A DNA stretch of 64,000 nucleotides from Candidatus Moraniibacteriota bacterium (GTDB lineage: Bacteria > Patescibacteriota > Minisyncoccia > Moranbacterales > UBA1568): assembly GCA_016699875.1 (NCBI GenBank), contig CP064989.1, positions 848,525 to 912,524 of the forward strand. The letters are read 5' to 3'. The notes below the pieces were generated by a model. The model worked only from the letters and a program-made list of their open reading frames with translations. It did no database searches and was not told where the DNA came from. Each line of letters starts with the position of its first letter. Position 1 is the first letter of the stretch. Positions 1 through 64,000 of the stretch are shown in pieces. The position numbers and the translations under genes are program-made.

Positions 1-1
1 T

Positions 2-622
2 TCCGCTGCCGGCGAGGCATCGTCATTTAATCCCGATGAAGCGGTGAGAGTACTTGAAGATGCTGGCTGGACGCTTGGTGATGATGGTGTGCGGGAGAAG
101 GATGGTGTGCATCTGGAGTTTGATATTGCGACGCCCAATTGGGATGAGCTTGTCAAAACGGCACATATGATAGAGAATGAATGGAATGCTATTGGCGCTC
201 ACATAACGGTGACGGTGCTGGAGAATGTCTCCGATGCTCAGCGCACGATTCGATCGCGAGACTACTCCGCATTGCTTTACGGGCTTGCTACAACGTTTGA
301 GCCGGATCCGTATTCATTCTGGCATTCGAGTCAAACGGGCGAGCTTGAGCATAACTTCGCGTTGTTTTCTGATAAGCGAGCGGATGAGTTGCTTTCGAAT
401 GCCCGTGAAGAGCTTGATGCGGATGCCCGTTCCGGAATGTACCGCGAGTTTCAGGAGATTCTTGCCGCGAGAATGCCGGCGGTGTTTCTTTATTCACCGC
501 GGTACGTGTATATACAACGCAAGAGTGTGCAAGGGTTTTCCGCTCAGGCAATTAATACTCCGGCATCCCGGTTTCAGGATGTAGCACACTGGTACATGAG
601 CACAAAACGGGTGAAGAAATAA
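2..622 (+). CDS. ABC transporter substrate-binding protein, family 5 (peptide/nickel type), C-terminal fragment; 5' end lies outside the window
   Basis: The frame is open from position 2 with no stop. The C-terminal region (..SALLYGLATTFEPDPYSFWHS..AVFLYSPRYVYIQRKSVQG) resembles the end of SBP_bac_5 family proteins such as OppA/DppA. Confidence 0.55.
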   Translation, partial: SAAGEASSFNPDEAVRVLEDAGWTLGDDGVREKDGVHLEFDIATPNWDELVKTAHMIENEWNAIGAHITVTVLENVSDAQRTIRSRDYSALLYGLATTFEPDPYSFWHSSQTGELEHNFALFSDKRADELLSNAREELDADARSGMYREFQEILAARMPAVFLYSPRYVYIQRKSVQGFSAQAINTPASRFQDVAHWYMSTKRVKK

Positions 623-628
623 ATAAGA

Positions 629-1696
629 GTGTGGTTCTACGCCTTCAAAAGATACAAGAATATGACAGACAGAATGCAGAATGCCGATCCGTCGGATTTT
701 CGGAGAATGTTGATTGAATCGCCGGGACAGTTTCGTGTAGGATTTGAGTTGGGGAAGGCGGTTTTCGTATCGGGGACGTATTCCTCGATAGAGATTTCCG
801 GTATGGGTGGGTCGGCGTTACCGGGGAATCTTCTGCGTGTTTATTTGGCGGATCTTTTCCGTCGCTTTGATGGGAAGCATCCAATTGCTATTTATCAGAA
901 TCGCTTCTACGGTCTTCCTCACGAGGCATATCAAGAAGGGTGTCTGAATTTTATTTGTTCATATTCCGGCAACACCGAAGAAACCGTCGCCGCGTTCGAG
1001 GAGGCGCTGAAGCGAAATCTGCCGTCGGTGGGCATATCGGCTGGAGGTCGAATAGAAGCACTCTGTCGCGAACACCATATTCCGCACATCAAACTCCCGA
1101 TTCCGTTTGAGAATTTCCAGCCGCGCGTCGGCACAGGGTACTTCTTTGGGGCGATATTTGGAGTGTTGGCACAGCTTGGAATGGTGACGGATACCTGTGA
1201 TGAGCTTGTTGGCGAAGCTGAGGCGGTTTCCCGGGAAATGGCTCATCTCGAGGAACAAGGAGAACTTCTTGCTGAGAAGATTGTCGGGAAGACACCGGTT
1301 ATCTATGCGGATACGCGATACAAATCCGTTGCCATGATTTGGAAAATAAAAATGAACGAAAATGCCAAAACTCCTGCGTTTTGGAATTTCTTTCCCGAGC
1401 TCAATCACAACGAGATGGTGGGATTTACGAATCCTCAGGGGAAGTTTTTTCTCATCTTGCTGCTCGACAGTGAGGGAAACGCGCAGATGCGGAAGCGATT
1501 TGAAGTTACAGCGAAAATTCTTGAGAGTCGCGGCGTATCGTCGGAAACAATAGATATGGGCGAGGGAAGCGTTTTTACGAAAATGTTTCGCATGATCTTT
1601 CTTGGTGATTGGGCGTCGTACTATTTGGCACTGCGTTACGGTGTTGATCCGACGCCGGTCGATATGGTGGAGGAGCTCAAGAAATCGTTGGCATAG
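629..1696 (+). CDS. bifunctional phosphoglucose/phosphomannose isomerase (SIS-domain, archaeal-type PGI/PMI)
   Basis: A 355-aa ORF carries an SIS-type motif (SIEISGMGGSALPG, ..CSYSGNTEET..). Its C-terminal DPTPVDMVEELK end is characteristic of the bifunctional PGI/PMI family. Confidence 0.7.
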   Translation: MWFYAFKRYKNMTDRMQNADPSDFRRMLIESPGQFRVGFELGKAVFVSGTYSSIEISGMGGSALPGNLLRVYLADLFRRFDGKHPIAIYQNRFYGLPHEAYQEGCLNFICSYSGNTEETVAAFEEALKRNLPSVGISAGGRIEALCREHHIPHIKLPIPFENFQPRVGTGYFFGAIFGVLAQLGMVTDTCDELVGEAEAVSREMAHLEEQGELLAEKIVGKTPVIYADTRYKSVAMIWKIKMNENAKTPAFWNFFPELNHNEMVGFTNPQGKFFLILLLDSEGNAQMRKRFEVTAKILESRGVSSETIDMGEGSVFTKMFRMIFLGDWASYYLALRYGVDPTPVDMVEELKKSLA

Positions 1697-1821
1697 TTTT
1701 TGGAGAGAGCTTCGTGTATCCGGGATATTTTGTGTGTGGCAGGTTAGGTTATTGTGCATTGATGGTGTAGATGAGTGCGCCCCTGATCCGGGTCGGTTCT
1801 TTGGATAAAGAAAGGTAGTAA

Positions 1822-1905
<84 letters not shown>

Positions 1906-2064
1906 CACCGATAGCAATGACTTTGTTGTGCTAAAATGTTTGGAATTGCGAGTGTATGCCTGGTCGATGGCAGATACTCTTCTTCCTTCTTTGTCGCATG
2001 CTTGTGCGGCTCTCACAGTGTTTTTGCTTTTTCATTTGGTAATTGCAGTTTTTATTTTTTGCAT

Positions 2065-4347
2065 ATGACAGAATCATCATCTTTATCTCCCGCTTCGAGC
2101 GATTTTACTCCCGGGAGCTCGAGGCGTCCGCGGAATTTTCCGCGAAGGAGATCGTTTGGCGCAAATGATCAAAATAAACAGGGGATTCGTTCGGATCGAT
2201 CCGGCGAAGCGTCAGGCTCTCGAAATCATCATCGGGGAAGTTTTTCCCGCCACAATGTCAGCGGAGGTCGAACAAGTGAGTCCGGAAGGAAACCACTTGA
2301 CTTAGGATCTATCTCATCATTTTTGGCAGAGCCACTTCGCAATATCTCTTTCGAGCGGGATCGGAAATTTGTTGCCGCATCGGATATGGCAACATCGAAC
2401 CAGCTGGGAGCGCGCTTGCAAAGACCGGAGAGATCCCGAGAGAGCCAGCCGATGCCTCATTCAGGGAATCGTCGCACGGATCGCCCGAGAAAATCAATGC
2501 ATGCCAATAGATCGAGATCGGTCAACCGCTCGGCGGAAGCGTCGGATGATACCGTATCAATGTCGAAACAAACCGCACGTAAGTTTGCGGCGTCGCGACG
2601 GGAGCCAAAGCCGTTTCTCTTTGATCGGAACGAGGGCGGGACAGTGCCTCCTATCGGTAAGGGACTGCTTCGTGTTATTCCTGTTGGCGGTCAGGAGGAA
2701 GTCGGTCGAAACATGACGATATTCGAATATGAAAACGATATCGTGATTATCGACATGGGTGTGCAGTGGCCGGAGGCGGACATGCCCGGCATCGACTACA
2801 TCGTGCCGAATATCAGTTATCTCAGGGGGAAGGAAAAAAATATCCGCGGCGTAATTTTTACGCACGGGCACCTCGATCATATCGGCGCGGCGCCTATTCT
2901 TCTCAAAGAATTGAACTACCCGCCGATTATCGGTCGCGATTTGACCATTGCTCTTGTCAAACGAAAAGTGGAGGATCATGAACAGGGTTCCACTTCTCGT
3001 CTCAAGATCGTGCCAGTTCGCTCGCTGGCCGATGTGATACAGCTGGGCGTCTTTCGGGCGAAGTTCTTCGAGGTAGAACATTCTATCATGGATGCGGTGG
3101 GCGTTGTTCTCGAGACGCCGGAGGGATCGATCATTCACATGGGTGACTGGACTATTGGTCGGGACCCGATCAATCCCAAGCCGATTACGTATACGCATCT
3201 TGCCGATCTCCCCAAGCCTACAATACTGATGCTTGAAAGTCTGGGCGCGCTCAAGTCCGGAGATTCGCCGTCGGAGCGGGAAGTGCACCGGAATTTGCAG
3301 CATCTTTTGGAGAGTGCGCCGGGACGCATTATTCTCGCGACGTTTGCTTCACAAGTGCAGCGTATCGCGTATATCATCGAATATGCCGAGCGCATCGGGA
3401 AGAAAGTGGCGCTCGAGGGTTACAGCATGAAGATGAACATGGAAATCGCCAAGGAGCTCGGGTATCTCAAGGCGAAGAAGGAGACTATCATTACCGTGAA
3501 TGATATTCATAAGTATCCGGACAATCAGGTGTTGGTGATTTGCACCGGAGCACAGGGCGAACTTAATGCAGCACTTTCGAAAATTGTCACGGACAACCAC
3601 CGATTTATCAAGCTGCAGAAGAAGGACACGATTGTATTTTCGTCATCGGTGATTCCGGGAAATGAGCGGAGTATACAGCGGCTCAAGGACAATCTCTACC
3701 GAAAGTGCGACAACGTGCTTCATAGCGAGACGCTCGATGCGCAGGGTATTCATCTTGATATTCATATTGGCGGGCATTCGACGGCAAAAGGTATCGAAGA
3801 GATGCTCCGGCAGGTGCGCCCGACATTTTTCTTGCCGGTCTATGCCAATCACTACTTCCTCAAGGAGGCGGCAAAGATTGCGAGTCGAATCGGATTTCCG
3901 GAGAATCGGGTCTTCGTACTTGACAACGGAGGCATTCTCGAAGTGGCGAAAGGCGAAGCAAAAGTGTTTCCAAAGAAGGCGGATTCAAGCTATGTATTCA
4001 TTGATGGGCTCGGCGTCGGCGATATCGGACATGTGGTGTTGCGGGATCGGCAGATGCTCGCTCAGGACGGCATGATCGTTATCACAGTGGTCATCGATTC
4101 GAAGACAAAGAAAATAATAGGTTCGATACAGATTACGTCGCGCGGATTTATTCATGTAAAAGAAAATTTTGATTTGGTGAATGAGACAAAACGAAAGGTG
4201 ACAAAAATTGTGAAAGATTCTACGTCGAAAGACACGTCACTTGATTGGAATCTTGTGAAGAACAATATTCGTGATACCGTTGGACAGTTTCTCTTCATAA
4301 AGACCGAGCGCCGACCGATGGTCTTACCGGTTATTGTCGAGGCATAA
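2065..4347 (+). CDS. rnj: ribonuclease J (metallo-beta-lactamase / beta-CASP) with a long N-terminal R/S-rich low-complexity extension
   Basis: RNase J hallmarks are present: LRVIPVGGQEEVGRNMTIFEYENDIVIIDMG, the HxHxDH motif FTHGHLDHIGA, and a beta-CASP region. The table ORF begins at 1936 but its first 43 aa are Cys/Phe-rich and start only 30 nt after the tRNA. I prefer the internal ATG at 2065 (Met44). The true start may be further downstream, since the canonical RNase J core begins near aa ~240. Confidence 0.8.
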   Translation: MTESSSLSPASSDFTPGSSRRPRNFPRRRSFGANDQNKQGIRSDRSGEASGSRNHHRGSFSRHNVSGGRTSESGRKPLDLGSISSFLAEPLRNISFERDRKFVAASDMATSNQLGARLQRPERSRESQPMPHSGNRRTDRPRKSMHANRSRSVNRSAEASDDTVSMSKQTARKFAASRREPKPFLFDRNEGGTVPPIGKGLLRVIPVGGQEEVGRNMTIFEYENDIVIIDMGVQWPEADMPGIDYIVPNISYLRGKEKNIRGVIFTHGHLDHIGAAPILLKELNYPPIIGRDLTIALVKRKVEDHEQGSTSRLKIVPVRSLADVIQLGVFRAKFFEVEHSIMDAVGVVLETPEGSIIHMGDWTIGRDPINPKPITYTHLADLPKPTILMLESLGALKSGDSPSEREVHRNLQHLLESAPGRIILATFASQVQRIAYIIEYAERIGKKVALEGYSMKMNMEIAKELGYLKAKKETIITVNDIHKYPDNQVLVICTGAQGELNAALSKIVTDNHRFIKLQKKDTIVFSSSVIPGNERSIQRLKDNLYRKCDNVLHSETLDAQGIHLDIHIGGHSTAKGIEEMLRQVRPTFFLPVYANHYFLKEAAKIASRIGFPENRVFVLDNGGILEVAKGEAKVFPKKADSSYVFIDGLGVGDIGHVVLRDRQMLAQDGMIVITVVIDSKTKKIIGSIQITSRGFIHVKENFDLVNETKRKVTKIVKDSTSKDTSLDWNLVKNNIRDTVGQFLFIKTERRPMVLPVIVEA

Positions 4348-4374
4348 GCATTGAACGACAGCGTATGCAAATAG

Positions 4375-4410
4375 AGGGGGTTTCGATGTATCTGTCGAAC
4401 CCCTTTTGTT
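4375..4410 (+). terminator. putative rho-independent terminator after rnj
   Basis: A GC-rich hairpin (GAGGGGGTTTCGA .. TCGAACCCC) is followed by TTTTGTTG, about 28 nt after the rnj stop. Confidence 0.45.
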
Positions 4411-4591
4411 GTCTCAAGCAATGTTCCGAATGGGCGGTGATGTCTGTCCATATGGAATGGCGGTCTTTATGCTTCAGTAGTAGCTATGAGATTTCTCGGT
4501 TACGATCGGGATGACAGAAACAAGGGATACGTTAGGCAACTACGGAGGCTTACGTACGAATTTTCTGAAATGATATACTGGAGGCATCTCT

Positions 4592-7114
4592 TTGCAATTT
4601 TCTATGAAACAATCAGAACCCTCTTCGCCTGAGGAGCTGCTTCTCGGACTGTCATCCCATGAGGCGCATGATCGCTTGGAGCGATTTGGCGAGAATGTTC
4701 TTTCACCTCGCCGGCGTATAAACCCGGTTCTTGCATTTTTCAGGGAGTTTTCGAGTCCACTTCTCATTATTCTCCTGGCGGTTTCTTTCGTTTCCTTCTT
4801 CTTTCTCGGGCAGCGAACCAATGCGACGATTATCTTTGCTATGGTATTAATCTCGGCGGTTGTCGACTTTGCCAATACGTTCCGGTCGGAGCGTGCCGTG
4901 GAGCGACTTGCGGAGCGCGTGCGAACACTCTCTCGCGTGCGTCGCGACGGCAAAGAAAGAGAAGTTGATGCCAGAAGTCTTGTTCCGGACGATATCGTAC
5001 TCCTCTCTGCGGGGAGTCTCATTCCGGCGGATGCGGACGTACTTGAAGCTCGAGACTTTTTCGTTAATCAGTCGGCGTTTACCGGCGAATCATTTCCGGC
5101 GGAAAAGCGTCCGCTGGGCAATCGAACGCAGGCGGAACGCCTGACTGAACGGGACGACCGAGTATTTATGGGCACAAGTGTCGTGTCCGGATTTGCAACC
5201 GTTCGTGTCGCTTTGACGGGAGCACAGACGGAATATGGGAAAATTGCCTCGGGTGTTTCCCGGGAGAAAAGCGAGACTGATTTTGAACGGAATATTCGCG
5301 GATTCAGTCTCTTCGTGATGCGCCTCAACTTTGTACTGGTCGGGCTGGTGCTTTTGGTGAATACGCTTCTGGGACGAGACTTTATCGAGTCATTGACATT
5401 CTCAATTGCAATCGCTATCGGACTGACGCCTGAGCTTCTACCGGTCATGCTCTCGGTTTCACTCGCGCGCGGATCGGTACGCATGGCAAAGAAGCATGCT
5501 ATCGTTAAGAATCTTTCGTCCATACAAAATTTTGGCAGCATGACGGTGCTTTGTACCGACAAAACAGGAACGCTTACGCAAGACAAGATCACGCTCATCA
5601 AGCACATCGACGGAGATGGACATGACTCTGAAGAGGTATTCTTTTATTCGTATCTCAACAGTGCTTATCAAACAGGAGTTAAGAATCCGCTTGATCGGGC
5701 GATTGTGGAACACGGAAAGCCGGATATATCCTCCTATGAAAAAGTGGATGAAGTGCCGTTTGACTTTGTGCGGCGTCGTGAGTCTCTGGTGGTGGCGAAT
5801 CGCGGCAAGAAGATATTGACTACCAAGGGCGCTCCAGAGCACGTGCTTCCCATCGTGTCGTCTATCCGTATTGCCGGGAAAGACGTGGCGATAGATGAAG
5901 ATCGACAGAGAGCTCTTCGGGAATCGGCGGAGACTCTCTTCGGAGAAGGGTTTCGCGTTTTGGCGATTGCCACGAAGACACTCGATGCTGATGATTACAC
6001 TTACGATGCTGCTGATGAGTCGGACATGACATTTGTCGGGTTTGCCGCATTTCTCGACCCGCCAAAGAAAGATGCGATGCAAACCATTCGCGAGCTATCC
6101 GATGTTGGTGTCGCGGTAAAGATTCTTACGGGAGACAGCGATACGCTGACACGGAAAATCTGCGCGGATATCGGTATACCGGTTCTGGGAACCGTACTCG
6201 GGAAAGATATCGATCGGCTGTCTGAGTCAGAAGTGGCAAAACTCGCGCTTAAGACCACGATATTTGCCCGTGTGACGCCGGCAGAGAAAGAGCGTATTAT
6301 TCAAGCGCTTCGCACGCTCCCTGACACGGTGGTCGGCTATATGGGCGATGGCATCAATGATGTAACGGCGCTGCATGCCGCTGACATCGGTATATCGGTT
6401 GAGAATGCGGTCCCGGTTGCCAAGGATGCGGCGAATATTATTCTCCTCGAGAAGAGCTTCTCGGTGCTCAAAGACGGTATTGAGGAGGGAAGGAAGACCT
6501 TTCAAAACACACTCAAATATATTCGCATGTGGATCTCATCGAACTTTGGCAATATGTTTTCGATGATGGGCGCCTCGGCTATCTTGCCGTTTCTTCCGAT
6601 GAGTCCGCAGCAGATTCTTCTCAATAACTTTCTCTACGATTCCTCTCAGGTGGGACTGCCGATGGATCGCGTGGATCGAGAATCTATCACGCGTCCTGCG
6701 CGGTGGGACTTCAGTGGCATACGCCGATTCATGATTATCTTTGGCACGATCAGTTCAGTGTTCGATTTCCTGACATTTGGTGTGCTCTTTCTTTTCTTTG
6801 GACTCAATGAGGGTGTCTTTCAAACGGGATGGTTTTTGGAATCGCTTGCGACACAGGTGCTTGTCATATTCATTGTTCGCACGAGGCACATCCCGTTTTT
6901 CCGAAGCGTGCCGGGAGGATTTCTCATTGCCAATGCGCTTCTTGTCGTTGCAACCGGCTGGCTCATCGCGCTTTCGCCGTTTGGGCGCATATTCGGTTTC
7001 GAGCTTCTGCCGATACCGGTTTTTCTCTCAGTGGTTGGCATCACGATCGCTTATCTCCTCTCGGTTGAAATTGCCAAGCGCATCTTCGAAAAGACCGTTC
7101 GTCTGGAAGGTTGA
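4592..7114 (+). CDS. mgtA: magnesium-translocating P-type ATPase (MgtA/MgtB type)
   Basis: The ORF is 840 aa. It has the P-type ATPase phosphorylation motif CTDKTGTLTQ, the hinge motif GDGINDVTALHAADIGISV, the TGES actuator motif, and an MgtA-like C-terminal membrane region (LLNNFLYDSSQVGLPMDRVD). Confidence 0.85.
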   Translation: MQFSMKQSEPSSPEELLLGLSSHEAHDRLERFGENVLSPRRRINPVLAFFREFSSPLLIILLAVSFVSFFFLGQRTNATIIFAMVLISAVVDFANTFRSERAVERLAERVRTLSRVRRDGKEREVDARSLVPDDIVLLSAGSLIPADADVLEARDFFVNQSAFTGESFPAEKRPLGNRTQAERLTERDDRVFMGTSVVSGFATVRVALTGAQTEYGKIASGVSREKSETDFERNIRGFSLFVMRLNFVLVGLVLLVNTLLGRDFIESLTFSIAIAIGLTPELLPVMLSVSLARGSVRMAKKHAIVKNLSSIQNFGSMTVLCTDKTGTLTQDKITLIKHIDGDGHDSEEVFFYSYLNSAYQTGVKNPLDRAIVEHGKPDISSYEKVDEVPFDFVRRRESLVVANRGKKILTTKGAPEHVLPIVSSIRIAGKDVAIDEDRQRALRESAETLFGEGFRVLAIATKTLDADDYTYDAADESDMTFVGFAAFLDPPKKDAMQTIRELSDVGVAVKILTGDSDTLTRKICADIGIPVLGTVLGKDIDRLSESEVAKLALKTTIFARVTPAEKERIIQALRTLPDTVVGYMGDGINDVTALHAADIGISVENAVPVAKDAANIILLEKSFSVLKDGIEEGRKTFQNTLKYIRMWISSNFGNMFSMMGASAILPFLPMSPQQILLNNFLYDSSQVGLPMDRVDRESITRPARWDFSGIRRFMIIFGTISSVFDFLTFGVLFLFFGLNEGVFQTGWFLESLATQVLVIFIVRTRHIPFFRSVPGGFLIANALLVVATGWLIALSPFGRIFGFELLPIPVFLSVVGITIAYLLSVEIAKRIFEKTVRLEG

Positions 7115-7199
7115 ATTTGCTATCCAACCATTGACGGTGGATGATGACTATGTTACAGTGTTGCATGGGGAATCCCAATCACTTTCGAGGAGGTGTGAT

Positions 7200-7457
7200 A
7201 TGCAAGCACAATTTGTTCCTTTTGATTTTTTTGGAGACCTGTTTTTTGGAAGGATTTGGCACTTGGATCGTTGGAGGGAATTGCTGGCGGTATACCACAG
7301 CGCAACGCCTGGCAGCTTCATGAGCGCAGTCAGATCGGATGATATTGGAGAGGACGTTCCGAGTTTCACGCTTAATTCAGACAAATCTCAAGTCACTCTA
7401 GAGGAATGGGCAAAAAGTAACGGCATGTTTGATGAATTGATGTCTATTGGTGAATGA
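7200..7457 (+). CDS. hypothetical small protein (85 aa)
   Basis: An ATG is preceded by GGAGG at about 8-nt spacing, in the intergenic region after mgtA. It is the in-frame tail of table ORF 6777..7457, whose 5' part overlaps mgtA and is rejected. No family was recognised. Confidence 0.25.
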   Translation: MQAQFVPFDFFGDLFFGRIWHLDRWRELLAVYHSATPGSFMSAVRSDDIGEDVPSFTLNSDKSQVTLEEWAKSNGMFDELMSIGE

Positions 7458-7463
7458 ATGTTC

Positions 7464-7500
7464 GGACCCTGCAGGATGAATCTTGTAGGGTCTTGATTTT
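7464..7500 (+). terminator. possible hairpin terminator
   Basis: GGACCCT..AGGGTC stem followed by TTGATTTT, upstream of dus. Confidence 0.3.
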
Positions 7501-7530
7501 GCGTTTTACTGAGGAATTGCGTACACTGTC

Positions 7531-8508
7531 TTGACTATGAGGAAGAATTTTTGGCAGGAGTTGCCGAAGCCGTTCTTTGCACTTGCGCCGATGGCGGGAG
7601 TGACGGATACGGTGTTTCGGCAAATTATTGCGCGACGTGCGAAACCGGATGTGTTCTGGACAGAGTTTGTGTCGTGTGACGGAATATGTTCACGCGGGCG
7701 CGAAGCTCTCCTGCGGGATTTTATCTTTACAGAAATCGAGCGGCCGATCGTAGCGCAAGTATTTGGAGCGACGCCGAAACATTTCTACGAGACAGCGCGG
7801 CTCGTTGTTTCGCTTGGATTTGATGGCATCGATATCAATATGGGGTGCCCGGACAAAGCGGTGGTGGCGCAGGGCGCGGGCGCCGCACTCATCCGAACGC
7901 CGGAACTTGCGCGCGATATTATCAGCGCTACGAGAGAAGGTATCATGTCTGCCGGTTCCTCGATGTCTCTTTCGGTGAAGACGCGAACCGGATTCGATCG
8001 CGATGAAGTGGACACCTGGATTCCAACACTGCTCGATATGCAGCTTGACGCGCTCACGATTCACGCGCGGACCAAGAAAGAGCTGTCGGATGTGCCAGCC
8101 CGTTGGGACGATGTCGCGCGAGTGGTTTCGCTCGCGCGAGGTACGGACACGCTTGTCATCGGTAATGGTGATGTGCGCGATCTCGCCGATGCAAAGCAAA
8201 AGGCGAATGAAACGGGCGCCGATGGCGTGATGATGGGTCGCGCAATATTTGGAAATCCGTGGGCATTTGAAAAAAACGGAAAAATTCCAACCGTTCAAGA
8301 AAAAATCCGGGCGCTTGTCGAGCATACGCGCCTCTATGAGGAAACCTGGGGGAGTACCAAGAGTTTCGATCTTATGAAGAAACACTACAAAGCGTATGCG
8401 AACGGCTTTTCGAATGCGTCGGATCTTCGTGTGCAACTGATGCTCTGTCGAGACGCTGATGAAGTGGCGAGTGTTGTTGAAAGTTTTCTACACGCAACAA
8501 CCATATGA
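7531..8508 (+). CDS. dus: tRNA-dihydrouridine synthase (Dus family, TIM barrel)
   Basis: The N-terminal FALAPMAGVTDTVFRQI motif, a conserved Cys in ..NMGCPDKAV.., and the overall 325-aa length fit the DusB/DusA-like family. Confidence 0.85.
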   Translation: MTMRKNFWQELPKPFFALAPMAGVTDTVFRQIIARRAKPDVFWTEFVSCDGICSRGREALLRDFIFTEIERPIVAQVFGATPKHFYETARLVVSLGFDGIDINMGCPDKAVVAQGAGAALIRTPELARDIISATREGIMSAGSSMSLSVKTRTGFDRDEVDTWIPTLLDMQLDALTIHARTKKELSDVPARWDDVARVVSLARGTDTLVIGNGDVRDLADAKQKANETGADGVMMGRAIFGNPWAFEKNGKIPTVQEKIRALVEHTRLYEETWGSTKSFDLMKKHYKAYANGFSNASDLRVQLMLCRDADEVASVVESFLHATTI

Positions 8509-8783
8509 AAGCAACCTTTTCTGATCGGGTGCGCGCTGTGGTGGCGCGGATTCCCAGAGGCGAGACGATGACCTACAAACAGGTAGCGGAATGTGCGGGG
8601 AGTCCACGTGCTTTTCGTGCGGTCGGAAATATTCTCAACAAGAATTATGATCCGAGTATTCCATGCCACCGCGTCGTCCGAAGCGATGGAAGCACTGGCG
8701 GATACAATCGTGGTGCGGAGAAGAAGCGGGAGATATTGCAGGAGGAACGTTTCGATCTCGACAAGACAGTGCGAGAATGTTAA
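8505..8783 (+). CDS. methylated-DNA-[protein]-cysteine S-methyltransferase family protein (MGMT active-site/DNA-binding domain only, 92 aa)
   Basis: It contains the MGMT signature IPCHRVV, with the acceptor Cys in PCHR, plus an HTH-like segment YKQVAECAGSPRAFRAVGNI. Its start overlaps the dus stop (ATGA). Confidence 0.65.
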   Translation: MKATFSDRVRAVVARIPRGETMTYKQVAECAGSPRAFRAVGNILNKNYDPSIPCHRVVRSDGSTGGYNRGAEKKREILQEERFDLDKTVREC

Positions 8784-8823
8784 TGTGCGACTACTGTTCT
8801 TAACCAACTGAAAGGAGTGTTTC

Positions 8824-9129
8824 ATGAGTACCTTTTATGGTGGCTTGCTTGGGTTGGATGAAAATTCTTTGTATGATCTTGGAAGAGTGATAGGCGAAAT
8901 ATCAGAAAAAAGACCTGATATTACCCACCGAATACTTGTTGGTATTCGAGATGGGATGGTAGATGCCAAGTCCTTTTCTGGGTATGGGTTTGGTGAACTA
9001 CTAGAAGCACTGGAGCGGCATTATCGGTCTTCTTGCTCTATTAATCAAGATGTTGCTCCTTCTATCCCGTTTGTGAAGTCGAACACCCTCTCAGGTTCTG
9101 GGAGGCTTCGGTTTCAAATAATTCCTTGA
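8824..9129 (+). CDS. hypothetical protein (101 aa)
   Basis: An AAAGGAG Shine-Dalgarno precedes the ATG. No family was recognised. Confidence 0.4.
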   Translation: MSTFYGGLLGLDENSLYDLGRVIGEISEKRPDITHRILVGIRDGMVDAKSFSGYGFGELLEALERHYRSSCSINQDVAPSIPFVKSNTLSGSGRLRFQIIP

Positions 9130-9383
9130 AAGCGTTCATCTGAAAGGTTGCCAGTGCCGATATCGTCTCATAATGTCGTAATTGATGTAAGTGACAGCCT
9201 GTACAGATATGCGAAGGAGCAGGCGGGTAAGCCGTTTGATCCGAATACACCGCGCGTGACGGAAAAAGAAAGGAGAATCCTAAGAAATGGTCGGCTGTCG
9301 AAAGAATGAAAACTAAGGTGGAAATCCAATAAGAGTGTTGTCTTGGGAGTATAATTGCGCTACACTGTTCAATCAGTTGTAGC

Positions 9384-11963
9384 GTGTTTTTTATGCCGAA
9401 AAAGGCGAAAGTCGAGGCGCATTTGCCGCAGGAGTGGATTACGGTGAAGGGGGCGCGGACGCACAATTTGAAAAATATCACCGTGTCGATTCCGCGAGGA
9501 AAGATGACGGCATTTACCGGACTCTCGGGGTCGGGGAAGTCTTCGCTCGCCTTCGATACGATATTCGCCGAGGGGCAGCGGCGGTATGTCGAGTCGCTCT
9601 CGGCATATGCGCGGCAGTTCTTGAACCAAATGCAGAAGCCGGATGTCGACGAAATCGAAGGGCTCTCGCCGGCGATTTCGATCGATCAGAAATCGCGCTC
9701 ATCCAATCCGAGATCGACTGTGGCGACGATTACCGAAATCTATGACTACTTGCGCGTGCTCTACGCGCGCATCGGGCGGCCGCATTGTCTTCTCTGCGGG
9801 CGGGAAATCTCCAAACTTTCGACGGACGAAATGATCGGATTCATTTCGGAGCGAGCGGCGGCATCGAGTACGAAGGAATCGCTTCGTATTCTGGCGCCGG
9901 TGGTGCGCGGGCGGAAGGGTGAATACTATCAGCTTCTCTATGATGCGCTTGGCAAAGGGTTTTCAGAAGCTCGAATTGATGGCGAGATGAAGAGTCTGCG
10001 CGAGCGCGTCGTGCTCTCAAAACACAAGGCGCATACTATTGACCTCTTGGTCGATACAATACCTGTGTCGGAACTCTCGAGTACGATGTGGAGCGAGGAT
10101 GCGGCGATGCGTCTCCGTGAGGCGGTGGAACGATCGCTTGAGGAATCGGAAGGACTCGTCAAAGTCGTGATCGGCGAAGATGAGAAACTTCTGTCGTCGA
10201 AATACTCCTGCCCCTACGACGGGTTTTCATATCCGGAGGTTGAGCCGCGATTGTTTTCGTTCAATTCTCCCTATGGCGCGTGTCCGGAATGCAACGGACT
10301 GGGTACGAAGCATTTCTTCGGAAGCGATCCGTGCCCGGTGTGTCATGGGAGCCGCTTGCGCGAAGAGGCGCTTCAGGTAAAGGTATGCGGCAAGAACATC
10401 GTGGAATTCTCCGGCATGGTGATCGGCGAAGCGAAGGCGTTTCTCGATACGGCGGCGCTTGATGATCGCGAACGAGCTATTGCGGCGGTGGTTCTCCGGG
10501 AAATCGGCAGCCGCTTGAAGTTTCTTCTCGATGTCGGACTTGAGTATCTCTCGCTTGATCGCCGCGCCAATACGCTCTCGGGCGGCGAGTCGCAGCGCAT
10601 TCGTCTGGCGTCGCAGCTGGGAAGTCGGTTGGTGGGCGCGCTTTATGTATTGGATGAGCCGACGATCGGTCTGCACCCGCGCGACAATGATCGTCTCATC
10701 AAGACACTCGTTGAGTTGCGCAATCTCGGCAATACGATTATCGTCGTTGAGCATGATGAAGATACGATTTTCGCTTCCGACTATATTGTCGATATCGGAC
10801 CCAAAGCCGGCGTGCATGGCGGCGAAGTGGTGGTATCCGGATTTCTCGAAGAATTGCTGACGGCGAAGAAAAACGAATCGAAGTCGCTCACGCTTTCGTA
10901 TCTCCGTGGCGAGTCGATTATTCCGGTGCCGGAGCGGCGGCGTACGAAAGAGAAGGGTGCGGTAAAGATTCGTGGTGGCAGGGCATTCAATATCAAGAAT
11001 ATGGATGCGGATATTCCGCTCGGGCGCATCGTGGCGATTACTGGCGTGTCCGGATCTGGCAAGTCATCATTTCTCTATGAGATTCTCTATCAAAATCTTC
11101 GTGCGCGACTTGATCGGCGATATCGGAGTCCGAAGACGGTAAATTGCGCTTCATTCACGGGGACGGAATATCTCTCTCGCGCCGTGCTGATTGACCAGTC
11201 GCCAATCGGGCGGACACCGCGCTCCAACCCGGCGACCTATACCGGCATGTGGACGCATATTCGCGATATGTTTGCGTTGACTCCGGAAGCGCGCTTGCGC
11301 GGGTGGCGATCGGGGCGGTTCTCATTCAATGTGAAGGGCGGGCGATGTGAGACGTGTGAAGGAAACGGACAGATTGCGGTCGAGATGCACTTCTTGCCGA
11401 CCGTGTACGTGCCGTGCGATGTCTGTGGCGGGAAACGCTTTACCAAGGAAACGCTCGAAGTGACCTACAAGCACAAAAGTATCTATGATGTTCTTCGGAT
11501 GACCGTCGAAGAAGCGCGAGAATTTTTCAAGGACATTCCCGCGATTGCGGATCGCTTACAGACGCTCCTTGACGTGGGGCTTGGCTATCTCGAACTTGGA
11601 CAGTCAGCGACGACGCTCTCGGGCGGAGAGGCGCAACGCATAAAAATTGCGAGCGAACTCTATCGCCCCAATCTTCAACGAACGATGTATCTTCTCGATG
11701 AGCCGACCGTCGGGCTCCATTATGAGGATGTGCGAAAGCTTATCGAAATTCTCGACCGGCTCGTCGAAAAGGGAAACACGGTCGTAACCATTGAACACAA
11801 TATGGATATCTTGAAGAGCGCCGATTATATCCTCGATATCGGCCCCGAAGGTGGCGCAGGCGGTGGCTGCCTCGTTGGGAAAGGCACTCCCGAACAAGTC
11901 GCCAACAATCCGAAGTCACACACGGGCATATATTTGAAACGGGTGTTGAAACACGCGCGGTAA
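9384..11963 (+). CDS. uvrA: excinuclease ABC subunit A
   Basis: Two ABC ATPase modules are present (GLSGSGKSSLAFDT and GVSGSGKSSFLYE; LSGGESQR and LSGGEAQR signatures). Zinc-finger Cys clusters are present (CPYDG..CPEC, CETCEGNG..CDVCGGKR). The table start is GTG at 9384. An in-frame ATG (MPKKAK) at 9393 is an alternative. Confidence 0.9.
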   Translation: MFFMPKKAKVEAHLPQEWITVKGARTHNLKNITVSIPRGKMTAFTGLSGSGKSSLAFDTIFAEGQRRYVESLSAYARQFLNQMQKPDVDEIEGLSPAISIDQKSRSSNPRSTVATITEIYDYLRVLYARIGRPHCLLCGREISKLSTDEMIGFISERAAASSTKESLRILAPVVRGRKGEYYQLLYDALGKGFSEARIDGEMKSLRERVVLSKHKAHTIDLLVDTIPVSELSSTMWSEDAAMRLREAVERSLEESEGLVKVVIGEDEKLLSSKYSCPYDGFSYPEVEPRLFSFNSPYGACPECNGLGTKHFFGSDPCPVCHGSRLREEALQVKVCGKNIVEFSGMVIGEAKAFLDTAALDDRERAIAAVVLREIGSRLKFLLDVGLEYLSLDRRANTLSGGESQRIRLASQLGSRLVGALYVLDEPTIGLHPRDNDRLIKTLVELRNLGNTIIVVEHDEDTIFASDYIVDIGPKAGVHGGEVVVSGFLEELLTAKKNESKSLTLSYLRGESIIPVPERRRTKEKGAVKIRGGRAFNIKNMDADIPLGRIVAITGVSGSGKSSFLYEILYQNLRARLDRRYRSPKTVNCASFTGTEYLSRAVLIDQSPIGRTPRSNPATYTGMWTHIRDMFALTPEARLRGWRSGRFSFNVKGGRCETCEGNGQIAVEMHFLPTVYVPCDVCGGKRFTKETLEVTYKHKSIYDVLRMTVEEAREFFKDIPAIADRLQTLLDVGLGYLELGQSATTLSGGEAQRIKIASELYRPNLQRTMYLLDEPTVGLHYEDVRKLIEILDRLVEKGNTVVTIEHNMDILKSADYILDIGPEGGAGGGCLVGKGTPEQVANNPKSHTGIYLKRVLKHAR

Positions 11964-11989
11964 TATACCCATAGACCTTTGTTTATTCT

Positions 11990-13051
11990 GTGATTTCTCG
12001 TAGATTTCTTGGTGCTATGCAGACCAAACGGATTGTGACAATTGGCGGGGGGACGGGGAGTTTTACGTTGCTGCAGGGATTGAAGCGGCACCCGTTTCGG
12101 CTTTCGGCAATTGTTTCCATGGCGGACGACGGCGGATCGACCGGGGTGCTTCGTGATGAGCTTGGGGTATTGCCGCCGGGCGATGTGCGGCAGTGTCTCG
12201 TGGCGCTTTCGCAGTCGTCGGACAAGATGCGCGAACTCATGAACTATCGTTTCGAAGACGGGGGACTCAAGGGGCATAGTTTCGGCAACTTGTTCTTGTC
12301 GGCACTCGAGAAGATGGAGGGGAATTTTTCAGAAGGCGTCCAGCGGGCAATGGAAATACTGAATGTGTGCGGTGAAGTGATTCCCGTCACCGATGACGAT
12401 GCACATCTCGAGATGAAACTTTCCGATGGAACGATATTGCGAGGAGAAAATGAGATTAATCATGCGGAGACATTGCAGGAGTCCGGCATTGAAAAGTTCT
12501 CTTTTGCAAAGCCGGTTCGGGCGAGCACTCTTGCTTTGAAACGAATTGGCGAGGCGGATGCGATTGTGATCGGACCGGGGAATTTTTACTGCAGCCTCTT
12601 GCCCAATATGCTCATCAAGAGCTGCGCAAGAGCGATACGCGATGCGTCGGCGCGGGTGATATTTGTCGCCAACCTGACGAATAAGCGCGGGCATACGAGC
12701 GGCTGGAATATCGGGGACTTTGTGCGGGAACTGGAGAAGTATATCGGGCATGGCCGTGTGGATTTCGTTGTCTGGAATGCGCGGAAGCCCAGCGGAGAAC
12801 TCATTCGGAAATATGAAGAGCAGGAAGGAGAAGGCATGCTGGTTGACTTTGATCGGGAAGGAGATGATTCTCGCACGTACCGCGTGCTCCGCGCCGATAT
12901 CGTGTCGGATCGCGCGCCGGTTGCGCAGGGAAGCGACGCAATCGCGACGACACGCTCGTTTATTCGCCACGATCCGGATCGTCTGGCGCAGGCAATTGCT
13001 TTCTTGGTCCATTTTGATTCAAAGAAGCGCGTTATTCACGATATCGTATGA
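11990..13051 (+). CDS. YvcK/CofD-like family protein (UPF0052; gluconeogenesis factor / 2-phospho-L-lactate transferase fold)
   Basis: The N-terminal VTIGGGTGSFTLLQGLK and ..MADDGGSTG.. motifs are typical of the YvcK/CofD family. The real start may be the internal Met (MQTKRIV). Confidence 0.7.
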   Translation: MISRRFLGAMQTKRIVTIGGGTGSFTLLQGLKRHPFRLSAIVSMADDGGSTGVLRDELGVLPPGDVRQCLVALSQSSDKMRELMNYRFEDGGLKGHSFGNLFLSALEKMEGNFSEGVQRAMEILNVCGEVIPVTDDDAHLEMKLSDGTILRGENEINHAETLQESGIEKFSFAKPVRASTLALKRIGEADAIVIGPGNFYCSLLPNMLIKSCARAIRDASARVIFVANLTNKRGHTSGWNIGDFVRELEKYIGHGRVDFVVWNARKPSGELIRKYEEQEGEGMLVDFDREGDDSRTYRVLRADIVSDRAPVAQGSDAIATTRSFIRHDPDRLAQAIAFLVHFDSKKRVIHDIV

Positions 13052-14400
13052 ATATTGAAATGTTTGAAAATCAATATCGAAAACAGTTGCCCGACTCTCC
13101 GGGGGTGTATTTTTTCGTGGACGAACAGGGGCGGATACTGTATATCGGCAAGGCGACGTCGCTTCGGGATCGGGTGAAAAGTTATTTCATGCAAGACATG
13201 CTCCTGACACGCGGACCGAAAATTGTGCGGATGCTTGAACTTGCGACGGATATCAAATGGCAAGAAGCCGACTCGGCGCTCGAAGCACTGCTTCTTGAAG
13301 CAAATCTTATTCACAAGCATCGGCCGCCGTACAATACAGACGCGAAAGATGACAAGAGCTGGAATCATGTTGTGATCACGAAGGAGAAATTTCCGCGAGT
13401 GCTTATTGAACGCGGTAGAAGATTGGAAGATCGAATATCGAATGCGGAAGAGGGAAGTAAGAATAAAGAATTTGGAATGAAGATTCGGGCGATGTTCGGA
13501 CCGTTCCCGAGCGGCGGGTCGCTCAAGGAGGCGGTGAAAATTGTGCGGAAAATTTTTCCGTTTCGGGATACTTGCACGCCGTTTGATAATGCTGCAAGCA
13601 AAGAAGATGCAATCAAATCTGCTCGTCATGCTTCTCGACGAAGGAGAGATGTGAGGGGGTGTTTTAACTCGCAAATAGGATTGTGCCCCGGCGTCTGCAC
13701 GGGTGATATATCGGCGCGGGAATATGGCAAGACGATACGAAATATAATTTTGTTCTTCGAGGGGAAGAAATCGACTCTCGTGCGTATGCTGGAACGCGAA
13801 ATGAAATCCGAGGCGAGAGCGCTTCGATTTGAGCGTGCAAGCGAAATTAAGAAAACGCTCTTTGCACTTTCGCATATTCAAGATGTGGCGCTTTTGAAGA
13901 AAAGCATATTCGATATTTCTTCGTCTGAGCGTTCCGGCGAATCGGAAGGAAAACAGAGAATAGAATCGTACGATGTGGCACACTTGGGCGGAACGGATAC
14001 GGTTGGCGTGATGACAGTGGTGGAGAATGGAAAGTCCAACAATCAAGCATATCGGAAATTTATTCTTCGAGGTGAGGCGCGCGGAAATGATTTGGCGGCA
14101 CTTGAAGAAGTATTGAGGCGCCGCTTCAAACACAGCGAGTGGGGATTGCCGACACTCATTGTCGTTGATGGGTCAAACCTTCAGAGACATGTAGCCGAAG
14201 CGGTATTGCGTGATTTTTCGATTGATATCCCGATTGTTTCTGTTCTGAAAGACGAGCATCATCGGCCAAAGGGGGTGCTCGGACCAAGAAAGGAGCGAAT
14301 GGCTCATCAAGAATCCATACTCCTTGCCAATAGCGAGGCGCACCGATTTGCAATTTCTTTTCATCGGAAGCGCAGAGGACGGGCTTTCTTAAGACAGTGA
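13048..14400 (+). CDS. uvrC: excinuclease ABC subunit C (GIY-YIG + UVR + RNase H-like endonuclease domains; C-terminal HhH domain absent)
   Basis: The GIY-YIG N-terminus is PGVYFFVDEQGRILYIGKATSLRDR. A UVR-like segment is RALRFERASEIKKTL. The RNase H-like region ends in the conserved EAHRFAIsfHRKRR. The protein stops right after this motif. In E. coli UvrC the (HhH)2 domain would follow here. Confidence 0.85.
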   Translation: MNIEMFENQYRKQLPDSPGVYFFVDEQGRILYIGKATSLRDRVKSYFMQDMLLTRGPKIVRMLELATDIKWQEADSALEALLLEANLIHKHRPPYNTDAKDDKSWNHVVITKEKFPRVLIERGRRLEDRISNAEEGSKNKEFGMKIRAMFGPFPSGGSLKEAVKIVRKIFPFRDTCTPFDNAASKEDAIKSARHASRRRRDVRGCFNSQIGLCPGVCTGDISAREYGKTIRNIILFFEGKKSTLVRMLEREMKSEARALRFERASEIKKTLFALSHIQDVALLKKSIFDISSSERSGESEGKQRIESYDVAHLGGTDTVGVMTVVENGKSNNQAYRKFILRGEARGNDLAALEEVLRRRFKHSEWGLPTLIVVDGSNLQRHVAEAVLRDFSIDIPIVSVLKDEHHRPKGVLGPRKERMAHQESILLANSEAHRFAISFHRKRRGRAFLRQ

Positions 14401-14483
14401 TCTGATTTTTTGTCTGTTTCCAGCTCACCTGCTACACTGACGGTAACAGAGAATTTCTTTGTATTTTCTTACAGATTCCTATT

Positions 14484-14858
14484 ATGGGTGCAACGAAAAA
14501 AATTCTTATTATAGAGGATGAGAAACCGTTGTCTCGGGCGTTGGAATTAAAACTGACGCATGTCGGATTTGAGACGAAAACCGCCGTGAACGGCGAAGAA
14601 GGGCTGTCTCTCTTGCAGAAGGAATCGTTCGATCTTGTTCTGACGGATTTGGTTATGCCGAAGGTGGATGGGTTTGCCGTGCTTTCGGCACTGAAGGAGC
14701 GAGGCAATACGACGCCGGTGATTGTATTGACCAATTTAAGCCAAGCGGAAGATGAGTCACGAGCGAGAACTCTTGGCGCATCGGGCTTTTTGGTAAAATC
14801 GGATATCTCTGTCGCTGAAATTGTCGAACGTATAAAGTACGTGTTCGAAGAGGCATGA
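14484..14858 (+). CDS. single-domain response regulator (CheY-like receiver)
   Basis: ILIIEDE..D(L)VLTDLVMPKVDG..VIVLTN.. matches a REC domain, including the conserved Asp and Lys. There is no output domain. It lies directly upstream of pilB. Confidence 0.8.
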   Translation: MGATKKILIIEDEKPLSRALELKLTHVGFETKTAVNGEEGLSLLQKESFDLVLTDLVMPKVDGFAVLSALKERGNTTPVIVLTNLSQAEDESRARTLGASGFLVKSDISVAEIVERIKYVFEEA

Positions 14859-14911
14859 GTTTTTCTCCGGATCGGTTTTCTTGAGGGAGCAAAAATAAAA
14901 AGAGGGATTTT

Positions 14912-16570
14912 ATGGATATCAGTGCGGAGGACATCAAGAGGATTCTTCTCGAGGGGAGTTATGTGGCGCAGGACGATATTCGGAAGACAGAAATAAAAGC
15001 GGAGGCTCGGGGAATTTCTCTGACGAAGCTTCTCTTAGAGGAGGGATTGATGAGCAAGGATCTTTTGGGACAGGCGATTGCCGAATCGCTCGGTGTGTCG
15101 TATTCCGATTTGAATTCCGCATCTGTCTCACCGGAGCAGGTGAGGCGAATTCCCGAAGAGATTGCAAAGAAATATCGCGCGGTTGTTTTTTCCGAAAAAC
15201 AAGACACTGTTACCATTGCAACAGATTCTCCTCGAGAAGAGGTGATGATTTCAGAGATTGCCCCGATTTTTACTGGCAAGAAAATTGTTACAACTTATTC
15301 ACTTCCGGAGGACATCGAGTCACTTTTTATTCATTACAAGAAATCGCTCGAGACGCGCTTCTCAAAGATTCTTGAAGATAATAGCCAGGTTGCTTCGGGA
15401 TTTCTGGAGGAGATATTCGAAGATGCGGTTGAGTTTCGGGCATCGGATATTCATTTTGAGCCGAATGAGAGTAGTGTGGTTATTCGGTTTCGTATCGATG
15501 GCGTCTTGCAAAATGCCGGAACGCTTCCGAAAGAATACTACGATACGCTATTGAATCGAATCAAGGTGAAGAGCGGTTTGCGTATCGACGAGCACTTCTC
15601 GGCACAGGACGGATCGCTACGGTATGGAAAAGGCGATGGAGCGGTTGATATGCGGGTCTCGATTGTCCCGACTGTCGAGGGAGAAAAAGCAGTGTTGAGA
15701 GTGCTCTCTTCCTATATTGAGGGGCTCTCGTTGGCAGATATCGGTCTTTCTTCCGAGAATCAGGAAGTGTTGCAAACGTCTGCCAAGAAGCCGTTCGGCA
15801 TGATCTTGGTCGTGGGACCGACGGGAAGCGGGAAGACAACGACGCTGTATTCATTGCTGAAACTTCTGAATAGCCCCGATGCGAACATTACCACTATCGA
15901 AGATCCGGTCGAATACAAAGTGAGAGGAATAAATCAGATTCAAGTGAATGCGCGAACGAACTTGACATTTGCTCAGGGCTTGCGTTCGATTGTCCGTCAA
16001 GATCCCGATACGATTCTTGTGGGGGAGATACGTGATCGGGAAACAGCGGAAATCGCAGTGAATGCGGCACTCACCGGACATTTGCTTCTCTCAACCTTTC
16101 ACGCGAATGATGCAGCGACAGCACTCCCTCGGCTGGTTGATATGGGCATTGAATCGTTTCTCTTAGCCTCGACGCTTGATATCATCGTAGCGCAACGTTT
16201 GGTACGAAAGATATGTGCGGCATGCCGATCGGGAGTTTCGGCGTCTGTTCTCAGTGGAAAGCTCGGCGCGGTATCTCGGTCTGTTTTGACGACATATTTC
16301 CCTGAGGAGTCGGCCACATTTTATGAAGGAAAGGGATGCGCTCTGTGTAGCGGCACGGGATATAAAGGGCGAACGGCGCTTTTTGAATGCATACGTATCA
16401 CGCCTGCCATGCAGGATCTTATTGTGAAAAAACCGTCGACGCAAGAAATATGGAAGTTGGCAAGAGAGGAAGGTTCACTTTCCTTGTTTGAAGACGGCGT
16501 CCTTAAGGTGAAGAATGGCATTACTACTGCAGAGGAGTTGTTCCGTGTCGCTGAGCCGCCAAATGTATGA
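14912..16570 (+). CDS. pilB: type IV pilus assembly ATPase PilB (GspE family)
   Basis: Walker A is GPTGSGKTTTLYSLL. A GspE N-terminal domain is present. The tetracysteine zinc motif is CAACRS..CALCSGTGYKGR. Asp and His box regions are present. Confidence 0.85.
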   Translation: MDISAEDIKRILLEGSYVAQDDIRKTEIKAEARGISLTKLLLEEGLMSKDLLGQAIAESLGVSYSDLNSASVSPEQVRRIPEEIAKKYRAVVFSEKQDTVTIATDSPREEVMISEIAPIFTGKKIVTTYSLPEDIESLFIHYKKSLETRFSKILEDNSQVASGFLEEIFEDAVEFRASDIHFEPNESSVVIRFRIDGVLQNAGTLPKEYYDTLLNRIKVKSGLRIDEHFSAQDGSLRYGKGDGAVDMRVSIVPTVEGEKAVLRVLSSYIEGLSLADIGLSSENQEVLQTSAKKPFGMILVVGPTGSGKTTTLYSLLKLLNSPDANITTIEDPVEYKVRGINQIQVNARTNLTFAQGLRSIVRQDPDTILVGEIRDRETAEIAVNAALTGHLLLSTFHANDAATALPRLVDMGIESFLLASTLDIIVAQRLVRKICAACRSGVSASVLSGKLGAVSRSVLTTYFPEESATFYEGKGCALCSGTGYKGRTALFECIRITPAMQDLIVKKPSTQEIWKLAREEGSLSLFEDGVLKVKNGITTAEELFRVAEPPNV

Positions 16571-18021
16571 GTAATGCAACATCGGCATCTCATCGCCTAT
16601 TCGCCACGGTTGGATTGGGGAAGGAGTTGGATTATTTGGTTGAGAATTTGAGCATGCTTGTGTCGGCGGGTATGCCTGTTTCGAGCGCGCTTGATGCGAT
16701 CGCCGAAGAAACGCAGTCTCATCGAATGAAACGCGCTATTCTCTCGATGCGCACTGATATCGAGAGCGGATTGACGCTCTGGGCAGCTTTGGAAAGAAGC
16801 GGATTGTTCCGAGAACATGTAGTATCGCTTGTCCGCATCGGCGAAGAATCCGGAAGGCTGGTTGAGAATCTGAAAGTAGTATCGGTTGAAGAAGAAAAAG
16901 ATCGGCTTTTCCGTTCCAAACTTCGATCGGCAATGACGTATCCGATCTTTGTGCTCCTAGTGACAGCGGTTGTCGGTATCGGTATTGCATGGTTTATCTT
17001 GCCGAAACTCGCGTTGGTATTCTCACAGTTAAAGATTGCTCTTCCGTGGATCACCAAAGCACTGATTAGTGTGGGCGTGTTTCTGAATGCGTCCGGCTGG
17101 AAGGTGCTTCCAGCGGGGTCGATCGTGATTGCGGTACTTTTTTATTTCGCATTCTTCTTCCCGAAGACCAAGGTTATCGGACAGTACTTTCTGCTCTTCA
17201 TTCCCGGAGTAAAGCAGTTGATATCGGAGGTTGAAATGGCGCGGTTCGGATTTCTTTTGGGGACGCTTCTTTCCGCGGGAATACCGGTGGTAAAGTCTCT
17301 TGACTCTTTAGTGAGAGCGACTGATTCTGTCCCGTACAGAAAACTTTTTCTGTATCTGCGTAATTCTATTGAAGCGGGAAACTCTTTTCAAAAAAGCTTT
17401 GCTTTGTTGCGTCGCGGAGACCGTCGAATATCTCGGCCTATTCAACAACTCATCGTTGCGGCTGAACGATCCGGAAATCTTCCGGAAACATTCTTGAAGA
17501 TAGGATCGACGTACGAAGGCAAAGCGGATGCGACGACGAAAAATCTCACGGTTATTTTGGAGCCGATCCTATTGGTTCTCGTATGGCTCGGAGTGGTCGG
17601 AGTGGCGCTTGCGGTTATTCTTCCGATCTACAGTCTGGTAGGCGGACTCAACCAGAATGAAGATTCGACAGCGTCTATGCAGTCAACTACCGAACAGCCT
17701 CTCTCGGTCAATTCTTCTCCCGAATCCCCGGAAAGCGGATCGTTGGCCGAACCGCAAGCAATTCCAGAGACCGGTGCTGCATTGTCGGGAGAAACGCCCA
17801 ATGTTCTGCCAGTGATTCGCGTGCAAGAAACGAATGTTGGATACTTGAATGTTCGCGATATCCCTGCGGCGTCGGGTGCGCTGGTGGGGAAGGTGGTTCC
17901 GGGCGATACGCTCTCGTATACGGAAGAACGGGATGGCTGGTTCTCGGTTGTCTTGCCGAATGGAGAGTCCGGCTGGGTGTCCGGAGATTATGTGGAAAGA
18001 GTAACTGAACAATCGCCATGA
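16567..18021 (+). CDS. pilC: type IV pilus inner-membrane platform protein PilC (GspF family) fused to a C-terminal bacterial SH3 (SH3b) domain
   Basis: Two GspF-type repeats with three TM segments are present (..SGNLPETFLKIGSTYEG..). After an S/P/E-rich linker comes an SH3b-like module: VGYLNVRDIPAASGALVGKVVPGDTLSYTEERDGWFSVVLPNGESGWVSGDYVERV. Its start overlaps the pilB stop by 4 nt. Confidence 0.8.
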   Translation: MSNATSASHRLFATVGLGKELDYLVENLSMLVSAGMPVSSALDAIAEETQSHRMKRAILSMRTDIESGLTLWAALERSGLFREHVVSLVRIGEESGRLVENLKVVSVEEEKDRLFRSKLRSAMTYPIFVLLVTAVVGIGIAWFILPKLALVFSQLKIALPWITKALISVGVFLNASGWKVLPAGSIVIAVLFYFAFFFPKTKVIGQYFLLFIPGVKQLISEVEMARFGFLLGTLLSAGIPVVKSLDSLVRATDSVPYRKLFLYLRNSIEAGNSFQKSFALLRRGDRRISRPIQQLIVAAERSGNLPETFLKIGSTYEGKADATTKNLTVILEPILLVLVWLGVVGVALAVILPIYSLVGGLNQNEDSTASMQSTTEQPLSVNSSPESPESGSLAEPQAIPETGAALSGETPNVLPVIRVQETNVGYLNVRDIPAASGALVGKVVPGDTLSYTEERDGWFSVVLPNGESGWVSGDYVERVTEQSP

Positions 18022-18458
18022 GATCGTCGGCCCATGCTTTCACTCTGCTTGAAGTCATGCTCTCACTTGCGGCTATGGCGGCGATTGCGGGTATTTCCGT
18101 GCCGATCTATCAATCGTTTCAAGTAAGAAATGATTTGGATATTGCGGCAACGACTATAGCGGAGAGTTATCGTCGTGCTACGGTGCTCGCGCAGGCATCG
18201 GACGGCGATGCTAGTTGGGGAGTGCGCATTCAATCGGGAGGCGTCACCCTTTTTAAGGGGGCGAGCTATGCGGCTCGGGACGCTTCGTTCGATGAGTTTT
18301 TTCCCGTTCCGACAGGCATTGTTCCGTCAGGGATGTCCGAGGCAATTTTCGCGAAGTTTACCGGCATGCCAATGGCGACCGGCACCGTAACACTCACCTC
18401 TTCCGCCAATGAAACACGAACCATCACAATCAATACCAAGGGCATGGTTGATTACTGA
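18018..18458 (+). CDS. prepilin-type minor pilin (GspH/FimT-like)
   Basis: The class III signal is MRSSAHA|FTLLEVMLSLAAMAAIAG, with conserved Glu5 and Ala at position -1. It overlaps the pilC stop. Confidence 0.6.
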   Translation: MRSSAHAFTLLEVMLSLAAMAAIAGISVPIYQSFQVRNDLDIAATTIAESYRRATVLAQASDGDASWGVRIQSGGVTLFKGASYAARDASFDEFFPVPTGIVPSGMSEAIFAKFTGMPMATGTVTLTSSANETRTITINTKGMVDY

Positions 18459-19038
18459 GAAATTCCGCGGATTTTCGCTTGTGGAAGTGCTTCTTTCGGG
18501 CGCAGTTTTCTCGCTCCTGGTGACAGCCTTGGTGGGGGTGTATCTCTATGGCGAAGAGTCGACCGCTCTCGCGGGGAATCGAGCGCGAGCAGTCTTTTTT
18601 GCGGAAGAAGGGCTTGAAGCGGTGCGGAATATTCGTGATGCGAACTTTACTAATCTTTCTAATGGCACATACGGACTTGCAGTATCCGGAGGACAATGGA
18701 ATTTCTCTGGCTCTTCCGATACAAACGGTATTTTCACGCGAGAAGTTGTCATTAGTTCGGCGGGTATGAACCGGAAGGATGTCGAAGTAACGGTTTCTTG
18801 GCAGCAAAATGCCAGTCGGATCGGTCAGGTATCTCTTACCTCGCGTTTTACCCATTGGCAGGAGGGTTCTGCTGCCTCGTCTTCGTGTACGGAATTTGTT
18901 ATTCCGCTTGGCTATAGCCAGGGAACGTGTCGGCAGAATACGGTTCAGTGCGGTCACAATGGCGAGACACATGAGGCAGGCGGAGATGTTCTTTGCATAG
19001 GAGGACCGTCGGCGGATACCTGCTGCGCGCTTCCGTGA
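18409..19038 (+). CDS. prepilin-type minor pilin (PilV/GspI-like) with Cys-rich C-terminus
   Basis: The ..EKFRG|FSLVEVLLSGAVFSLLV prepilin motif is present. The table ATG at 18409 gives a 21-aa leader. A TTG 12 codons downstream would give a typical short basic leader. The C-terminus has 7 Cys. Confidence 0.55.
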   Translation: MKHEPSQSIPRAWLITEKFRGFSLVEVLLSGAVFSLLVTALVGVYLYGEESTALAGNRARAVFFAEEGLEAVRNIRDANFTNLSNGTYGLAVSGGQWNFSGSSDTNGIFTREVVISSAGMNRKDVEVTVSWQQNASRIGQVSLTSRFTHWQEGSAASSSCTEFVIPLGYSQGTCRQNTVQCGHNGETHEAGGDVLCIGGPSADTCCALP

Positions 19039-19043
19039 ATCCT

Positions 19044-19559
19044 ATGAAACAAAATGAATATAGACAATCCGGGTTTACACTGATCGAGCTGCTTCTCTAT
19101 GTTGGGATCGCTTCGTTATTGCTTTTTGCTGCATCGATCATCTTGTCAATATTGCTCGAATCGCGCATCAAGAATCAGACAATAGCTGAAGTTGAGGGGC
19201 AGGGCGCGGCAGTGTTACACATTCTTGGGCAATCGGTCCGAAATGCGAGTGGCATAAATTCGCCATCTCCCGGTTCAAGTGCTTCAATGCTCTCGCTTGC
19301 TGTTGATAATTCGGGAAATAATCCGACGGTGTTTAATATTGAGTTAGGCGCGCTTCGTGTGAAAGAGGGTTCATCCGGAGCGATCAATCTCACAAATAGT
19401 CGCGTTGTCGTGTCAAACTTATCGGTAGCTAATCTTTCTCGTTCGGGTACGCTGGGAACGGTTCGGATTGAGTTTACTGTGGCGGCAAAAAACACTTCCG
19501 GACGCAATGCCTATTCTTTTTCGAAAACATTTGCAACTTCGGCTACGCTGCGACAATAG
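19044..19559 (+). CDS. prepilin-type minor pilin (PilW/GspJ-like)
   Basis: Internal Met MKQNEYRQSG|FTLIELLLYVGIASLLLFAA carries the canonical G-FTLIE motif. The table ORF begins at TTG 18993. Confidence 0.55.
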   Translation: MKQNEYRQSGFTLIELLLYVGIASLLLFAASIILSILLESRIKNQTIAEVEGQGAAVLHILGQSVRNASGINSPSPGSSASMLSLAVDNSGNNPTVFNIELGALRVKEGSSGAINLTNSRVVVSNLSVANLSRSGTLGTVRIEFTVAAKNTSGRNAYSFSKTFATSATLRQ

Positions 19560-19605
19560 TCAACGCTGGTCGGTTTGGGACTCAAACAGTATTTTCGTTG
19601 ATGCT

Positions 19606-20007
19606 ATGTTGAATCGCAAGAAACAATCCGGGTATATCACGCTTCTCAGTATCTTGGTTGTCGGAGCGGTCGGGGTCTCGATATCCGTATCGCTCCTCTT
19701 GCTTGGGCTGGGGAATTCACGGACCGGACTCTCTCTGCAGCAAATGTACCAAGCGAAAGCGCTCGCGGATGCTTGTGCGGAAGAGGCTCTTATTGAGGTG
19801 CAGAGCTCTGTTTCGTTTGCCGGGAGCGGCTCTTTGGCAATCGGACGGGGAACCTGTTCGTACTCGGTAACGAATCAGGGCGGGCAAAATAGGACGGTGA
19901 CAGCTGTGGGCACAATCGGCACAATTGTTCGGAAAACAGAAGTTATTTTGAGTAAGATTACTCCAAATATCGCTGTGATATCTTGGCAAGAGGTAAGGGA
20001 TTTGTAA
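19606..20007 (+). CDS. PilX-like pilus-associated protein / atypical minor pilin
   Basis: MLNRKKQSGYITLLSILVVGAVGVSISVSLLLLGL is a hydrophobic PilX-like N-terminal segment lacking Glu5. It is Met47 of table ORF 19468..20007. Confidence 0.45.
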   Translation: MLNRKKQSGYITLLSILVVGAVGVSISVSLLLLGLGNSRTGLSLQQMYQAKALADACAEEALIEVQSSVSFAGSGSLAIGRGTCSYSVTNQGGQNRTVTAVGTIGTIVRKTEVILSKITPNIAVISWQEVRDL

Positions 20008-20053
20008 CAAAGTATGGTATACTCGCAACATCAAGTGTTATTTTTCTGCCGCT

Positions 20054-20518
20054 ATGCGTGACATTCGAAGAGGGTGTATTCAAAATGAGAGGCAGCGAGG
20101 ATTTACCTTGCTTGAAATACTTTTGGTTGTAGCGGCAATCGGCATTCTTGCCGGCATCGTTATTCTCGCAATAAATCCGACCAAGCAGCTCGGGGACACT
20201 CGGAATGCCCAGCGCCGTTCCGATGTGAATACGATTCTGAATGCGGTTTATCAATATGCCATCGACAACAATGGCACTCTGCCAGCATCTATCACTACCA
20301 CCGCAACGCCTGTTTGCAAGACGGGCGGAACCTGTACAAGTCTTATCGATTTGAGCGCGCTTACGACGAATGAGAAATACCTCGTTTCTCTGCCATACGA
20401 TCCGATCGGTTCGACGACGAATAGCACCGGGTACAATATTAGCAAGTCTGCGAATGGGCGAGTGACAGTTTCAGCTCCAAGTGCCGAACAGAGCGTGACG
20501 ATCAGTGTCACGAGATGA
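20054..20518 (+). CDS. type IV pilin (major pilin candidate, paralog 1)
   Basis: ..QRG|FTLLEILLVVAAIGILAGIVILAINPTKQLGDTRNAQRRSDVNTILNAVYQY.. is a canonical type IVa pilin N-terminal helix. The C-terminal domain is Cys-containing and Thr/Ser-rich. Confidence 0.75.
   Translation: MRDIRRGCIQNERQRGFTLLEILLVVAAIGILAGIVILAINPTKQLGDTRNAQRRSDVNTILNAVYQYAIDNNGTLPASITTTATPVCKTGGTCTSLIDLSALTTNEKYLVSLPYDPIGSTTNSTGYNISKSANGRVTVSAPSAEQSVTISVTR
20105..20284 (+). repeat. direct repeat copy 1 (conserved pilin N-terminal coding block, ~180 nt)
   Basis: Near-identical nucleotide stretch (..attctcgcaataaatccgaccaagcagctcgg..actcggaatgcccagcg..) shared with 20697..20876, roughly 85-90% identity by eye. Confidence 0.7.
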
Positions 20519-20678
20519 CGTATGTCATGGCAGCGAAAGTGGGTGTTTGGGTTTCCTTTCCCTAAGAGAAGTGCGTGAAGAGTTTCATTGAGGATGGCGA
20601 ATATTTATCTGGTGACGGCTGGATTTCTGAGAAGGCAGAAATGACAAGAAAAGAAATACGTCGCATACATGATACATT

Positions 20679-21137
20679 ATGAAAAACACAAAGGCGTTTA
20701 CGCTTATAGAGATCTTGCTGGTTGTTGCGGCGATTGCTATTCTTGCTGGCATTGTTATTCTCGCAATAAATCCGACCAAGCAGCTCGGCGATACTCGGAA
20801 TGCCCAGCGTCATGCTGATGTGACGACGATTCTCAATGCTGTCTATCAGTATGCGCTTGATAATAATGGTACTTTGCCGACGATTCCTTCGAGTTCGACC
20901 TGTGACAACACCGCTTCCCACCAGATTTGCAAAGCAGGTTCTACAGGGACATGTTCGACCGGCGTTGATATTTCTGTCATTACGGACAACCAGAAATATG
21001 TGACGAGCATACCGATTGATCCGTCGGTTTCTTCGGCGGACGGAACAGGATACTATATTGTTCGAAGTTCGAACAATCGGGTGACGGTCTGTGCGCCGAA
21101 TGCCGAACAGGGGGTTGCGATTAGTGTGACTCGGTAG
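20679..21137 (+). CDS. type IV pilin (major pilin candidate, paralog 2)
   Basis: MKNTKA|FTLIEILLVVAAIAILAGIVILAINPTKQLGDTRNAQRHADVTTILNAVYQY.. has an N-terminal helix near-identical to paralog 1. The C-terminal domain is divergent with 5 Cys. Confidence 0.75.
   Translation: MKNTKAFTLIEILLVVAAIAILAGIVILAINPTKQLGDTRNAQRHADVTTILNAVYQYALDNNGTLPTIPSSSTCDNTASHQICKAGSTGTCSTGVDISVITDNQKYVTSIPIDPSVSSADGTGYYIVRSSNNRVTVCAPNAEQGVAISVTR
20697..20876 (+). repeat. direct repeat copy 2 (conserved pilin N-terminal coding block)
   Basis: See copy 1. The repeat separation is about 590 nt. Confidence 0.7.
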
Positions 21138-21154
21138 AATTTCAGAGAAATCGT

Positions 21155-21736
21155 ATGAATATACGAAGCCAGCTGTTCGCAAGTTATCTTGCGCTCGTTC
21201 TCTTGGGTGCCGGGACGTGGCTCTTTCTTATTGTAGAAGTGAAGACTCTCGCTCGTACGCACGAGGAATATGAGAGGATGGAATTGAACTCGTTTTCGGA
21301 TACGACGCTCTCCAAGCATGTCGGCGAGTCACAGATATTTGACGAATCGCTGAAACGAGTGCTTGATATCGTTGCGGTAAGCGTTGTGACATGGTCGATA
21401 CTGTCAGTCGTCGTCATCTGGAGAGTGTCGTCTCGGTTTACGAAGCCGATTCTTGAGTTGAAACTGGGAATGCAAAGGGTTTCCCAGGGAGAATCTTCAG
21501 TGCGTACCACCATATCGTCACGTGATGAATTCGGAGAACTTTCGGAAGCATTTAATCGCATGGCGGAGGAACTCGAGGGAGATAGGGAAAACATAGAGAA
21601 GAAAGTGGCAAGTCGGACAGCGGAACTTGAACGGATGAACCGGATCATGATGGATCGCGAGTCTAAGATGATCGAATTGAAAGAGAAGATACGGGAACTT
21701 GAGCAACACTATGGGAATATACGCGGCAACGATTGA
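21155..21736 (+). CDS. membrane HAMP-domain protein (2 TM + HAMP + coiled coil, no recognisable output domain)
   Basis: TM1 is LALVLLGAGTWLFLIV and TM2 is IVAVSVVTWSILSVVVIW. A HAMP-like segment follows (RFTKPILELKLGMQRV..RDEFGELSEAFNRMAEELE). The C-terminus is a charged coiled coil. Confidence 0.6.
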   Translation: MNIRSQLFASYLALVLLGAGTWLFLIVEVKTLARTHEEYERMELNSFSDTTLSKHVGESQIFDESLKRVLDIVAVSVVTWSILSVVVIWRVSSRFTKPILELKLGMQRVSQGESSVRTTISSRDEFGELSEAFNRMAEELEGDRENIEKKVASRTAELERMNRIMMDRESKMIELKEKIRELEQHYGNIRGND

Positions 21737-22397
21737 GGGCATTGCGACAAGAGCGTTGAATACGACGGAAGTGACATTTGGCATATCGGAACCGTTCAAA
21801 TTTACGGCCGGGCAGTATGTTACTGTGACGTTGCCAACACTCTATCATCTCGCAGAACGGGAACAGTATCGAGAATTCTCTCTTATTTCTCCGCCAGAAG
21901 ACGCATCTCGGCTTTCCATCGTGTTTCGAAACTCCGGAAGTCATTTTAAGCAGGAAATTTTACGAGGAAGAGATATTGGTCGGAATATAAAAGTCTCTCT
22001 TGAAGGGCCAAAGGGGGTGTTTACGTTGTCTCAGGATCTGAGTATGCCAATCGTTTTTCTTGCCGGAGGCATCGGCATCGCGCCCTTTCTTAGCATGATG
22101 CGGCATCTCTCAAACTTGAAAATTTCGGCTGACATCACACTTTTTTACTGTAATCGCAATCGCGAAAGTGCCACGTATCTGGATGAAATTATGAGCTATG
22201 AATTTGTTCGTTGCATCCCTGTGTTCGGCGACTTGTCTCTCACATTGATTGAGTCTCATGCGAAAGAGTATTCGAAGGACGGATTATGGTATGTATCGGG
22301 TCCTCGGGGGATGGTGAGGACAGCTCGTGAGATTCTCACGGCGCTTTCCGTTGAAGACAGATATATAAGATCAGAAGAATTTTCCGGGTATGAGTGA
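21699..22397 (+). CDS. FAD/NAD(P)-binding oxidoreductase, ferredoxin-NADP reductase-like fold
   Basis: An RxYS-type FAD motif (YREFSLIS) and an NAD-binding GGIGIAPF motif are present. The protein is ~230 aa. An internal Met at 21711 is the likely start. Confidence 0.6.
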   Translation: MSNTMGIYAATIEGIATRALNTTEVTFGISEPFKFTAGQYVTVTLPTLYHLAEREQYREFSLISPPEDASRLSIVFRNSGSHFKQEILRGRDIGRNIKVSLEGPKGVFTLSQDLSMPIVFLAGGIGIAPFLSMMRHLSNLKISADITLFYCNRNRESATYLDEIMSYEFVRCIPVFGDLSLTLIESHAKEYSKDGLWYVSGPRGMVRTAREILTALSVEDRYIRSEEFSGYE

Positions 22398-24018
22398 TGA
22401 TTTCCAACTGGCGCAAGAAAACAAGCTTCCAATTGAAGATTGCAGAGCGTTACTGACGGCGGTGAGTCAGGCAGCGCTTGTTTCCGTGACGGATTCTCGC
22501 GGCTCTATAATTTATGCAAACGACACTTTTGTAAAAGTCTCGAAGTATTCCTACGAAGAGCTTATCGGACAGAATCACCGGATCTTGAAATCAGGCGATC
22601 AACCGGATGTGATGTTTGAAGAACTGTGGAGAACGATTTCTTCCGGAAAAGTATGGCGAGGAGAGATTAAGAACAGGGCGAAGGACGGATCATACTATTG
22701 GGTTGATACTTCAATCGCTCCGATACTCGATGCTTCCGGGGTTCCGGAGCGGTATATTGCCGTTCGTTTTCTCATTACGGAGAAGAAGAATTCTGAGGAG
22801 GGAATCATGCAACAGAACGAGGAACTGGAAAAGACTAAGCGCATCATGCTCAACGTGCTCGAAGACGTGCAGGAGGAACGAAGTCGTGCGGAATCGCTTG
22901 CTTCCGATTTGGAGAAATTCAAGGTCGCACTCGACGGGACATCCGATCATGTTGTTATCACCGATCCGAATGGTGTTGCCTTATATGCAAATGCCGGATT
23001 GAAACGGATCACGGGGTTTAGTCCGAAGGAAGTTCTCGGGAAAAAGGTAGGGACGAAAGAGTTGTGGGGCGGGAATATGAATCAGGAATTTTATGAGAAT
23101 CTTTGGCGTGTTATCAAGATTGAAAAAAAACCTTTTGTCGGAGAAATTACTAACACGCGAAAAGATGGGACGCCATACCAGGCACTTTCAAGCATTTCAC
23201 CTATTGTGAACAAGCATGGCACTTTGGAATTTTTTGTCGGTATAGAGCGCGATATCACCAAGGAGAAAGAAATCGATAATGCAAAGACGGAATTTGTGTC
23301 GCTGGCGTCGCACCAACTTCGAACGCCGCTTTCCGCTATCAACTGGTATACGGAAATGCTCTTGTCGGAGGATGCGGGATCGATATCGGATATACAGCGA
23401 GAGTACCTTGAGGAGGTAAGTCACGGAAGTCGGCGTATGGTGGAATTGGTGAATGCTCTGCTCAATGTCTCGAGGATAGAGTTGGGCACATTTGCCATTC
23501 AGCCGGAGCCGACGGATGTTGTAGAGCTGGCGCGTGATGTGCTCAATGAGCTCAAACCGAAGATCTCGGAGAAACAGCTGCATATAAAGGAACAATTTGC
23601 AGAAGATCTTCCAAAAATGCTGATCGATCCGAAACTCACTAGAATTGTCTTTCAGAATCTTCTGACAAATGCGGTGAAATACACGCCGGAACAGGGGAAT
23701 GTCTCGATGTCGATTGCTATGAGTCAAGAAAAGACAAAATTCAGTATTTCTGTTTCAGACACGGGATATGGAATTCCCAAAGAAGATCAGTCTCGCATAT
23801 TTACCAAGTTGTTCCGGGCGTCGAATATCCGAGAGAAGGAAACGGATGGAACGGGATTGGGTCTTTATATCGTCAAGTCCATCATTGAACATTCTGGCGG
23901 AACGGTGACATTTGAGTCGGAAGAGGAAAAGGGAACGACGTTTACGATCGAACTTCCCGTTTCAGGTATGCGTTCGCAGGAGGGAAGTAAGCAAATCGAA
24001 TGGAAAGAAGAGCTTTGA
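22390..24018 (+). CDS. PAS/PAC-domain sensor histidine kinase
   Basis: Two PAS-like regions are present (..IIYANDTFVKVSKYSYEELIGQNHRIL.. and ..VALYANAGLKRITGFSPKEVLGKKV..). The H-box is SHQLRTPLSAINWYTE. The N box and G boxes are present (DTGYGIPKED, GTGLGLYIVKSIIEHSGG). Confidence 0.85.
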   Translation: MSDDFQLAQENKLPIEDCRALLTAVSQAALVSVTDSRGSIIYANDTFVKVSKYSYEELIGQNHRILKSGDQPDVMFEELWRTISSGKVWRGEIKNRAKDGSYYWVDTSIAPILDASGVPERYIAVRFLITEKKNSEEGIMQQNEELEKTKRIMLNVLEDVQEERSRAESLASDLEKFKVALDGTSDHVVITDPNGVALYANAGLKRITGFSPKEVLGKKVGTKELWGGNMNQEFYENLWRVIKIEKKPFVGEITNTRKDGTPYQALSSISPIVNKHGTLEFFVGIERDITKEKEIDNAKTEFVSLASHQLRTPLSAINWYTEMLLSEDAGSISDIQREYLEEVSHGSRRMVELVNALLNVSRIELGTFAIQPEPTDVVELARDVLNELKPKISEKQLHIKEQFAEDLPKMLIDPKLTRIVFQNLLTNAVKYTPEQGNVSMSIAMSQEKTKFSISVSDTGYGIPKEDQSRIFTKLFRASNIREKETDGTGLGLYIVKSIIEHSGGTVTFESEEEKGTTFTIELPVSGMRSQEGSKQIEWKEEL

Positions 24019-24043
24019 GGGATAATATTTAGATAATACGGTT

Positions 24044-24424
24044 ATGGATTCGATGAAGAAAAAAATTTTGATTGTTGAGGATGACACCTCGCTGCGGAAT
24101 GCGCTTTCGGAGAAACTTTCTTATGAGGGATTCTCCGCGTTTGAAGCGGAGAATGGCATTGTCGGTTTTGAAGTTGCGCTTCGAGAACGTCCGGATCTTA
24201 TCTTGCTCGATGTGATTATGCCGAAAATGGACGGTCTTACGATGCTCTCAAAGTTGAGAGAAGACTCGTGGGGAAAGAATGCGCAAGTTATCATGCTGAC
24301 CAATGTGAGCGACGGTGAAAGCGTATTGAAGTCCTTGAATCAGGCGGCATTTGACTATCTCATAAAATCGGACTGGAAGCTGGAAGACATTGTGCGAAAG
24401 ATCCGTGACCGACTTGAGAAATAG
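24044..24424 (+). CDS. single-domain response regulator (CheY-like receiver)
   Basis: KILIVEDD..DLILLDVIMPKMDG..VIMLTN.. is a REC domain. It lies immediately downstream of the histidine kinase. Confidence 0.8.
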   Translation: MDSMKKKILIVEDDTSLRNALSEKLSYEGFSAFEAENGIVGFEVALRERPDLILLDVIMPKMDGLTMLSKLREDSWGKNAQVIMLTNVSDGESVLKSLNQAAFDYLIKSDWKLEDIVRKIRDRLEK

Positions 24425-24436
24425 GGAGGGCAACCT

Positions 24437-25753
24437 GTGTGTCGGCTTGAAGGATGCCAACTTTTCGGCTATACTGCGCGCATGGATACTGAAATCTTCC
24501 GTATTGAAGGAGGGACGAAGCTCTCGGGCGAAATCGAGGTGCGCGGATCAAAAAACGCCGCAGCGCCTATCATTGCTGCGACGCTTCTCACAAAAGAACC
24601 ATGCATTATCCGTAATGTCCCTCGCATCGAGGATGTGTTTCGGTTACTTGAGATACTCGAAAGTATGGGATCGAAGATTGATTGGATCGGCGATCGAACG
24701 GTGCGTATCGAAAACGCCGATATCCATCCAGATCGAATGAATGTCGAGCTGGTAAAGAAGATTCGGTTTTCGATTCTTCTCTTAGGTTCGCTTTCAGCGC
24801 GTTTTGATTCGTTTTCACTGGCACATCCGGGCGGGTGCGCGATAGGTTCAAGGCCGGTTGATGCGCACTTTGATGCGCTGCGGAAACTTGGCGTTGAATC
24901 TCATTCCAAAGAGAAGTTTTATGTTGTTTCCGCTGCCGATCGTCATCCTGCGAGTGTTGTCATGAAAGAATTCTTCTCGGTGACAGCAACCGAAATCGCG
25001 CTTATGCTTGCGGCATCGCTTCCTGGAACGACGACGCTTAAAATTTCCGCCGCAGAGCCCCACGTTGAAGATCTCGGACGTTTTCTTATCTCCATGGGGG
25101 CGAATATTGAGGGATTGGGGACGCACACTATTTCTGTTGAGGGTGGCGCACTTTGTGGAACGGAACATACGATTATTCCCGATCCGATTGAAGCGGCGAC
25201 ATTTCTGGTGCTGGGTGCGGCAACGAAAAGCGATATTACTGTTTGTCACGCGCGACGAGACCATCTCGATATTGTACTTGAGAAGTTGCGGGAATTCGGT
25301 GTGGGATTCGAGTATTCCGACGATACTGTCCGCATTATTCCAACGAATGCTCTTCGGAGTCCGGGCAAAGTAAAGACGGAAATATATCCCGGTATTCCAA
25401 CGGATACGCAGTCACTTTTCGGTGTTCTTTCGTCGCTTGCCGATGGCGAGACGCTGATTCATGATCATATTTATGAAAGTCGATTTAACTATCTTGCGGA
25501 GCTTGAGAAGATGCGGGTAATGTCCGTCATTTTGAATCCGCATCAGGCGGTGATTCATGGTCCGGCTCATTTGCGCGGTACGACAATCAAGAGTTTCGAT
25601 CTTCGAGCCGGAGCGGCGCTTATTATTGCGGCGCTTGCTGCCGAAGGCACGACGACAATCGAAGATATTTACCAGGTCGATCGCGGCTACGAGCGAATTG
25701 AAGAGCGGTTGCAGAAAATCGGAGCGAAGATAGAACGGGTGAATAAGGAATGA
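24437..25753 (+). CDS. murA: UDP-N-acetylglucosamine 1-carboxyvinyltransferase
   Basis: MDTEIFRIEGGTKLSGEIEVRGSKNAA.. aligns with the MurA N-terminus. The active-site Cys lies in LAHPGGCAIGSRPVD. The GTG at 24437 has a GGGAGGG SD 6 nt upstream. An in-frame ATG at 24482 gives the canonical MDTEIF start. Confidence 0.9.
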   Translation: MCRLEGCQLFGYTARMDTEIFRIEGGTKLSGEIEVRGSKNAAAPIIAATLLTKEPCIIRNVPRIEDVFRLLEILESMGSKIDWIGDRTVRIENADIHPDRMNVELVKKIRFSILLLGSLSARFDSFSLAHPGGCAIGSRPVDAHFDALRKLGVESHSKEKFYVVSAADRHPASVVMKEFFSVTATEIALMLAASLPGTTTLKISAAEPHVEDLGRFLISMGANIEGLGTHTISVEGGALCGTEHTIIPDPIEAATFLVLGAATKSDITVCHARRDHLDIVLEKLREFGVGFEYSDDTVRIIPTNALRSPGKVKTEIYPGIPTDTQSLFGVLSSLADGETLIHDHIYESRFNYLAELEKMRVMSVILNPHQAVIHGPAHLRGTTIKSFDLRAGAALIIAALAAEGTTTIEDIYQVDRGYERIEERLQKIGAKIERVNKE

Positions 25754-25779
25754 TGGGCGGGAAGAGCACCGAATTCAAA

Positions 25780-25866
25780 ATTTCAAGTTCCAAATAAATT
25801 TCAAATTCCAAACAGGAGTTCCTGGTTCTCTCTTCGATGTTTTGGTGTTTATTTGGAACTTGGAAT
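25780..25866. repeat. large imperfect inverted repeat in murA-mreB spacer
   Basis: The left arm is ttcaagttccaaataaa and the right arm is tttatttggaacttgga, about 50 nt apart. Further ttccaaa/tttggaa sub-repeats are present. Coordinates are approximate. Confidence 0.4.
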
Positions 25867-25888
25867 TTGATTTTTGGAATTTTTACAC

Positions 25889-26896
25889 ATGTTTGTCAAA
25901 AAGATCGGTATTGATTTGGGGACGGCGAATACGCTGGTCTTTGTTCCCGGGCGGGGGATCGTAGTGAACGAGCCCTCGGTAGTTGCCGTATCTATCGGTG
26001 AGAACAAGGTGCTTGCCGTCGGCAATGAAGCCAAGGAGATGCTTGGTCGGACACCTGACACTATCGTTGCGTCGCAACCGCTTCGGGATGGCGCCATTGC
26101 CGACTATCGTATCACCGAGGCGATGCTTCGATATTTTATCGGGCTTGTGTCCGGGCGACTGCGCTTTTTCCGTCCGGAAGTCGTGCTCTCTATTCCGGCG
26201 GGCGTGACCTCGACAGAGCGCCGTGCCGTAGTGGATGCGGCGATCAAAGCGGGCGCTAAGTCCGCCTATGTCGTCAAGGAACCGATACTCGCGGCGATCG
26301 GAGCGGGCATCCCGATTCACACGGCGCAGGGGAATATGATTATCAATATCGGCGGCGGCACGTCTGAAATCGCGATTATCTCGCTTGGAGGAATTGTTGC
26401 GGCGCACTCGGCGCGCGTCGGCGGAAATCGTATTGATCAGGCGATATCGGACTATATCAAGCGCAAGTACAGTATGGCGATCGGCGAGCGCACTGCGGAG
26501 GAGGTAAAGAAGACGATCGGATCGGCGATTGCCTTAGTCAAAGAAGAATACTTTGATCTGCGCGGGCGCGATCTCATGGGTGGACTCCCGAAGACGCTCA
26601 CGGTGTCATCGAATGAAATCACCGAGGCGATACAGGACGAGCTTCGTGAAATTATAAACGTCATCAAACATGTGCTCCAGGAAACGCCACCCGAACTCGC
26701 CGCGGATATCATGGACAAGGGCATGATACTCTCGGGCGGCACGGCCCAACTCAAAAATCTGGATCAGCTGATAGCGCGCACGATCGGCGTGCCCTGTTTC
26801 GTTGCTGATGATGCGGCGTTTTGTGTTGCCAAGGGAACCGGCATCGTGCTTGAAAATCTCGACATCTACAAGCGAAGCATCATGATTGGTAAGTAG
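25889..26896 (+). CDS. mreB: rod shape-determining protein MreB (actin homolog)
   Basis: MFVKKIGIDLGTANTLVFVPGRGIVVNEPSVVAV.. and the ..IGGGTSEIAIISLGGIV.. and ..LSGGTAQLKNLDQLI.. motifs are present. ATG 25889 is chosen over the table TTG at 25874. Confidence 0.9.
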   Translation: MFVKKIGIDLGTANTLVFVPGRGIVVNEPSVVAVSIGENKVLAVGNEAKEMLGRTPDTIVASQPLRDGAIADYRITEAMLRYFIGLVSGRLRFFRPEVVLSIPAGVTSTERRAVVDAAIKAGAKSAYVVKEPILAAIGAGIPIHTAQGNMIINIGGGTSEIAIISLGGIVAAHSARVGGNRIDQAISDYIKRKYSMAIGERTAEEVKKTIGSAIALVKEEYFDLRGRDLMGGLPKTLTVSSNEITEAIQDELREIINVIKHVLQETPPELAADIMDKGMILSGGTAQLKNLDQLIARTIGVPCFVADDAAFCVAKGTGIVLENLDIYKRSIMIGK

Positions 26897-26926
26897 ATTG
26901 AGAACATTCAAATATCGAAGTACTGA

Positions 26927-28093
26927 ATGTTTTTATCTTCCGTTTTTATGATTATCGGCATTGATGCGTCGCGGGCGTTTCTTGCGAAGCGAACAGGGAT
27001 AGAAGAGTATTCATACCAACTGATCAAACATTTGCGCCATGAACTTGCAGGAGAGCGGGTTGTTTTGTATGTGAGGGCAACCAACAACAGGCAACAAACG
27101 ACAAGCAGTAAACAATCAATAACAGATGGGATTGATTTTGAATTGCCAGAAAAATGGGCGGTGCGAGAACTGTGGGCGCCAAGGTTCTGGACGCAAGGGA
27201 GATTGGCGATCGAGATGCTGTTTCATTCGGTGGATGTGCTTTTCGTACCGGCGCATACGGTGCCATGGATACATCCGAAACGAACAGTCGTCGTGGTTCA
27301 CGGACTCGAGTACGAATTCTGTCCCGAGACCTACTCGCTGTGGGAGCGGATCTATATGCGGTGGTCGATCAGAAATTCTTGCCGGTGGGCATCCTCGATT
27401 ATTGCCGTTTCTGAAAATACGAAGCGAGATTTGATGAGTCGGTATAGCATGCCGGAGGAGAAGATGCGAGTGGTGTATGAGGGAGTGTCTTACCTACAAT
27501 TTCCAACTGACAACGAGCAATCGGATTCAAGACCCTCTGTTTCAAGGTTTCCGATTTCCAATCCGTACTTTCTCTTCATTGGACGGATTGAGGCAAGGAA
27601 AAACGTGAGGAGAATCATCGCGGCATTTGATCGCTTCAAGAAAAAGCACGGGACAAATCACCAGCTTGTTTTGGCGGGAAAGCCGGGATTTGGATATGAG
27701 GTTATCAGCGATCAGTTGAAGACGCTACCTTGTCGGGAGGACGTGGTTGAGGCTGGTTATGTCAGCGAAGAGGAGAAATGGCGGCTTTTGCGGAATGCGA
27801 ATGGGTTTCTCTTTCCGACATTGTATGAAGGGTTCGGTCTCCCGGTTCTTGAAGCGCAATCGGCCGGTGTGCCGGTCGTAACATCGAATGTCTCGTCGCT
27901 GCCGGAAGTGTCCGGTTCGGATTCAGCTATTCTCGTTGATCCTCTGAATGTCGAGGAGATTGCTCAGGGAATAGAAAAAATCGCCTTGGATCAAGGCTTT
28001 CGCAGTGGTATAATCGAACGAGGCTTTCAAAATGCCGCTCGGTTCAGCTGGGAAGCGTGCGCAAGAGAGATTGCGGAGCTGTTGAAACTATGA
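26927..28093 (+). CDS. glycosyltransferase family 4 (GT-B, group 1)
   Basis: The C-terminal ..LFPTLYEGFGLPVLEAQSAGVPVVTSN.. is the EX7E-type GT4 motif. Confidence 0.8.
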   Translation: MFLSSVFMIIGIDASRAFLAKRTGIEEYSYQLIKHLRHELAGERVVLYVRATNNRQQTTSSKQSITDGIDFELPEKWAVRELWAPRFWTQGRLAIEMLFHSVDVLFVPAHTVPWIHPKRTVVVVHGLEYEFCPETYSLWERIYMRWSIRNSCRWASSIIAVSENTKRDLMSRYSMPEEKMRVVYEGVSYLQFPTDNEQSDSRPSVSRFPISNPYFLFIGRIEARKNVRRIIAAFDRFKKKHGTNHQLVLAGKPGFGYEVISDQLKTLPCREDVVEAGYVSEEEKWRLLRNANGFLFPTLYEGFGLPVLEAQSAGVPVVTSNVSSLPEVSGSDSAILVDPLNVEEIAQGIEKIALDQGFRSGIIERGFQNAARFSWEACAREIAELLKL

Positions 28094-28161
28094 GGCTCTA
28101 TAACTGAACTGTTGGAGGGTTTCATAGCTTTTTGGGGACTCAAGGGTAAAAAAGGGAAATG

Positions 28162-28192
28162 AAAAACCCGTTGATGTGATCTCGGGGTTTTT
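28162..28192. terminator. bidirectional hairpin terminator between convergent genes
   Basis: AAAAACCCG..loop..CGGGGTTTTT, flanked by A-tract and T-tract. Confidence 0.4.
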
Positions 28193-28215
28193 GGTTAGTG
28201 ACTGGTTTCGTGGGA

Positions 28216-28464
28216 TTAATCAATCACTCGCATCGCCCAGAGTTCATCGTCCGTGTATTCCTCTGAAGCAAATTGATCTCGAGCAAGTTGGTTAACGGGT
28301 TGAATATCCCATTCCTCTGGAACTTCATCGCCAACAGCTATACCTGGGCAGTTTGGATCTGTGATGAAAATAAATTTCCCATTGACTTCCCTGGCGTAGC
28401 CACCGCCCTGTGTTACGTAAACAGGGTACTTTCGATCTTCAAGGTCATTCAATTTTTTTTCCAC
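28216..28464 (-). CDS. hypothetical protein (82 aa, acidic)
   Basis: ORF only. No family recognised. Confidence 0.35.
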   Translation of the reverse strand: MEKKLNDLEDRKYPVYVTQGGGYAREVNGKFIFITDPNCPGIAVGDEVPEEWDIQPVNQLARDQFASEEYTDDELWAMRVID

Positions 28465-28757
28465 GGGAACTCTCCTAGTTTTTCTTGATTGTGGTCTATC
28501 ATTTTCCAGAACTTGATGTCCTGCACGATACCCAGTAAAAGAACTGTGACTGCTCCTCCTATGCCTATGGTAAATATGATGCCAAGGATAACCTCTTTAA
28601 TTGTTATTCGGACAGCGAGTATTTCTTTGGATGCCACTGCAATAAGCACCACTATCAAGACAACTACCACTAATGTGTGACAAATGTAACGTAGCGTCCA
28701 TCGTTTTTTCATGGGGTCTCTCCTAATTGGTAAGGTATCGTCTGTGATTCCAGACAC
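28449..28757 (-). CDS. hypothetical small membrane protein (2 predicted TM)
   Basis: Hydrophobic segments are LVVVVLIVVLIAVA and ILGIIFTIGIGGAVTVLLLGIV. Internal Met MKKRW (start codon near 28712) is an alternative start. Confidence 0.4.
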   Translation of the reverse strand: MSGITDDTLPIRRDPMKKRWTLRYICHTLVVVVLIVVLIAVASKEILAVRITIKEVILGIIFTIGIGGAVTVLLLGIVQDIKFWKMIDHNQEKLGEFPWKKN

Positions 28758-28768
28758 AAAATTCTAGC

Positions 28769-29926
28769 ATGTATATGGAAAAAAGTCAAGTACCACAGAA
28801 TATGACGGAAGAACTTGGGAAGGTGGCTTTGGTGCACGATTTTCTCTTGTATCGCGGTGGGGCGGAGCGGGTACTTCGGGTGCTTTCGAATATGTTTCCG
28901 GAGGCGCCGATTTATACGCTCCTCTATGACCCGGAAGGGATGCGAGGAATGTTTGCGGATCGGGAGGTGCGCACATCGTTTCTGGGGAAGTGGCCGAAGT
29001 TTTTACAGCGTCGGCATCGGTGGCTCTTGCCGTTTTATGGAGCGGCGACGGAGGCGATCGACCTTCGGGATTTCGATCTGGTCATTTCGTCATCGGGTGC
29101 GTGGAGTAAGGGGATTGTGACGCGGCTTCGCACGAAACATGTGGCGTATCTTCACTCGCCGATGCGCTTTGTATGGGATGAGAATGAGCGGTACCTTCGC
29201 GAGAGCGGCGGGTTTCATTTTTGCAAACGCGCGTTGCTCTCATATTTGCGGCTCTGGGATTTCGAAGCGGCGGCGCGGCCGGATGTGCTCGTCGCCAATT
29301 CCAGCTATACGCAGGCTCGCATCGAGAAATACTATCGCCGTCCGTCGGAAGTGATCTATCCGTCGGTCCGCCGATTGCCAGCAACAGAGCAGGGCGCACG
29401 CGATATCAGAGACAGACCATTTGTGACGGTTTCGCGACTTTCAAAATACAAGCATACTGAGGCTATTGTGAAGGCATTTATACAGCTCAAGCTTCCGCTT
29501 ACGGTAGTTGGAACAGGAAGGGAGTTGGAATGCTTGCAGCGTATAGCTCCTCCGAATGTGTATTTTCTTGGCGATATATCGGATGGTGAATTGGGTACGG
29601 TGCTTGGGAAGGCGCGGGCATTTGTATTTGCGGGGGAGGAAGACTTTGGATTGGCGCTTGCCGAGGCGCAGATGGCGGGGCTTCCGGCCATCACGCTTGC
29701 TTCCGGTGGTGCCGGGGAAATTGTGAGAGAAGATATTTCCGGAGTGTTCTTCTCAGTGCCCAATGCGGAGAGTATCGTTGCGGCGGTGCAGCGCTATATT
29801 GAGCAGGAAGATTCTTTCGATCGGGAAAAAATACGGAATGACACCGAGAGGTTTTCAGAGGAGCTGTTTCGAGAGGCAATGAAGAGGAGTATCCTGAAAT
29901 GCGTACACGAAAAGAAACAGGGCTGA
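28769..29926 (+). CDS. glycosyltransferase family 4
   Basis: ..FAGEEDFGLALAEAQMAGLPAITLASGGAGEIV.. is a GT4 C-terminal motif. Confidence 0.8.
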   Translation: MYMEKSQVPQNMTEELGKVALVHDFLLYRGGAERVLRVLSNMFPEAPIYTLLYDPEGMRGMFADREVRTSFLGKWPKFLQRRHRWLLPFYGAATEAIDLRDFDLVISSSGAWSKGIVTRLRTKHVAYLHSPMRFVWDENERYLRESGGFHFCKRALLSYLRLWDFEAAARPDVLVANSSYTQARIEKYYRRPSEVIYPSVRRLPATEQGARDIRDRPFVTVSRLSKYKHTEAIVKAFIQLKLPLTVVGTGRELECLQRIAPPNVYFLGDISDGELGTVLGKARAFVFAGEEDFGLALAEAQMAGLPAITLASGGAGEIVREDISGVFFSVPNAESIVAAVQRYIEQEDSFDREKIRNDTERFSEELFREAMKRSILKCVHEKKQG

Positions 29927-29969
29927 TTCGAAAATGCTTGCCGTATCCTTCATGTGATTCCATTCACCT

Positions 29970-30875
29970 ATGATTCTCGGGCATGAAGCAATTCGGGATC
30001 GACTCCGACGAGCGGTCGAAAAACGATGTGCCGCGCAGACATATCTTTTTGTCGGGCCGGAGAGTGTCGGGAAGCTGTCGGTTGCTCTTGATTTTGCAAG
30101 GCGGCTTTCGGGGGACGATTCGCTGTCCGATTGTTCGGTTATCCGGTCGGAGCGGGTTGAAGAAAAAGGAAAAGTAAAAGAAATGCCCATAAGCGTTAAG
30201 ATGATCCGTGAGGCGACGCGCGCGCTTGGACTCTCCGGACGCAACGGAACAAGAACGATACTTATCGTGGATGATGCGCACAAAATGTCTGAGGGGGCGC
30301 AGAATGCATTTCTTAAGACGCTCGAAGAGCCGCTTCCCGGAGTGACGATTATTCTGGTGACGCATAATGAAGGGGGCGTTCTCTCGACGATTCTCTCCAG
30401 GTGCGAGCGGGTATCGTTTTCTTTGGTTTCGAGGGATGTGATCGACACGGGGTTTCCGGATGTTCCCGAAGCGATTCGTCGACTCGGTCGTCCGGGACTC
30501 TGTATTTCTGTGAGGGAGCATCCCGATGAATTTGCGGAGTCTTTTCGTAGATTGGATAGGCTTCAGTCGTTTCATCTGCTTTCAATCAGCGATCGCGCCA
30601 TGCTTGCGGATGCGTGCGTGAATGATATCTCAGCGGCGGAGCGATTGTTCTCCTGGTGGATGAGCTTCTTGACTCAAGAGTTGTCGGCCGATGTTTCCAC
30701 GGCAAGTCGTCGGCGAGAGATACTCAAACTCCTCCATGCTATCGCGGCAACGCTTCGTGATGTGAGACGATTTCCCGGAAGTGTGCGACTGACCGTGGAG
30801 CAGCTCTTTTTCTTTCGGGAAAGTTCCTCGACGCTCTTCTCGAGGAATATGACAAAGAGCGGACTCGCAAAGTGA
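29970..30875 (+). CDS. holB: DNA polymerase III subunit delta' (clamp-loader AAA+ protein)
   Basis: ..AQTYLFVGPESVGK.. is a degenerate Walker A typical of delta'. ..ILIVDDAHKMSEGAQNAFLKTLEEP.. matches the SRC/sensor region of clamp-loader subunits. Confidence 0.7.
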   Translation: MILGHEAIRDRLRRAVEKRCAAQTYLFVGPESVGKLSVALDFARRLSGDDSLSDCSVIRSERVEEKGKVKEMPISVKMIREATRALGLSGRNGTRTILIVDDAHKMSEGAQNAFLKTLEEPLPGVTIILVTHNEGGVLSTILSRCERVSFSLVSRDVIDTGFPDVPEAIRRLGRPGLCISVREHPDEFAESFRRLDRLQSFHLLSISDRAMLADACVNDISAAERLFSWWMSFLTQELSADVSTASRRREILKLLHAIAATLRDVRRFPGSVRLTVEQLFFFRESSSTLFSRNMTKSGLAK

Positions 30876-30918
30876 CCAAAGTTGTTTTATTCTTTCCATA
30901 CGTACGGCGAATTTTCGT

Positions 30919-31905
30919 ATGAAGTTTTTCCGAACAAAGAAATCGCGAGGAGACTCATCAACGCTTTTGCGTCCGAAGCGAAGCCGATTATTTCGCGCCG
31001 CTCTTCGGAAGCAGCAGAGAACTATCTCTCAAGAGAATGTGCGACGGTGGTCGTTGTGGGCGGTGGGATACGTGCTTCTCTGGGGAGCATTTTTTGGACT
31101 TGTTATTTTCGCGTTGTTTTTCTCTTCATTGCTCCGGATCGACCAGGAAGATATCGATCCGCTGAAATATGTCTCGATGGATGAAGTGAATGCGGTAATC
31201 CGCGACGAACTCTCCGGGAAAGTATTCGGCATATTTCCGAAAGATACGATACCGGTTGCTTTTCTGCGACGGCATATATTGGAACGAAAGATTCTTGAAG
31301 TCTTTCCGGTGCTTCGAAGTGTAACGGTTTCTTTTGCTTTTCCAGAAATGATTATCTTAAAAAGCGAGGAGCGAGTTCCCACGCTGATGTTTTGTTCGGG
31401 CGGTCCGTGCTTCTTGGTTGATGAACGAGGTGTCGCCTTTGAAGGAGTGCCGAATCCGAGTGCTGCGAGCGAGCCGAAAGTGCTCTCTGTTATAGACATG
31501 TCTGCCAAACCGGTTTCGCAGCAAGACCCGTTGTTTTCAGAAGATTTCCTGAAAGTGTTTCCTGTTATACGACAGCGACTTCTTGACGAGCTTGGCGTGG
31601 AGGTATCGAATATTGCCGAAACACCGTCTCGTCTCTCGGACGAGTTGTGGTTTCGGAGCGTAGACGGATGGAAATTGCGTATGAGTGCGACTGTGCCGGT
31701 GGAAAAGTCAATGCTCGCGCTCCGGCTTCTTTTTGCAAAAACGCTCTCCGAAGGCGATCTAAAAAATCTCGATTACATCGATCTTCGAACGGAGAACCGG
31801 ATTTTCTATGCTATGAAGGGCGATGAACAAAAAGAACACGAAACGACTTCAGATGATGAGTCAGAGAATGAATCAAGCGATGCTTCACAAGAGAAGGGAA
31901 AGTAA
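30919..31905 (+). CDS. FtsQ/DivIB-like cell division protein (cytoplasmic tail + 1 TM + POTRA-like domain), acidic C-terminal tail
   Basis: A basic N-terminus is followed by a TM (WSLWAVGYVLLWGAFFGLVIFALFF). A POTRA-like segment (IDPLKYVSMDEVNAVIRDEL..VTVSFAFPEMIILKSEERVP..FLVDERGVAF) follows. It ends in a DDESENESSD tail. Confidence 0.55.
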   Translation: MKFFRTKKSRGDSSTLLRPKRSRLFRAALRKQQRTISQENVRRWSLWAVGYVLLWGAFFGLVIFALFFSSLLRIDQEDIDPLKYVSMDEVNAVIRDELSGKVFGIFPKDTIPVAFLRRHILERKILEVFPVLRSVTVSFAFPEMIILKSEERVPTLMFCSGGPCFLVDERGVAFEGVPNPSAASEPKVLSVIDMSAKPVSQQDPLFSEDFLKVFPVIRQRLLDELGVEVSNIAETPSRLSDELWFRSVDGWKLRMSATVPVEKSMLALRLLFAKTLSEGDLKNLDYIDLRTENRIFYAMKGDEQKEHETTSDDESENESSDASQEKGK

Positions 31906-31911
31906 TGATTT

Positions 31912-33879
31912 CTATCGCTCTTGCCCGGGAACGCGGTCCACGTAGAAGATGAATATGGAGTCGCCAGCACGGCCGACCAGCGAGTGCTGTGGAATCCACA
32001 AGTAGTTTATGGATCCTGCTGGTTGCGGTTTGTAAATGCTCTCTTGGTAGAATCCTGCGGAAACGGCATACCAGCCGGGTTCCGGTACGCTGTCGCTGTG
32101 CCAGGATTTGTATTTATTGCCGAGGAAATATTCCGGACTTGATCCGCCGAAGTAGTCGACGCGGATTGTCTGTATCGGCAACGACGTTGGAAAGCTCTTC
32201 CCATCGGTGAGAGCGCGGCATTGGGCTGAGTCGGTTTGGCTGTTGTTGACGCAAAGATTGTAGGTGTCGACCCAGGTTTGCAACCGCTTCGCATCCTGCC
32301 CCCAATCGTAGTTGGAGTCGGTGACATACTTATACCCCTCGGTGTGTCCGCCCATGGCCGTATTGAAATAGGACAGATAGCCCGGATAGGAGAATACCGG
32401 TATGAGGAGTATCCAGCAAGTGAAGAGAAAGATGAATCCTCGCATGATGCTCCAGGTAGTGTGATTGCCGTGGTGGCGCTTCCAATAGTCGAACACGGCT
32501 TTGGTTCCGAGGACGTAGAGGAAAGGAAGGATTGGGAAGAGATGTCTGAAGCCGATATTGAGATTTCCGGTAATACTGAGATAACTGTAGAGCGCAACAA
32601 ATCCGAGCATGGTGTACTGCGCAATATGCGATTGGAATGAGTGTGCGAATATGCCGCTCCATGTTCGCCCGTCTTTTCTGTTCGCATGCGCAACCTTTGT
32701 GATGCGTCGGAGTCCGTAGAGGAGTCCGAAACCGAGTATGGCAAGGAATGGCAACGTAGATTTCATGAGAAAGACAATGGGAAAATAGAGCGAAGTCGCT
32801 TGATTGGAAACCGTGCCAAGAAAGTAATAGGTATTGCCACCGGAGACGCGCGCAAACACCATGAAGACGCCGAGGAAATACTGCGCGAGCGGCTTCATAA
32901 GGGGGATTTCGCTCATTCCAACGATAGTGGATTCGGCGAATCGTCCAATAGCGCGGTCATTGGGGAATTGCGCCCGTGCAATTTCCTGTACGGTTTCTGC
33001 AGACATATTCCAGGTATTTGGCACATAGAGTGCCCAGATGGCGATGAAGCATATTGCGACTGATCCTGCGAATTTGAAGATGAGAGAGAAAAAGAATTTC
33101 CACTTCCACATGCGACGATCTGCTCCTTCAAGAGTGTCCGGAGCGGGTTTTGAGAGCGCATAAAGAAGAACAATGAGTCCGAAGAGCGGGAACAGCGTGA
33201 CGGCTGAGAACTTGGCAAGGTTGGCGAGTCCGAGGAAAACTCCCGAGAGAATTGTGTTTTTCGCAGATGGGTCTTTAAGGAATCTAACGAAAAAATAAAC
33301 GGAAAAGAAAACGAATGCCGCGATGCCGATATCGGTTGTGACGAGATGATCGTGTCCGAGGACATTGGGATCGGCGGCGTAGAGCAAGAGCGCGAAGAGT
33401 CCGGCGACGGTGCCGGCAAGTTCGCGTGTCCATCGAAAGATAGCGAATCCAAGGAAGAGTGCGATGAGAATAATAGGAAGTCTTGCAAAGAATGTCACCC
33501 GGTTTGGATCATTGCCCATGCTGAAAAGGAATTGGTCGCCAAATGTCCACTGTGCGAATCCCCATGATTGCGCCGGTCCTTCCGGATGATTGCTTGGGTC
33601 TACACTCTCATCGCCTCGCGTCCAGAGTGTGCTTGGGACGGGAAATGCCGGCAATGGAGAGATGAGAAGCATGGCGAGTCCGGAGAGGTCTTTGATGAGA
33701 GGAGGATGCTCGGGGTTGATGCGCATATCAAGATAGCGCACGTAGCTGTAGGAAGCGGGGATATGCGCCTTCTCATCCATTGTGGTGGAGTCATCCCAGG
33801 CGAGACGGAGTGATACAGCTGCAAGCGTGACCAGTATCCCAGCAACAAACCATGCGGCGTATTTTTTCAAGAATTCCAT
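31912..33879 (-). CDS. GT-C fold membrane glycosyltransferase, family 39/83-like (PMT/ArnT-like, polyprenyl-phosphate-sugar dependent)
   Basis: The protein is 655 aa with about 11 TM. The N-terminal first-loop region (..DEKAHIPASYSYVRYLDMRINPEHPPLIKDLSG..) resembles the DE-motif loop of PMT_2/ArnT-type enzymes. A large C-terminal extracytoplasmic domain is present. Confidence 0.7.
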   Translation of the reverse strand: MEFLKKYAAWFVAGILVTLAAVSLRLAWDDSTTMDEKAHIPASYSYVRYLDMRINPEHPPLIKDLSGLAMLLISPLPAFPVPSTLWTRGDESVDPSNHPEGPAQSWGFAQWTFGDQFLFSMGNDPNRVTFFARLPIILIALFLGFAIFRWTRELAGTVAGLFALLLYAADPNVLGHDHLVTTDIGIAAFVFFSVYFFVRFLKDPSAKNTILSGVFLGLANLAKFSAVTLFPLFGLIVLLYALSKPAPDTLEGADRRMWKWKFFFSLIFKFAGSVAICFIAIWALYVPNTWNMSAETVQEIARAQFPNDRAIGRFAESTIVGMSEIPLMKPLAQYFLGVFMVFARVSGGNTYYFLGTVSNQATSLYFPIVFLMKSTLPFLAILGFGLLYGLRRITKVAHANRKDGRTWSGIFAHSFQSHIAQYTMLGFVALYSYLSITGNLNIGFRHLFPILPFLYVLGTKAVFDYWKRHHGNHTTWSIMRGFIFLFTCWILLIPVFSYPGYLSYFNTAMGGHTEGYKYVTDSNYDWGQDAKRLQTWVDTYNLCVNNSQTDSAQCRALTDGKSFPTSLPIQTIRVDYFGGSSPEYFLGNKYKSWHSDSVPEPGWYAVSAGFYQESIYKPQPAGSINYLWIPQHSLVGRAGDSIFIFYVDRVPGQER

Positions 33880-33940
33880 ATGAGTAACGGGTAAAGATGT
33901 ATTAAAAACCCAAACACTACACTGAGGTGTGGCATTCGTC

Positions 33941-35626
33941 CTATTGTATCATGATCACTTGGAAATTTTTTTGCGAGGTATATTGGAAGGGAATAGTGGT
34001 AACGGTGGATTTCTTCGGAAGAGTGAGGCGAACCTTTTCGGCGATAGCATCATCCCATTTTTGCGGAATGATAACGGCAGGCGTTTGAATGATCGTGTCC
34101 GGCTTCAGAAATTCGACCGGAGCCCTCTTGGCATCGTGAGTGAGAAAGAGAAATGGCTGGGCGGTAATCGGGAGACCGTTATCAATCATGGTGCCGCCCG
34201 CATTGGCGAGGATATACGCATGTGTATCGGTCGGCAGGGTGTTTATGAAGTATGCCATGGAGGTGAAATCTTCGTTAAAGGCACTTCGGGCATTTTGGTT
34301 GTTGGCGAAAAAGAGAAAGTATTTGCTGACATTCCAGAGGGGAATGCAGGCGAGGACGGTTCCGACAAAGAGTATCATGCCGATTTGTGCGCCCAACTTC
34401 CGTTTTCTGAGCCACTCGCCAAACCACAACAATGGAATGCTCGCGATGAGAAAGACGACCGGCTGAGTGCCGATAGCACGAAGGGCGTGGGGGAGCCCTT
34501 CTGCGGTCAAGAATTCCGGAATGAGCATGGTGAAAAACCATCCGAGAAGAAAGAGGGAAATCATGAGCTCTCGATTTCGTTCGGTATACTTCCATCGTTT
34601 CCGAATGAGAAGCGTGATACGCATGAGAAGGAAAACAAACCCGGCAAGAAACAATATGCCGCTCACGAGGTCAAGAAGCGGATAAGGCGGATAGTTGTGT
34701 CGCCAATTCATATCGCCTACAAAGGTATACTTGATCAGAGAAAGGCTGAGCGTTTTGGCGAGCGTGAGAGCGAAGTGTCCGTGATTGACCGCGGGCGAGA
34801 AAATGGAAATCGATGCCGATCGCGATGAAACATATTCCGGATGCTTGACGAATTCATAGACGAGCGGCAGGGCAGTAATGAGCATGCCGCCAGTGAAGAT
34901 GAGCGCCTGTCTCCAGTAGTGTTTTAAAAACTCTCGATAGGAAGCCATGCATCCGATCGTCACGATGAGGAGAATGAGCGGTGCGACGCGGAAGGCAATA
35001 TACGTATGGAATCCGAGTCCAAAGATGATGCCAGAGATGAGAAATGAGAGGAGACTCTTGGTGCGAAGACCGCGGAAGAAGAAAAAGAACGAAAACGAGA
35101 GAATGAACGGCACCATGATGGCGCGGAAGCCGATCCTTGAAAAGTTAATCGCCCAATAGGAAAAAGTGAGAAGAAAAGCGGAAAAGAGCGCGACGCTACG
35201 TTTGTGCCAGAGTTCTTTGGCGAGCAAATAGATACCGAGCACGGTTGCCGTGCCGAATATCGCCGACCAGAGTTTGAGCGCTGGGATAGTGGCGCCAAAG
35301 AGGAGGAGTGCGAGTGCTTGGAGATTAATGAAGAGTCCTTCTCGCCCGCTGTTGTTGGGGTAGAAAAGCTGATAATCACCGGTTTCATTGGCATGAATGG
35401 CATCGACGCCATTCATCGCTTCGTCGGGATAGAGTCCGGCGGGGAGATGCTCGATATTCCAGAATCGCAAAAAGAACGCGGCTGCCAAAAGCACGACAAG
35501 AACGGAAATGGTTATCAGTTTTTCCGCCGTAAAAAAATGCCCGAAGAAATGCCGTCGCATAATAAATGGAAGTGTTTTGTTTTCGTCTTGACGATTCAAT
35601 TGGAGAAGCGTCGTCGATACGTTCAA
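33941..35626 (-). CDS. GT-C fold membrane glycosyltransferase family 39/83 (ArnT/PMT-like)
   Basis: ..LYPDEAMNGVDAIHANETGDY..FYPNNSGREGLF.. is the conserved first periplasmic loop with DE motif of the ArnT/PMT_2 family. It has multiple TM. Internal Met (MRRHFFGHFF, start near 35560) is a likely alternative start. Confidence 0.75.
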   Translation of the reverse strand: MNVSTTLLQLNRQDENKTLPFIMRRHFFGHFFTAEKLITISVLVVLLAAAFFLRFWNIEHLPAGLYPDEAMNGVDAIHANETGDYQLFYPNNSGREGLFINLQALALLLFGATIPALKLWSAIFGTATVLGIYLLAKELWHKRSVALFSAFLLTFSYWAINFSRIGFRAIMVPFILSFSFFFFFRGLRTKSLLSFLISGIIFGLGFHTYIAFRVAPLILLIVTIGCMASYREFLKHYWRQALIFTGGMLITALPLVYEFVKHPEYVSSRSASISIFSPAVNHGHFALTLAKTLSLSLIKYTFVGDMNWRHNYPPYPLLDLVSGILFLAGFVFLLMRITLLIRKRWKYTERNRELMISLFLLGWFFTMLIPEFLTAEGLPHALRAIGTQPVVFLIASIPLLWFGEWLRKRKLGAQIGMILFVGTVLACIPLWNVSKYFLFFANNQNARSAFNEDFTSMAYFINTLPTDTHAYILANAGGTMIDNGLPITAQPFLFLTHDAKRAPVEFLKPDTIIQTPAVIIPQKWDDAIAEKVRLTLPKKSTVTTIPFQYTSQKNFQVIMIQ

Positions 35627-35630
35627 ATGA

Positions 35631-35639
35631 TGGTATAAT
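35631..35639 (+). promoter_or_regulatory. candidate extended -10 element (TGnTATAAT) upstream of the 1100-aa gene
   Basis: tggtataat lies about 35 nt upstream of ATG 35673. No clear -35 element. Confidence 0.25.
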
Positions 35640-35672
35640 TATACCACGAATTATTTTTTCTTTGCGTTCGAT

Positions 35673-38600
35673 ATGAAAGCCGAAGTTGTTTCTTTGGATT
35701 CTTCTGAGGCAACTCTCTCTCCCGGAGAGAGAGTGTTTAATCTTCTGCCGGAAACTGTTCAGGGTAAACTTTCCGGTCGCTATAATAGGGAAGAAATAGC
35801 GAGGCGAGTACTTCGGGAGCTTGGAGAAGGAAAACGAGATGACAGATCTCTACATAATGGAGTTGTGTCAGCTATTTACCTTGACAAAGATATTCCATCT
35901 TCAATCAAGAAGGGTCTTTTGAGACATCTGGGCAGTATCGTTCCAGCGCAGGAAAATGAGACTTTGAAATTCTTTAAAAAGGTGAATAAAAACTTGGAAA
36001 ACCAACAAGTGCGTAAAGGAGACGTGCGGCAGCAGAATTCAACTTCAGCGGATACGCACAGGCATGACGATGACGCTATTGATCGGGAGGTTCGAGCGGT
36101 TGGCGCGGATATGCACCCCGATCATAGTGAAAAACTTGAACAAAAAAAGTATATTGCAAGAGAAAGAGCTTCCAAAAAGTCAAAGCAAGCAAAAGTGGCA
36201 AGTGTTCCAGGGGAATCCCATGACAGCAGAAAACCTTCAAACCTCGAAGGGAATGTTCAGGGTGACGCATCTGTATCCGAAGATCTTCCTGATGACCAAA
36301 AAGTAAGTCCGCCAAACGAGGGGTATTTCGGCTCGCTTGATTACATAGAAGCAATAGATGATCAAAGTCTGGATGCTTCAGTCGCGCAGCAAGAGGGAAT
36401 TGATTGGGAGGGTGTCAAGAAGGATTTTGATGAAGAAGGGAAAAGGATACAGGAGGAACGTGCGCGTTCAGTGAAGTTCAATCGATTGGATGTACAGGAA
36501 ACGTTCGACCAAGGAATGGAGCAATTGAAAAATCGTGACAAACTTGCTGAACGTTTTCGTGATGTTAAAAGCTTCGATGAGCTCTTAGTGCTTCTCAATG
36601 ATCCGGAGTTTCCCGGAATTCAGGGCTCGAAGCAGTTCTACTCCGGTGATGACTTGAAAAGAATAATTGCCATAGCTCGAGAAACTGGAGCGACGAAATT
36701 TGTCACACGCTCTCATGGATTTCTTGATATGGCGGAGCGGCTCTTGCGCGAGGAGAAAGAAGGAAAGATTGGCGCATTGAAAGAGGATAATATTGTGGAA
36801 GGTTTTGGTGTTGTGAACCGTACAGCTCCCGGTGTTTTTGAAAGAGTTCCGGATGCGCTGAATGAATTGCATATTGAGAAAGAGAATGATCTTTCTCGCG
36901 CAGTCGAATCTTTGGAAGAGCTTCAGGAGAGGGTGGATCGATTGAAAAATGATGCAGATGCTGCAAGAAATCTCTTGTTCTCTTGTCGACGGAAGAATGG
37001 TGATCGATGGAAGGAGGTGAAAAAGTTTTTTGCTTTTCCAAAGGAAAAGGAAGCTCCAAAACCAGTGATTGAAGAATGGGAAATGTTGGAGGTGGCTTGG
37101 AAATATAGACTTACCCTCTACAAGGATGCTCGGGTGGAGTTGGCAAAGCGCCAGGTTGCAGAAGGTGGTTTGCAAGGGAGGGATGTCGGTGCTGTTATGG
37201 CGGAGACGATTCGGGAGTTGGATTTTCGCGGAAGAGTGGAAAACTACAATGCGTGGAAAGATGCGGCGTGGAGTGGCAAGAAGGATTCATGGCTTCTTCG
37301 GGCAGTCGGTCGGGCGAAAGATTGGGGCGAATCGTATCGAAAGCTTGACTGGAAGAAGCGCGCGGCGATTTCCGCGCTGGTGATAGGCGCGGGCGCGACC
37401 GGCGTTGCCGTAGGATCAGTCGGATTGATTGGATTGGGTGCGGCAAGTGGCGTGGCGGTCCGATTGCTGGGGTCATACGCCGCCGGGCGCGGACTTTATG
37501 AATACCTGGAGGGTCGTGCCAACAAAGATACGGTGAAGTTTCAGGAGGCAGCACTTTCTCATGTCGAGCAATCCGGCGATATTGGTTTCCTCGATCATCG
37601 TACGCGGGATTATGCCGATCGAATACGGAAGGATTTCGAACAGATGACGAGGAAGAATCGGAAACGGGTGTGGGCGGGCGTAGCTGCCGGAGCATTACTT
37701 TTTGCGGGCGGGACGGCGCTCTCGCTCGCGCATGCGGCAAGTGCGGCGGAGCGGGTAGTGGACGGTGGAAGTGGCAAACAAGTTGTACAAGATGCTCTTA
37801 CAGCGAGAGGTGCTGAGATTCCGGAGATATCAAAAAATGTTCCTGTTGTTCCGAGTGTTGTCGAAGCGAGCGTACCTGCATCGGATACGAGTGGGCTTAT
37901 GCCGGATTCGGTTGGATCGGGGGTGGTTGACCATGGGATATCGGTTGAGGCTGCCGGGGACATTGGGAAAAGTTTTGAGAATATGGAAATAGCTGCCGTT
38001 CCAAAGGGCGGGAGTTTCGAGAAGGTTCTCATTGAGAAGCTTACGGGAGTCGGGATTCCTAAAGAAGAAGCAGGGAAGCTGGCGCATCGGGCGATGCTTG
38101 ACTTGGCGGAGAAATCAGGAAAGTCGTTTGAGATATTTAATCATATCCAACCAGGTGCGGAGATTCAGTATGAGATAGGTCCGGACAAATCCCTCTCTGT
38201 GTTTGGTGTGACCAGGGAAGCTGGCGGTCGGGTGATTCAGCGGATGGCGGGTTCTGCCCTGGAGGGAAGCCATGCTTCGCCGGATGTGCAAGTCCTCGAA
38301 GAGGTTCTGTCTCCGCCTTTGCAGCCGACTGATGCGGTCTCTGTTCCCTCTGTTCAGACGCCTCCTTTGAGCTCGTTTCCAAAGATGCCCGAAGTAAACC
38401 TGGAGTCTCCACCGGATATTTTTGATCGCGTGCTTCCGGAAGTGCCACAAATTCCTCCTCTTGAAGACACACTGAGCGGGAATGTTCCTCTTGATACTTC
38501 AGTATCTGCACATCCTCTTGAATCTATTTCGACAAACATCCCTGCCCCGGCGCATGATTTCGAGTCGCTTGACCTTTCTGTTCCCGGCGGGGAATATCTG

Positions 38601-38975
38601 AAGAATATCGGTTCGGTAGTAAAGGAAAGGCTGACATTCCTTCCGCTTTCCGAAACACAGAAAGATCTTATAGAGAACATCTTTAGTGCGAGAATTCCGA
38701 CGGCGGGCACTGAGCCGACAACGAGTTCCGTGTTGTTTGTAAGAGATGCTCTTGGAAAAGCTCTTTTCTCGTCGGGTGATGTGGAACGCTGGATGCAAGC
38801 TGATATCGAACAAGTGCGAGAGAGGGTGAATAAGGCAATCTATGCCGGCATTGTTCGTATTGGTGGCGAGTCGCTACGCATTGGAAAAATGGTCGCGGAG
38901 GGTGAGACGGTAGAGGGTTGGCTGACAAAAATGGCGCGACATATCCTTACACATCCGATTGAACCTGCGAAATAA
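35673..38975 (+). CDS. large hypothetical membrane protein (1100 aa): acidic or disordered N-terminal half, two Gly/Ala-rich TM segments, P/S-rich C-terminal region
   Basis: It is a long uninterrupted ORF. TM-like glycine-zipper segments are AISALVIGAGATGVAVGSVGLIGLGAASGVAV and VWAGVAAGALLFAGGTALSLAHAA. No enzymatic motif was recognised. Confidence 0.6.
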   Translation: MKAEVVSLDSSEATLSPGERVFNLLPETVQGKLSGRYNREEIARRVLRELGEGKRDDRSLHNGVVSAIYLDKDIPSSIKKGLLRHLGSIVPAQENETLKFFKKVNKNLENQQVRKGDVRQQNSTSADTHRHDDDAIDREVRAVGADMHPDHSEKLEQKKYIARERASKKSKQAKVASVPGESHDSRKPSNLEGNVQGDASVSEDLPDDQKVSPPNEGYFGSLDYIEAIDDQSLDASVAQQEGIDWEGVKKDFDEEGKRIQEERARSVKFNRLDVQETFDQGMEQLKNRDKLAERFRDVKSFDELLVLLNDPEFPGIQGSKQFYSGDDLKRIIAIARETGATKFVTRSHGFLDMAERLLREEKEGKIGALKEDNIVEGFGVVNRTAPGVFERVPDALNELHIEKENDLSRAVESLEELQERVDRLKNDADAARNLLFSCRRKNGDRWKEVKKFFAFPKEKEAPKPVIEEWEMLEVAWKYRLTLYKDARVELAKRQVAEGGLQGRDVGAVMAETIRELDFRGRVENYNAWKDAAWSGKKDSWLLRAVGRAKDWGESYRKLDWKKRAAISALVIGAGATGVAVGSVGLIGLGAASGVAVRLLGSYAAGRGLYEYLEGRANKDTVKFQEAALSHVEQSGDIGFLDHRTRDYADRIRKDFEQMTRKNRKRVWAGVAAGALLFAGGTALSLAHAASAAERVVDGGSGKQVVQDALTARGAEIPEISKNVPVVPSVVEASVPASDTSGLMPDSVGSGVVDHGISVEAAGDIGKSFENMEIAAVPKGGSFEKVLIEKLTGVGIPKEEAGKLAHRAMLDLAEKSGKSFEIFNHIQPGAEIQYEIGPDKSLSVFGVTREAGGRVIQRMAGSALEGSHASPDVQVLEEVLSPPLQPTDAVSVPSVQTPPLSSFPKMPEVNLESPPDIFDRVLPEVPQIPPLEDTLSGNVPLDTSVSAHPLESISTNIPAPAHDFESLDLSVPGGEYLKNIGSVVKERLTFLPLSETQKDLIENIFSARIPTAGTEPTTSSVLFVRDALGKALFSSGDVERWMQADIEQVRERVNKAIYAGIVRIGGESLRIGKMVAEGETVEGWLTKMARHILTHPIEPAK

Positions 38976-39007
38976 TCCGATTTTTCTCATTCTTAAAACC
39001 TTCTTCT

Positions 39008-39346
39008 ATGTCGCTCTCTATCGAACAGGTCAAGGCCGATCTCATAAAAGAATTCGGATTGGAAACGCTGCCGGATGCAAAACAGCAGGAGCTTTTGGAT
39101 ATGATGACGGAAACGGTCATGAAGCAAATATTTCTCGCGCTTGGGGAAAAGATGGGGGATGACGGCGCGGACGAATTCGAGGCGCTGATGAAAGCGGGTG
39201 ATCAGGAGAAGGTAGAGGCATTTATCAAGCGCTTTGTGCCGGATCCGGATGCCTTTGTGAAGGGAATTGTTGCGGAGTTTCGTGATGCGATGAAGAACGG
39301 AGGAATCCCGGCCGGTCCTGAGAATATGGAGAAGTCCGGTGAGTAG
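39008..39346 (+). CDS. hypothetical acidic protein (112 aa)
   Basis: ORF with an ATG start. No family recognised. Confidence 0.4.
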   Translation: MSLSIEQVKADLIKEFGLETLPDAKQQELLDMMTETVMKQIFLALGEKMGDDGADEFEALMKAGDQEKVEAFIKRFVPDPDAFVKGIVAEFRDAMKNGGIPAGPENMEKSGE

Positions 39347-39916
39347 ATGTGTTTGTGTAGTAGTTTTTCTTTAGAGAGAAATTTTATGCTACGGGAAGAT
39401 AGAATGGAACATATGGGACAGCCGAAAGCAGGGAATGTTTTTGATTATGCCGGGTCTCTGGATGACGAGAGTGACTTTGAAGCTTTGAAGAGGGAAAATG
39501 AGGCTGAGCGCGGTGAGAAATTGCAAATGAAAAGGAATTCGGAAATGAAAACTCTTCAAGAAGATTTCGATCGAGATTCCGAAAAGATACAACGGGAGCG
39601 TGCTCTCGTGCGGAGAACTTCAGAGAGAAAGGTTCTCCAAGAGAAAGTTGAGAGGTTGAAAATGGAATATCATGAGAGTATGAAGCGGCGGAATGAGTAT
39701 GCCGAGGCGGAGAGAAATCGCGGGTTTATGAAAAGAATGTGGGAGAAACTTTTTGTGCCTCGAAATGCCTCATCTCCGGATCGTTTGAATGTTATTGCGC
39801 TTGATACACGTGTTCGACAGAGTCTTGCTATGTATCGAGCTGCCAAGAAAGAACTTGAAGATGTTGAACGGTTGATCTCAGCGGAGAAACCAGAGCCACA
39901 AATGAAAGGGAGCTAA
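39347..39916 (+). CDS. hypothetical coiled-coil protein
   Basis: K/E/R-rich heptad-like sequence. It abuts the previous gene. Internal Met (MLREDRMEH) is the likely start. Confidence 0.4.
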   Translation: MCLCSSFSLERNFMLREDRMEHMGQPKAGNVFDYAGSLDDESDFEALKRENEAERGEKLQMKRNSEMKTLQEDFDRDSEKIQRERALVRRTSERKVLQEKVERLKMEYHESMKRRNEYAEAERNRGFMKRMWEKLFVPRNASSPDRLNVIALDTRVRQSLAMYRAAKKELEDVERLISAEKPEPQMKGS

Positions 39917-39939
39917 TTTTTTAGATTGACGATATATTT

Positions 39940-40401
39940 ATGCCTGAAGAAAAGAGTATCATCGGCGTGCCGGAAGATGTGGCGGAGAAGTTGAAATCGG
40001 ATGATTCGGAGAGTGTTCGAGATATATTGGATGTTCCGGGGAGACGATCGGAGTTGTGGGTGGACGGGAAGATGGAAAAGCATGCCGACGCTCACGAAAG
40101 CGCCTCGCAGTATGAGAAGAAATTGGGCGAAGTACAGGCGGCACCATCCACATCGACATCGGCCTCAATGTTGAAGGATGATGCGGTAAAATTCGATGCC
40201 GATGCAATTCGTCATATGGAGGATGCGGTAGCGCGAGTGCAGAAGCTTCTTGAGCTGGCCCGTATCAAAGGAGTGGCACATGCGGTGTCGGTAGCGGAGC
40301 ATATCGATGCGTATACCTTGGATCTTACACATGATCGTATGGCAGATGAACTTGCGGATGAACTTCGCAAGCAGGGGATGCTTGATGATGCAACAGAGTA
40401 G
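39940..40401 (+). CDS. hypothetical acidic protein (153 aa)
   Basis: ORF only. Confidence 0.4.
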   Translation: MPEEKSIIGVPEDVAEKLKSDDSESVRDILDVPGRRSELWVDGKMEKHADAHESASQYEKKLGEVQAAPSTSTSASMLKDDAVKFDADAIRHMEDAVARVQKLLELARIKGVAHAVSVAEHIDAYTLDLTHDRMADELADELRKQGMLDDATE

Positions 40402-40429
40402 TTGATGATGAGCGGCATGTCATTTCACT

Positions 40430-42931
40430 ATGGAGACGACTTTTGATTTCAATCTGATTCTTATCCCACTTCTTTTTGTGGTCGGAGCGCTTGCTGCGCT
40501 TTCGGGAATCTTGCTGTTGATTCGGATGATTCTGTTTTTCAGATCACGGATCAATCGATCGCTTAATATGGACCTGGAAACGATTCAGGTGTCGAAGCCG
40601 GCTGAGCGAAAAGGGGAATCGTCGCGCCCGGATGAATGGAAGGAGGAAATTGGTGCAATGGAACAGCTTTTGGTGTCGCTCCAATCCTTCCGCGGGATGA
40701 AACACGGTTTTGATGTGTTCTCCGGTATGAAGCGGTTTTTCTATGGTCCGCCAGCCATTGTGTTTGAGGTGGCGAATCCGGAGAGAGATGAGGAGATGAC
40801 TTTTTTTCTTTCCATGCCGAGAAAGTTTCGTGAGAGTATCGAGAAACAGGTACACAGCTTTTTCCCAAACGCATTCGTTGAAAAGGTGAAGGACTACACT
40901 ATTTTCTCGCCGAAAGGATTCTCGTCCGTTTCAATACTTTCGCTTTCGAAAAGTCCGGCACTTCCCATACGGACGTATGAGTCACTCGATGTGGATCCGC
41001 TCAATGAGATTTCAAACTCTTTGAGTAAGCTCTCCAAAGAGGGTGAAGGCGCAGCGATGCAAATCATTCTCTCGCCGGCGGGCACCTCATGGCGTTCGGA
41101 GGGGCGGCGTATCGCACATGAAATGCAGCAGGGGAAGCGTTTGGCGGATGTGTATCACGAATCGCCGTTTTTGCACTTTCTCGGATCGGCATTCGCCTCT
41201 CTTTTTCATGCGGCGGTTCATGCGAACAAGCCTGCTGAACCGTTGAATGACAAGTCGCTTGTCCAGTTGACTCCGGAAGAGCAGGAGCTGGTGAAGTCAA
41301 TCGAGCGCAAGGTATCGAAGGCGGCGTTTCATGCCAATGTCCGATTGCTTGCCTCAGCTGCTTCTCAGGAGCGGGCAGATCAGATTCTCGCAACGATGGA
41401 GAATGCGTTTGCGCAGTTTGAATATCCGGACGCAAATCTTTTCCGGACGCGCCGTTTGCGGGATCGGTCGGCGAAGCCGGTGATTTTCGACTACATTTTC
41501 CGAGCATTTCGCCCGGAAACATCGTTTCTCTTGGGCGTTGAAGAGGTGGCGAGTCTTTTTCATTTTCCCATATCGACAACTGAGACGCCGAATATAAAAT
41601 GGCAGAAAGCCGGTTCCGCGCCGCCGCCGCCGAATATTCCGAAAGACGGCATCCTCTTGGGACACAATGATTATCGCGGCGTGAAGACGGATATCCGTTT
41701 AGCTGTTGCCGATCGTCGGCGACATCTCTACTGTATCGGACAAACCGGTGTTGGAAAGTCGGTATTCTTGCAGGAGATGGCGAAGCAAGACGTGCGTGAG
41801 GGACGGGGACTGTGCTTTATTGATCCGCATGGCGACGCAGTGCAAGATATCTTAGCGGCAGTGCCTCGGGAACGCGCCGAAGATGTCGTCTATTTCGATC
41901 CTGCTGATACGGAGCGCCCGTTCGGACTTAATATGCTTGAGTTCTCTCGGCCGGAAGAAAAGACTTTCGTCGTAAACGAGATGATCAATATTTTCGGGAA
42001 ACTTTACGACTTGAAACAGACGGGCGGACCGATGTTTGAGCAGTATATGCGAAATGCCATGCTTCTCATCATGGAAGACCCGACGACAGGTTCGACGCTC
42101 ATGGAGATATCGAAGGTGCTTGCTGACCCGGATTTCCGTCGGATGAAGCTCGACCGATGCAAGAATCCGGTAGTGTATGACTTCTGGGTGAAGGAGGCAG
42201 AAAAAGCAGGCGGTGAAGCGTCGCTTGCGAATATGGTGCCCTACATCACGTCGAAGCTCACGCCTTTCGTGGCAAATGACATGATGCGCCCGATTATCGC
42301 GCAACAGAAGAGTACTCTTGATTTCCGCACGCTCATGGATGAGAAGAAGATCATCTTACTCAATCTCTCAAAGGGAAAACTCGGGGAAATTAACAGTCAC
42401 TTGCTCGGCATGGTCGTGGTGGGGAAGATCTTAATGGCAGCGCTCTCGCGGGCGGATATCCCCGAAGCGGACCGAAAAGATTTCTCGCTCTACATCGATG
42501 AGTTTCAGAATGTAACTACGGACTCTATCGCGCAAATCCTCTCCGAGGCGCGAAAATACGGGCTCAATCTCATTATTGCGCACCAATTTATCGGACAGCT
42601 CTCGGAGGATATCTCGAAAGCGGTCTTTGGTAACGTGGGCTCAATGGTTTCATTTCGAGTTGGTCCCGAAGATGCGGAATTTCTTGAGAAGCAATTCGCA
42701 CCGATCTTCTCAGCTCGCGATCTGGTGAATGTTGACAATTACCGTGCTTTCGTCCGTCTTCTCATCAATAATCAGTCTACGAAACCGTTCAATCTCTCAG
42801 TCTATCCGCCAACATCCGGCGATGAGGAGCTTGCCGGGCATCTCAAGGAACTCTCGCGTCTTCGCTTTGGCCGCGACGCCGATATCGTCAATCACGAGAT
42901 AATGGAGCGGACGAAGCTGGCAGCTGCGTAG
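40430..42931 (+). CDS. type IV coupling protein-like ATPase (VirD4/TraD/TraG family) fused to an N-terminal TM + uncharacterised domain (833 aa)
   Basis: N-terminal TM is ILIPLLFVVGALAALSGILLLIRMILFF. Walker A GQTGVGKS is followed about 25 aa later by FIDPHGD (compare F-plasmid TraD GATGTGKS..IVDPNGD). Walker B-like YIDEFQN and a ..ARKYGLNLIIAHQ.. motif are present. The N-terminal ~430 aa are homologous to gene 58071..59369. The C-terminal ATPase is homologous to 59417..61501. Confidence 0.7.
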   Translation: METTFDFNLILIPLLFVVGALAALSGILLLIRMILFFRSRINRSLNMDLETIQVSKPAERKGESSRPDEWKEEIGAMEQLLVSLQSFRGMKHGFDVFSGMKRFFYGPPAIVFEVANPERDEEMTFFLSMPRKFRESIEKQVHSFFPNAFVEKVKDYTIFSPKGFSSVSILSLSKSPALPIRTYESLDVDPLNEISNSLSKLSKEGEGAAMQIILSPAGTSWRSEGRRIAHEMQQGKRLADVYHESPFLHFLGSAFASLFHAAVHANKPAEPLNDKSLVQLTPEEQELVKSIERKVSKAAFHANVRLLASAASQERADQILATMENAFAQFEYPDANLFRTRRLRDRSAKPVIFDYIFRAFRPETSFLLGVEEVASLFHFPISTTETPNIKWQKAGSAPPPPNIPKDGILLGHNDYRGVKTDIRLAVADRRRHLYCIGQTGVGKSVFLQEMAKQDVREGRGLCFIDPHGDAVQDILAAVPRERAEDVVYFDPADTERPFGLNMLEFSRPEEKTFVVNEMINIFGKLYDLKQTGGPMFEQYMRNAMLLIMEDPTTGSTLMEISKVLADPDFRRMKLDRCKNPVVYDFWVKEAEKAGGEASLANMVPYITSKLTPFVANDMMRPIIAQQKSTLDFRTLMDEKKIILLNLSKGKLGEINSHLLGMVVVGKILMAALSRADIPEADRKDFSLYIDEFQNVTTDSIAQILSEARKYGLNLIIAHQFIGQLSEDISKAVFGNVGSMVSFRVGPEDAEFLEKQFAPIFSARDLVNVDNYRAFVRLLINNQSTKPFNLSVYPPTSGDEELAGHLKELSRLRFGRDADIVNHEIMERTKLAAA

Positions 42932-43011
42932 CCATTGACACATTATACGACTTCATGGTATACATATCAGTAGCACTTTTTGAACCAAGAATTTAGAGAG
43001 GATAATGCATC

Positions 43012-43335
43012 ATGAACAATGCATTGGTAGTGTTGGTGGTTGCAGTGTCATGGGCGGTTCTTTTCTTTGCAGAGCAAGAAGCGATGCAAGTGTGGTCATG
43101 GATGATCATTGCGTCTGCTATTTTTGCGATGACTTCCCTCGGCTTTGTCTTTCTGGGATTCTTCGCTCGCCGAGGAAGGAGATACCCGTTCTTTATTGCG
43201 GCGGCCATCCCTCTGTTCCTTTCAGTTGCCCTCATGTTTGTCGGGCATGAGGAACACGAAGATCTTCTTGGTAAGATACGCGCTGAGAGGAGAATTCAAG
43301 AGAAAATATACATGATCCAACTTGGACGGATGTGA
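43012..43335 (+). CDS. hypothetical small membrane protein (3 hydrophobic segments)
   Basis: VVLVVAVSWAVLFFA, WMIIASAIFAMTSLGFVFLGFF and FFIAAAIPLFLSVALMFVG. Confidence 0.4.
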   Translation: MNNALVVLVVAVSWAVLFFAEQEAMQVWSWMIIASAIFAMTSLGFVFLGFFARRGRRYPFFIAAAIPLFLSVALMFVGHEEHEDLLGKIRAERRIQEKIYMIQLGRM

Positions 43336-43383
43336 ATATCGCATTTTGGAAACAGAGCATGACTTTTGTTGCTCTCAGGCTGG

Positions 43384-44865
43384 TCATTTTGACGAGCCTT
43401 TTTTCTTTGGGAGAAATGAGGTGAAACCAGCGAGATCTTCTCGGGTGAGGACACCAAGAAAGAAGAGTGTGGCAAGATAGCCGATGCCGAGGAAAGTGGC
43501 GGGAATGAGAAATGCGATGGAATGAGCGGGAAAGAGTTGAACAGCAAATAAGAGGAGTGCTCCTGCCAGGAGAATGCGCGCACCGTGTGAAATGCGGAAA
43601 GGTGTTCGGATGTATCTTTGCATGAGAGCGAGTGTTATCAGGGTGACAAGTATGGAGCTGAGAGTGGTTGACCAGGCGGATCCGACGATGCCGAAGTGCG
43701 GAACAAGGAATAGGTTGAGTGTTGCGTTCAATATGGTGCCGGAAATAGCCATCCACATAGCGAGGCGGGCATGTCCGAGTCCCATAAGTCCGGAAGAAAC
43801 TACATAAAAAACCGTGAGAAATGAAAGCCCGCCAATCAAGATACGGAAAGCGTCTACGGCTCCGGTGTACTGCGTTCCGAAGAAGAGTGTGAGTGTCGGC
43901 TTGGCATAGGCAAAGAGCAGGATGAAGAGCGGGAGGAGTATGATGCCGGCATAGCGGAGCGACTGTGACATGAGGCGAGAAACTTTCTCCGGATCGCCGT
44001 CGCTCTTGAGTTTGGCGAGTGCTGGCAGAAGCACGATGGAGAGCGCGTAGAAGAGATAGTACGGGAGACGTCCTACGGTGAGAGCGGCATTGTAGAAACC
44101 GGTTTGTACATCGTCATGAAGAATTGCTTTGACGAGGTAGAGATCGATGGAAATGAATATTTCATAGAAAAGCAGGAAGAGCGTGATAGGCCAGGCGGAT
44201 GACAGAAGGAGCTTCCAGGAAAACGACGACTCAGTTGTGGCATCTGCTGATCCTCTGAATGGGGCGGAAGATCGCCGATCGAGAAAGAGTCCGAGGAGAA
44301 ATGTACAAAGGGGAACGAGTATATATCCGGCAATAGCGCCATAGATGCCGAAGGCGAATACCATGGAGGCGATGAGTGTGATGCGCAAGACAGCCCTCGT
44401 CATTTTGAGGGCGGCTTGGGTTCGGAAACGGTGAATGCCAGTGAAGTAGTAAAAGTAGAAGGACGAAGCGGCGAAAGTGGGAATAATGAGAGACGAGAGG
44501 GCGAAGAGCGGTGTGAGTGACGGATCTCCCAAGAGGTATGCGATGAATGGTGAGGCGAAGAAGAATGTGATAGTGACACCTCCGATGAGGAAAAATTGGA
44601 GGCGCGCGCCGGCATGCTTTATGGTGCCAACCATGCGAGGCGACTTCTCGAAGTATTCGCTGAGGTATCGCGACATGGCCGTTGGGACGCCATTTCCGAT
44701 GAGGATGATGACGGTGGTGGTGAGGGTGACGACGAGTGCGTAGCGTCCGTAGTCGGCGGGTCCCAAGACGCGCCCAGCGACCGCGTGAATCACATAGCCG
44801 GAAATATTGAAGAGCACTTCGGCAAGCGTGAGCCAGATGAGTGATCGTGAAAGGGATATTGACAT
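43384..44865 (-). CDS. polysaccharide biosynthesis protein / Wzx-type oligosaccharide flippase (MOP superfamily)
   Basis: The protein is 493 aa with about 12-14 TM. The N-terminus (..LAEVLFNISGYVIHAVAGRVLGPADYGRYALVVTL..) is typical of the Polysacc_synt/Wzx family. Confidence 0.75.
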   Translation of the reverse strand: MSISLSRSLIWLTLAEVLFNISGYVIHAVAGRVLGPADYGRYALVVTLTTTVIILIGNGVPTAMSRYLSEYFEKSPRMVGTIKHAGARLQFFLIGGVTITFFFASPFIAYLLGDPSLTPLFALSSLIIPTFAASSFYFYYFTGIHRFRTQAALKMTRAVLRITLIASMVFAFGIYGAIAGYILVPLCTFLLGLFLDRRSSAPFRGSADATTESSFSWKLLLSSAWPITLFLLFYEIFISIDLYLVKAILHDDVQTGFYNAALTVGRLPYYLFYALSIVLLPALAKLKSDGDPEKVSRLMSQSLRYAGIILLPLFILLFAYAKPTLTLFFGTQYTGAVDAFRILIGGLSFLTVFYVVSSGLMGLGHARLAMWMAISGTILNATLNLFLVPHFGIVGSAWSTTLSSILVTLITLALMQRYIRTPFRISHGARILLAGALLLFAVQLFPAHSIAFLIPATFLGIGYLATLFFLGVLTREDLAGFTSFLPKKKGSSK

Positions 44866-45091
44866 AATAGAGGCGTTGTTGTAGTCTGGGAGCAGTTTTT
44901 TTGAGGTCCCTAATCTTCAATGGGAGATACGGAAGTGAAATCGCTACCTGTTTTTCTGCTCCTCTTGGTTATTGCCCTGATTGTCTTGCCGGCAGAAACC
45001 CTCGTTTTTCTAAGCGTGTTCCTTGATGTGATTTCTATTGTCGTGGGGATTATTTTGGTCGGCTCTTGTTTCTATGTAGCTCTTGCCGTCT

Positions 45092-45757
45092 TTATGGTCT
45101 CTCAGATGGTTGACAGCTTAGATATCGAGGAGATTGGAGAATAGCGAGAGAAATATCTGAGAAGACTGAACTTTTTTCGCGACTGGCATCAATTTCCATA
45201 AGATGCCAGTCCGATTTTTTTTGTTCGATGAGAGTGAATTTTTTGTGGAGGTATTCCAAGCCTTGTTCGGGGACGCGGCTGCGACGGAGAACTTCTTCGG
45301 GGGTGATGCGGAGATAGAAAGCGATATCGGGGTGAGGAACGAGTGTGGCAAGCGATGAGAAATATTTCTGCGGCGACGGCATTTTGTCGAGGCCGAGGTA
45401 TTCGAGGTTTATAATGGAGTCATAGAAGTATCGGTCCGAGAGAATAAACTCGATGCCACTTTGTTCGAGTTTTTTCAGAAAGAATCGGAAGCGGACGATA
45501 TCGATGAGGAGGAATATTTTCCGGAGCAAGAGAGAAAAAAACGAGACTTGCGTGACGGCGGATTCTTTTCCTGGCACGAAAGATTTTTCGCCTTTGAGGA
45601 GTCTGCTGATCTTGTTTGCCAGAGAAAACTCAATCGCATGAAACGTGGCAACTCGCCGCCCGTCAGCTTCGAGGCGCTCTTTGAGAAGAACGAGTTGCGT
45701 TGATTTTCCGGAGCCGTCTATGCCGGTAAAAGTAATGAGTTTCATGGTCGCGATCAA
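45092..45757 (-). CDS. tmk: thymidylate kinase-like P-loop kinase
   Basis: MKLITFTGIDGSGKSTQ is the dTMP kinase P-loop at the N-terminus. It is ~215 aa. The start is probably the MKLITF Met (codon near 45745). Confidence 0.65.
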   Translation of the reverse strand: MIATMKLITFTGIDGSGKSTQLVLLKERLEADGRRVATFHAIEFSLANKISRLLKGEKSFVPGKESAVTQVSFFSLLLRKIFLLIDIVRFRFFLKKLEQSGIEFILSDRYFYDSIINLEYLGLDKMPSPQKYFSSLATLVPHPDIAFYLRITPEEVLRRSRVPEQGLEYLHKKFTLIEQKKSDWHLMEIDASREKSSVFSDISLAILQSPRYLSCQPSERP

Positions 45758-45784
45758 ATGCTACAGGAATTTCTCTTGATGAAT

Positions 45785-47323
45785 TTAATACATAATAATC
45801 GAAACGGGCATCATGCGGGCAACCGGTTTTCCGACGCCATTTTCGCGAACACCCGCCATAATTTCGTCGATGTTTTTGTAGTGCGATGAATCCTGTTCGA
45901 TTACTTTCTTTGACCGACCATTGTAGAGCGTCACGCCGCGGCTTGCCAGTTTAGTATCGAGTGCGGATCGGTCATCGGGAATAATTGTTTCCGTTTTTTT
46001 GGCAACCTTCCCGGCACCGTGATTGCAGGAGAAAAAGCTGGACTCATTCGCGTCCGTGCCGACAACCAAATAGGCCTCCGTCGACATAGAAGAGGGGATG
46101 AAAGCCGGTTCGCCCGTCTCGTGAAATGTCGGATGGTCCGCCATGCGCGCGGGACCATACGCACGGCTCGTGCCATTTCGGTGCACCCACACATCTTTGC
46201 CAAAGTGCTCCTCTCGGGAAACGAGAATATGCGGCATATCGTAGAGAAGATCGAACTCCGGATCGCGACCGGTTTTTTCCTTGATGGTCTTTGATATTGT
46301 GTGCGCGATAACGGCGCGATTCGCATGAGCAAAGTTGGAGCAAGCATTTCGCGCTGCCATGTAGAGATCCGCCTCATCCCCGGTAAATTCTATAAGCGGC
46401 TCCTTCTTGCCGAAGTCCGATTCGCGGATTTTTCGAGCGATTGAGTTTATCGTGTTTCGATGCGGCGTCTTCCAGAGAGAGCGACCAATATTCATCATGA
46501 CAGCTGTTGACTTGTGCTCGCGTTTCTTTGCTGTGTACATGTACATGGTGTATTGTCCGAGGATTCCGGAGCCGCAGTGCACCATGAAGAGATAGTCACC
46601 GTTTTTGATATTGAATTTTTTCGCGAGCGCTTCATCCTCGATGCCGGTCACTTTCATAAGGTCGAGGAAATGGTTGCCGGCAGCGCCCAAAATACCGGAG
46701 CGGAATTGCGCTAAGAAGAGAAAGAACGGCGGGATAATATCGTAGATATCCTTTCGCGACAGCTCCTTTGAGAAGAAATTCCCCCGATCGAGAGAATTCA
46801 GCGCTTCATTTTCTGTTTCAATGCCGAAGTGATCAATGAGCGGCTGAATGCCGGCGCGGCAAATGTCCGCAATGAGTGGGAAGGGAAGATAGGTGCCAAG
46901 ATATGCTTTAGTCGGGATGCGCGGCACAAGCGCCTCGAAGACGCGGCGAATGTCCTCCGGCGAGAAATTTGATTCATTGAGGTTGGTACGGACGAGTCGC
47001 ATACCACAGGCGGGATCAGAATCATTGAGCTGCGGGAGAATTGCATTCTCCGAGGCAACAGTCGTACCGGTCGCATTCTTCCGCCCCGGCTTCGAATGTA
47101 CATCCGCCATCGCCGCAATGTGATGAAACAGCCCGTCATTTGAGGCGACGCTTTCGAGCTGATGCATCGTCTCCTCATTCGGCATGAGCTTTTCGGATAC
47201 ATGAAACACGACCGGCACGTTCATCTTGTCCGTCTTCATTTTACGTTTGTGGGGGGAAATTTCTTTGGTTGATTCACTTGACATATACTCTAATTTATGC
47301 AATGATGCTTTCGTCGCCGACAA
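45785..47323 (-). CDS. rtcB: RNA-splicing ligase RtcB
   Basis: Conserved metal and GMP-site motifs are present: ..AAMADVHSKPG.., ..SDPACGMRLV.., ..VHRNGTSRA.., ..FIPSSMSTEAYLVVG.. and ..SCNHGAGKV... The start is likely an internal Met (MKTDKMNVPV). Confidence 0.85.
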   Translation of the reverse strand: MSATKASLHKLEYMSSESTKEISPHKRKMKTDKMNVPVVFHVSEKLMPNEETMHQLESVASNDGLFHHIAAMADVHSKPGRKNATGTTVASENAILPQLNDSDPACGMRLVRTNLNESNFSPEDIRRVFEALVPRIPTKAYLGTYLPFPLIADICRAGIQPLIDHFGIETENEALNSLDRGNFFSKELSRKDIYDIIPPFFLFLAQFRSGILGAAGNHFLDLMKVTGIEDEALAKKFNIKNGDYLFMVHCGSGILGQYTMYMYTAKKREHKSTAVMMNIGRSLWKTPHRNTINSIARKIRESDFGKKEPLIEFTGDEADLYMAARNACSNFAHANRAVIAHTISKTIKEKTGRDPEFDLLYDMPHILVSREEHFGKDVWVHRNGTSRAYGPARMADHPTFHETGEPAFIPSSMSTEAYLVVGTDANESSFFSCNHGAGKVAKKTETIIPDDRSALDTKLASRGVTLYNGRSKKVIEQDSSHYKNIDEIMAGVRENGVGKPVARMMPVSIIMY

Positions 47324-47371
47324 CGATCGGTTTTTCTGTTAATTTCACAAACAAGTTCTGGAGAAACAGCC

Positions 47372-47815
47372 ATGAGACCTTTCTTCTGTTTTGATAGCAA
47401 CAAGGAAATATTTATTATGGGTTTCAGAGAGGAGGATGCTTGTAAAAAGGCTGTTATGCTTGTCAGAGAAGGTGCGCAAGAGGTATTTTGCCGACTTTAT
47501 CCTACGCGTGACAAGCGTCTTAAGACTACTTGGGAAAATTCACTTTGGGACAACCCTGACGACGATAGTCCATTCAGATTATTTAGATTCAAACATAATT
47601 TTTCTGAAGAAGGAGTTTCTCAAGCGTGGGCACTGTTTTGGCTTTCCCGAGAGAACTATTTTCTTTTAATCAGTTTTCAAAGGAGTTTGGGGAGAGGTTT
47701 TGTTCCCGGATATCGTTTCAAGTTTCGCCTTACAAAATGTGGGCGGATAGTCCTAAGGCGGAGGAAGGGGAAGATGGACTGTCAGAAAGAAATAAGAAAG
47801 CTTTTAGCCTCTTAG
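47372..47815 (+). CDS. hypothetical protein
   Basis: ORF only. Its 3' end overlaps the convergent GT4 gene by a few nt. Confidence 0.3.
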   Translation: MRPFFCFDSNKEIFIMGFREEDACKKAVMLVREGAQEVFCRLYPTRDKRLKTTWENSLWDNPDDDSPFRLFRFKHNFSEEGVSQAWALFWLSRENYFLLISFQRSLGRGFVPGYRFKFRLTKCGRIVLRRRKGKMDCQKEIRKLLAS

Positions 47816-49083
47816 TCACTACTAAGCTCACAGTACAACTTTTCATACTCCTTCGCCGTCTCTTTGAGATCAAATGATCTCTCCACAAACGCCCTCGCAT
47901 TCGTGCCAAGGGCGTTTCTTTTTGCCTCATTGGCGCGAAGCGACTCGATGGCGCTCCAGAGAGCGTCGCCATTGTCACGGGGAATGGTAGCAGAAATTTG
48001 CGGGTTTGAGAACTCTTCGAATATCGGAAGGTCGGAGAGAATCACCGGTCTTCCGCAGGCATAGGCTTCGAGGATAACGAGTGGCACATCGAACTTTCCG
48101 TGCATATTGCTGACCGGAAAGGTAACAATGTCGGCAATATTGTAGAGTGCGGCGACATCGGAGACCGTATCGCTGAAGCGCACCTGGTCAAGTATTCCCG
48201 CTTTCCGGAATTTCTCTGTGATTTCCTCTTTCTTCTTTTGGTCGGCATCGTTTTTGATACGGAGCGCGAAGAGGAATTTCATGTCTTCGCCACCCATGCG
48301 ATCCGCCAGCTGACGGATGGGGTCCAGATTTTGCTGACTCAAGGGAATGTCTTCGCAAACTCTACTTGCTAGAGCCTCCCGTTGGCTGGTGGTGTCTGGA
48401 TTCCCGCCTTCGCGGGAATGACGACTTGGACTACGTGATACGTGTTTGACGAGCATGTCGGCGATCATATCAGTCGCACCGAGGCGAGCATATTCGCCGG
48501 CATAGGAAATGACAAAGTCAGCCGGAGAGATGTTGAGTTTTTTGAGGGTTTCGGGATCTTTTGGTCGCGGAGAGAATCGTTCGAGGTCGATTCCCGGGTA
48601 TATGCGCTCAACATTCTCAAGGCCAACTGATTGCAGTTTCTGCTTCGAGTACTCGGTATAGGTGATGAGGCGGTCAGCAAAAAACATACGCTTCCAATCT
48701 GACTCATTCCATCGCTCTTCACGGAGTGTTGCGATAGTCTGAATCGTCTTGGGATGCGTGCCGATGAGGTGTTTTGACAGGAAAGAGTTGAAAGGTGTCG
48801 GCGTGAAGAGGAAATGTACCATATCAAACGTTCGCCCTTTGGTTCCAAGAAACGCAGCGAGGCGCGCCTTGGCTTCGAAGTTGAATCGACCGCTTCGGAA
48901 TATCGGGTGTTGGACGCAGTTTGTGCCCAATTCCTCGAGTGTTTCGTTGGCGGTGAGCAGGTGAAATTCGAGCTGTGGATCCCGGATGCTCTTTGCCAAG
49001 AAATACGCGAAGTTTTTCGACGCTTCATCCCATGGCGGCACGAGCGGCCGAGTAGCAAGGAGGATTTTGATGGGAGTTGACAT
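47812..49083 (-). CDS. glycosyltransferase family 4 carrying an in-frame palindromic insertion
   Basis: The C-terminal GT4 motif is ..VPLVILEAYACGRPVILSDLP... An internal low-complexity segment (..SRSPSRHSREGGNPDTTSQREALASR..) is encoded by a hairpin-forming repeat-like sequence. Confidence 0.7.
   Translation of the reverse strand: MSTPIKILLATRPLVPPWDEASKNFAYFLAKSIRDPQLEFHLLTANETLEELGTNCVQHPIFRSGRFNFEAKARLAAFLGTKGRTFDMVHFLFTPTPFNSFLSKHLIGTHPKTIQTIATLREERWNESDWKRMFFADRLITYTEYSKQKLQSVGLENVERIYPGIDLERFSPRPKDPETLKKLNISPADFVISYAGEYARLGATDMIADMLVKHVSRSPSRHSREGGNPDTTSQREALASRVCEDIPLSQQNLDPIRQLADRMGGEDMKFLFALRIKNDADQKKKEEITEKFRKAGILDQVRFSDTVSDVAALYNIADIVTFPVSNMHGKFDVPLVILEAYACGRPVILSDLPIFEEFSNPQISATIPRDNGDALWSAIESLRANEAKRNALGTNARAFVERSFDLKETAKEYEKLYCELSSD
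48396..48422. repeat. short palindromic REP-like element inside the GT4 coding region
   Basis: ggattcccgc-cttc-gcgggaatg(acg) is a perfect 9-bp stem. On the plus strand it reads DSRLRGND-like, resembling widespread small interspersed palindromes. Coordinates are approximate. Confidence 0.4.
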
Positions 49084-49110
49084 AATTCGTTTGTTTGGAT
49101 AAGATGTTCT

Positions 49111-49398
49111 ATGCTTGACAATTCACGATTTAATTCAAAAAGAGAGGAATTTTCAATGTTAATGAAATTCGTCCTGAATAGTAGTCATGAAGCACTTTTT
49201 GTTCAACATTTCTCTGCCAGCGCGGCTGTTCCCAGGGTTGGGGACATTGTTGGAAATTTCCCGCTAGGAAGTAGGAATGAATATTTGGTGATACGGGTCA
49301 AATGGGTTCTTGATGACTCTATCGAAGCAAGAGAGAACAATGCCCTTATTAAGAATATGCGGGACGTGGAAATAACTCTCGTTTCGTATATCCCTTAA
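49111..49398 (+). CDS. hypothetical protein (95 aa)
   Basis: ORF only. Confidence 0.3.
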   Translation: MLDNSRFNSKREEFSMLMKFVLNSSHEALFVQHFSASAAVPRVGDIVGNFPLGSRNEYLVIRVKWVLDDSIEARENNALIKNMRDVEITLVSYIP

Positions 49399-49494
49399 CT
49401 TCGAGATCAACTCGAAAAAACATGTTTGTCTACTGGGCGGTGAAGCAAATGTGGATCCGCCTTTATTGTTCCTTATTCTTCATTTCCTCTCTTA

Positions 49495-50342
49495 GAACCT
49501 GTTTACAATCTTTTCAACAACAATCGAGCAAAACTTAAAACCATCATCTGTAAGCTCGAATCCAGTGTCCGTTCGCAATTCTTCCAGAGCCTTCGGCATT
49601 TCTCCAGCCAGGAGAAGCTTCTCTCGACCACCCAGCGCTGAGGAAGAACGGCAAACGTATGCAATTCGTTTCGTTTAGCTACTCCCACTTCCGCACCGAT
49701 ACATGCTTTGATCGCTTTGGCGAAGTTTTCTCCGGTATAACTACCATCAGTCAAGAGTTTCTCCACCCGTGAAAGGTGTTTTTTGTTTGCCTTGACGGCT
49801 TGGATAGCTCCATTTCGATCAGTGACGTTAGCAGTGGTTACCGTGAACGCATGCGGCAATCCGTTGGTGTCAACGAGAATATGTCGCTTGATACCGGAAA
49901 CTTTTTTCCTGCATCATAACCTTTTTCTCGAGCCGTATCTGTATTCTTGACACTTTGAGCATCAACGATGCAGAAACTGGTTTTGCATTGTTTGCCATTT
50001 TTCATACGTTCTTGTTCGACCAATTTTTTTTAAGACTTGCTCAAGCATACTCTCTGTCTGTTTGTTTTTTCGTTCCTTCCAGACAAGGAAGTGTCGATAG
50101 ACACTCTGCCATTTTGGATAATCCTTGGGAAGTGCCCTCCATTGGCAACCCGTGACCAGAATGTAGAGCAGAGCGTTGAATACGTCATAGGAATCAAGTG
50201 TCTTTGGTTTGGTTCTCTTCCTGGTTGATTCGAGAAATGGTCTGATGTGTTCGAATTGTTCTCGGGTTATGTCGCTTGGATACATGGTTCTTTTGGTTTG
50301 AGGATTATGTCCTCAGTGTACCAGAAGATTGTAAACAGGTTC
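49495..50342 (-). mobile_element. IS5-family insertion sequence (ISL2/IS1031-like, ~848 bp) with 18-bp terminal inverted repeats and TTA target-site duplication
   Basis: The left end gaacctgtttacaatctt (49495..49512) is the exact reverse complement of the right end aagattgtaaacaggttc (50325..50342). Flanking TTA is found on both sides. An internal DDE transposase (GCQWRALPKDYPKWQSVYRHF, IVDAQSVKNTDTAREKGYDAGKK, WVVERSFSWLEKCRRLWKNCE) is encoded in three frames. Confidence 0.75.
49503..50285 (-). pseudogene. IS5-family DDE transposase, interrupted by two frameshifts located at poly-A runs
   Basis: It spans three table ORFs (49962..50285, 49838..50023 and 49503..49859, all minus). Junction 1 is at ttaaaaaaaattgg and junction 2 at ggaaaaaagttt. 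Each needs a +1 shift to restore the conserved protein (..LEQVLKK|LVEQER.. and ..GYDAGKK|VSGIKRHILVDTNGL..). Confidence 0.75.
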
Positions 50343-50710
50343 TTATAAATCTCTTTCTTCTTACTCAATTCTTTACTTTCTCTGTTTGACTCGTTTTCCG
50401 TCCAGACGCGTATGGTAATGGGCTGCTTGTTTGGGTTCTTGGCGAGGATGGTTTGTCCGCCGGTGCCGCTCAGGGTGAATGAGGCGGATTCGGTGATAGT
50501 GTCGCCTTCCTGTACTTCGTAGAAGAATGTTCGTGTGGGACCGAAATTTGAAACAGTGAAACTCGCATCGGTTTCTTGCTGCGAAGCAAATGAGAGTGAC
50601 CACCAATCGGAATGCGATGGGTCGGCAAGGAAGCTCTCGCGAAAGGCGAGCACGGAAAAGGCGAGGGCAATGGAGATGGCGATAGAGAGAATAAGCGTCT
50701 TTTCTTTCAT
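50267..50710 (-). CDS. hypothetical secreted protein whose 3' end runs into the IS element (C-terminus likely replaced by the insertion)
   Basis: A signal peptide MKEKTLILSIAISIALAFSVLA is present. The last ~25 codons and the stop lie inside the IS right end. Confidence 0.4.
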   Translation of the reverse strand: MKEKTLILSIAISIALAFSVLAFRESFLADPSHSDWWSLSFASQQETDASFTVSNFGPTRTFFYEVQEGDTITESASFTLSGTGGQTILAKNPNKQPITIRVWTENESNRESKELSKKKEIYKNLFTIFWYTEDIILKPKEPCIQAT

Positions 50711-50771
50711 AGGAATTTCCTGGTCGTATGTGTACTGGATTGGGCAAAAAGGGAAATGACGAAAATATGCG

Positions 50772-52772
50772 TTAGTTGAGATTCGATCTCTTGTATACGG
50801 CGATGTCGTTGGAGAGATAGAGGAGAGACATATCTTTGGCTTTGGTGAACTGAATGCTGTCCATGTGCGGGTTGACGACAACGGTATCGACGCCGGTTCC
50901 TGCGAAGCAATCTTGTCCCTTGGGCGTGTTGGGGGCGGAGATCATGAGGAGGGTGCACTGCTCTCGCGCTTTGGTTTCATCGGTATAGCGGCGGAAGAGT
51001 CCGCGCGAGAGCGGATATGAATAGTCTCTCATGAAGAAGAGTTTCATCCACGAATCAGCGACAATGTAGTTGTGATCCTTGAGTACCCATTCGTCCGCAC
51101 TGGTGTTTTTGGCGAGCCAGGAGGAAGCAGCAAAGGTTTGAACCGCTTCGCTCACGTTGCTTTTTGCGGATATGGTGCCGGCATTGTCGAAGAATCCACC
51201 GACGAAGACGGCGACGAGGAAAATGGCGAATGTCCATCGAAGCAAGCGATGTTCGCCAGATGGATGATGCTCGACGGTCTTTTTTTCGCTTTTTCCTTGC
51301 ATAAAGAGCGAAACAAAAGCGAATCCGGCAAGGAGAGCGGCTGGAAACGTGTTGTAGGTGCCGATGCGGTTCGACGGGATATCGATGAACAGAATGTTTG
51401 GGAAAAGTGTCATTACGATGAGACCGGCACTCCATGCGAGCATGACCAGTCCTCCGAGGCGTTTTCGTCTCGATGAAAAGAGAAGAAGGATGATGCCGAT
51501 CATTTCGAGTCCGAAGCGGGATCCGCCGATACTTTGGGTGAGCTGGTCGAAGGTGAGTCCTTCGCGAGTTGCTTTTGACGGTGTGCCGACGGCGGTGTCA
51601 ATCGCGCTCACGTGCAGATATGTCGGCGTATACACAAAAGCGGTGATAACAACGAGCGAAGCAATGACGACTGCGGGGAATGGCGCGCGAAAAAGCAGTA
51701 TCCACTCTCGAAGTTCGGAGAATCGTCTCTGCTTGGATTTTTCCGAAAGAAACAGAGACAGAAGGAGAAATATGGAAATAAAGAGGACTACAAAGAGGAA
51801 GATGAAGGTGGAAAGGTGATGTGTAAAAGCGAGTGTGCCGGAAAAGAGAGCAGCCAGACCGAGGAGGGACGAATTCTTTTCTTGAAAGGCTCGGAAGAAA
51901 CAAAGTATCGCTATCGGGATGAGGAAGTTGCCAAACATGTTCCCGACGACGCCGCCGCTTACATACTTTGCCTCCGGCGAGGAGAGTGCCCAGAGAGGGC
52001 CTATGCACAAGAGGACAGTGATCATGCCCCAGCGAGCGAGGTGTTTTGATGGAAATACGTCTTCGAAAAGGCGATAGCTCAGCATGACGACTGCGAGAAC
52101 TGTGAGGATATTGACGAGCAAGAGGAGCAGTGACGGGAAGGCAGAGATAAAATCGAGGCGAGCGACGAGAGCGGTCGCTGCGAAGGGCAAATGCTCGCCG
52201 ATGATGAAGTCATCGATTGGTTCCGGATCAGTCAGCGTGTCTCCAGCACTTTCGGTTCCTTCGAAGGCGATGTCGATTTTTTCATAGGTGGGAATACTGC
52301 CGGTTTCGGCCATCTTCTTCGCCCAGAACATATGGTGTCCGAGATCGGTCGATGTGGGGAGGATGGTGCCCCAGAGATAGATGGATTTTATGAGTATGGT
52401 GAGGATAACCAATCCAAGGAAGAGCCACCCTTCCTTCTTTGGAAATCGTATCTCCGATGCGGTGGGATCGGGATGCTGCGCGGCAAGTTTCTTATGCCTC
52501 CTTTGTACAAGAACGATGAGTGGAATGAGTGCAAAAATACTTTCGACGCCAATGATTGAGAGGGCAGTGAGAGGGACATGGAGACGAGACAGGATGAGCA
52601 TGCAAAAGTCGAGCACCGAGAGGCTGAGCGCGAACGAGAACAGGATGTATTCGAAAAGAGAGGTTGGAGGCAAATGCTTTCGGAAGAAAGCAGACAAAAG
52701 GAATGCGCCGGGCACAAAAAAGAGACCGAGAAGAGCGAGGAGAAATCCGCATTGATCAAGAAGTGTGTTCAT
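50772..52772 (-). CDS. polytopic membrane protein (666 aa, ~13 TM + C-terminal extracytoplasmic domain); candidate GT-C-type glycosyltransferase/oligosaccharyltransferase
   Basis: Hydrophobicity pattern only. No catalytic motif was confidently recognised. It is co-directional and overlapping with the downstream GT4 gene. Confidence 0.5.
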   Translation of the reverse strand: MNTLLDQCGFLLALLGLFFVPGAFLLSAFFRKHLPPTSLFEYILFSFALSLSVLDFCMLILSRLHVPLTALSIIGVESIFALIPLIVLVQRRHKKLAAQHPDPTASEIRFPKKEGWLFLGLVILTILIKSIYLWGTILPTSTDLGHHMFWAKKMAETGSIPTYEKIDIAFEGTESAGDTLTDPEPIDDFIIGEHLPFAATALVARLDFISAFPSLLLLLVNILTVLAVVMLSYRLFEDVFPSKHLARWGMITVLLCIGPLWALSSPEAKYVSGGVVGNMFGNFLIPIAILCFFRAFQEKNSSLLGLAALFSGTLAFTHHLSTFIFLFVVLFISIFLLLSLFLSEKSKQRRFSELREWILLFRAPFPAVVIASLVVITAFVYTPTYLHVSAIDTAVGTPSKATREGLTFDQLTQSIGGSRFGLEMIGIILLLFSSRRKRLGGLVMLAWSAGLIVMTLFPNILFIDIPSNRIGTYNTFPAALLAGFAFVSLFMQGKSEKKTVEHHPSGEHRLLRWTFAIFLVAVFVGGFFDNAGTISAKSNVSEAVQTFAASSWLAKNTSADEWVLKDHNYIVADSWMKLFFMRDYSYPLSRGLFRRYTDETKAREQCTLLMISAPNTPKGQDCFAGTGVDTVVVNPHMDSIQFTKAKDMSLLYLSNDIAVYKRSNLN

Positions 52773-53878
52773 AGATGCAGTTCGCGTTCGCCGGTCGTCT
52801 GCGCGACCACTGCTTTGATGATGCCGGCGTAGCAGGCTGAGATAGTTTTCCAGTTGAAATGCTCGGCTGTGTATCTTCGGGCTCGTTCGCCGAAAGTTTT
52901 TCGTAATTCTTTGTCAGAGAGGAATCGTTCTGCTTTCTTCTTCCAATCTTCGATATCTTCCGATTCGGCGAGTACCCCATTCTTATCATCGGTGAAGGCG
53001 TCTTTGAGTCCTTCGAGACGAGAAACGATGACGGGAATGCCGCATGATGCTGCTTCGATCGGCGTGATGCCAAACCCCTCCACATCGCCGGGGATGCGGA
53101 TGTTCGGCTGAACAAAAATATCGCAAGTATTCATAAGGATATCTCGCGCGCGATCACTCACATAGCCCAGCAGCTTCACGCGCTCGAAGGTTTTGGTTTC
53201 TTCGATAGCGCGACGGATATTGTCTCGATCCGGTCCGTCTCCGGCGACCACGTAGATGGTTTCTCGGGGGAGTAGGGGGAGGACATTGCGAATAAACCAG
53301 GTAACGCCTTTGCGACGGGCGAGACGTCCGGCAGTCAGGAGTACTGTTTGATTTTTGTGTATATCGCCGATAACTCCTTCGAGATCTCTGCGCGTGAACT
53401 CGGGGTGATAGTGTGCTTCCGGATCAATGCCGTTCGGTACGAATTCAAATTTGCCATCCGCGATGCCGTGGCGTATTCCGAGAGCAATAGTTTCATTGCC
53501 AACGGCGATGAGTTTGTCGAGCTTGGGAATGAAGATGCGGACCCAAAGCGCCTGATAAATAAAAAGCGGATAGGTAATGTCCAGTCCGTGAATGACGGAA
53601 ATGACCGCTTTCTTTGGAAAGAGGATCTTGACCGCCCAACCGACAATAGAGAGTACGCCGTCACCGAGGAGAATGGCGTCATAATTTCGTGCGGAGAGAA
53701 TTGCTCGACAGAGTGCGTATGGCAAGAAAATCGGCAGGAATTTTTTGCCGAATCGGTTTGCTATCGTGGTGACTTCGGCGTGTTTCTGAAGCCAAAGTGC
53801 CAGGGCGGCGTTTTGGTTCTCGATGCCGCCGACGATCGGCGGGTAGGCACGAGAGATAAAGAGAATGCGAAACGGCAT
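52769..53878 (-). CDS. glycosyltransferase family 4
   Basis: The N-terminus is ..ILFISRAYPPIVGGIENQN... The C-terminus is ..GDVEGFGITPIEAASCGIPVIVSRLEGL... Confidence 0.8.
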   Translation of the reverse strand: MPFRILFISRAYPPIVGGIENQNAALALWLQKHAEVTTIANRFGKKFLPIFLPYALCRAILSARNYDAILLGDGVLSIVGWAVKILFPKKAVISVIHGLDITYPLFIYQALWVRIFIPKLDKLIAVGNETIALGIRHGIADGKFEFVPNGIDPEAHYHPEFTRRDLEGVIGDIHKNQTVLLTAGRLARRKGVTWFIRNVLPLLPRETIYVVAGDGPDRDNIRRAIEETKTFERVKLLGYVSDRARDILMNTCDIFVQPNIRIPGDVEGFGITPIEAASCGIPVIVSRLEGLKDAFTDDKNGVLAESEDIEDWKKKAERFLSDKELRKTFGERARRYTAEHFNWKTISACYAGIIKAVVAQTTGERELHL

Positions 53879-54056
53879 AAGAAATCGGTAGCGAGCAAGC
53901 CAATGAAGGGTTAGGATTTGTCTTTGCGAGGAGTGTCAAGTTCGAAATTACAGGTTCAAAATAAACTCCATTTTTCGACACAATATGAGGTCTCTCTGTT
54001 TGTTTTGCTCCGCGTTGCTTCTGCGGGGCTTATGGGTTTGGATCTGAATCTTTTTG

Positions 54057-55025
54057 TTATTTTTCAGTTTCTTCTCTTTTTGCAGAGAGGTTTTTCTTTG
54101 TCAGGTAGAGCTGTTCTTCGATGAGTCTTCGATTGGACTTGACCATATCGGCAAGGAGAGCGAAGACAACAAATTGGAGACCGATGATGAAAAAGAGCGC
54201 GGAGAAAAAGAGATAGTTCCGATACGGAGAGATCTTAAAATCTTGTACGTAGAAACCGAAAAATATGAAGAAGAGGAGAACGGCGATGCCGATTAGAATG
54301 AATCCGGGAATGCCAAAGAACTTCATCGGGCGGACATCGCGAACGGCTTTGACGATGATGCGCGAGCTTTGCCGGATATAATTCACGATACTCTTCGTCA
54401 TTTTGGATTTCCGCTCGGCAAAATAGGTGACGGAAACGGGAATCCAGACGATCTTGAGTCCCTTGCCAATGGCATCAATGATAACCTCCTGTGTGTAGGT
54501 GAAATTTTCGAGGAGGTTGAGACGGAGTAGTGACTCGCGGCTGTAGGTCCGGAAGCCGCATGTGAGATCCTGTATGGGTGTTTTGAGGAAGCCGGAAATG
54601 AGGCGTGCGGCAAGTCGGTTGAGGCGGTCTTTGATGAGGGGAATGTTTTTTGCGGCATGCTCTCCGAATCGATCGGCGCTTACGATGTCGGCTGTTCCGG
54701 CAAGTACGGGTGCAAGAATCGTGCCGATGTCGTTCGGATCAAACTGCCCGTCGGCATCGATATTCACCATAACGTCGGCATTGGCTTCAAGTGCGGCTTC
54801 AACCGAGGTGCGGAAGGCTTTCCCGAGTCCGCGATTCCGCTGATGCACGATGACGCGATTGGCGCCAGCCTCTTGAGCGATTTCGCTGGTGTGATCGGTT
54901 GATCCGTCATCCACCACGTGCACGACGATTTCGTCGATACCTTTGAGTGTTCGAGGTATTCTCCGTATGGTTTCCCCGATTTTCTCCGCCTCATTGTACG
55001 CGGGAATGTTTACGATAAGTTTCAT
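54057..55025 (-). CDS. GT2 polyprenyl-phosphate glycosyltransferase (DPM1/ArnC/GtrB-like) with C-terminal TM anchor
   Basis: GT-A motifs are present: ..VNIPAYNEAEKI.., ..VVDDGSTD.., DAD (..MVNIDADGQFDP..) and ..NRGLGKAF... Two C-terminal TM helices follow, as in GtrB/ArnC. Confidence 0.8.
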   Translation of the reverse strand: MKLIVNIPAYNEAEKIGETIRRIPRTLKGIDEIVVHVVDDGSTDHTSEIAQEAGANRVIVHQRNRGLGKAFRTSVEAALEANADVMVNIDADGQFDPNDIGTILAPVLAGTADIVSADRFGEHAAKNIPLIKDRLNRLAARLISGFLKTPIQDLTCGFRTYSRESLLRLNLLENFTYTQEVIIDAIGKGLKIVWIPVSVTYFAERKSKMTKSIVNYIRQSSRIIVKAVRDVRPMKFFGIPGFILIGIAVLLFFIFFGFYVQDFKISPYRNYLFFSALFFIIGLQFVVFALLADMVKSNRRLIEEQLYLTKKNLSAKREETEK

Positions 55026-55086
55026 AAAGAGAGATTGAGAGGACTTAGAATCGAGAAGATCAAAGAGGGGAGAAAGGGAGATATCA

Positions 55087-55317
55087 TCACTGCTTTTCTA
55101 CGAGTTTGCTGAACTCGAAGCAGGCAACTTTGCAACGGGCATTCCCGGATCCGTTCTTTGCGATATCCTGCTGGCACTCGAGCGCTGCACCAAAACAGCG
55201 ATTGCGGCTCTCTCGGACATATGACCAGTCTATTTGATAGTGGAAAAAATTCAACAGAAAACTTCCGACGACTGCGGCGCCGACAACCCAAATGGCGAGT
55301 CGAAGGAGGTGGAACAT
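55087..55317 (-). CDS. hypothetical small membrane-anchored Cys-containing protein (76 aa)
   Basis: N-terminal hydrophobic segment LLRLAIWVVGAAVVGSFLL and 4 Cys. It is preferred over the overlapping table ORF 55022..55291 in another frame. Confidence 0.3.
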   Translation of the reverse strand: MFHLLRLAIWVVGAAVVGSFLLNFFHYQIDWSYVRESRNRCFGAALECQQDIAKNGSGNARCKVACFEFSKLVEKQ

Positions 55318-55341
55318 ATGCGTAATACTCTGTGCTGATTG

Positions 55342-56634
55342 TTATCGCCCGATGCCTTTGTAAATGATGCCCGATGTTCGGAAGAGATTCTTGTCAAAGG
55401 CATTCTTGCCGTCGATAAAGACTTTGATTCCGTGCTTCTTGAGAAGTGCCGGCGTGATAGCCTCTTTGAATTCGGTGTGGTCGGTCGCCAGGATGAGCGC
55501 GGTGGATTTTTTGAGGATGGCATCGAGGGATTTCAGGCTTGATCGATCAAGAATGTGCGGGTCGAAGGTCTCGACTTCTGCGGAGTGCTTCTTGAGATGC
55601 TCGATGATACGGACGGACGGCGATTCGCGTACGTCGTCGATATTTGCCTTGTAGGCGATGCCAAGCACGCCGACGGTTGTTCCGTTGAGAGGGAGCTTTA
55701 CGGCATTCAAGGCATCCTGTAAGAGTTCGACGGTATAGCCCGGCATGTCGTTGTTGATTTCCCGTGCAAGTCGCAGAAACTTGTGATCGAACCCGGCTTT
55801 CTTGGCGCGCTCGATCAAATAATATGGATCGACGGGGATACAGTGTCCGCCCACGCCGCAGGAAGGGAAATGCGCAAGGAACGAGAAAGGCTTGGTGGCG
55901 GCGCCGCGGATGACGTCGGCGACATCAATACCGAGTCGGTCAAAAGATCGGGCGAGTTCATTTACGAAGGCGATATTGATATCGCGAAAAGAATTCTCGA
56001 CGACTTTGACCGCTTCCGCTTCGCGGATGGATTTCATCGGGCGGATCTCGCCATCGACGATGGATCGATAGAACTCGAGTGCACGCTTCAATCCGGTTGC
56101 ATCGAGTGAACCGACGACGCGGGGGATGTTGGTGACATTCCACACGGCATCTCCCGGATTGATGCGCTCGGGGCAGTGAGCGAGAAACACGTCTTTTCCG
56201 ATAGCGTGTCCGGCTTGCTTGAAGATGGGGACAACTATTTCTTCGGAAACACCCGGATTGACGGTTGATTCAAGGACGACGAGCGCGCCTTTTTTGAGAT
56301 GATCGGCGATGGTTTTCATGGCGCCGATAACCGGAGTGAGATCCGGAGTGTAGAGTTCGTCTACCGGTGTCGGGACGCACACAAGAATGATGTCTGCCTG
56401 TTCGAGTGTATGCGGATCGGAAGAAGCCGGGAACGGATATTGCGGGAGATGCTCTTCGAGATATTGGTCTTCGATCGGACTTTTCCCTTGGCTGATGAGA
56501 GAATTCTTTTTTTCATCGAGATCAAATCCGATGACTTCGTATCCTCGTTCTTTGGCTCGAACGGCAAGCGGCAATCCGACATATCCCAATCCGACAATGC
56601 CAACGGCGATATTTTTTTTCTCGACTTCTTTCAT
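55342..56634 (-). CDS. nucleotide-sugar dehydrogenase (UDP-glucose / UDP-N-acetylmannosamine 6-dehydrogenase family)
   Basis: Rossmann motif GIVGLGYVGLPLA. The catalytic Cys lies in ..GVGGHCIPVDPYYL... The C-terminal UDP-binding domain has ..VLGIAYKANIDDVRESP... Confidence 0.85.
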   Translation of the reverse strand: MKEVEKKNIAVGIVGLGYVGLPLAVRAKERGYEVIGFDLDEKKNSLISQGKSPIEDQYLEEHLPQYPFPASSDPHTLEQADIILVCVPTPVDELYTPDLTPVIGAMKTIADHLKKGALVVLESTVNPGVSEEIVVPIFKQAGHAIGKDVFLAHCPERINPGDAVWNVTNIPRVVGSLDATGLKRALEFYRSIVDGEIRPMKSIREAEAVKVVENSFRDINIAFVNELARSFDRLGIDVADVIRGAATKPFSFLAHFPSCGVGGHCIPVDPYYLIERAKKAGFDHKFLRLAREINNDMPGYTVELLQDALNAVKLPLNGTTVGVLGIAYKANIDDVRESPSVRIIEHLKKHSAEVETFDPHILDRSSLKSLDAILKKSTALILATDHTEFKEAITPALLKKHGIKVFIDGKNAFDKNLFRTSGIIYKGIGR

Positions 56635-56793
56635 AATGGCGCATGAGCAGATTATTCTTCCTGTCCCTCACCACTCATTGTACGAAAAAAGAGCGGAGAC
56701 GTCGAGATGAATGCCGGGGAACTTGCGGGGGAGGTGTTTTCCGGTGCTTCTTAGTGGCATTCTCTCTTCGGGAAGAGAGAGCGGTTATCGGTC

Positions 56794-56823
56794 TTGACAA
56801 AACATTGTATTGTGCGCTAATAT
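56794..56823 (+). promoter_or_regulatory. sigma70-type promoter candidate (TTGACA - 18 nt - TAATAT) for the HTH regulator gene
   Basis: cTTGACAaaacattgtattgtgcgcTAATATt lies about 35 nt upstream of ATG 56859, in a divergent intergenic region. Confidence 0.4.
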
Positions 56824-56858
56824 TATTTCACTCAATTTTATCCGAAGAATGCATCATT

Positions 56859-58013
56859 ATGACAGCCCGAGACACGAGAGCGGAGGGGAAAATTGCTCAA
56901 AAATCGCTCCAGAGCCGAAAGCAGGTGTTTGCTAAGAAAACAGAGAAATCCTCTCGCAAAGAGGTGATTTCCCGAGGGTTCTATGGAACGGCATTTCACC
57001 GTTTCCTTCATTCCATATCGCCGCGGGCGGTTGCGATTGTTTCGGCTCGCTATGGAGCTGGCGGAAAAGAACCGATGACGCTCGAAGAGATCGGGAAAAC
57101 CTATGGCATTACGCGCGAGCGGATTCGTCAAATTATTTCGGTGCTTCTTGGAAATGTTCGCGCGCGTCGGTACCCGGCATCGCTCGAGGAGGTGTCAAAG
57201 CGCATGGAATCGACGCTCAGTGGCAAAAGTGGTATTATGGAGAGGGAAGAGTTCTTCGACACGATAGCCGGAACGGATGCGAGGGAGCGTGGAGCAGTGC
57301 GGTTTTTTCTTGCGGTGCTATCAGAGCGCTTCCGATCGCTTGAGAGCGCGTCTATGGTTCCCGCTCTGGCGCTTGTTTCTTTTGAATTGGAATTGTGGAT
57401 TGCAGTAAACACGGCGGCGAAATCGGTGCTGGTGGAGAACGGTGCATCGCTTCCCGAAGCGGAGTTTCTGAAGCGAGTCAGTAAGGATTCTTCACTAAAG
57501 GGAATTTCTCAGAAAACAATATTGGATTTTCTTGCTGTATCGGAAGGCTGTCGCAAGAACCCATTTGGTCAGTGGGGACTTCCCGAATGGAGCGATATCT
57601 GCCCGCGAGGAACTCGCGAGCGCGCGTACTTGGTGGTACATGCTGAAGGAAAACCACTTCACTTCCGCGAGATAGCGGCAAAGATTGACCTGTCCGGACT
57701 GCAGAAACCGGGAAAGGTGACGCATCCGCAAACGGTGCACAATGAACTGATCAAAGATAAGCGATTTGTCTTGGTGGGTCGAGGCACATACGCACTCGTC
57801 GAGTGGGGGTTTCGTCGCGGAACCGTTCGCGAAGTGGCGGAGGAGATTCTTCGGGAGCGAGGCGTACCGATGAAACGTGAAGAATTGGTAGCTGAAGTGC
57901 TCAAAGTTCGCGATGTGAAGGCGTCGACGGTGGTAATCAACTTGAATGCATTTTTCGTTCGTACGCCGGAAGGCGCATATTGTCTCAAGGAATCGAAGAG
58001 GAGAGCTAAATAA
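56859..58013 (+). CDS. putative regulator: sigma-70 region 4-like HTH plus C-terminal HARE-HTH-like winged helix
   Basis: ..MTLEEIGKTYGITRERIRQII.. is a sigma70_r4-type HTH. The C-terminal ..FVLVGRGTYALVEWGF.. resembles the HARE-HTH / RpoE-delta-like motif. Internal Met73 was chosen over the table start 56643, whose N-terminus overlaps the divergent gene. Confidence 0.5.
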   Translation: MTARDTRAEGKIAQKSLQSRKQVFAKKTEKSSRKEVISRGFYGTAFHRFLHSISPRAVAIVSARYGAGGKEPMTLEEIGKTYGITRERIRQIISVLLGNVRARRYPASLEEVSKRMESTLSGKSGIMEREEFFDTIAGTDARERGAVRFFLAVLSERFRSLESASMVPALALVSFELELWIAVNTAAKSVLVENGASLPEAEFLKRVSKDSSLKGISQKTILDFLAVSEGCRKNPFGQWGLPEWSDICPRGTRERAYLVVHAEGKPLHFREIAAKIDLSGLQKPGKVTHPQTVHNELIKDKRFVLVGRGTYALVEWGFRRGTVREVAEEILRERGVPMKREELVAEVLKVRDVKASTVVINLNAFFVRTPEGAYCLKESKRRAK

Positions 58014-58070
58014 GAGGGATCTATTGATTCGATTGCGGAATGTCGTTAGGGATTTTCAACGAACTATCCC

Positions 58071-59369
58071 ATGGGCACTATTATACTGCAGAGTTTTTCG
58101 GATATGTCGGAGGCGTTCCTGTCTATTTGGAACGTCATGGGAGAGGTATGGTTTCTGGTGCTTCCGCCATCTCTCTATTTTATCTTCAAGTTTCTCTGGA
58201 TGGACCACATCCAGAATCAATACATAGAGAGTACAAAGACAGTGCTTCTCGAGATTATTCCGCCTCGCGATATCGAAAAGAGTCCCAAGGTGATGGAGAC
58301 GATATTCGATGGTATCGCGGGCGTTGATAAGGGTCCGACGGTCGTTGAGACGTATGTGCAAGGGTATCTCCCGCCGCTTATCAGTCTGGAGATAGTGGGT
58401 GACGGCGTCGATGGTACGCATCTCTACGTGCGGACACCGGTCGTATTTCGCAATCTCATTGAAGCGTATTTCTACGCTCAGTATCCGAATGTTGAAATAA
58501 TGGAGGTGTCTGATTATGTTGATCGGATTCCGAAAGGCGCGCCGAATCGCGATTGGGATCTCTTTGGAGCTGATATCGAATTCACTAAGCCGGATCCCTA
58601 TCCAATCAAAACTTACCACTACTACGAGGAGGATGTTTCGGGGAAAATGATCGATCCGCTCGCGGGGCTGTTTGAAAGTTTTGGTAAGTTGCCGCCGGGG
58701 CAGAAGCTCTGGTTTCAGATGATTATCACACCGCTCAAACCAGACTACTACAATACCGGAAAGGCGCTTCTTGATGAAATTATCGGACGCGCTACCAAGG
58801 TGAAACCGACATCTGTGCTGGGCGATCTCACATCCGGCATCGGAGAAATCGCGACGGCGGTGCCGAAGGCATTCTTTGGTCCGGTGGAATTTGCATCTTC
58901 GAGTGACAAACCGGAGAAAAAAGATTTTCTCGAATACCAGTTGACACCGGTTGAGAAGGAGGTAGTAAAGGCACTTGAAGCGAATATCGGGCGCAATGTG
59001 TTCGGATCCCGCCTTCGCATGATTTATATCGGCAAAAAGAAGGGATTTGACAAATCTTTTGTCTCGGCATTTTTTGGCGGGCTTAAGCAATTCAATGACT
59101 TCAACTTAAACGGATTCAAACCGAACGACGCGTCGAAGACTTACGCGAACTATTTGATGACCGATATTCGTATGCGTTATCGGCAGCGCAAGCTCCTCCG
59201 TCGGTATAAATTCCGCGATCCGGATTCCCCGGTTCCGATGCTGGCGCTGAGTACGGCGGAACTGGCGACGATTTTTCATATTCCTGACATGAACGTTGTG
59301 GCGCCGTCTTTGCCTCGTATTTCGGCGAAGCGGGGTTCTGCTCCGCAGAATTTGCCGATACAATTGTGA
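58071..59369 (+). CDS. membrane protein homologous to the N-terminal (non-ATPase) half of the 40430 T4CP-like protein
   Basis: N-terminal TM VWFLVLPPSLYFIFKFLWM. It shares conserved blocks with 40430..42931: PPLISLEIVG../PPAIVFEVAN.., YPIKTYHYYE..WFQMIITP / LPIRTYESLD..MQIILSP, and LSTAELATIFHIPD..SAPQNLP / LGVEEVASLFHFPI..SAPPPPNIP. Confidence 0.6.
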   Translation: MGTIILQSFSDMSEAFLSIWNVMGEVWFLVLPPSLYFIFKFLWMDHIQNQYIESTKTVLLEIIPPRDIEKSPKVMETIFDGIAGVDKGPTVVETYVQGYLPPLISLEIVGDGVDGTHLYVRTPVVFRNLIEAYFYAQYPNVEIMEVSDYVDRIPKGAPNRDWDLFGADIEFTKPDPYPIKTYHYYEEDVSGKMIDPLAGLFESFGKLPPGQKLWFQMIITPLKPDYYNTGKALLDEIIGRATKVKPTSVLGDLTSGIGEIATAVPKAFFGPVEFASSSDKPEKKDFLEYQLTPVEKEVVKALEANIGRNVFGSRLRMIYIGKKKGFDKSFVSAFFGGLKQFNDFNLNGFKPNDASKTYANYLMTDIRMRYRQRKLLRRYKFRDPDSPVPMLALSTAELATIFHIPDMNVVAPSLPRISAKRGSAPQNLPIQL

Positions 59370-59416
59370 TAATGTCGGTTTTTCTCGGGTGTCCCTCGAC
59401 TTTTTGATGTTCTCCT

Positions 59417-61501
59417 ATGTCTGACAATATTACCTATTTCGCCAAGACGAACTTCCGGAACGAAGATCGGGTTTTCGGTATCAAAGCCGATGATCGTCGT
59501 CGGCATATGTATGTCATTGGGAAAACGGGCATGGGGAAGACTAATATGCTCGAGAATCTGGTTATTCAAGATATTCAACACGGACACGGCGTCGCTTTCA
59601 TTGATCCGCATGGCGATACGGCGGAGAAGCTGATTCGCGCTATTCCGCCGTCGCGCGTCAATGACGTCATTTACTTCAATCCGTCAGATCAGGATTTCCC
59701 GGTAGCATTCAATGTGATGGAACATGTGTCGGCGGAGTACCGGCACCTGGTTGCTTCCGGCTTGGTCGGCGTTTTCAAGAAGATTTGGGCGGACTCTTGG
59801 GGACCGCGCCTCGAGTATATCTTGCGCAATGCGATTTTGGCGCTTCTGGAATATCCGGGGAGCACGCTTTTGGGTGTGATGCGCATCCTGGTTGACAAGG
59901 AGTATCGCAAACGTGTCGTCGACAAGGTGACGGATCCGGTCGTGAAGTCATTTTGGGTTGATGAATATACCAAGTGGAATGACCGCGTGTTGCAGGAAGT
60001 GATTGCACCGATCCAAAACAAAGTCGGGCAATTCCTCTCGAGTTCGCTCATCCGAAATATTGTCGGGCAGACCGTCTCGTCATTCGATGTTCGCGATATC
60101 ATGGACCGTCGGAAGATTCTTATCATGAATCTTTCGAAGGGGCGTATCGGGGAAGACAATAGTGCTCTTATCGGCGCAATGATGATTACCAAGATACAGC
60201 TTGCGGCGATGGGGCGTGTGGACATTCCGGAAGATGATCGCCAGGACTTCTATCTTTATGTTGATGAGTTTCAGAATTTCGCAACGGAGTCATTTGGTAA
60301 TATTCTTTCCGAGGCGCGGAAATATCGGCTGAATTTGATTCTTGCAAACCAGTATATTTTGCAAATCGAAGAATCGGTTCGAGATGCGATCTTTGGCAAT
60401 ACGGGAACGATTATCAGTTTTCGTGTTGGAGCGACTGATGCGGAATTCCTTGAAAAAGAGTTCTCCCCGATTTTCTTGGCAACGGATATTGTAAACTTGG
60501 AAAAGTACCATATCTATCTCAAGCTCATGATTGACGGCATCTCCGGGGATGCTTTCAGTGCGACGACGCTTCCTCCGATCGATCTGCCGGAGAGTGATGA
60601 AAATGCTGAGAAGGTGGTTCGTATTTCTCGGGAGCGGTACGCGGCCAAGAAGCAAGATGTCGAAGATAAAATTCGCCGGTGGACTGGTATCTTGACTGAA
60701 GAGGAGCGGCAGAATTTTGAAGAGCGAATGCGAATGCGCGCCGAAACGACTCTTGCTAAAAAGGCTCCCGTTGAAATCGATGGCTCTCTGTCGACGCCGC
60801 CTTCCTCATCGGTGCGCCAGCAGGAATTCTTCAGGAGCTCTTCTCATGACAACCGATCTACTCCTGATCGAATATCTCGTCATGAATCCCCCTCGCGCAT
60901 ACCAACCGGTCATCCTTATCGGAATTCCGCTCTTCCAAATGAACTGACGATTTCCTCGGATTCGCCGTCTCTAACGGGAACGACGAGCGCTTCCATGCAA
61001 TCAGCTGATCGATTGCGACGAGACCCATCTGAGCATTCGGGAAATGAGATATCATCTCCCAGTTCTCGACCTCTGTACAAATCCGTATGTGCAGTATGTG
61101 GTGTCGAGATTGACGTTCCGTTCAAGCCCGATGGGAAGCGTCCGACATTTTGTCGAGAGCACTTCAAAAGTTTTCAGAAGACGATTGCTCGTACGAGAAC
61201 AGGCGTGGACATGCAGTCCTCCCAAGCATCGCCCGAGAAACGTTCGGAGCATGTGCGGGACGATCATTCCGAGGAAAATCCAGCGTACTCCCGCAGAGAA
61301 GATGCGCCATCGGAAGTGTCGCGCGAACGCCATTCGTTTGCTCCAAAGGCGTATGTCTCGATGGAGACGCCGCTTTCTTTGGGGCAGATGCAATATATCG
61401 CTCCAAAACCTTTTAAGCGTAGCAAGGAGAAAATCGATTTGGGAGAAGTTCGCAGGATTCTTTCGTCCGAACGAACCGCTGATGGCCATTCAGATTCTTA
61501 G
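59417..61501 (+). CDS. type IV coupling protein-like ATPase (VirD4/TraD/TraG family) with S/R-rich C-terminal tail containing a zinc-ribbon-like motif
   Basis: Walker A GKTGMGKT, then FIDPHGD. Walker B-like YVDEFQN. ..ARKYRLNLILANQ.. is present. Beyond about aa 480 the sequence is low-complexity S/P/R-rich. It contains CAVCGVEIDVPFKPDGKRPTFCREHF, a C-x2-C..C-x2-H pattern. Confidence 0.7.
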   Translation: MSDNITYFAKTNFRNEDRVFGIKADDRRRHMYVIGKTGMGKTNMLENLVIQDIQHGHGVAFIDPHGDTAEKLIRAIPPSRVNDVIYFNPSDQDFPVAFNVMEHVSAEYRHLVASGLVGVFKKIWADSWGPRLEYILRNAILALLEYPGSTLLGVMRILVDKEYRKRVVDKVTDPVVKSFWVDEYTKWNDRVLQEVIAPIQNKVGQFLSSSLIRNIVGQTVSSFDVRDIMDRRKILIMNLSKGRIGEDNSALIGAMMITKIQLAAMGRVDIPEDDRQDFYLYVDEFQNFATESFGNILSEARKYRLNLILANQYILQIEESVRDAIFGNTGTIISFRVGATDAEFLEKEFSPIFLATDIVNLEKYHIYLKLMIDGISGDAFSATTLPPIDLPESDENAEKVVRISRERYAAKKQDVEDKIRRWTGILTEEERQNFEERMRMRAETTLAKKAPVEIDGSLSTPPSSSVRQQEFFRSSSHDNRSTPDRISRHESPSRIPTGHPYRNSALPNELTISSDSPSLTGTTSASMQSADRLRRDPSEHSGNEISSPSSRPLYKSVCAVCGVEIDVPFKPDGKRPTFCREHFKSFQKTIARTRTGVDMQSSQASPEKRSEHVRDDHSEENPAYSRREDAPSEVSRERHSFAPKAYVSMETPLSLGQMQYIAPKPFKRSKEKIDLGEVRRILSSERTADGHSDS

Positions 61502-61938
61502 TAAGAACTCTCTAGAGAGAGCCCCTCTTCTATTGGCAAGTCTTCAGGTGGTGATTCGCGAGTATGGTTTTTCGTTGTTTTGTTATTCCGGCTGGAGTAA
61601 TGGGAATGTCGCAGGGTTGAGTTTATCTCAAGAGTAAATTTTGGAGCCGAAAAAGACCAAGACTCGAGTCATGAAGGATTTTTGAGAAGAGAGCTCTCTA
61701 ATGAAATTTTTCAGGTATTTTCGCTCTCGAATTCTTTTGCTATACTAAAGTGCGCTTTCGGGTTTCTTTTGTCTCTCAAGTTTTAGCAGGACTTTTATGA
61801 CGCCGTTCAAAAAACGCTATCGACGTATCTACGCTGCATGGGTGGTGATCTCGATTCTTGCGGTTATATCGATGATATTCTTCCTTATTGCCCCTATCTT
61901 TACGTATCGATAAGTCGTTTGCCTTGAGCCGGTGCGAT

Positions 61939-62346
61939 ATGAAAGGACTGGTGTTTACTCTTCTGTCTGCTTTGGCCGTACTGATTGGTATCGGTGGGAG
62001 TTGTGTGATGGGATATCGGGCCTATAAAGAATCTGAACGAAATCGGGGAATCGCCGAGGAGATCCGTGATTTGCAAGATGAAGCGCGTCGCATTGATCAG
62101 GAAAATCGAAAACTGAATGATCGAATCGAGTATCTTCAGTCGGACACATTCCGCGAACGAGAGGCAAAGCGTGTTCTTGAATATCAGAAGGCGGGGGAGA
62201 AGGTTGTCTTTATACGAGACCGGGTCAGTGCATCAGGGAGCATACCGGACACATCATCACAGAGCGAATCATTCGTGCTTGGCGCATCAAAAGACGCTGA
62301 ACCGAATCCTCTCAAGTGGTGGCGAGAGTTTTTCGGGAAAAGTTAA
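61939..62346 (+). CDS. FtsB/DivIC-like septum formation initiator (TM + coiled coil)
   Basis: MKGLVFTLLSALAVLIGIGGS is a TM segment. It is followed by the coiled coil ..EEIRDLQDEARRIDQENRKLNDRIEYLQSD... Confidence 0.45.
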   Translation: MKGLVFTLLSALAVLIGIGGSCVMGYRAYKESERNRGIAEEIRDLQDEARRIDQENRKLNDRIEYLQSDTFREREAKRVLEYQKAGEKVVFIRDRVSASGSIPDTSSQSESFVLGASKDAEPNPLKWWREFFGKS

Positions 62347-62381
62347 CCGTTTGGAATATATTGCCGCTTATCAAATTGGGT

Positions 62382-63467
62382 ATGTCTCAACCAGTAGCGC
62401 TATCCGGAGATCAGCCGGAATCAAAGAAGAAGCGAGGGGTAATTCGCGTGCGAACGGCGATTTTTGGGTTTCTGATAGGAGGTATTCTTACGTTGCTCAT
62501 AGTGTCTCTTCTGGTAGCCTTTGCTCCGGATGCGTCGGTCGGCATTGCTTTGCGCCGCATATTTCCGTTTCCAGTCGCGATTGCTGACGGCGCTTTTATC
62601 TCTTACGGAGAACTTGATAAAGATCGAGAGTCGGTTCGTCGCTTCTATGAATCTCAGTCGGATGACTTGGCAGAGAAAGGGCTTCGTGTGGACTTTAGTA
62701 CTCCGGATGGAAAGAGTCGTTTGCTGCTTCGGGAGAAAGATATTTTGAATAAACTTGTCGAGGATCGGATCATTCTTTTCTTGGCGCAGAGCAAAGGTAT
62801 TCGTTTTTCTAATGACGATGTGACAGCAAGGGTTGAGGATGCGATTCGTGAACAGGGCGGAAGTCGGGAGAACCTCGAGAGTCGACTCTTGCATTTTTAC
62901 GGATGGAATCTCGAAGAATTTAAAGAGAAAATTGTTGTGCCGTCGCTTTACCGAGATGCGCTCGAGGCGTCATTCTTGAAAGAACGCGATGTTTCGGCAG
63001 CGAAATCGAATATTGAAAAAGCTGATTCGGAACTGAAGAATGGGGTGCAGTTTGACAGGGTGGCGGAAGAATTGTCAGAAGGTGATTCCAAGAAGAACGG
63101 CGGTGATCTTGGTTGGGTAGATATCGATTCGTTAGTTCCGGAACTTCAGGAGGTGGCGCGAACTCAAGAGATCGGCGCGGTAAGCTCGATACTTGAAAGT
63201 ACGCTTGGATTTCATATCGTAACTGTTGCGGACAGGAAGACGGAATCCGGAAAAGAGATGGTTCGGATGCGGCAGATATTTACTCGAAAGCCCTCGTTTC
63301 CGGAGTGGCTTGCTGACAAAAAGCGCGAAGCGGTTGTCTTTGTTCTTCCTCGTCGATATCTCTGGGATTCGAAAAGTGGCAGTGTCGCTTTTCGGGACGA
63401 GTCAATGCGTACTTTTGAAAAGAATGCGCTTCAACAATCCGAAGGCGACCCGTCACTTGTCTTTTAA
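62382..63467 (+). CDS. PpiC-type peptidyl-prolyl cis-trans isomerase (parvulin; SurA/PrsA-like), N-terminally membrane-anchored
   Basis: N-terminal TM AIFGFLIGGILTLLIVSLLVAF. The parvulin domain is ..DSKKNGGDLGWVDIDSLVPELQEV..STLGFHIVTVADRK... The start was chosen at Met23 of table ORF 62316..63467. Confidence 0.65.
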   Translation: MSQPVALSGDQPESKKKRGVIRVRTAIFGFLIGGILTLLIVSLLVAFAPDASVGIALRRIFPFPVAIADGAFISYGELDKDRESVRRFYESQSDDLAEKGLRVDFSTPDGKSRLLLREKDILNKLVEDRIILFLAQSKGIRFSNDDVTARVEDAIREQGGSRENLESRLLHFYGWNLEEFKEKIVVPSLYRDALEASFLKERDVSAAKSNIEKADSELKNGVQFDRVAEELSEGDSKKNGGDLGWVDIDSLVPELQEVARTQEIGAVSSILESTLGFHIVTVADRKTESGKEMVRMRQIFTRKPSFPEWLADKKREAVVFVLPRRYLWDSKSGSVAFRDESMRTFEKNALQQSEGDPSLVF

Positions 63468-63511
63468 GGCTGAATCGATTTTTCTCAGGTGTAATTTCGT
63501 ATATCCTTCGT

Positions 63512-64000
63512 ATGGAAACAACGGATACAACTGTTCCGGTGACGGAACGATCGGATGTGTCTCCCCGGAAGACATGTCATCATGGGGGCGCATCGTTTCT
63601 TCTGGCAAGTTTTCTCTTCGGTGTTTTTGGCGGTATTCTCGGCTGGTGGGTCGGACCACGCCTCGCGAGTGACTTGAAACTTCCCATTTCTCCTGCCTTA
63701 TTGGAGATGACAAAAAACGCAAAAGATTCAGGCGGACAAGGGGCATCGTCTTCATTGCCGGCGTCAGTGTCGTCGGAAGAGTCGCTTCTGGTCTCTCTGG
63801 TAGAGAAAAGCACTCCGGGTGTTGTAAGCGTTGTTATTTCAAAAGATGTTCCCAAATACAGGAGCTTTTTTGATGACCCGAATTTTCCCTCGTTTTTCTT
63901 TGGTCGTCCGTTTGGGAATAATTCAAATTCCGATTCAGGGGAGACTGAAAAACAGACGGTTGGCGAAGGATCGGGTTTCTTCGTATCTTCGGATGGAACT
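63512..64000 (+). CDS. HtrA/DegP-like trypsin-family serine protease (S1C), N-terminal fragment continuing beyond the window
   Basis: The reading frame is open to the window end. It encodes a TM/signal segment (ASFLLASFLFGVFGGILGWWVG) and ..QTVGEGSGFFVSSDGT.., the start of the S1C catalytic domain. The start coordinate is approximate. Confidence 0.5.
   Translation, partial: METTDTTVPVTERSDVSPRKTCHHGGASFLLASFLFGVFGGILGWWVGPRLASDLKLPISPALLEMTKNAKDSGGQGASSSLPASVSSEESLLVSLVEKSTPGVVSVVISKDVPKYRSFFDDPNFPSFFFGRPFGNNSNSDSGETEKQTVGEGSGFFVSSDGT

Follow-up and report, generated by a model that had tools for sequence, protein, structure and literature searches.

How pilus machines of single-membrane bacteria are anchored to the cell wall, or cross it, is an open question (PMC6916266), and a role for PilO in such wall attachment is a matter of speculation only (PMC6916266). 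A stretch of 64,000 nucleotides from a Candidatus Moraniibacteriota bacterium (contig CP064989.1; hereafter the window) raises this question in a concrete form. It encodes a protein of 484 aa (ORF 16567-18021, + strand) in which two T2SSF/PilC repeats are followed by a linker and a C-terminal SH3_3 domain. The label 'type II secretion system F family protein', under which it is annotated at present, conceals the SH3 domain. What could such a tail do on the platform of a pilus machine?

Platform core, linker and SH3b tail

The platform core (aa 1-363; 16567..17655, +) comprises both T2SSF domains and three predicted transmembrane helices. Pfam finds T2SSF (PF00482) twice in the whole ORF (E 1.5e-49, 167.6 bits against a cut-off of 25.2), the core matches PilC of PDB entry 3jc8 (1.5e-37), its folded part is modelled by AlphaFold2 with pLDDT values of mostly 81-96, and Cyto1 superposes on the crystal structures of EpsF, OutF and PilC with an rmsd of 1.2-1.7 Å. 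The best NCBIfam matches are GspF (181 bits), HofC, PilC and ComGB. All of them stay below the equivalog cut-offs (GspF 181/424, PilC 149/700, ComGB 107/240 for the ORF), which marks the protein as a divergent CPR lineage of the GspF/PilC family. Judged by its sequence, the protein is a member of this family that is not assignable to T2SS, T4aP or Com in particular.

The Kyte-Doolittle maxima of the predicted membrane segments are 2.8 for TM1 (aa ~123-146; 16933..17004, +), 2.3 for TM2 (aa ~181-201; 17107..17169, +) and 3.1 for TM3 (aa ~328-358; 17548..17640, +), the presumed outer end of which continues into the tail. Among 64 homologues, TM1 is free of charged residues and TM3 is the most conserved segment of the protein (mean column identity 0.89). 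A disordered acidic linker rich in Glu, Pro, Ser and Thr follows (aa ~364-411; 17656..17799, +), recognized by its pLDDT, which is below 50 over aa 367-411 in the AlphaFold2 model, and by its composition. In the 64 homologues the equivalents of aa 363-412 consist of 14% E, 13% P, 12% S and 12% T, and the length of the linker varies between 18 and 78 residues (median 40).

The ORF ends in an SH3b (SH3_3) domain (aa ~412-480; 17800..18006, +), identified by Pfam, AlphaFold2 and Foldseek; the in-frame C-terminus encoded by positions 17809-18021 reads PVIRVQETNVGYLNVRDIPAASGALVGKVVPGDTLSYTEERDGWFSVVLPNGESGWVSGDYVERVTEQSP, followed by the stop codon. SH3_3 (PF08239) matches aa 426-477 of the whole ORF with 43.2 bits against a gathering score of 27, and the 70-aa tail alone reaches 48 bits (E 1.4e-12), a signal far above chance level. 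Weaker NCBIfam matches point to the SH3 repeats of the wall-binding proteins EntFM/CwpFM and EntA-D. At E values up to 1, the only Pfam match of the ORF apart from T2SSF and SH3 families is DUF2207_C, which stays below its threshold (E 0.91; 9.6 bits, cut-off 33); the LysM, AMIN, OmpA-like and PG_binding_1 profiles give no match. The canonical signature LNVR...GW...GWV...Y is present, and W458, G469 and W470 are invariant. An additional conserved strand, 'LRIL.T' (aa ~416-419), belongs to the domain, and we therefore place its start slightly upstream of the Pfam envelope.

In the AlphaFold2 models, aa 412-480 form a seven-strand beta domain with a pLDDT of ~95 within the full-length protein and 92 when modelled separately. 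Foldseek comparison with the PDB ranks SH3b domains of wall hydrolases first, headed by the SH3_3 domain of the Clostridium phage phiSM101 endolysin (4krt; TMq 0.78, rmsd 1.4-1.6 Å, and 4.9e-16 in a PDB profile search) and followed by 2krs, the YrvJ model 9a7d (an integrative model) and 4r0k. Over the solved SH3b domains the Foldseek probability is 1.00, with TMq values of 0.73-0.86 and an rmsd of 1.3-2.1 Å. By profile and by fold, the nearest solved relatives are mostly SH3b modules from peptidoglycan hydrolases and from surface proteins associated with the wall, namely the phiSM101 endolysin, CPF_0587, the YrvJ model, dipeptidyl-peptidase VI and NlpC/P60. Classified in this way, the tail is a mainstream SH3_3 domain. 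The family is broad (23,337 representative clusters match the profile), and the best 150 matches to the SH3b profile in a representative library are dominated by proteins with 4-18 tandem SH3_3 repeats. These results bear out an earlier note on this DNA, which had named the protein a PilC platform with an S/P/E-rich linker after the second GspF repeat, had taken its end for a typical bacterial SH3 domain of the wall-binding kind and had proposed the Pfam search that returned SH3_3.

The domain is kept in dozens of homologues, down to ~45% overall identity. Its mean column identity in the 64 homologues is 0.58, compared with 0.31 for the linker, and distances in the SH3 domain covary with those in the core (Pearson r 0.56; none of 999 permutations was as high).

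In the published topology, GspF/PilC proteins cross the membrane three times and keep their N-terminus and the two large domains in the cytoplasm. The three hydrophobic segments found here and a positive-inside charge bias agree with it: in the 64 homologues, the net charge is +4.7 for the N-terminal domain and +3.5 for the second cytoplasmic domain, as against -5.3 for the linker, where the density of Lys and Arg is 0.04, and -3.8 for SH3. As both T2SSF domains have to be cytoplasmic in order to meet PilB, the presence of three transmembrane segments puts the C-terminus outside, and we infer that the SH3b tail is extracytoplasmic. Up to April 2026 the PDB holds an architectural model (3jc8) and cytoplasmic domains, and no experimental full-length platform structure; the topology consequently rests on the literature and on the charge bias. 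A cytoplasmic SH3b that is not conserved in relatives would, according to the earlier note, have spoken against its proposal; the predicted topology places the domain outside, and relatives keep it.

Operon context and distribution among Patescibacteria

A gene for a PilB/GspE-type extension ATPase lies immediately upstream of PilC (14912..16570, +; Pfam T2SSE 2.1e-118, MshEN; 476 bits for PilB in NCBIfam, short of the equivalog cut-off), and its stop overlaps the PilC start (ATGA). The stop of PilC is overlapped in the same way (ATGA) by the start of the first of four consecutive overlapping pseudopilin/minor-pilin-like genes (18018-18458, 18409-19038, 18993-19559 and 19468-20007, all +). PilB, PilC and the pseudopilin genes form a translationally coupled operon. 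Three of the four pseudopilin-like genes have an N_methyl motif, in two cases below the Pfam cut-off, and the fourth encodes a pilin-like hydrophobic N-terminus and has no profile match. Two tandem pilin paralogues follow (20054-20518 and 20679-21137, +; N_methyl 7.2e-07 and 2.5e-05), in which TIGR02532, the prepilin cleavage/methylation domain, exceeds its cut-off. This order, with PilB upstream and six pilin-like genes downstream of PilC, is kept in approximately 78 of 80 related loci.

The first gene of the operon codes for a receiver-only response regulator (14484..14858, +; Pfam Response_reg 1.3e-24), and 73 of the 80 loci have a homologue of it ~2 kb ahead of PilC; the operon is closely followed by genes for a HAMP, PAS histidine kinase and for a second receiver. 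No PilM/N/O genes were found in the operon or within 6 kb on either side in the 80 related loci. The genes murA and mreB (24437..26896, +; TIGR01072 murA 460 bits against a cut-off of 393, MreB 432-447 bits, above both cut-offs) are located 6-9 kb downstream of PilC. Their presence is evidence of peptidoglycan wall synthesis in this organism, and the wall is the presumed ligand of the SH3b domain.

Among the 80 best-scoring loci from GTDB species-representative genomes, 44 carry T2SSF and SH3 fused in one ORF. They belong to Moranii-, Uhr-, Magasanik-, Doudna-, Dojka- and Gracilibacteria and to Paceibacterota, and dozens of metagenomic proteins have the same single-ORF architecture. In searches of the literature on platform proteins, bacterial SH3 domains and CPR pili we found no description of a PilC-SH3 fusion, and a paper on Saccharibacteria pili does not mention one (PMC11623550). 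The fusion is thus common across Patescibacteria (CPR) and, as far as these searches show, undescribed. What is new is the PilC variant with its SH3b tail; both component families are already known. The earlier note, which had suggested this survey of PilC homologues, called the fusion unusual, and this is true in comparison with PilC/GspF proteins of model organisms but not within Patescibacteria.

Approximately 45% of the sampled orthologues have no SH3 domain and yet occur in the same operon. Some of them are clean truncations, and the SH3-less homologues end 8-12 residues past the ILPIY motif. The distribution of SH3-plus and SH3-minus forms among the orthologues is a mosaic, and the occurrence of SH3-less forms in the same operon implies that the domain is dispensable for the basic machine. 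No free-standing SH3 gene was found beside the SH3-less PilC genes in the 80 related loci. The only gene cluster specific to SH3-less loci encodes a DUF1761 protein (11 loci); it has no wall-binding signature that would make it a compensating gene and is probably a clade marker.

A frameshift artefact was considered for one SH3-less orthologue (P0061) and rejected, since the same truncated gene is present in two independent samples and the next gene overlaps its stop. The fusion also appears in records labelled 'Acidimicrobiales' (L022) and 'Cyanobacteria UBA9579' (L049) and in several labelled 'uncultured Gammaproteobacteria' or 'Bdellovibrionales'. L022 and L049 have a G+C content of 39% and 33%, respectively, and the nearest PilC relatives of the checked records are CPR proteins; we regard these records as mislabelled or mis-binned and do not count them as evidence that the fusion occurs outside CPR.

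Candidate roles of the tail

We favour, with a probability of roughly 0.55 for the explanation as a whole, the view that the protein is the platform of a type IV pilus machine or a Com-like one and that its outward SH3b domain anchors the base of the pilus to the wall of the same cell. On the cytoplasmic side, the N-terminus and the two T2SSF domains would dock the PilB ATPase. Past TM3 the chain would leave the membrane outward and, via the flexible acidic Pro/Ser/Thr/Glu linker of ~48 residues, reach the SH3b domain, which would bind the peptidoglycan of the organism itself, or else a wall polymer linked to that peptidoglycan, and thereby fix the base of the pilus. The envelope envisaged here would have neither an outer membrane nor a secretin, and the operon itself would be without the usual wall-binding pilus accessories. 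Tethering of the platform to the cell's own peptidoglycan is most likely the function of the domain, by extrapolation from the roles of SH3_3 elsewhere, for which binding of peptidoglycan or wall polymers is typical though not universal. The PilC-SH3 fusion would accordingly offer a concrete candidate anchor for single-membrane pilus machines, conserved across a large and mostly uncultured bacterial branch that uses pili for host contact and possibly for DNA uptake. The non-uniform ligands of the broad SH3_3 family and the proportion of orthologues that have the same operon and no SH3 domain count against anchoring, as do the position of the tails in the trimer model and the mildly positive TM1-TM2 loop, both described below.

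The main rival, which we consider possible if somewhat unlikely, is that the extracytoplasmic domain binds a protein of the pilus machine instead of the wall and forms a collar, built into the platform, that aligns or gates the filament as it emerges. Its ligand could be the globular head of a pilin or minor pilin, the base of the pilus shaft or a PilN/PilO-like partner. TMS3 borders the central channel in the trimer model from the literature, so the PilC tails would emerge beside the nascent pilus, and a pilin or pilus ligand fits this position equally well; the model of PulF, with TMS1 and TMS3 as the central bundle of the trimer, likewise brings three tails to the pilus base. An extracytoplasmic module could also substitute for the PilM/N/O proteins, whose genes are absent from the operon and its surroundings, and the invariant aromatic residues W458, W470 and Y475 would suit a peptide-binding groove. 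However, both sequence and fold place the domain closest to wall-hydrolase modules and not to protein adaptors, and the pilins of the related loci are highly divergent whereas SH3b is conserved; a co-evolving interface would be expected to vary more.

It is improbable that the domain acts as a sensor of wall fragments or surface glycopolymers, of the cell itself or of a host, that modulates the activity of the platform. Such a sensor could work together with the regulatory genes around the operon, both the conserved response regulator directly upstream of PilB and the histidine kinase and second receiver just downstream, and CPR pili are known to mediate host contact (PMC11623550). On the other hand, a linker of 48 residues is unlikely to extend past the cell's own envelope, SH3b-mediated regulation of a platform protein has no known precedent, and no evidence points to PilC as a route of signalling.

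An inverted or four-segment topology would leave the SH3 domain in the cytoplasm, where it could bind, for example, a proline-rich partner or PilB. The weakly hydrophobic stretch at aa 155-175 (Kyte-Doolittle) might in principle be a fourth membrane segment, and the TM1-TM2 loop is mildly positive (+2 in the 64 homologues). We regard this arrangement as very improbable in view of the contact of both T2SSF domains with PilB, the strongly acidic, Lys/Arg-poor tail and the fact that SH3_3 domains are typically carried by exported proteins. Finally, an assembly or gene-calling artefact joining PilC to a separate SH3 gene can be rejected, as the ORF is continuous without a stop or frame change, the identical protein is on record on a 1.09-Mb contig, the single-ORF architecture recurs in 44 independent genomes and dozens of metagenomic proteins, and SH3-less PilC genes have no free-standing SH3 gene adjoining them.

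Comparison with known systems

The protein shares two T2SSF repeats, three predicted transmembrane helices and a conserved TM1/TM3 core with the GspF/PilC/ComGB platforms (PulF of Klebsiella, PilC of Myxococcus and Thermus, ComGB of Streptococcus), and in these systems, too, the gene is translationally coupled to that of a PilB-type ATPase and followed by pilin genes. PulF and ComGB, as presented in reviews, and the SH3-less orthologues end a few residues after TM3, whereas the protein described here adds ~120 predicted extracytoplasmic residues, the linker and SH3b.

Wall-binding modules of known trans-envelope machines are separate proteins or domains of secretins, associated with the outer-membrane part. 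They have the role proposed here, fixing a machine to the wall, and no homology to the SH3b domain of PilC, a candidate wall binder that forms part of the inner-membrane platform protein. In the MotB/PomB stators a membrane segment is followed by a flexible linker and an extracytoplasmic wall-binding domain, which in MotB is OmpA-like. The PilC fusion has the same layout, with a proposed ion-path segment, a linker and a wall-type domain; there is no relationship in sequence or fold, ion conduction by PilC is a proposal, and its anchoring is putative.

This layout bears on the rotation of the platform under the ATPase, itself an open question (PMC10191384). In current models the PilB hexamer turns the platform in steps of 60 degrees (PMC10191384), and an ion-channel function has been suggested for PulF (PMC10790770). 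Should SH3b bind the wall, each trimer would have three flexible tethers that limit the turning of the platform. A wall-tethered PilC, combining channel, linker and wall binder as MotB does, would then either contradict continuous rotation or show that rotation is not needed. By this analogy the SH3-tethered PilC of much of Patescibacteria might be a fixed, stator-like motor element and not a freely rotating spindle, which we consider doubtful. The SH3-plus and SH3-minus orthologues in otherwise identical operons constitute a natural experiment, with ready-made pairs for comparison.

The SH3b domain resembles, in profile and fold, the SH3_3 modules of the phiSM101 endolysin Psm (4krt) and of CPF_0587 from Clostridium perfringens (2krs), and similarly those of B. 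subtilis YrvJ and the NlpC/P60 dipeptidyl-peptidase VI. Unlike these, it is present in a single copy on a polytopic membrane motor component and not on a secreted hydrolase; the fusion has no catalytic domain, and its ligand is putative. A single SH3b domain joined to a membrane anchor at the outer face of the cytoplasmic membrane is also seen in the 'SH3 and anchor' family TIGR04211 (YgiM type), for which the ORF scores 24.8 bits, below the cut-off of 65. There the order is reversed, with SH3 first and one C-terminal anchor, and a platform domain is absent.

Identity, fold and topology of the PilC tail

PilC-SH3b, the 484-aa product of ORF 16567-18021 (+), contains two T2SSF repeats (Pfam PF00482, E 1.5e-49) and, at its C-terminal end (aa 426-477), an SH3_3 match of 43.2 bits for the whole ORF, above the gathering score of 27 bits; the tail scanned alone reached 48 bits (E 1.4e-12). 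The region 17809-18021, where the earlier note had placed an SH3b domain ending a PilC platform protein, corresponds to the final 70 codons and the stop of this ORF, and the SH3_3 search that it proposed thus returned a match. Against NCBIfam, the core matched GspF, HofC, PilC and ComGB, and the tail EntFM/CwpFM SH3 repeats and the EntA-D wall-binding proteins, all below threshold. As the scores lie under all equivalog cut-offs, the protein is not assignable to T2SS GspF, T4aP PilC or ComGB. It belongs to the GspF/PilC family by domain content and context, and its predicted topology would agree. Since ORF, Pfam and NCBIfam results agree with the earlier observation, its facts are all correct: the fusion is real, conserved and was rightly identified. 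The database annotation reads only ‘type II secretion system F family protein’, and a search of publications found no account of an SH3b, or of another wall-type domain, on a platform protein. A Candidatus Moraniibacteriota MAG (1.09-Mb contig) encodes an identical protein.

A full-length AlphaFold2 model based on an alignment of 64 SH3-bearing homologues has a mean pLDDT of 83, with a confident helical core and a beta domain at residues ~412-480 (pLDDT ~95). Residues 367-411 have pLDDT <50; the linker reported between the second repeat and the SH3b is therefore present and disordered. The tail alone, modelled on a 36-sequence alignment, forms seven strands (pLDDT 92). In a Foldseek comparison of this model with the PDB, bacterial SH3b domains ranked first, whereas eukaryotic SH3 domains ranked lower and superposed more poorly. 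The matches include the two SH3_3 wall-binding domains of the Clostridium perfringens phage phiSM101 endolysin (4krt; TMq 0.78-0.79, rmsd 1.4-1.6 A), the C. perfringens CPF_0587 SH3 (2krs), the B. subtilis YrvJ amidase (9a7d, an integrative model) and Bacteroides dipeptidyl-peptidase VI (4r0k); the tail sequence profile recovered the same PDB set, with 4krt at 4.9e-16. By profile and fold the tail is an SH3_3 member, and its closest structural matches, wall-binding SH3b domains, bear out the bacterial SH3 fold of the wall-binding kind proposed for it.

Homologous tails share the signature L-R-I-L-x-T-x-x-G-Y-L-N-V-R ... G-W-Y ... G-W-V-x-G-x-Y, with W458, G469 and W470 invariant; it is the ordinary SH3_3 consensus with one additional N-terminal strand. 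Among the 64 homologues, mean column identity is 0.58 in the SH3b versus 0.31 in the linker, which ranges from 18 to 78 residues in length; the SH3b is under constraint and the linker is not. Two homologues, P0016 and P0080, carry 12-17-residue insertions in the same SH3b loop, between the ‘GWYEI’ and ‘GWV’ strands; this loop therefore accommodates insertions and probably faces away from the functional surface.

A hydropathy scan of PilC-SH3b detected three strong hydrophobic segments (aa ~123-146, ~181-201 and ~328-358) and a weaker, amphipathic stretch at aa 155-175. Mean net charges over the 64 homologues are +4.7 for the N-terminal domain, +3.5 for the second large (cytoplasmic) domain, -5.3 for the linker, where Lys+Arg density is 0.04, and -3.8 for the SH3 domain, a distribution that matches the positive-inside pattern of an N-in, C-out protein. 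The topology of the family was determined experimentally and is consistent with DeepTMHMM, according to a review (PMC10191384), and in the trimer model of PulF, the GspF-family platform protein of Klebsiella, TMS1 and TMS3 form a central six-helix bundle (PMC10790770). The PDB copy searched holds no experimental structure of a full-length platform protein. Because segments, charge bias and published topology agree, we infer that the tail is extracytoplasmic and that the SH3b, whose orientation the earlier note had proposed to check, faces outward.

Operon context, distribution and loss of the fusion

PilC-SH3b is preceded by a receiver-only response regulator (14484-14858, +), directly upstream of PilB, and by the PilB-type ATPase itself (14912-16570); it is followed by four overlapping pseudopilin-like genes (18018-20007), two tandem pilin paralogues (20054-21137), and genes for a HAMP protein (21155-21736), a double-PAS histidine kinase (22390-24018) and a second receiver (24044-24424). 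ATGA overlaps at both the PilB/PilC and PilC/next-gene junctions indicate that the three genes are translationally coupled. Next come murA (TIGR01072, above cut-off) and mreB (24437-26896), so the organism makes peptidoglycan. No PilM/N/O, PilT or PilD was recognised among the scanned ORFs of the 64-kb window. A receiver-only regulator lies directly upstream of PilB in 73 of 80 related loci of Patescibacteria (CPR); with the HAMP, kinase and second receiver genes downstream of the pilins here, the pilus operon looks firmly tied to two-component signalling across CPR.

In a search over 5.8 billion proteins, PF00482+PF08239 was present among the matches listed from 80% down to 46% identity, under names including Moraniibacteriota, Wildermuthbacteria, Uhrbacteria, Kaiserbacteria, Paceibacterota and ‘Patescibacteria group’. 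Scanning a single genome for each GTDB species with a pattern gave 247 relatives; the survey of PilC homologues suggested in the earlier note thus yielded core and SH3b in a single ORF at 44 of the best 80 loci, a proportion (55%) biased upwards because the loci were ranked by full-length score, to the advantage of SH3 carriers. Titles among the 44 include Moraniibacteriota, Uhrbacteria, Magasanikbacteria, Buchananbacteria, Jacksonbacteria, Doudnabacteria, Dojkabacteria, Gracilibacteria, Altimarinota, Nomurabacteria and Paceibacterota.

CPR-type PilC also occurs in records with other names: L022 (JBLIMJ010000001.1, ‘Acidimicrobiales’), L049 (DNSU01000027.1, ‘Cyanobacteria UBA9579’), and L001, L007, L019 and L051-L054 (‘Bdellovibrionales’, ‘Gammaproteobacteria’, ‘Pseudomonadales’), all but L054 with the SH3b. 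The records checked (L022, L049, L001, L007, L019, L051) have CPR nearest neighbours; for this reason, and for their G+C of 39% and 33%, L022 and L049 are regarded as mislabelled. Mis-binning of contigs or unreliable automatic naming seems to account for these apparent non-CPR records.

SH3-less homologues (354-397 aa) end 8-12 residues past the conserved ILPIY motif of TM3. Their operon is the same as that of SH3 carriers, since both classes share the clusters for the response regulator, PilB and pseudopilins to an equal degree, and no separate SH3 gene was found near SH3-less PilC at the loci examined (best 80). Mapped on a neighbour-joining tree built from the core, the SH3 character undergoes at least 13 changes of state, and its state at the midpoint root is ‘present’. 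Three SH3-less proteins, P0061, P0078 and P0103, keep the first 20-30 linker residues and then stop; the retained stretch (GGFNGGAGNETQTAPVVE...) is almost identical to the linker start of the SH3-bearing P0010. On the P0061 contig the stop lies within an overlap with the following gene, and two independent samples contain this allele. Locus L081 (2474-3640) is grouped with these variants. Such proteins are clean truncations, snapshots of domain loss by deletion. SH3b and core distances are correlated (r 0.56; 0/999 permutations as high), and the nearest neighbour is shared between the two in 45% of cases. Taken together, tree states, truncations and distance correlation favour an old acquisition, inheritance with the core and repeated loss, a tentative scenario given the sampling bias and the simple tree.

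A possible attachment to the cell wall

In the best-supported reading, which is plausible by analogy, the SH3b would bind the cell's own wall and thereby tether the platform to it. In how it would work it may be likened to the LysM, AMIN or PG_binding accessories that double-membrane bacteria use in their pilus and secretion machines, and its layout resembles that of MotB. By Pfam it is unrelated to any of them. Tethering is favoured by the usual role of the SH3_3 family and the closest relatives, mostly modules of wall hydrolases or wall-associated surface proteins; by the inferred position outside the membrane; by a flexible linker long enough to reach a layer several nanometres above it; and by a system without an outer-membrane secretin complex or the wall-binding accessories of double-membrane systems. 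The attachment of single-membrane pilus machines to the wall is, moreover, a recognised gap in understanding (PMC6916266). A weak point of tethering is that the SH3b is dispensable in many relatives. That the platform is fixed to the wall in a stator-like manner seems unlikely.

Wall tethering has a serious rival in a pilin or pilus ligand, with the SH3b as a built-in collar, because the trimer model places the exit of the tails next to the nascent filament. A sensory role linked to the adjoining two-component genes is possible, with little to support it. Inverted topology and an artefactual fusion of PilC and SH3 are effectively excluded. The main value of PilC-SH3b is as a handle on how single-membrane type IV filament machines are anchored to the wall and on whether the platform rotates.

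Other features of the window

The adjacent pilin paralogues (20054-20518, +, 154 aa; 20679-21137, +, 152 aa) are near-identical over ~60 residues after the prepilin motif and both terminate in ‘...ISVTR’. As they share this N-terminal part and differ in the globular part, they suggest that a gene was duplicated in tandem and now supplies two major pilins, either alternative or co-assembled. ORF 19468-20007 (+, 179 aa), which overlaps the preceding pseudopilin gene, has a pilin-like, hydrophobic N-terminus (KQSGYITLLSILVVGAVGV...) and matched neither N_methyl nor any other profile; perhaps it encodes a divergent minor pilin whose cleavage motif is non-canonical.

Two large ATPases, 40430-42931 (+) and 59417-61501 (+), the latter also with a treble-clef zinc finger, show weak TrwB/VirD4 coupling-protein and HerA/DUF87 matches. 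Large ORFs nearby gave no Pfam match at E <=1e-5 (35673-38975, 1100 aa; 39347-39916; 39940-40401; 50772-52772, -; 58071-59369), and together they may form a DNA-translocation or conjugation-like module. In the RNase J homologue at 1936-4347 (+, 803 aa), the metallo-beta-lactamase domain begins near residue 257 and the long N-terminal extension has no profile match; given a tRNA at 1822-1905, the annotated start may lie too far upstream.

Two adjacent PMT_2 membrane glycosyltransferases (GT-C, protein-mannosyltransferase-like) lie at 31912-33879 (-) and 33941-35626 (-), and elsewhere the window includes many GT4/GT2 genes and a flippase of the MurJ/Wzx type. As pure speculation, such enzymes could glycosylate extracytoplasmic linkers rich in Ser/Thr, that of the PilC tail among them. 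GC skew is positive (0.11-0.25) in all 4-kb blocks of the window (1-64000), stretches of minus-strand genes included; with no switch in skew, the entire window lies on one replichore with strong strand bias.

Follow-up and report, generated by a model that had tools for sequence, protein, structure and literature searches.

Two pilin genes at the end of a type IV pilus operon

The window analysed here, a single stretch of DNA of 64,000 nucleotides, carries a type IV pilus operon on one strand at positions 14912–21137, in the order PilB, PilC, pilin-like ORFs, pilin A1 and pilin A2. Pfam matches on the plus strand identify a PilB ATPase at 14912–16570 (T2SSE at 396 bits, together with an MshEN domain), a PilC platform protein at 16567–18021 (T2SSF, with SH3_3 as the C-terminal domain), and four pilin-like ORFs at 18018–20007. 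The assembly ATPase and the platform protein are thus co-encoded with the two pilins, upstream and on the same strand, as is characteristic of type IV pilins, and the same upstream order of PilB, PilC and pilin-like ORFs is seen in the related loci L001, L004 and L007. A1 and A2 close a PilB-PilC-minor-pilin operon of the Patescibacteria type. The bacterial SH3 domain of PilC (PF08239, residues 426–477) is also present in L001 and L004, and L007 is without it. If the first possible start codon is used, the four minor-pilin-like ORFs (18018–20007) overlap each other by 46–92 nt, and the real starts probably lie further downstream; the ORF at 19468–20007 has no Pfam N_methyl match. No PilD-type gene is found among the window ORFs that were scanned, which make up a minority of the ORFs, and a scan for promoters and terminators gave counts at chance level. 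On the 3′ side of A2 follow a HAMP-only ORF (21155–21736), an FNR-like NAD-binding ORF (21699–22397), a PAS-HisKA kinase (22390–24018) and a response regulator (24044–24424). As L004 and L090 encode one 521-aa HAMP-PAS-HisKA protein immediately 3′ of A2, an inserted ORF seems to interrupt the sensor in the window and in L001.

Pilin A1 (20054–20518, plus strand) is a 154-aa prepilin with the leader MRDIRRGCIQNERQRG/FTLLE, and pilin A2 (20679–21137, plus strand) is a 152-aa prepilin with the leader MKNTKA/FTLIE. The prepilin cleavage/methylation motif is present in both (QRG/FTLLE and TKA/FTLIE, respectively), and with PF07963 N_methyl scores of 29 bits (A1) and 24 bits (A2) both exceed the curated cut-off of 21.2 bits, in agreement with the preliminary description, which had recognized tandem pilin paralogs with differing globular domains. 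Mature A1 has 138 aa and a globular domain of 77 aa with 2 Cys, whereas mature A2 has 146 aa and a globular domain of 85 aa with 4 Cys; amino acid identity between the two domains is ~50%. AF2 models of A1 and A2 (pLDDT of 65 and 76, respectively) consist of a ~53-residue helix with a kink at Asn-Pro, followed by 3–4 strands, i.e. the lollipop fold of pilins. A Foldseek search of the PDB with the A2 model returned nothing below E = 0.88, and PDB matches by sequence are limited to pilin N-terminal helices. An exact-protein look-up has no identical protein of A1 or A2 on record, and a search with A2 yields 3496 homologues at E ≤ 0.001, the named ones belonging to Patescibacteria groups (Falkow-, Moran-, Berkel- and Paceibacteria) with 65–77% identity over the full length.

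Position −1 of the A2 leader (20679–20699) is Ala in place of the near-universal Gly. The same Ala(−1) leader occurs in L001/L009, L088/L089, L090 and L091, and Gly occupies this position in L004, L007 and 21 of 23 aligned family members. The A1–A2 spacer (20519–20678, plus strand; 160 nt) has no Rfam match and contains a small hairpin at 20622–20641, the fold z-score of which is not significant; a compensatory variant of this hairpin exists in L001/L009 (L001 spacer at 5835–6000). Among relatives the spacer length ranges from 10 to 166 nt, with 10–11 nt in L004, L007 and L091, and with 152 nt in L088/L089 (L089 571–722), where GC-rich palindromic repeats are found.

Observed and expected identity of the N-terminal block

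The two genes share an N-terminal block that corresponds to mature codons 1–61 and the α1 helix. The A1 copy lies at 20102–20284 and its in-register partner in A2 at 20697–20879, both on the plus strand, and together they form a direct repeat with an offset of 595 nt; the preliminary description had placed them at 20105..20284 and 20697..20876, which is 3 nt out of register. It had also termed the block ~180 nt long and near-identical. The shared block itself is borne out, whereas the near-identity is not: the copies agree at 146 of 183 nt (80%) and at 55 of 61 aa (90%), with pS of 0.60 and dS of ~1.2 across the whole block. When synonymous codons are drawn at random by window codon usage with the amino-acid pair held fixed, an identity of 74% (sd 2%) is predicted from amino-acid conservation and codon usage. 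The excess over this expectation is confined to the central 72 nt at 20144–20215 (A2: 20739–20810), where 93% identity is observed versus 77% expected (P<5e-5) and dS falls to 0.32. In the first 42 nt (20102–20143) the observed identity is 64% versus 69% expected (pS 0.96), and in the last 69 nt (20216–20284) it is 75% versus 73% (pS 0.75), synonymous sites being saturated in both flanks. Divergence of synonymous sites, which had been named as the observation that would count against recombination, is therefore seen over ~60% of the block and is not seen in the central 40%. Because synonymous sites are saturated over that ~60%, the bulk of the similarity is attributed to protein-level constraint.

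Within the central segment, A1 (20144–20215, plus strand; mature codons 15–38, ILAGIVILAINPTKQLGDTRNAQR) and A2 (20739–20810, plus strand) agree at 67 of 72 nt and differ at 5, and they share an exact run of 35 nt (20159–20193 and 20754–20788). We regard the A1 copy as the probable recipient, and the A2 copy as the probable donor, of a conversion tract. Identical codons are used at 19 of the 24 positions versus 8.6 expected (P ~1e-5), and these include non-preferred codons that are common to both copies (ATA, ACT and GCA, at 0.16, 0.15 and 0.20 of the usage for their amino acids), so that codon bias does not account for the surplus. With a Sawyer-type test, the longest stretch of concordant polymorphic sites has p=0.0007 across the gene as a whole and p=0.0027 when the N-terminal block is taken separately. 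A1 and A2 have the same residue at each of the 24 positions of the tract, and conversion would thus have been silent at the protein level. Given the shortness of the tract and its 5 differences, a single event is indistinguishable from several smaller ones. Two metagenome scans for a 35-mer and a 23-mer of the tract specific to the window gave 0 matches.

These data bear directly on a first alternative, namely that no recombination took place and that the 5′ similarity reflects amino-acid conservation of the helix combined with codon bias. This explanation holds for 111 of the 183 nt, i.e. for both flanks, and accords with the 80–100% conservation of the helix across the family. For 20144–20215 it is rejected, as the central 72 nt exceed the null expectation, rare codons are common to both copies, and the paralogues share lineage-specific synonymous states that the orthologues lack. 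As an account of the entire block we judge it unlikely.

Orthologues and paralogues in related loci

Related loci were recovered via A2 homologues and are compared here with the window locus (W), for which L089 is the closest relative. The recovered loci retain the order minor pilins, A1 and A2, with clearly orthologous C-terminal domains. A2 identity to W is 95% in L088/L089, 91% in L001–L003 and L009, 86% in L004–L006, 85% in L091 and 72% in L007/L008, and A1 orthologues are present in L001, L004, L007, L089 and L091. In the W/L089 quartet, sites within the tract (mature-coding nt 43–114) pair the orthologues in 0 cases and the paralogues in 7, whereas in the rest of the gene 70 sites pair the orthologues and 4 the paralogues (Fisher P = 9e-8). 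The remaining quartets agree (W/L001, 3e-7; W/L004, 8e-4; W/L091, 5e-3; W/L007, 4e-6), and a sliding-window comparison likewise places orthologues nearer than paralogues in the flanks and the reverse in the tract. Both features of interlocus gene conversion are accordingly observed at this locus, namely a mosaic of paralogue and orthologue signal and a synonymous excess beyond codon usage. On this sequence evidence the mosaic is read as a gene-conversion event later than the split between W and L089.

Third-position identity of the A1 tract in W is 0.58 to A2 of L089 and 0.50 to A2 of L004, versus 0.29 and 0.25 to A1 of the same loci, and both tract copies in W are nearer to the A2 orthologues than to the A1 orthologues. 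As the A1 tract is nearer to A2 than to A1 orthologues, the donor was probably A2, and the direction of conversion would probably be A2 to A1. In L004 and L089 the corresponding segment has not been homogenised (third-position identity between the copies of 0.54 and 0.58, respectively), which indicates that conversion is sporadic.

Conservation of the C-terminal domains

The C-terminal domains of A1 and A2 (77 and 85 aa) are saturated in dS relative to each other. Between orthologues, dN/dS is 0.016–0.058 at dS >1 when both domains are considered (A1, 0.04–0.06; A2, ~0.02), and these low values place both genes under purifying selection, so that neither is a silent cassette. Among quartet-informative sites of the C-terminal domain, 59 pair the orthologues and 3 the paralogues, and 59 of 64 follow orthology. 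A1-type domains with 60–77% identity occur in genomes labelled Uhrbacteria, Moraniibacteriota, Staskawicz-, Jackson- and Doudnabacteria. In a global family alignment, A1-like domains are clearly separate and A2-like domains grade into intermediates such as P0107. A division into two discrete classes of C-terminal domain was dropped, since the separation in the alignment is partial. As the A2-like domains grade into intermediates, the age of the duplication is stated cautiously; with this caution, the A1 and A2 types appear to be old. Taken together, the sequences describe A1 and A2 as co-oriented, old major-pilin paralogues, each conserved and both evidently functional. The degree of A2 conservation (65–77% across labelled Patescibacteria phyla, dN/dS ~0.02) is unusual for a surface-exposed subunit, and is suggestive of a binding partner or a function that is likewise conserved.

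These properties decide against a pilin variation system in which the 5′ block would serve as a handle for swaps of the C-terminal domain, in the manner of Neisseria pilE/pilS or of the Moraxella pilin inversion. A direct repeat with an exact core of 35 nt and copies 595 nt apart could support RecA-dependent exchange or deletion. The domains that would be swapped are nonetheless conserved orthologous lineages under strong purifying selection, with informative sites that follow orthology as above, and both genes are complete, each with its own start codon and leader. Neither of the two Neisseria-type features tested, 5′-truncated silent donors and a hypervariable C-terminus, was found; tblastn and blastn searches of the 64-kb window, which is the range covered, revealed no further pilin copy, fragment or silent cassette, and no recombinase gene or inverted repeats were seen near the pair. 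We therefore regard such a system as highly improbable. The earlier proposal that the pair is a substrate for homologous recombination or gene conversion is upheld for a tract of ~70 nt in the helix-coding block, where the outcome is homogenising. Its extension to diversification, i.e. to antigenic or functional variation, is not supported in view of the conserved C-terminal lineages, their dN/dS and the 59:3 ratio of sites, and the silent cassettes that it had suggested looking for elsewhere are absent from the window.

Recurrence in pilin pairs of Patescibacteria

A scan in which each GTDB species was represented by a single genome gave 79 loci. With the loci recovered earlier, 28 loci contain 2 or 3 adjacent members of the family, from which 22 within-genome pairs remain after removal of near-duplicates. 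In 17 of the 22 pairs the fraction of identical codons is higher in the N-terminal block than in the C-terminal domain (Wilcoxon 1.3e-4), and in 20 of the 22 the longest exact run lies within the N-terminal block. Among codons for identical amino acids, the same-codon fraction is 0.61–0.67 over codons 1–54 of these pairs and ~0.5 (0.48) in their C-terminal domains, as compared with 0.35–0.38 between genomes; the within-genome excess in the C-terminal domain (0.48 versus 0.35) is partly due to shared codon usage and not to conversion. Exact runs reach 177 nt in L035, 140 nt in L050, 110 nt in L007 and 71 nt in L055, with shorter runs of 67 nt in L025, 57 nt in L053 and 47 nt in L021, and L010, L020 and L089 have pairs without homogenisation. 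At helix column 22 identity is 0.95 within genomes versus 0.39 between genomes, and lineage-specific changes are common to the paralogues. N-terminal homogenisation is thus a recurrent, though sporadic, feature of tandem pilins in many genomes of Patescibacteria, and the bounds and the sequences of the tracts vary from genome to genome. In L035 (3019–3899) and L050 (1582–2461) the N-terminal blocks are identical in nucleotides throughout (177 and 140 nt, respectively), and the C-terminal domains are just 54–78% identical in amino acids; the conversions in these two loci are much larger or more recent than that in the window.

The sharp bounds of the central patch, and the overlap of homogenised tracts over the same region in several genomes, might also suggest an element at the nucleotide level that both genes need, for instance a structured RNA, a site for a regulator or a signal for translation. 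Orthologous patches nevertheless differ at synonymous sites (third-position identity 0.25–0.62), tract bounds vary by genome, and the RNA folds predicted for the two copies are neither stable nor shared (z of −0.54 and +1.42). Neither covariation in a structure nor a motif common to the genomes was observed. Nor is there an Rfam match, the search of 19500–21800 having returned nothing. There is very little to commend such an element, and the candidate of a shared RNA element was dropped because the tract and the spacer fold no better than shuffled sequences. Finally, a mosaic produced by metagenome assembly, through strain or repeat chimerism, is extremely improbable: the source does resemble an uncultured Patescibacteria genome and the exact proteins have no other record, but the copies differ at 5 of 72 positions and hence did not collapse into a single sequence, mosaics of this kind are present in many independent assemblies and samples, and L001, L002, L003 and L009 mutually agree, as do L007 and L008.

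Proposed mechanism and significance

With the alternatives weighed in this manner, we consider it likely that the locus combines old paralogues, a block constrained by its protein and an intrachromosomal conversion tract of ~72 nt, and that such conversion is recurrent in the family. A short gene conversion, intrachromosomal and non-reciprocal, would have replaced the central ~72 nt after the split from the nearest sampled relative, and the five synonymous differences would have accrued in the tract thereafter. RecA-type recombination requires a few tens of identical bases. The protein constraint on α1 may keep local DNA identity sufficient to seed the pairing of copies 595 nt apart, and short non-reciprocal transfers would then reset synonymous divergence. 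On the 3′ side the tract would be limited by the diverged DNA of the globular domain, which stays orthologous, and on the 5′ side mature positions 4 and 14, where A1 and A2 have residues of their own, may set the boundary. Recurrent conversions of this kind would result in concerted evolution of the helix-coding region. We infer the mechanism, which would be RecA-type recombination or template switching, together with the direction of donation and the functional consequence.

The net effect is that the polymerisation core is homogenised and the exposed surface is not diversified, i.e. ordinary paralogue housekeeping and not antigen switching. No new mechanism is involved, as pilin paralogues in tandem are well known and so is gene conversion over short tracts; the added interest lies in the finding that small-scale homogenising conversion is widespread in Patescibacteria pilus operons. 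Type IV pili are, to our knowledge, among a small number of surface machines retained throughout the Patescibacteria, where they serve in host attachment and probably in DNA uptake. That many of these genomes have two conserved, adjacent major-pilin types with repeatedly homogenised helix regions hints that both subunits use one machinery and perhaps one fibre. Conversion of α1 could even be selected, and not a neutral side effect, because A1 and A2 would co-polymerise in one heteropolymeric pilus and would need interchangeable cores; we hold this to be a rather doubtful extension, and if true, the tandem A1/A2 pair would represent a widespread two-subunit pilus design of ultra-small bacteria. 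As part of the same doubtful reading, the direct-repeat core might at times delete or regenerate a copy, which would account for genomes with one, two or three copies. In practical terms, pilin trees that are built from N-terminal sequence will mislead.

Comparison with known systems

Gene conversion has been described as a cause of concerted evolution among prokaryotic paralogues (e.g. PMC6053082). As in those cases, paralogues within a genome are closer than orthologues, and the tracts are bounded by divergent sequence; unlike those cases, the effect is limited to ~70–180 nt in a gene of 460 nt and occurs sporadically across lineages. In the literature searched, Neisseria apart, no report was found of tandem pilin paralogues that evolve in concert. 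In the antigenic variation of Neisseria pilE/pilS, promoterless, 5′-truncated silent cassettes donate variable C-terminal segments (PMC4023411). The resemblance lies in non-reciprocal conversion between pilin copies with conserved sequence as the homology. At A1/A2, however, both copies are complete, it is the invariant helix region that is converted, the outcome is homogenising and the C-terminal domains are conserved.

A further comparison is provided by the cultivated Saccharibacteria TM7x, also of the Patescibacteria, which has two type IV pilus systems with the major pilins PilA1 and PilA2 in separate loci and with separate ATPases, the pili serving host association and motility (PMC11623550). 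Like the window locus, TM7x has two small major pilins (highly expressed in TM7x) together with several minor pilins, whereas A1 and A2 are adjacent behind a single PilB/PilC. Thermus thermophilus forms wide and narrow pili from PilA4 and PilA5 in one bacterium (PMC7203116), i.e. two major pilins and two fibres (for DNA uptake and twitching, respectively) on a shared machinery, and is a possible model for the alternative fibres that the preliminary description had raised as its second reading. Two fibre types are established in Thermus, whereas for A1 and A2 they are hypothetical; the literature searched contained no report of 5′ nucleotide homogenisation of the Thermus pilin genes.

The closest analogue of A1/A2 is PilE1/PilE2 of Streptococcus sanguinis, a monoderm in which two major pilins form a heteropolymeric type IV pilus (PMC10628169, PMC6497953) and in which the N-terminal portions of α1 are identical (PMC10628169). 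Both systems have two major-pilin paralogues in one locus, with one machinery and a monoderm-type envelope, and in both the N-termini of α1 are identical or nearly so and the differences are restricted to the globular part. The S. sanguinis pilins are unrelated in sequence to A1/A2 beyond the class III signal and the helix, and those studies did not centre on a conversion tract. PilE1 and PilE2 also share extensive identity, in contrast to the ~50% identity of the globular domains of A1 and A2, for which co-polymerisation is hypothetical. By analogy with these systems, we favour an arrangement in which A1 and A2 would be two subunits on one assembly machinery, which would either be mixed in a common filament or build two separate fibres.

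Follow-up and report, generated by a model that had tools for sequence, protein, structure and literature searches.

As judged from profile searches and predicted structures, two adjacent genes in the very small genome (about 1.09 Mb) of a CPR bacterium of the Moranbacteria encode GT-C-fold, PMT_2-family proteins in which the loop-1 'DE' motif is intact. The genes, here called A and B, lie within a 64,000-nucleotide stretch of Candidatus Moraniibacteriota DNA (GCA_016699875.1, CP064989.1:848525-912524; hereafter the window), and the pair is a lineage-wide conserved core module of Moranbacteria, not a special island. The best explanation of the data as a whole, to which a probability of about 0.75 is assigned, is that A and B are catalytically competent GT-C(A) glycosyltransferases expressed from one B-to-A transcript as a core envelope module.

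Table 1. Genes A and B, their conserved motifs and associated features (positions counted from the first nucleotide of the window).
Feature	Position	Strand	Basis or remark
Gene A, GT-C glycosyltransferase, 655 aa	31912..33879	minus	ORF confirmed
A YKYVTDSNYDWGQD, start of C-terminal outside domain	32293..32334	minus	alignment; low pLDDT
A R445-H-L-F448, Rx2(F/Y) motif, fifth outside loop	32536..32547	minus	R445, H446, L447, F448 invariant
A second outside loop, DPNVLGHDHLVTTD	33331..33372	minus	alignment
A H58-P-P-L-I-K63	33691..33708	minus	H58, P59, P60, K63 invariant (alignment)
A loop-1 'DE' motif, D35-E36, invariant	33772..33777	minus	32-sequence alignment
B-A spacer, 61 nt	33880..33940	minus	no terminator-like site on minus strand
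Gene B, GT-C glycosyltransferase, 539 aa, small C-terminal outside domain	33941..35560	minus	homologue lengths, Pfam, AF2
B loop-1 'DE' motif, D46-E47, invariant, context LYPDEA	35420..35425	minus	32-sequence alignment
Intergenic region separating B from the divergent 1100-aa membrane-protein gene	35561..35672	.	presumed promoter region
1100-aa membrane-protein gene, divergent from B	35673..38975	plus	
MOP-superfamily flippase, candidate donor carrier	43384..44865	minus	Polysacc_synt 89.7 bits, MurJ 44.5 bits
GT2 with two C-terminal TM helices, candidate donor synthase	54057..55025	minus	Glycos_transf_2 at 85 bits

The original prediction of two adjacent GT-C enzymes carrying a DE-loop was borne out: both open reading frames are present at the predicted minus-strand coordinates, both proteins exceed the Pfam PMT_2 (PF13231) gathering cut-off of 26.1 bits (50.0 bits for A and 35.5 for B), and the DE motif is invariant. 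The reading frame of B as originally listed extends to a TTG at 35626. The start is most likely the ATG at 35560, because the homologues are 529-545 aa long and cover 96% of the long reading frame, and a 99%-identical protein has 539 aa.

The further assignment to a 'GT39/83-like (PMT/ArnT-type)' class held for the PMT_2 family, the GT-C fold and the PMT-like motifs of A, but not for the strict GT39 features or for sequence homology to ArnT. The PMT family (PF02366) gave no match to the A protein in a Pfam scan at E<=0.1 and only 19.3 bits, under the 22.7 cut-off, for B; many or most A homologues carry a precomputed PF02366 match. PMT_4TMC (PF16192), which defines the PMT core (PMC12331936), was matched by neither A nor B nor any homologue listed. 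By these profile comparisons strict CAZy GT39 membership fails, there being no PF02366 above threshold, no PMT_4TMC and no detectable homology to characterised PMTs. The NCBI name of these proteins, 'glycosyltransferase family 39 protein', is a database name and not a CAZy/dbCAN classification.

AlphaFold models of both proteins are confident, and their sole structural relatives are GT-C enzymes (ArnT, Pmt4, STT3/AglB/PglB and ALG). The features of the GT-C(A) structural class are found in each: a polytopic fold in the predicted models, and acidic residues in the first outside loop (D35-E36 in A, D46-E47 in B). The B model (pLDDT 87, pTM 0.88) gave Foldseek TM values of about 0.5 to STT3 and ArnT, and its predicted shape is ArnT/STT3-like, more so than that of A. 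Searches of all PDB chains with single sequences (phmmer) and with 32-sequence profiles (hmmsearch) returned no match for A or B at E<=1, and neither protein has sequence similarity to the ArnT structures 5EZM and 5F15, the likeness being at the level of the fold. The family placement of A and B therefore rests on Pfam and predicted structure, and their residue equivalences to solved GT-C enzymes on motif pattern and predicted topology. When A was compared with B, BLASTP found nothing significant, and in profile-profile alignment the match was confined to the PMT_2 core (E 6e-4, probability 29%); by this sequence comparison the two are anciently diverged proteins, not recent duplicates.

Homologues of A (>1,500) and B (>2,800) were found in a 90%-cluster database at full-length identities of 49-99%, and relatives of A occur in 446 GTDB species genomes and among 5,397 50%-cluster representatives at E<=1e-30. 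In 32-sequence alignments of A and B, 80-126 positions are invariant and are concentrated in the outside loops, and the DE and further loop motifs stay invariant across sequences that are merely about 50% identical. For A, which is predicted to have 11 TM helices, an inside N-terminus and an outside C-terminal domain of ~155 aa, invariant residues make up 24% of the predicted outside positions, 14% of those within TM segments and 6.5% of the inside ones. In the predicted model of A, pLDDT is <50 for the three loops that are most conserved.

The roles proposed for the DE, HPPxxK and Rx2(F/Y) motifs follow two published descriptions (PMC8698208, PMC12331936). By analogy with Pmt and ArnT, D35-E36 would be the catalytic motif of A loop 1. 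The H58-P-P-L-I-K63 sequence has, in a comparison by eye, the same pattern as H159/P161/K164 of Streptomyces coelicolor Pmt, the donor-phosphate-binding residues of its loop 1 (PMC8698208). R445-H-L-F448, assigned to loop 5 by topology without a structural alignment, resembles the Rx2(F/Y) motifs R441-Y444 of MtPMT and R649-F652 of ScPmt1 (PMC12331936). Judged by motif pattern and predicted topology, the GT39 active-site pattern is invariant in A (D35E36, H58/P60/K63, R445/F448); its residues are those of donor binding and do not contact the acceptor. The DPNVLGHDHLVTTD loop, with invariant D170, P171, N172, H176, H178, T181, T182 and D183, is a candidate site for a second catalytic Asp, by comparison with MtPMT D176 (PMC12331936). 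The most conserved motif of the A family is YKYVTDSNYDWGQD (Y516, Y518, T520-N523 and D525-D529 invariant), and the two conserved cysteines of the C-terminal domain, C543 and C554, fit an extracytoplasmic location. In B, the GT39 pattern of DE...H-x-P-x-x-K in loop 1 and R-x2-Y/F in loop 5 is absent, and no conserved acidic residue was seen in the second outside loop of the 32-sequence alignment.

Comparison with bacterial Pmt (GT39; Mycobacterium tuberculosis Rv1002c and S. coelicolor Pmt) shows what A does and does not share with this family. Common to both, with the motifs of A matched by pattern and predicted topology, are the GT-C(A) fold, an outside C-terminus after 11 TM helices, the loop-1 DE, H-P-P-x-x-K, an Asp-containing loop 2, Rx2(F/Y) in loop 5, a presumed polyprenyl-P-monosaccharide donor and a gene that is core to its lineage. 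Unlike Pmt, A lacks PMT_4TMC and, in the window protein, a PF02366 match; it has no sequence or profile similarity to the solved Pmt1, Pmt2 and Pmt4, a DE-to-HPP spacing of 23 residues as against about 46, and a different C-terminal half, in which the additional ~155-aa outside domain has its own invariant YVTDSNYDWGQD motif. Neither A nor B resembles ArnT, the GT83 lipid A aminoarabinose transferase, at the sequence level, and the position of ArnT Lys85 is a His in A. CPR bacteria are generally regarded as monoderms that lack lipid A; since, in addition, the window showed no LPS genes, the acceptor probably differs from that of ArnT.

The same logic, in which a membrane-anchored GT2 makes an Und-P-sugar that is flipped and then transferred outside by a GT-C enzyme, is found in GtrA/B/C, in CsbB-GtcA-YfhO and in Bacillus subtilis YkcC-YkcB, where YkcB is likewise a PMT_2-type GT-C in a monoderm. 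However, those multi-component systems pair a GT-A with a GT-C gene and are accessory or serotype-specific, whereas the A/B pair consists of two unrelated GT-C genes, is core and invariant, has no adjacent GT-A gene and has no GtrA-type flippase in the window. Among eukaryotes, the PMT_2-related O-mannosyltransferases TMTC1-4 and TMEM260 demonstrate that protein acceptors are possible for PMT_2/ArnT-like GT-C enzymes (PMC7801869, PMC10214176); they differ from A and B in having TPR or other acceptor-binding domains and share no specific similarity with them.

In 68 of 72 Moranbacteria genomes the gene immediately upstream of A, and on its strand, is B, at a median spacing of about 108 nt; in the other four no B adjoins A. 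An ftsQ-like gene is convergent to the pair and downstream of it (64/71 genomes), within a block, murA-mreB-GT4-GT4-holB-ftsQ-like / A-B, that is fixed in Moranbacteria. B and A are probably co-transcribed. Scans for promoters and terminators gave matches that were not clearly over shuffled expectation and none that fits a functional site, the single sigma-70-like match (35677..35650) being weak and no better than chance; tRNA and Rfam scans found nothing in or near the A/B region. On the other side of B, the divergent 1100-aa protein of this genome combines two TM helices with an outside tail rich in Pro, Ser and Thr. Its candidacy as an acceptor is not supported: the 80 positional counterparts in other genomes range from 330 to 1650 aa and have inconsistent TM and STP features, and detectable homology extends to only 11 of them.

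Other glycan genes of the window had been taken to supply every step of a pathway in which a sugar is built on a polyprenyl-phosphate carrier, flipped and transferred. The parts list for extracytoplasmic glycosylation is indeed plausible, since a UDP-sugar dehydrogenase, a flippase of the MOP superfamily and a GT2 are all present, but it is drawn from two separate conserved blocks, and no GtrA-type flippase was found. The predicted UDP-sugar 6-dehydrogenase (UGDH) scored 407 bits, against 190, with the nucleotide-sugar dehydrogenase model TIGR03026, and all four GT4 genes were located (26927, 28769, 47812 and 52769). As a proposed polyprenyl-phosphate-sugar synthase, the GT2 has the expected C-terminal TM helices and full-length matches to AglJ, PgfS and ArnC, but all of these fall far under the NCBIfam cut-offs; an enzyme of the GtrB/AglJ/PpgS/ArnC/PgfS type is plausible from its sequence. 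The protein called a Wzx flippase does belong to the MOP superfamily. However, SpoVB/MurJ-type models match it at least as well, with SpoVB the best NCBIfam match; it may therefore be a lipid II flippase of the SpoVB/MurJ type or one of the Wzx type. No GtrA/SMR-type flippase was found among the small window ORFs scanned against Pfam. The 666-aa protein (50772..52772), considered GT-C-like, is a DUF6541/DUF1616 membrane protein, 100% identical to IPK84_04325, with no PDB match and no significant profile-profile similarity to A or B.

A distance of 18 kb separates the GT2 from A/B, and it belongs to a separate block (UGDH-GT2-GT4-DUF6541-GT4-RtcB-Tmk-MOP) that keeps its own order in other Moranbacteria. 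The UGDH-GT2-DUF6541-MOP block is missing within +-10 kb of A/B in 78-79 of 80 genomes, and none of the 80 has an orthologous GT2 in the +-10 kb around A (two weak matches, 24% identity). The operon partner of the GT2 is therefore DUF6541, not A/B, and since the GT2 sits in a different conserved block, its link to A/B is one that we infer.

Taken together, these data suggest a mechanism in which A and B would be expressed from their common transcript and would use a polyprenyl(undecaprenyl)-phosphate-sugar donor. Its cytoplasmic synthesis would fall to a GtrB-like GT2, for example that at 54057..55025, and it would be carried across the membrane by a flippase for which the MOP protein is a candidate. 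Each enzyme would most likely take a single sugar from the donor at the outer face of the cytoplasmic membrane and would transfer it, with inversion, onto an extracytoplasmic acceptor, which the loop-1 Asp (A D35, B D46) would activate while basic residues of loops 1 and 5 would hold the donor phosphate. The acceptor may be a wall glycopolymer or glycolipid (~45%), secreted or membrane proteins in a PMT-like reaction chiefly by A (~40%), or another component (~15%). A literature search for GT-C or GT39 enzymes, or glycans, of CPR/Patescibacteria/Moranbacteria found nothing relevant.

A tentative reading is that the acceptor of A and B is an envelope component other than protein: a membrane glycolipid or a secondary cell-wall glycopolymer, whose synthesis the two GT4 enzymes encoded nearby may initiate. 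The nearest analogies would be mycobacterial Emb/Aft/PimE and the Gram-positive multi-component transmembrane glycosylation systems. The fixed synteny with murA, mreB, the two GT4 genes and the ftsQ-like gene is in keeping with this, as are the weak similarity of those GT4s to glycolipid and teichuronic-acid GT4 enzymes and the C-terminal half and outside domain of A, which are unlike PMT. Where bacterial PMT_2-type enzymes outside Actinobacteria have been characterised, most modify lipids or glycans. However, the block includes holB, so that its gene order may be inherited and not functional; A/B are convergent to ftsQ and constitute a transcription unit of their own; the window showed no genes for teichoic acid, LCP or priming phosphoglycosyltransferases; and A/B have no GT-A gene beside them, as typical GT-A/GT-C pairs do (PMC8035078). 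Less likely is that A, B or both O-glycosylate type IV pilins or an S-layer protein with a sugar for which the UGDH and GT2 of the window would be the source and the 43384 protein the flippase. The PMT-like motifs and 11 TM helices of A, the PF02366 matches of most of its homologues and the use of MATE/Wzx-type flippases by such systems (PMC11127046, PMC8035078) are consistent with it, and Pseudomonas aeruginosa O-glycosylates its pilin from a polyprenyl-P-pentose donor (PMC11127046). The two major pilins, 11 kb away, were proposed as Ser/Thr-rich acceptors; their Ser+Thr content is raised (21% against a background of 12.7%), but such richness is usual in pilins and unremarkable. In addition, pilin/T4P genes lie outside the conserved A/B neighbourhood, the GT2, UGDH and MOP genes are unlinked to A/B in other genomes, strict GT39 features are missing and the flippase is at least as SpoVB/MurJ-like as Wzx-like. 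Classical pilin O-glycosylation relies on Wzy_C-type enzymes; Wzy_C (PF04932) is absent from A, B and every window gene scanned, whereas other Moranbacteria carry one close to their glycan block. A Saccharibacteria pilus study predicted pilin O-glycosylation in silico only. Similarity within the GT-C clan is no predictor of acceptor type: the nearest relative of the TMTCs, which modify proteins, is ArnT, an enzyme of lipid A (PMC7801869).

Compatible with either acceptor type is an obligate A-B heterocomplex like Pmt1-Pmt2 or EmbA-EmbB. Catalytic motifs are kept in both proteins, GT-C heterodimers have been solved (PDB 6p25, 7bvc) and the genes are adjacent in one orientation at short spacing; adjacency is equally explained by sequential steps or shared regulation, however, and with four genomes in which B is not adjacent to A the arrangement seems doubtful. 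That one or both reading frames are non-functional (a pseudo-enzyme, decaying gene or chance ORF) is extremely improbable and close to refuted by conservation: nothing specific points that way apart from the loop 2 of B, without its acidic residue, and against it both proteins are full-length and strongly conserved, mainly at their outside loops. The most ambitious reading joins several of these ideas, with A and B as a PMT-like heteromeric O-glycosyltransferase of pilins or other exposed surface proteins, universal in Moranbacteria, widespread in Parcubacteria and needed for an episymbiotic lifestyle, whose C-terminal acceptor-binding domain would be marked by YVTDSNYDWGQD. It is distinctly unlikely; if true, it would place a PMT-type protein O-glycosylation machine in CPR bacteria, with an undescribed C-terminal domain, and would merit a CAZy family of its own.

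Overall, the interpretation of A and B as a core pair of GT-C(A) glycosyltransferases adds new members to a known family and fold; generic public annotation already exists, so that the finding itself adds little to the databases, and the proposed pathway combines separately conserved blocks. Since CPR/Patescibacteria live on the surface of other cells with very small genomes, the surface-building genes that they keep are probably important. This genome, at ~1.09 Mb, retains two large GT-C enzymes as an invariant pair which, given the thousands of relatives of A, offers a good entry point to whichever glycan or glycoprotein is conserved on the surface of these bacteria.

The original prediction of two adjacent GT-C genes was borne out. 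The products of A (31912..33879) and of its same-strand neighbour B, 61 nt upstream, both matched the Pfam family PMT_2 above its cut-off of 26.1 bits (50 bits for A, 35.5 bits for B), and both adopted a GT-C fold in AlphaFold2 models that were rated confident (pLDDT 82 and pTM 0.85 for A, pLDDT 87 and pTM 0.88 for B). GT-C enzymes were the only meaningful structural neighbours of the two models, and Foldseek with the B model returned STT3, AglB and ArnT at TM about 0.5. Strict membership of GT39 or GT83 failed for A and B on every sequence-based criterion tested. The match of B to PMT (PF02366) was below threshold, the only NCBIfam match of A was to Agl23, far sub-threshold, and searches of solved structures with single sequences or 32-sequence profiles gave no sequence match for either protein. 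Public annotation of the pair reads 'glycosyltransferase family 39 protein', 'ArnT-like' or 'phospholipid carrier-dependent glycosyltransferase'. As judged from the models, A and B are GT-C(A)-fold enzymes, neither of them close to a characterised family.

The listed ORF of B begins at TTG 35626; because its homologues are 529-545 aa long and a 99%-identical relative has 539 aa, ATG 35560 is the likely start. A and B are not recent paralogues: they did not match each other by BLASTP, and hhalign aligned the PMT_2 core alone (E 6e-4, probability 29%). Scans for tRNAs and Rfam families gave no match in or near the A/B region.

Coordinates and sequence features of the GT-C pair, the glycan block and other genes in the window
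Feature	Position	Strand	Remarks
A	31912..33879	minus	655 aa
A, Asp-Glu D35-E36			directly after TM1; kept in alignment, coordinates checked
A, most-conserved segment	32293..32334	minus	residues 516-529
A, most-conserved segment	32536..32565	minus	residues 439-448
A, most-conserved segment	32794..32841	minus	residues 347-362
B, Asp-Glu D46-E47 (PDE)			directly after TM1; kept in alignment, coordinates checked
Type IV pilus cluster	14912..21137	plus	PilB, PilC fused to SH3 domain, several pilin-like genes
Protein divergent from B	35673..38975	plus	1100 aa, no Pfam match
VirD4/TraG-like coupling-protein ATPase	39008..42931	plus	
Conserved glycan block	43384..56634	minus	UGDH-GT2-GT4-DUF6541-GT4-RtcB-Tmk-MOP flippase; RtcB and Tmk embedded
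IS4/IS5-family transposase, DDE_Tnp_1 ORF	49503..49859	minus	
IS4/IS5-family transposase, DUF4096 ORF	49962..50285	minus	
DUF6541/DUF1616 polytopic membrane protein	50772..52772	minus	666 aa; overlaps upstream GT4 gene by 4 nt
GT2	54057..55025	minus	two C-terminal TM helices, GtrB-type architecture
VirD4/TraG-like coupling-protein ATPase	58071..61501	plus	treble-clef zinc finger

Alignments whose members share only about 50% identity left 126 positions of A and 87 of B invariant. The model of A has 11 TM helices, an inside N-terminus and an outside C-terminal domain of ~155 aa containing two conserved Cys residues. Invariant residues make up 24% of the predicted outside segments, 14% of the TM segments and 6.5% of the inside segments. 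The sequence H58-P-P-L-x-K63 of A has the same pattern as H159/P161/K164 in loop 1 of Streptomyces coelicolor Pmt, residues assigned to donor-phosphate binding (PMC8698208). Moreover, the second outside loop is Asp-rich (D170...D183), and the fifth carries R445-x2-F448, which resembles the Rx2Y/F motif of MtPMT and yeast Pmt1/2 (PMC12331936); these equivalences with Pmt residues rest on motif pattern and predicted topology, rather than on a structural alignment. In A, conservation peaks in three motifs, GGNTYYFLGTVSNQ, NLNIGFRHLFP and YKYVTDSNYDWGQD, which fall exactly in model segments with pLDDT below 50; they are probably outside loops that stay mobile until substrate binding orders them. 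Other conserved outside motifs of B are GDxNWRHNYPPY and PEFxxxEGxPHxxRxxGT, and its modelled C-terminal outside domain is small and β-rich. In its presumed mode of action, A comes closest to a bacterial PMT and B to ArnT/STT3.

When one genome per GTDB species was scanned, relatives of A turned up in 446 genomes. The 80 best were all Moranbacteria-type records, some mislabelled, and homologues of both proteins bear Moranbacteria names. Among these 80, 72 loci had room for B, and at 68 of them it was the immediate upstream neighbour of A, in the same orientation; an A orthologue without B directly upstream was seen in four genomes (L037, L053, L063 and L070). An ftsQ-like gene is convergent downstream of A (64/71 loci); beyond it holB, two GT4 genes, mreB and murA stand in a fixed order, and a VirD4-like gene flanks the pair on the side opposite ftsQ. 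Gene calls gave the same order in three long contigs. At E<=1e-30 the A profile retrieved 5,397 50%-identity cluster representatives, and the single named representative sampled was a 'Parcubacteria group bacterium'; the family thus extends well beyond Moranbacteria.

The first coupling-protein ATPase of the window comes after a DUF5663 protein and one of 153 aa, in a string (DUF8128-type) that is conserved beside the GT-C pair in Moranbacteria. The other appears to have been split off the 432-aa ORF ahead of it. Plus-strand genes predominate, and the few minus-strand ones include the GT-C pair and the glycan block; GC skew (2-kb bins, 1..64000) is positive in all bins and its cumulative curve rises monotonically.

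The GT2, dehydrogenase and MOP proteins that had been named as further pathway parts are indeed present. The GT2 aligned over its full length to AglJ, PgfS and ArnC and partially to PpgS, at scores far below cut-offs. The dehydrogenase does belong to the nucleotide-sugar dehydrogenases, but is nearer to UDP-ManNAc/GlcNAc than to UDP-glucose dehydrogenases. The supposed Wzx flippase is a MOP protein matching Polysacc_synt (Pfam), but because SpoVB and MurJ lead its NCBIfam matches it may be the lipid II flippase. Flippases of the MATE/Wzx type are documented in such glycosylation systems (PMC11127046, PMC8035078); the window's small ORFs that were scanned included no flippase of the GtrA or SMR type.

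The order of the glycan block is identical in two other Moranbacteria (L088 and L089; 40-67% identity). In the window it is broken by an IS5-type transposase (49503..50285), itself split into two ORFs, which separates GT4 (47812) from DUF6541 (50772), whereas in other Moranbacteria it is contiguous. At L088 and L089 the block is flanked by a Wzy_C protein and a GT4, and also by PMT_2 paralogues that are not orthologous to A or B. The immediate partner of the GT2 is thus the DUF6541 membrane protein, possibly also its real one, which has the invariant motifs TSTDLGHH, SGGVxGN, DIPSNR and KDHNY and no detectable relation to A, B or any solved structure. Several GT-C enzymes can be supplied by a single GT2 (PMC8035078), and a link from the GT2 to A and B is therefore possible. 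In other genomes, the closest relative excepted, the glycan block was missing from the 10 kb to either side of A/B, which speaks against the single complete pathway of the original prediction.

None of the tests here points to the acceptor of A and B, and similarity within the GT-C clan does not predict it; the TMTCs, which modify proteins, have their nearest kin in the lipid A enzyme ArnT (PMC7801869). Our estimate is about 40% for a protein, 45% for a glycopolymer or glycolipid and 15% for other acceptors. The pilins, proposed as protein acceptors, are Ser/Thr-rich as described (21% Ser+Thr vs 12.7%), but they lie outside the conserved A/B neighbourhood, and such richness is usual for pilins. 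The tandem major-pilin paralogues (20054..20518 and 20679..21137) have near-identical N-termini. In this genome, the 1100-aa protein divergent from B has two TM helices; ~560 aa lie inside, and its C-terminal part, which is outside, is rich in Pro, Ser and Thr at residues 860-960. A role as substrate in a conserved enzyme-substrate pair is not supported, its counterparts by position being too variable (330 to 1650 aa); they also evolve fast. A hint of wall biogenesis comes from the synteny of A/B with murA, mreB and ftsQ, although holB is also in that block and A/B are transcribed as a convergent unit of their own.

A literature search found no work on the GT-C enzymes of Patescibacteria; in one Saccharibacteria paper, pilin O-glycosylation was predicted computationally only. 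Overall, the PMT_2/GT-C family gains two new members in A and B, a finding that is real and ordinary in kind. What had been read as a complete pathway is the sum of independently conserved blocks, and the new fact is that A and B are an invariant core pair of Moranbacteria.
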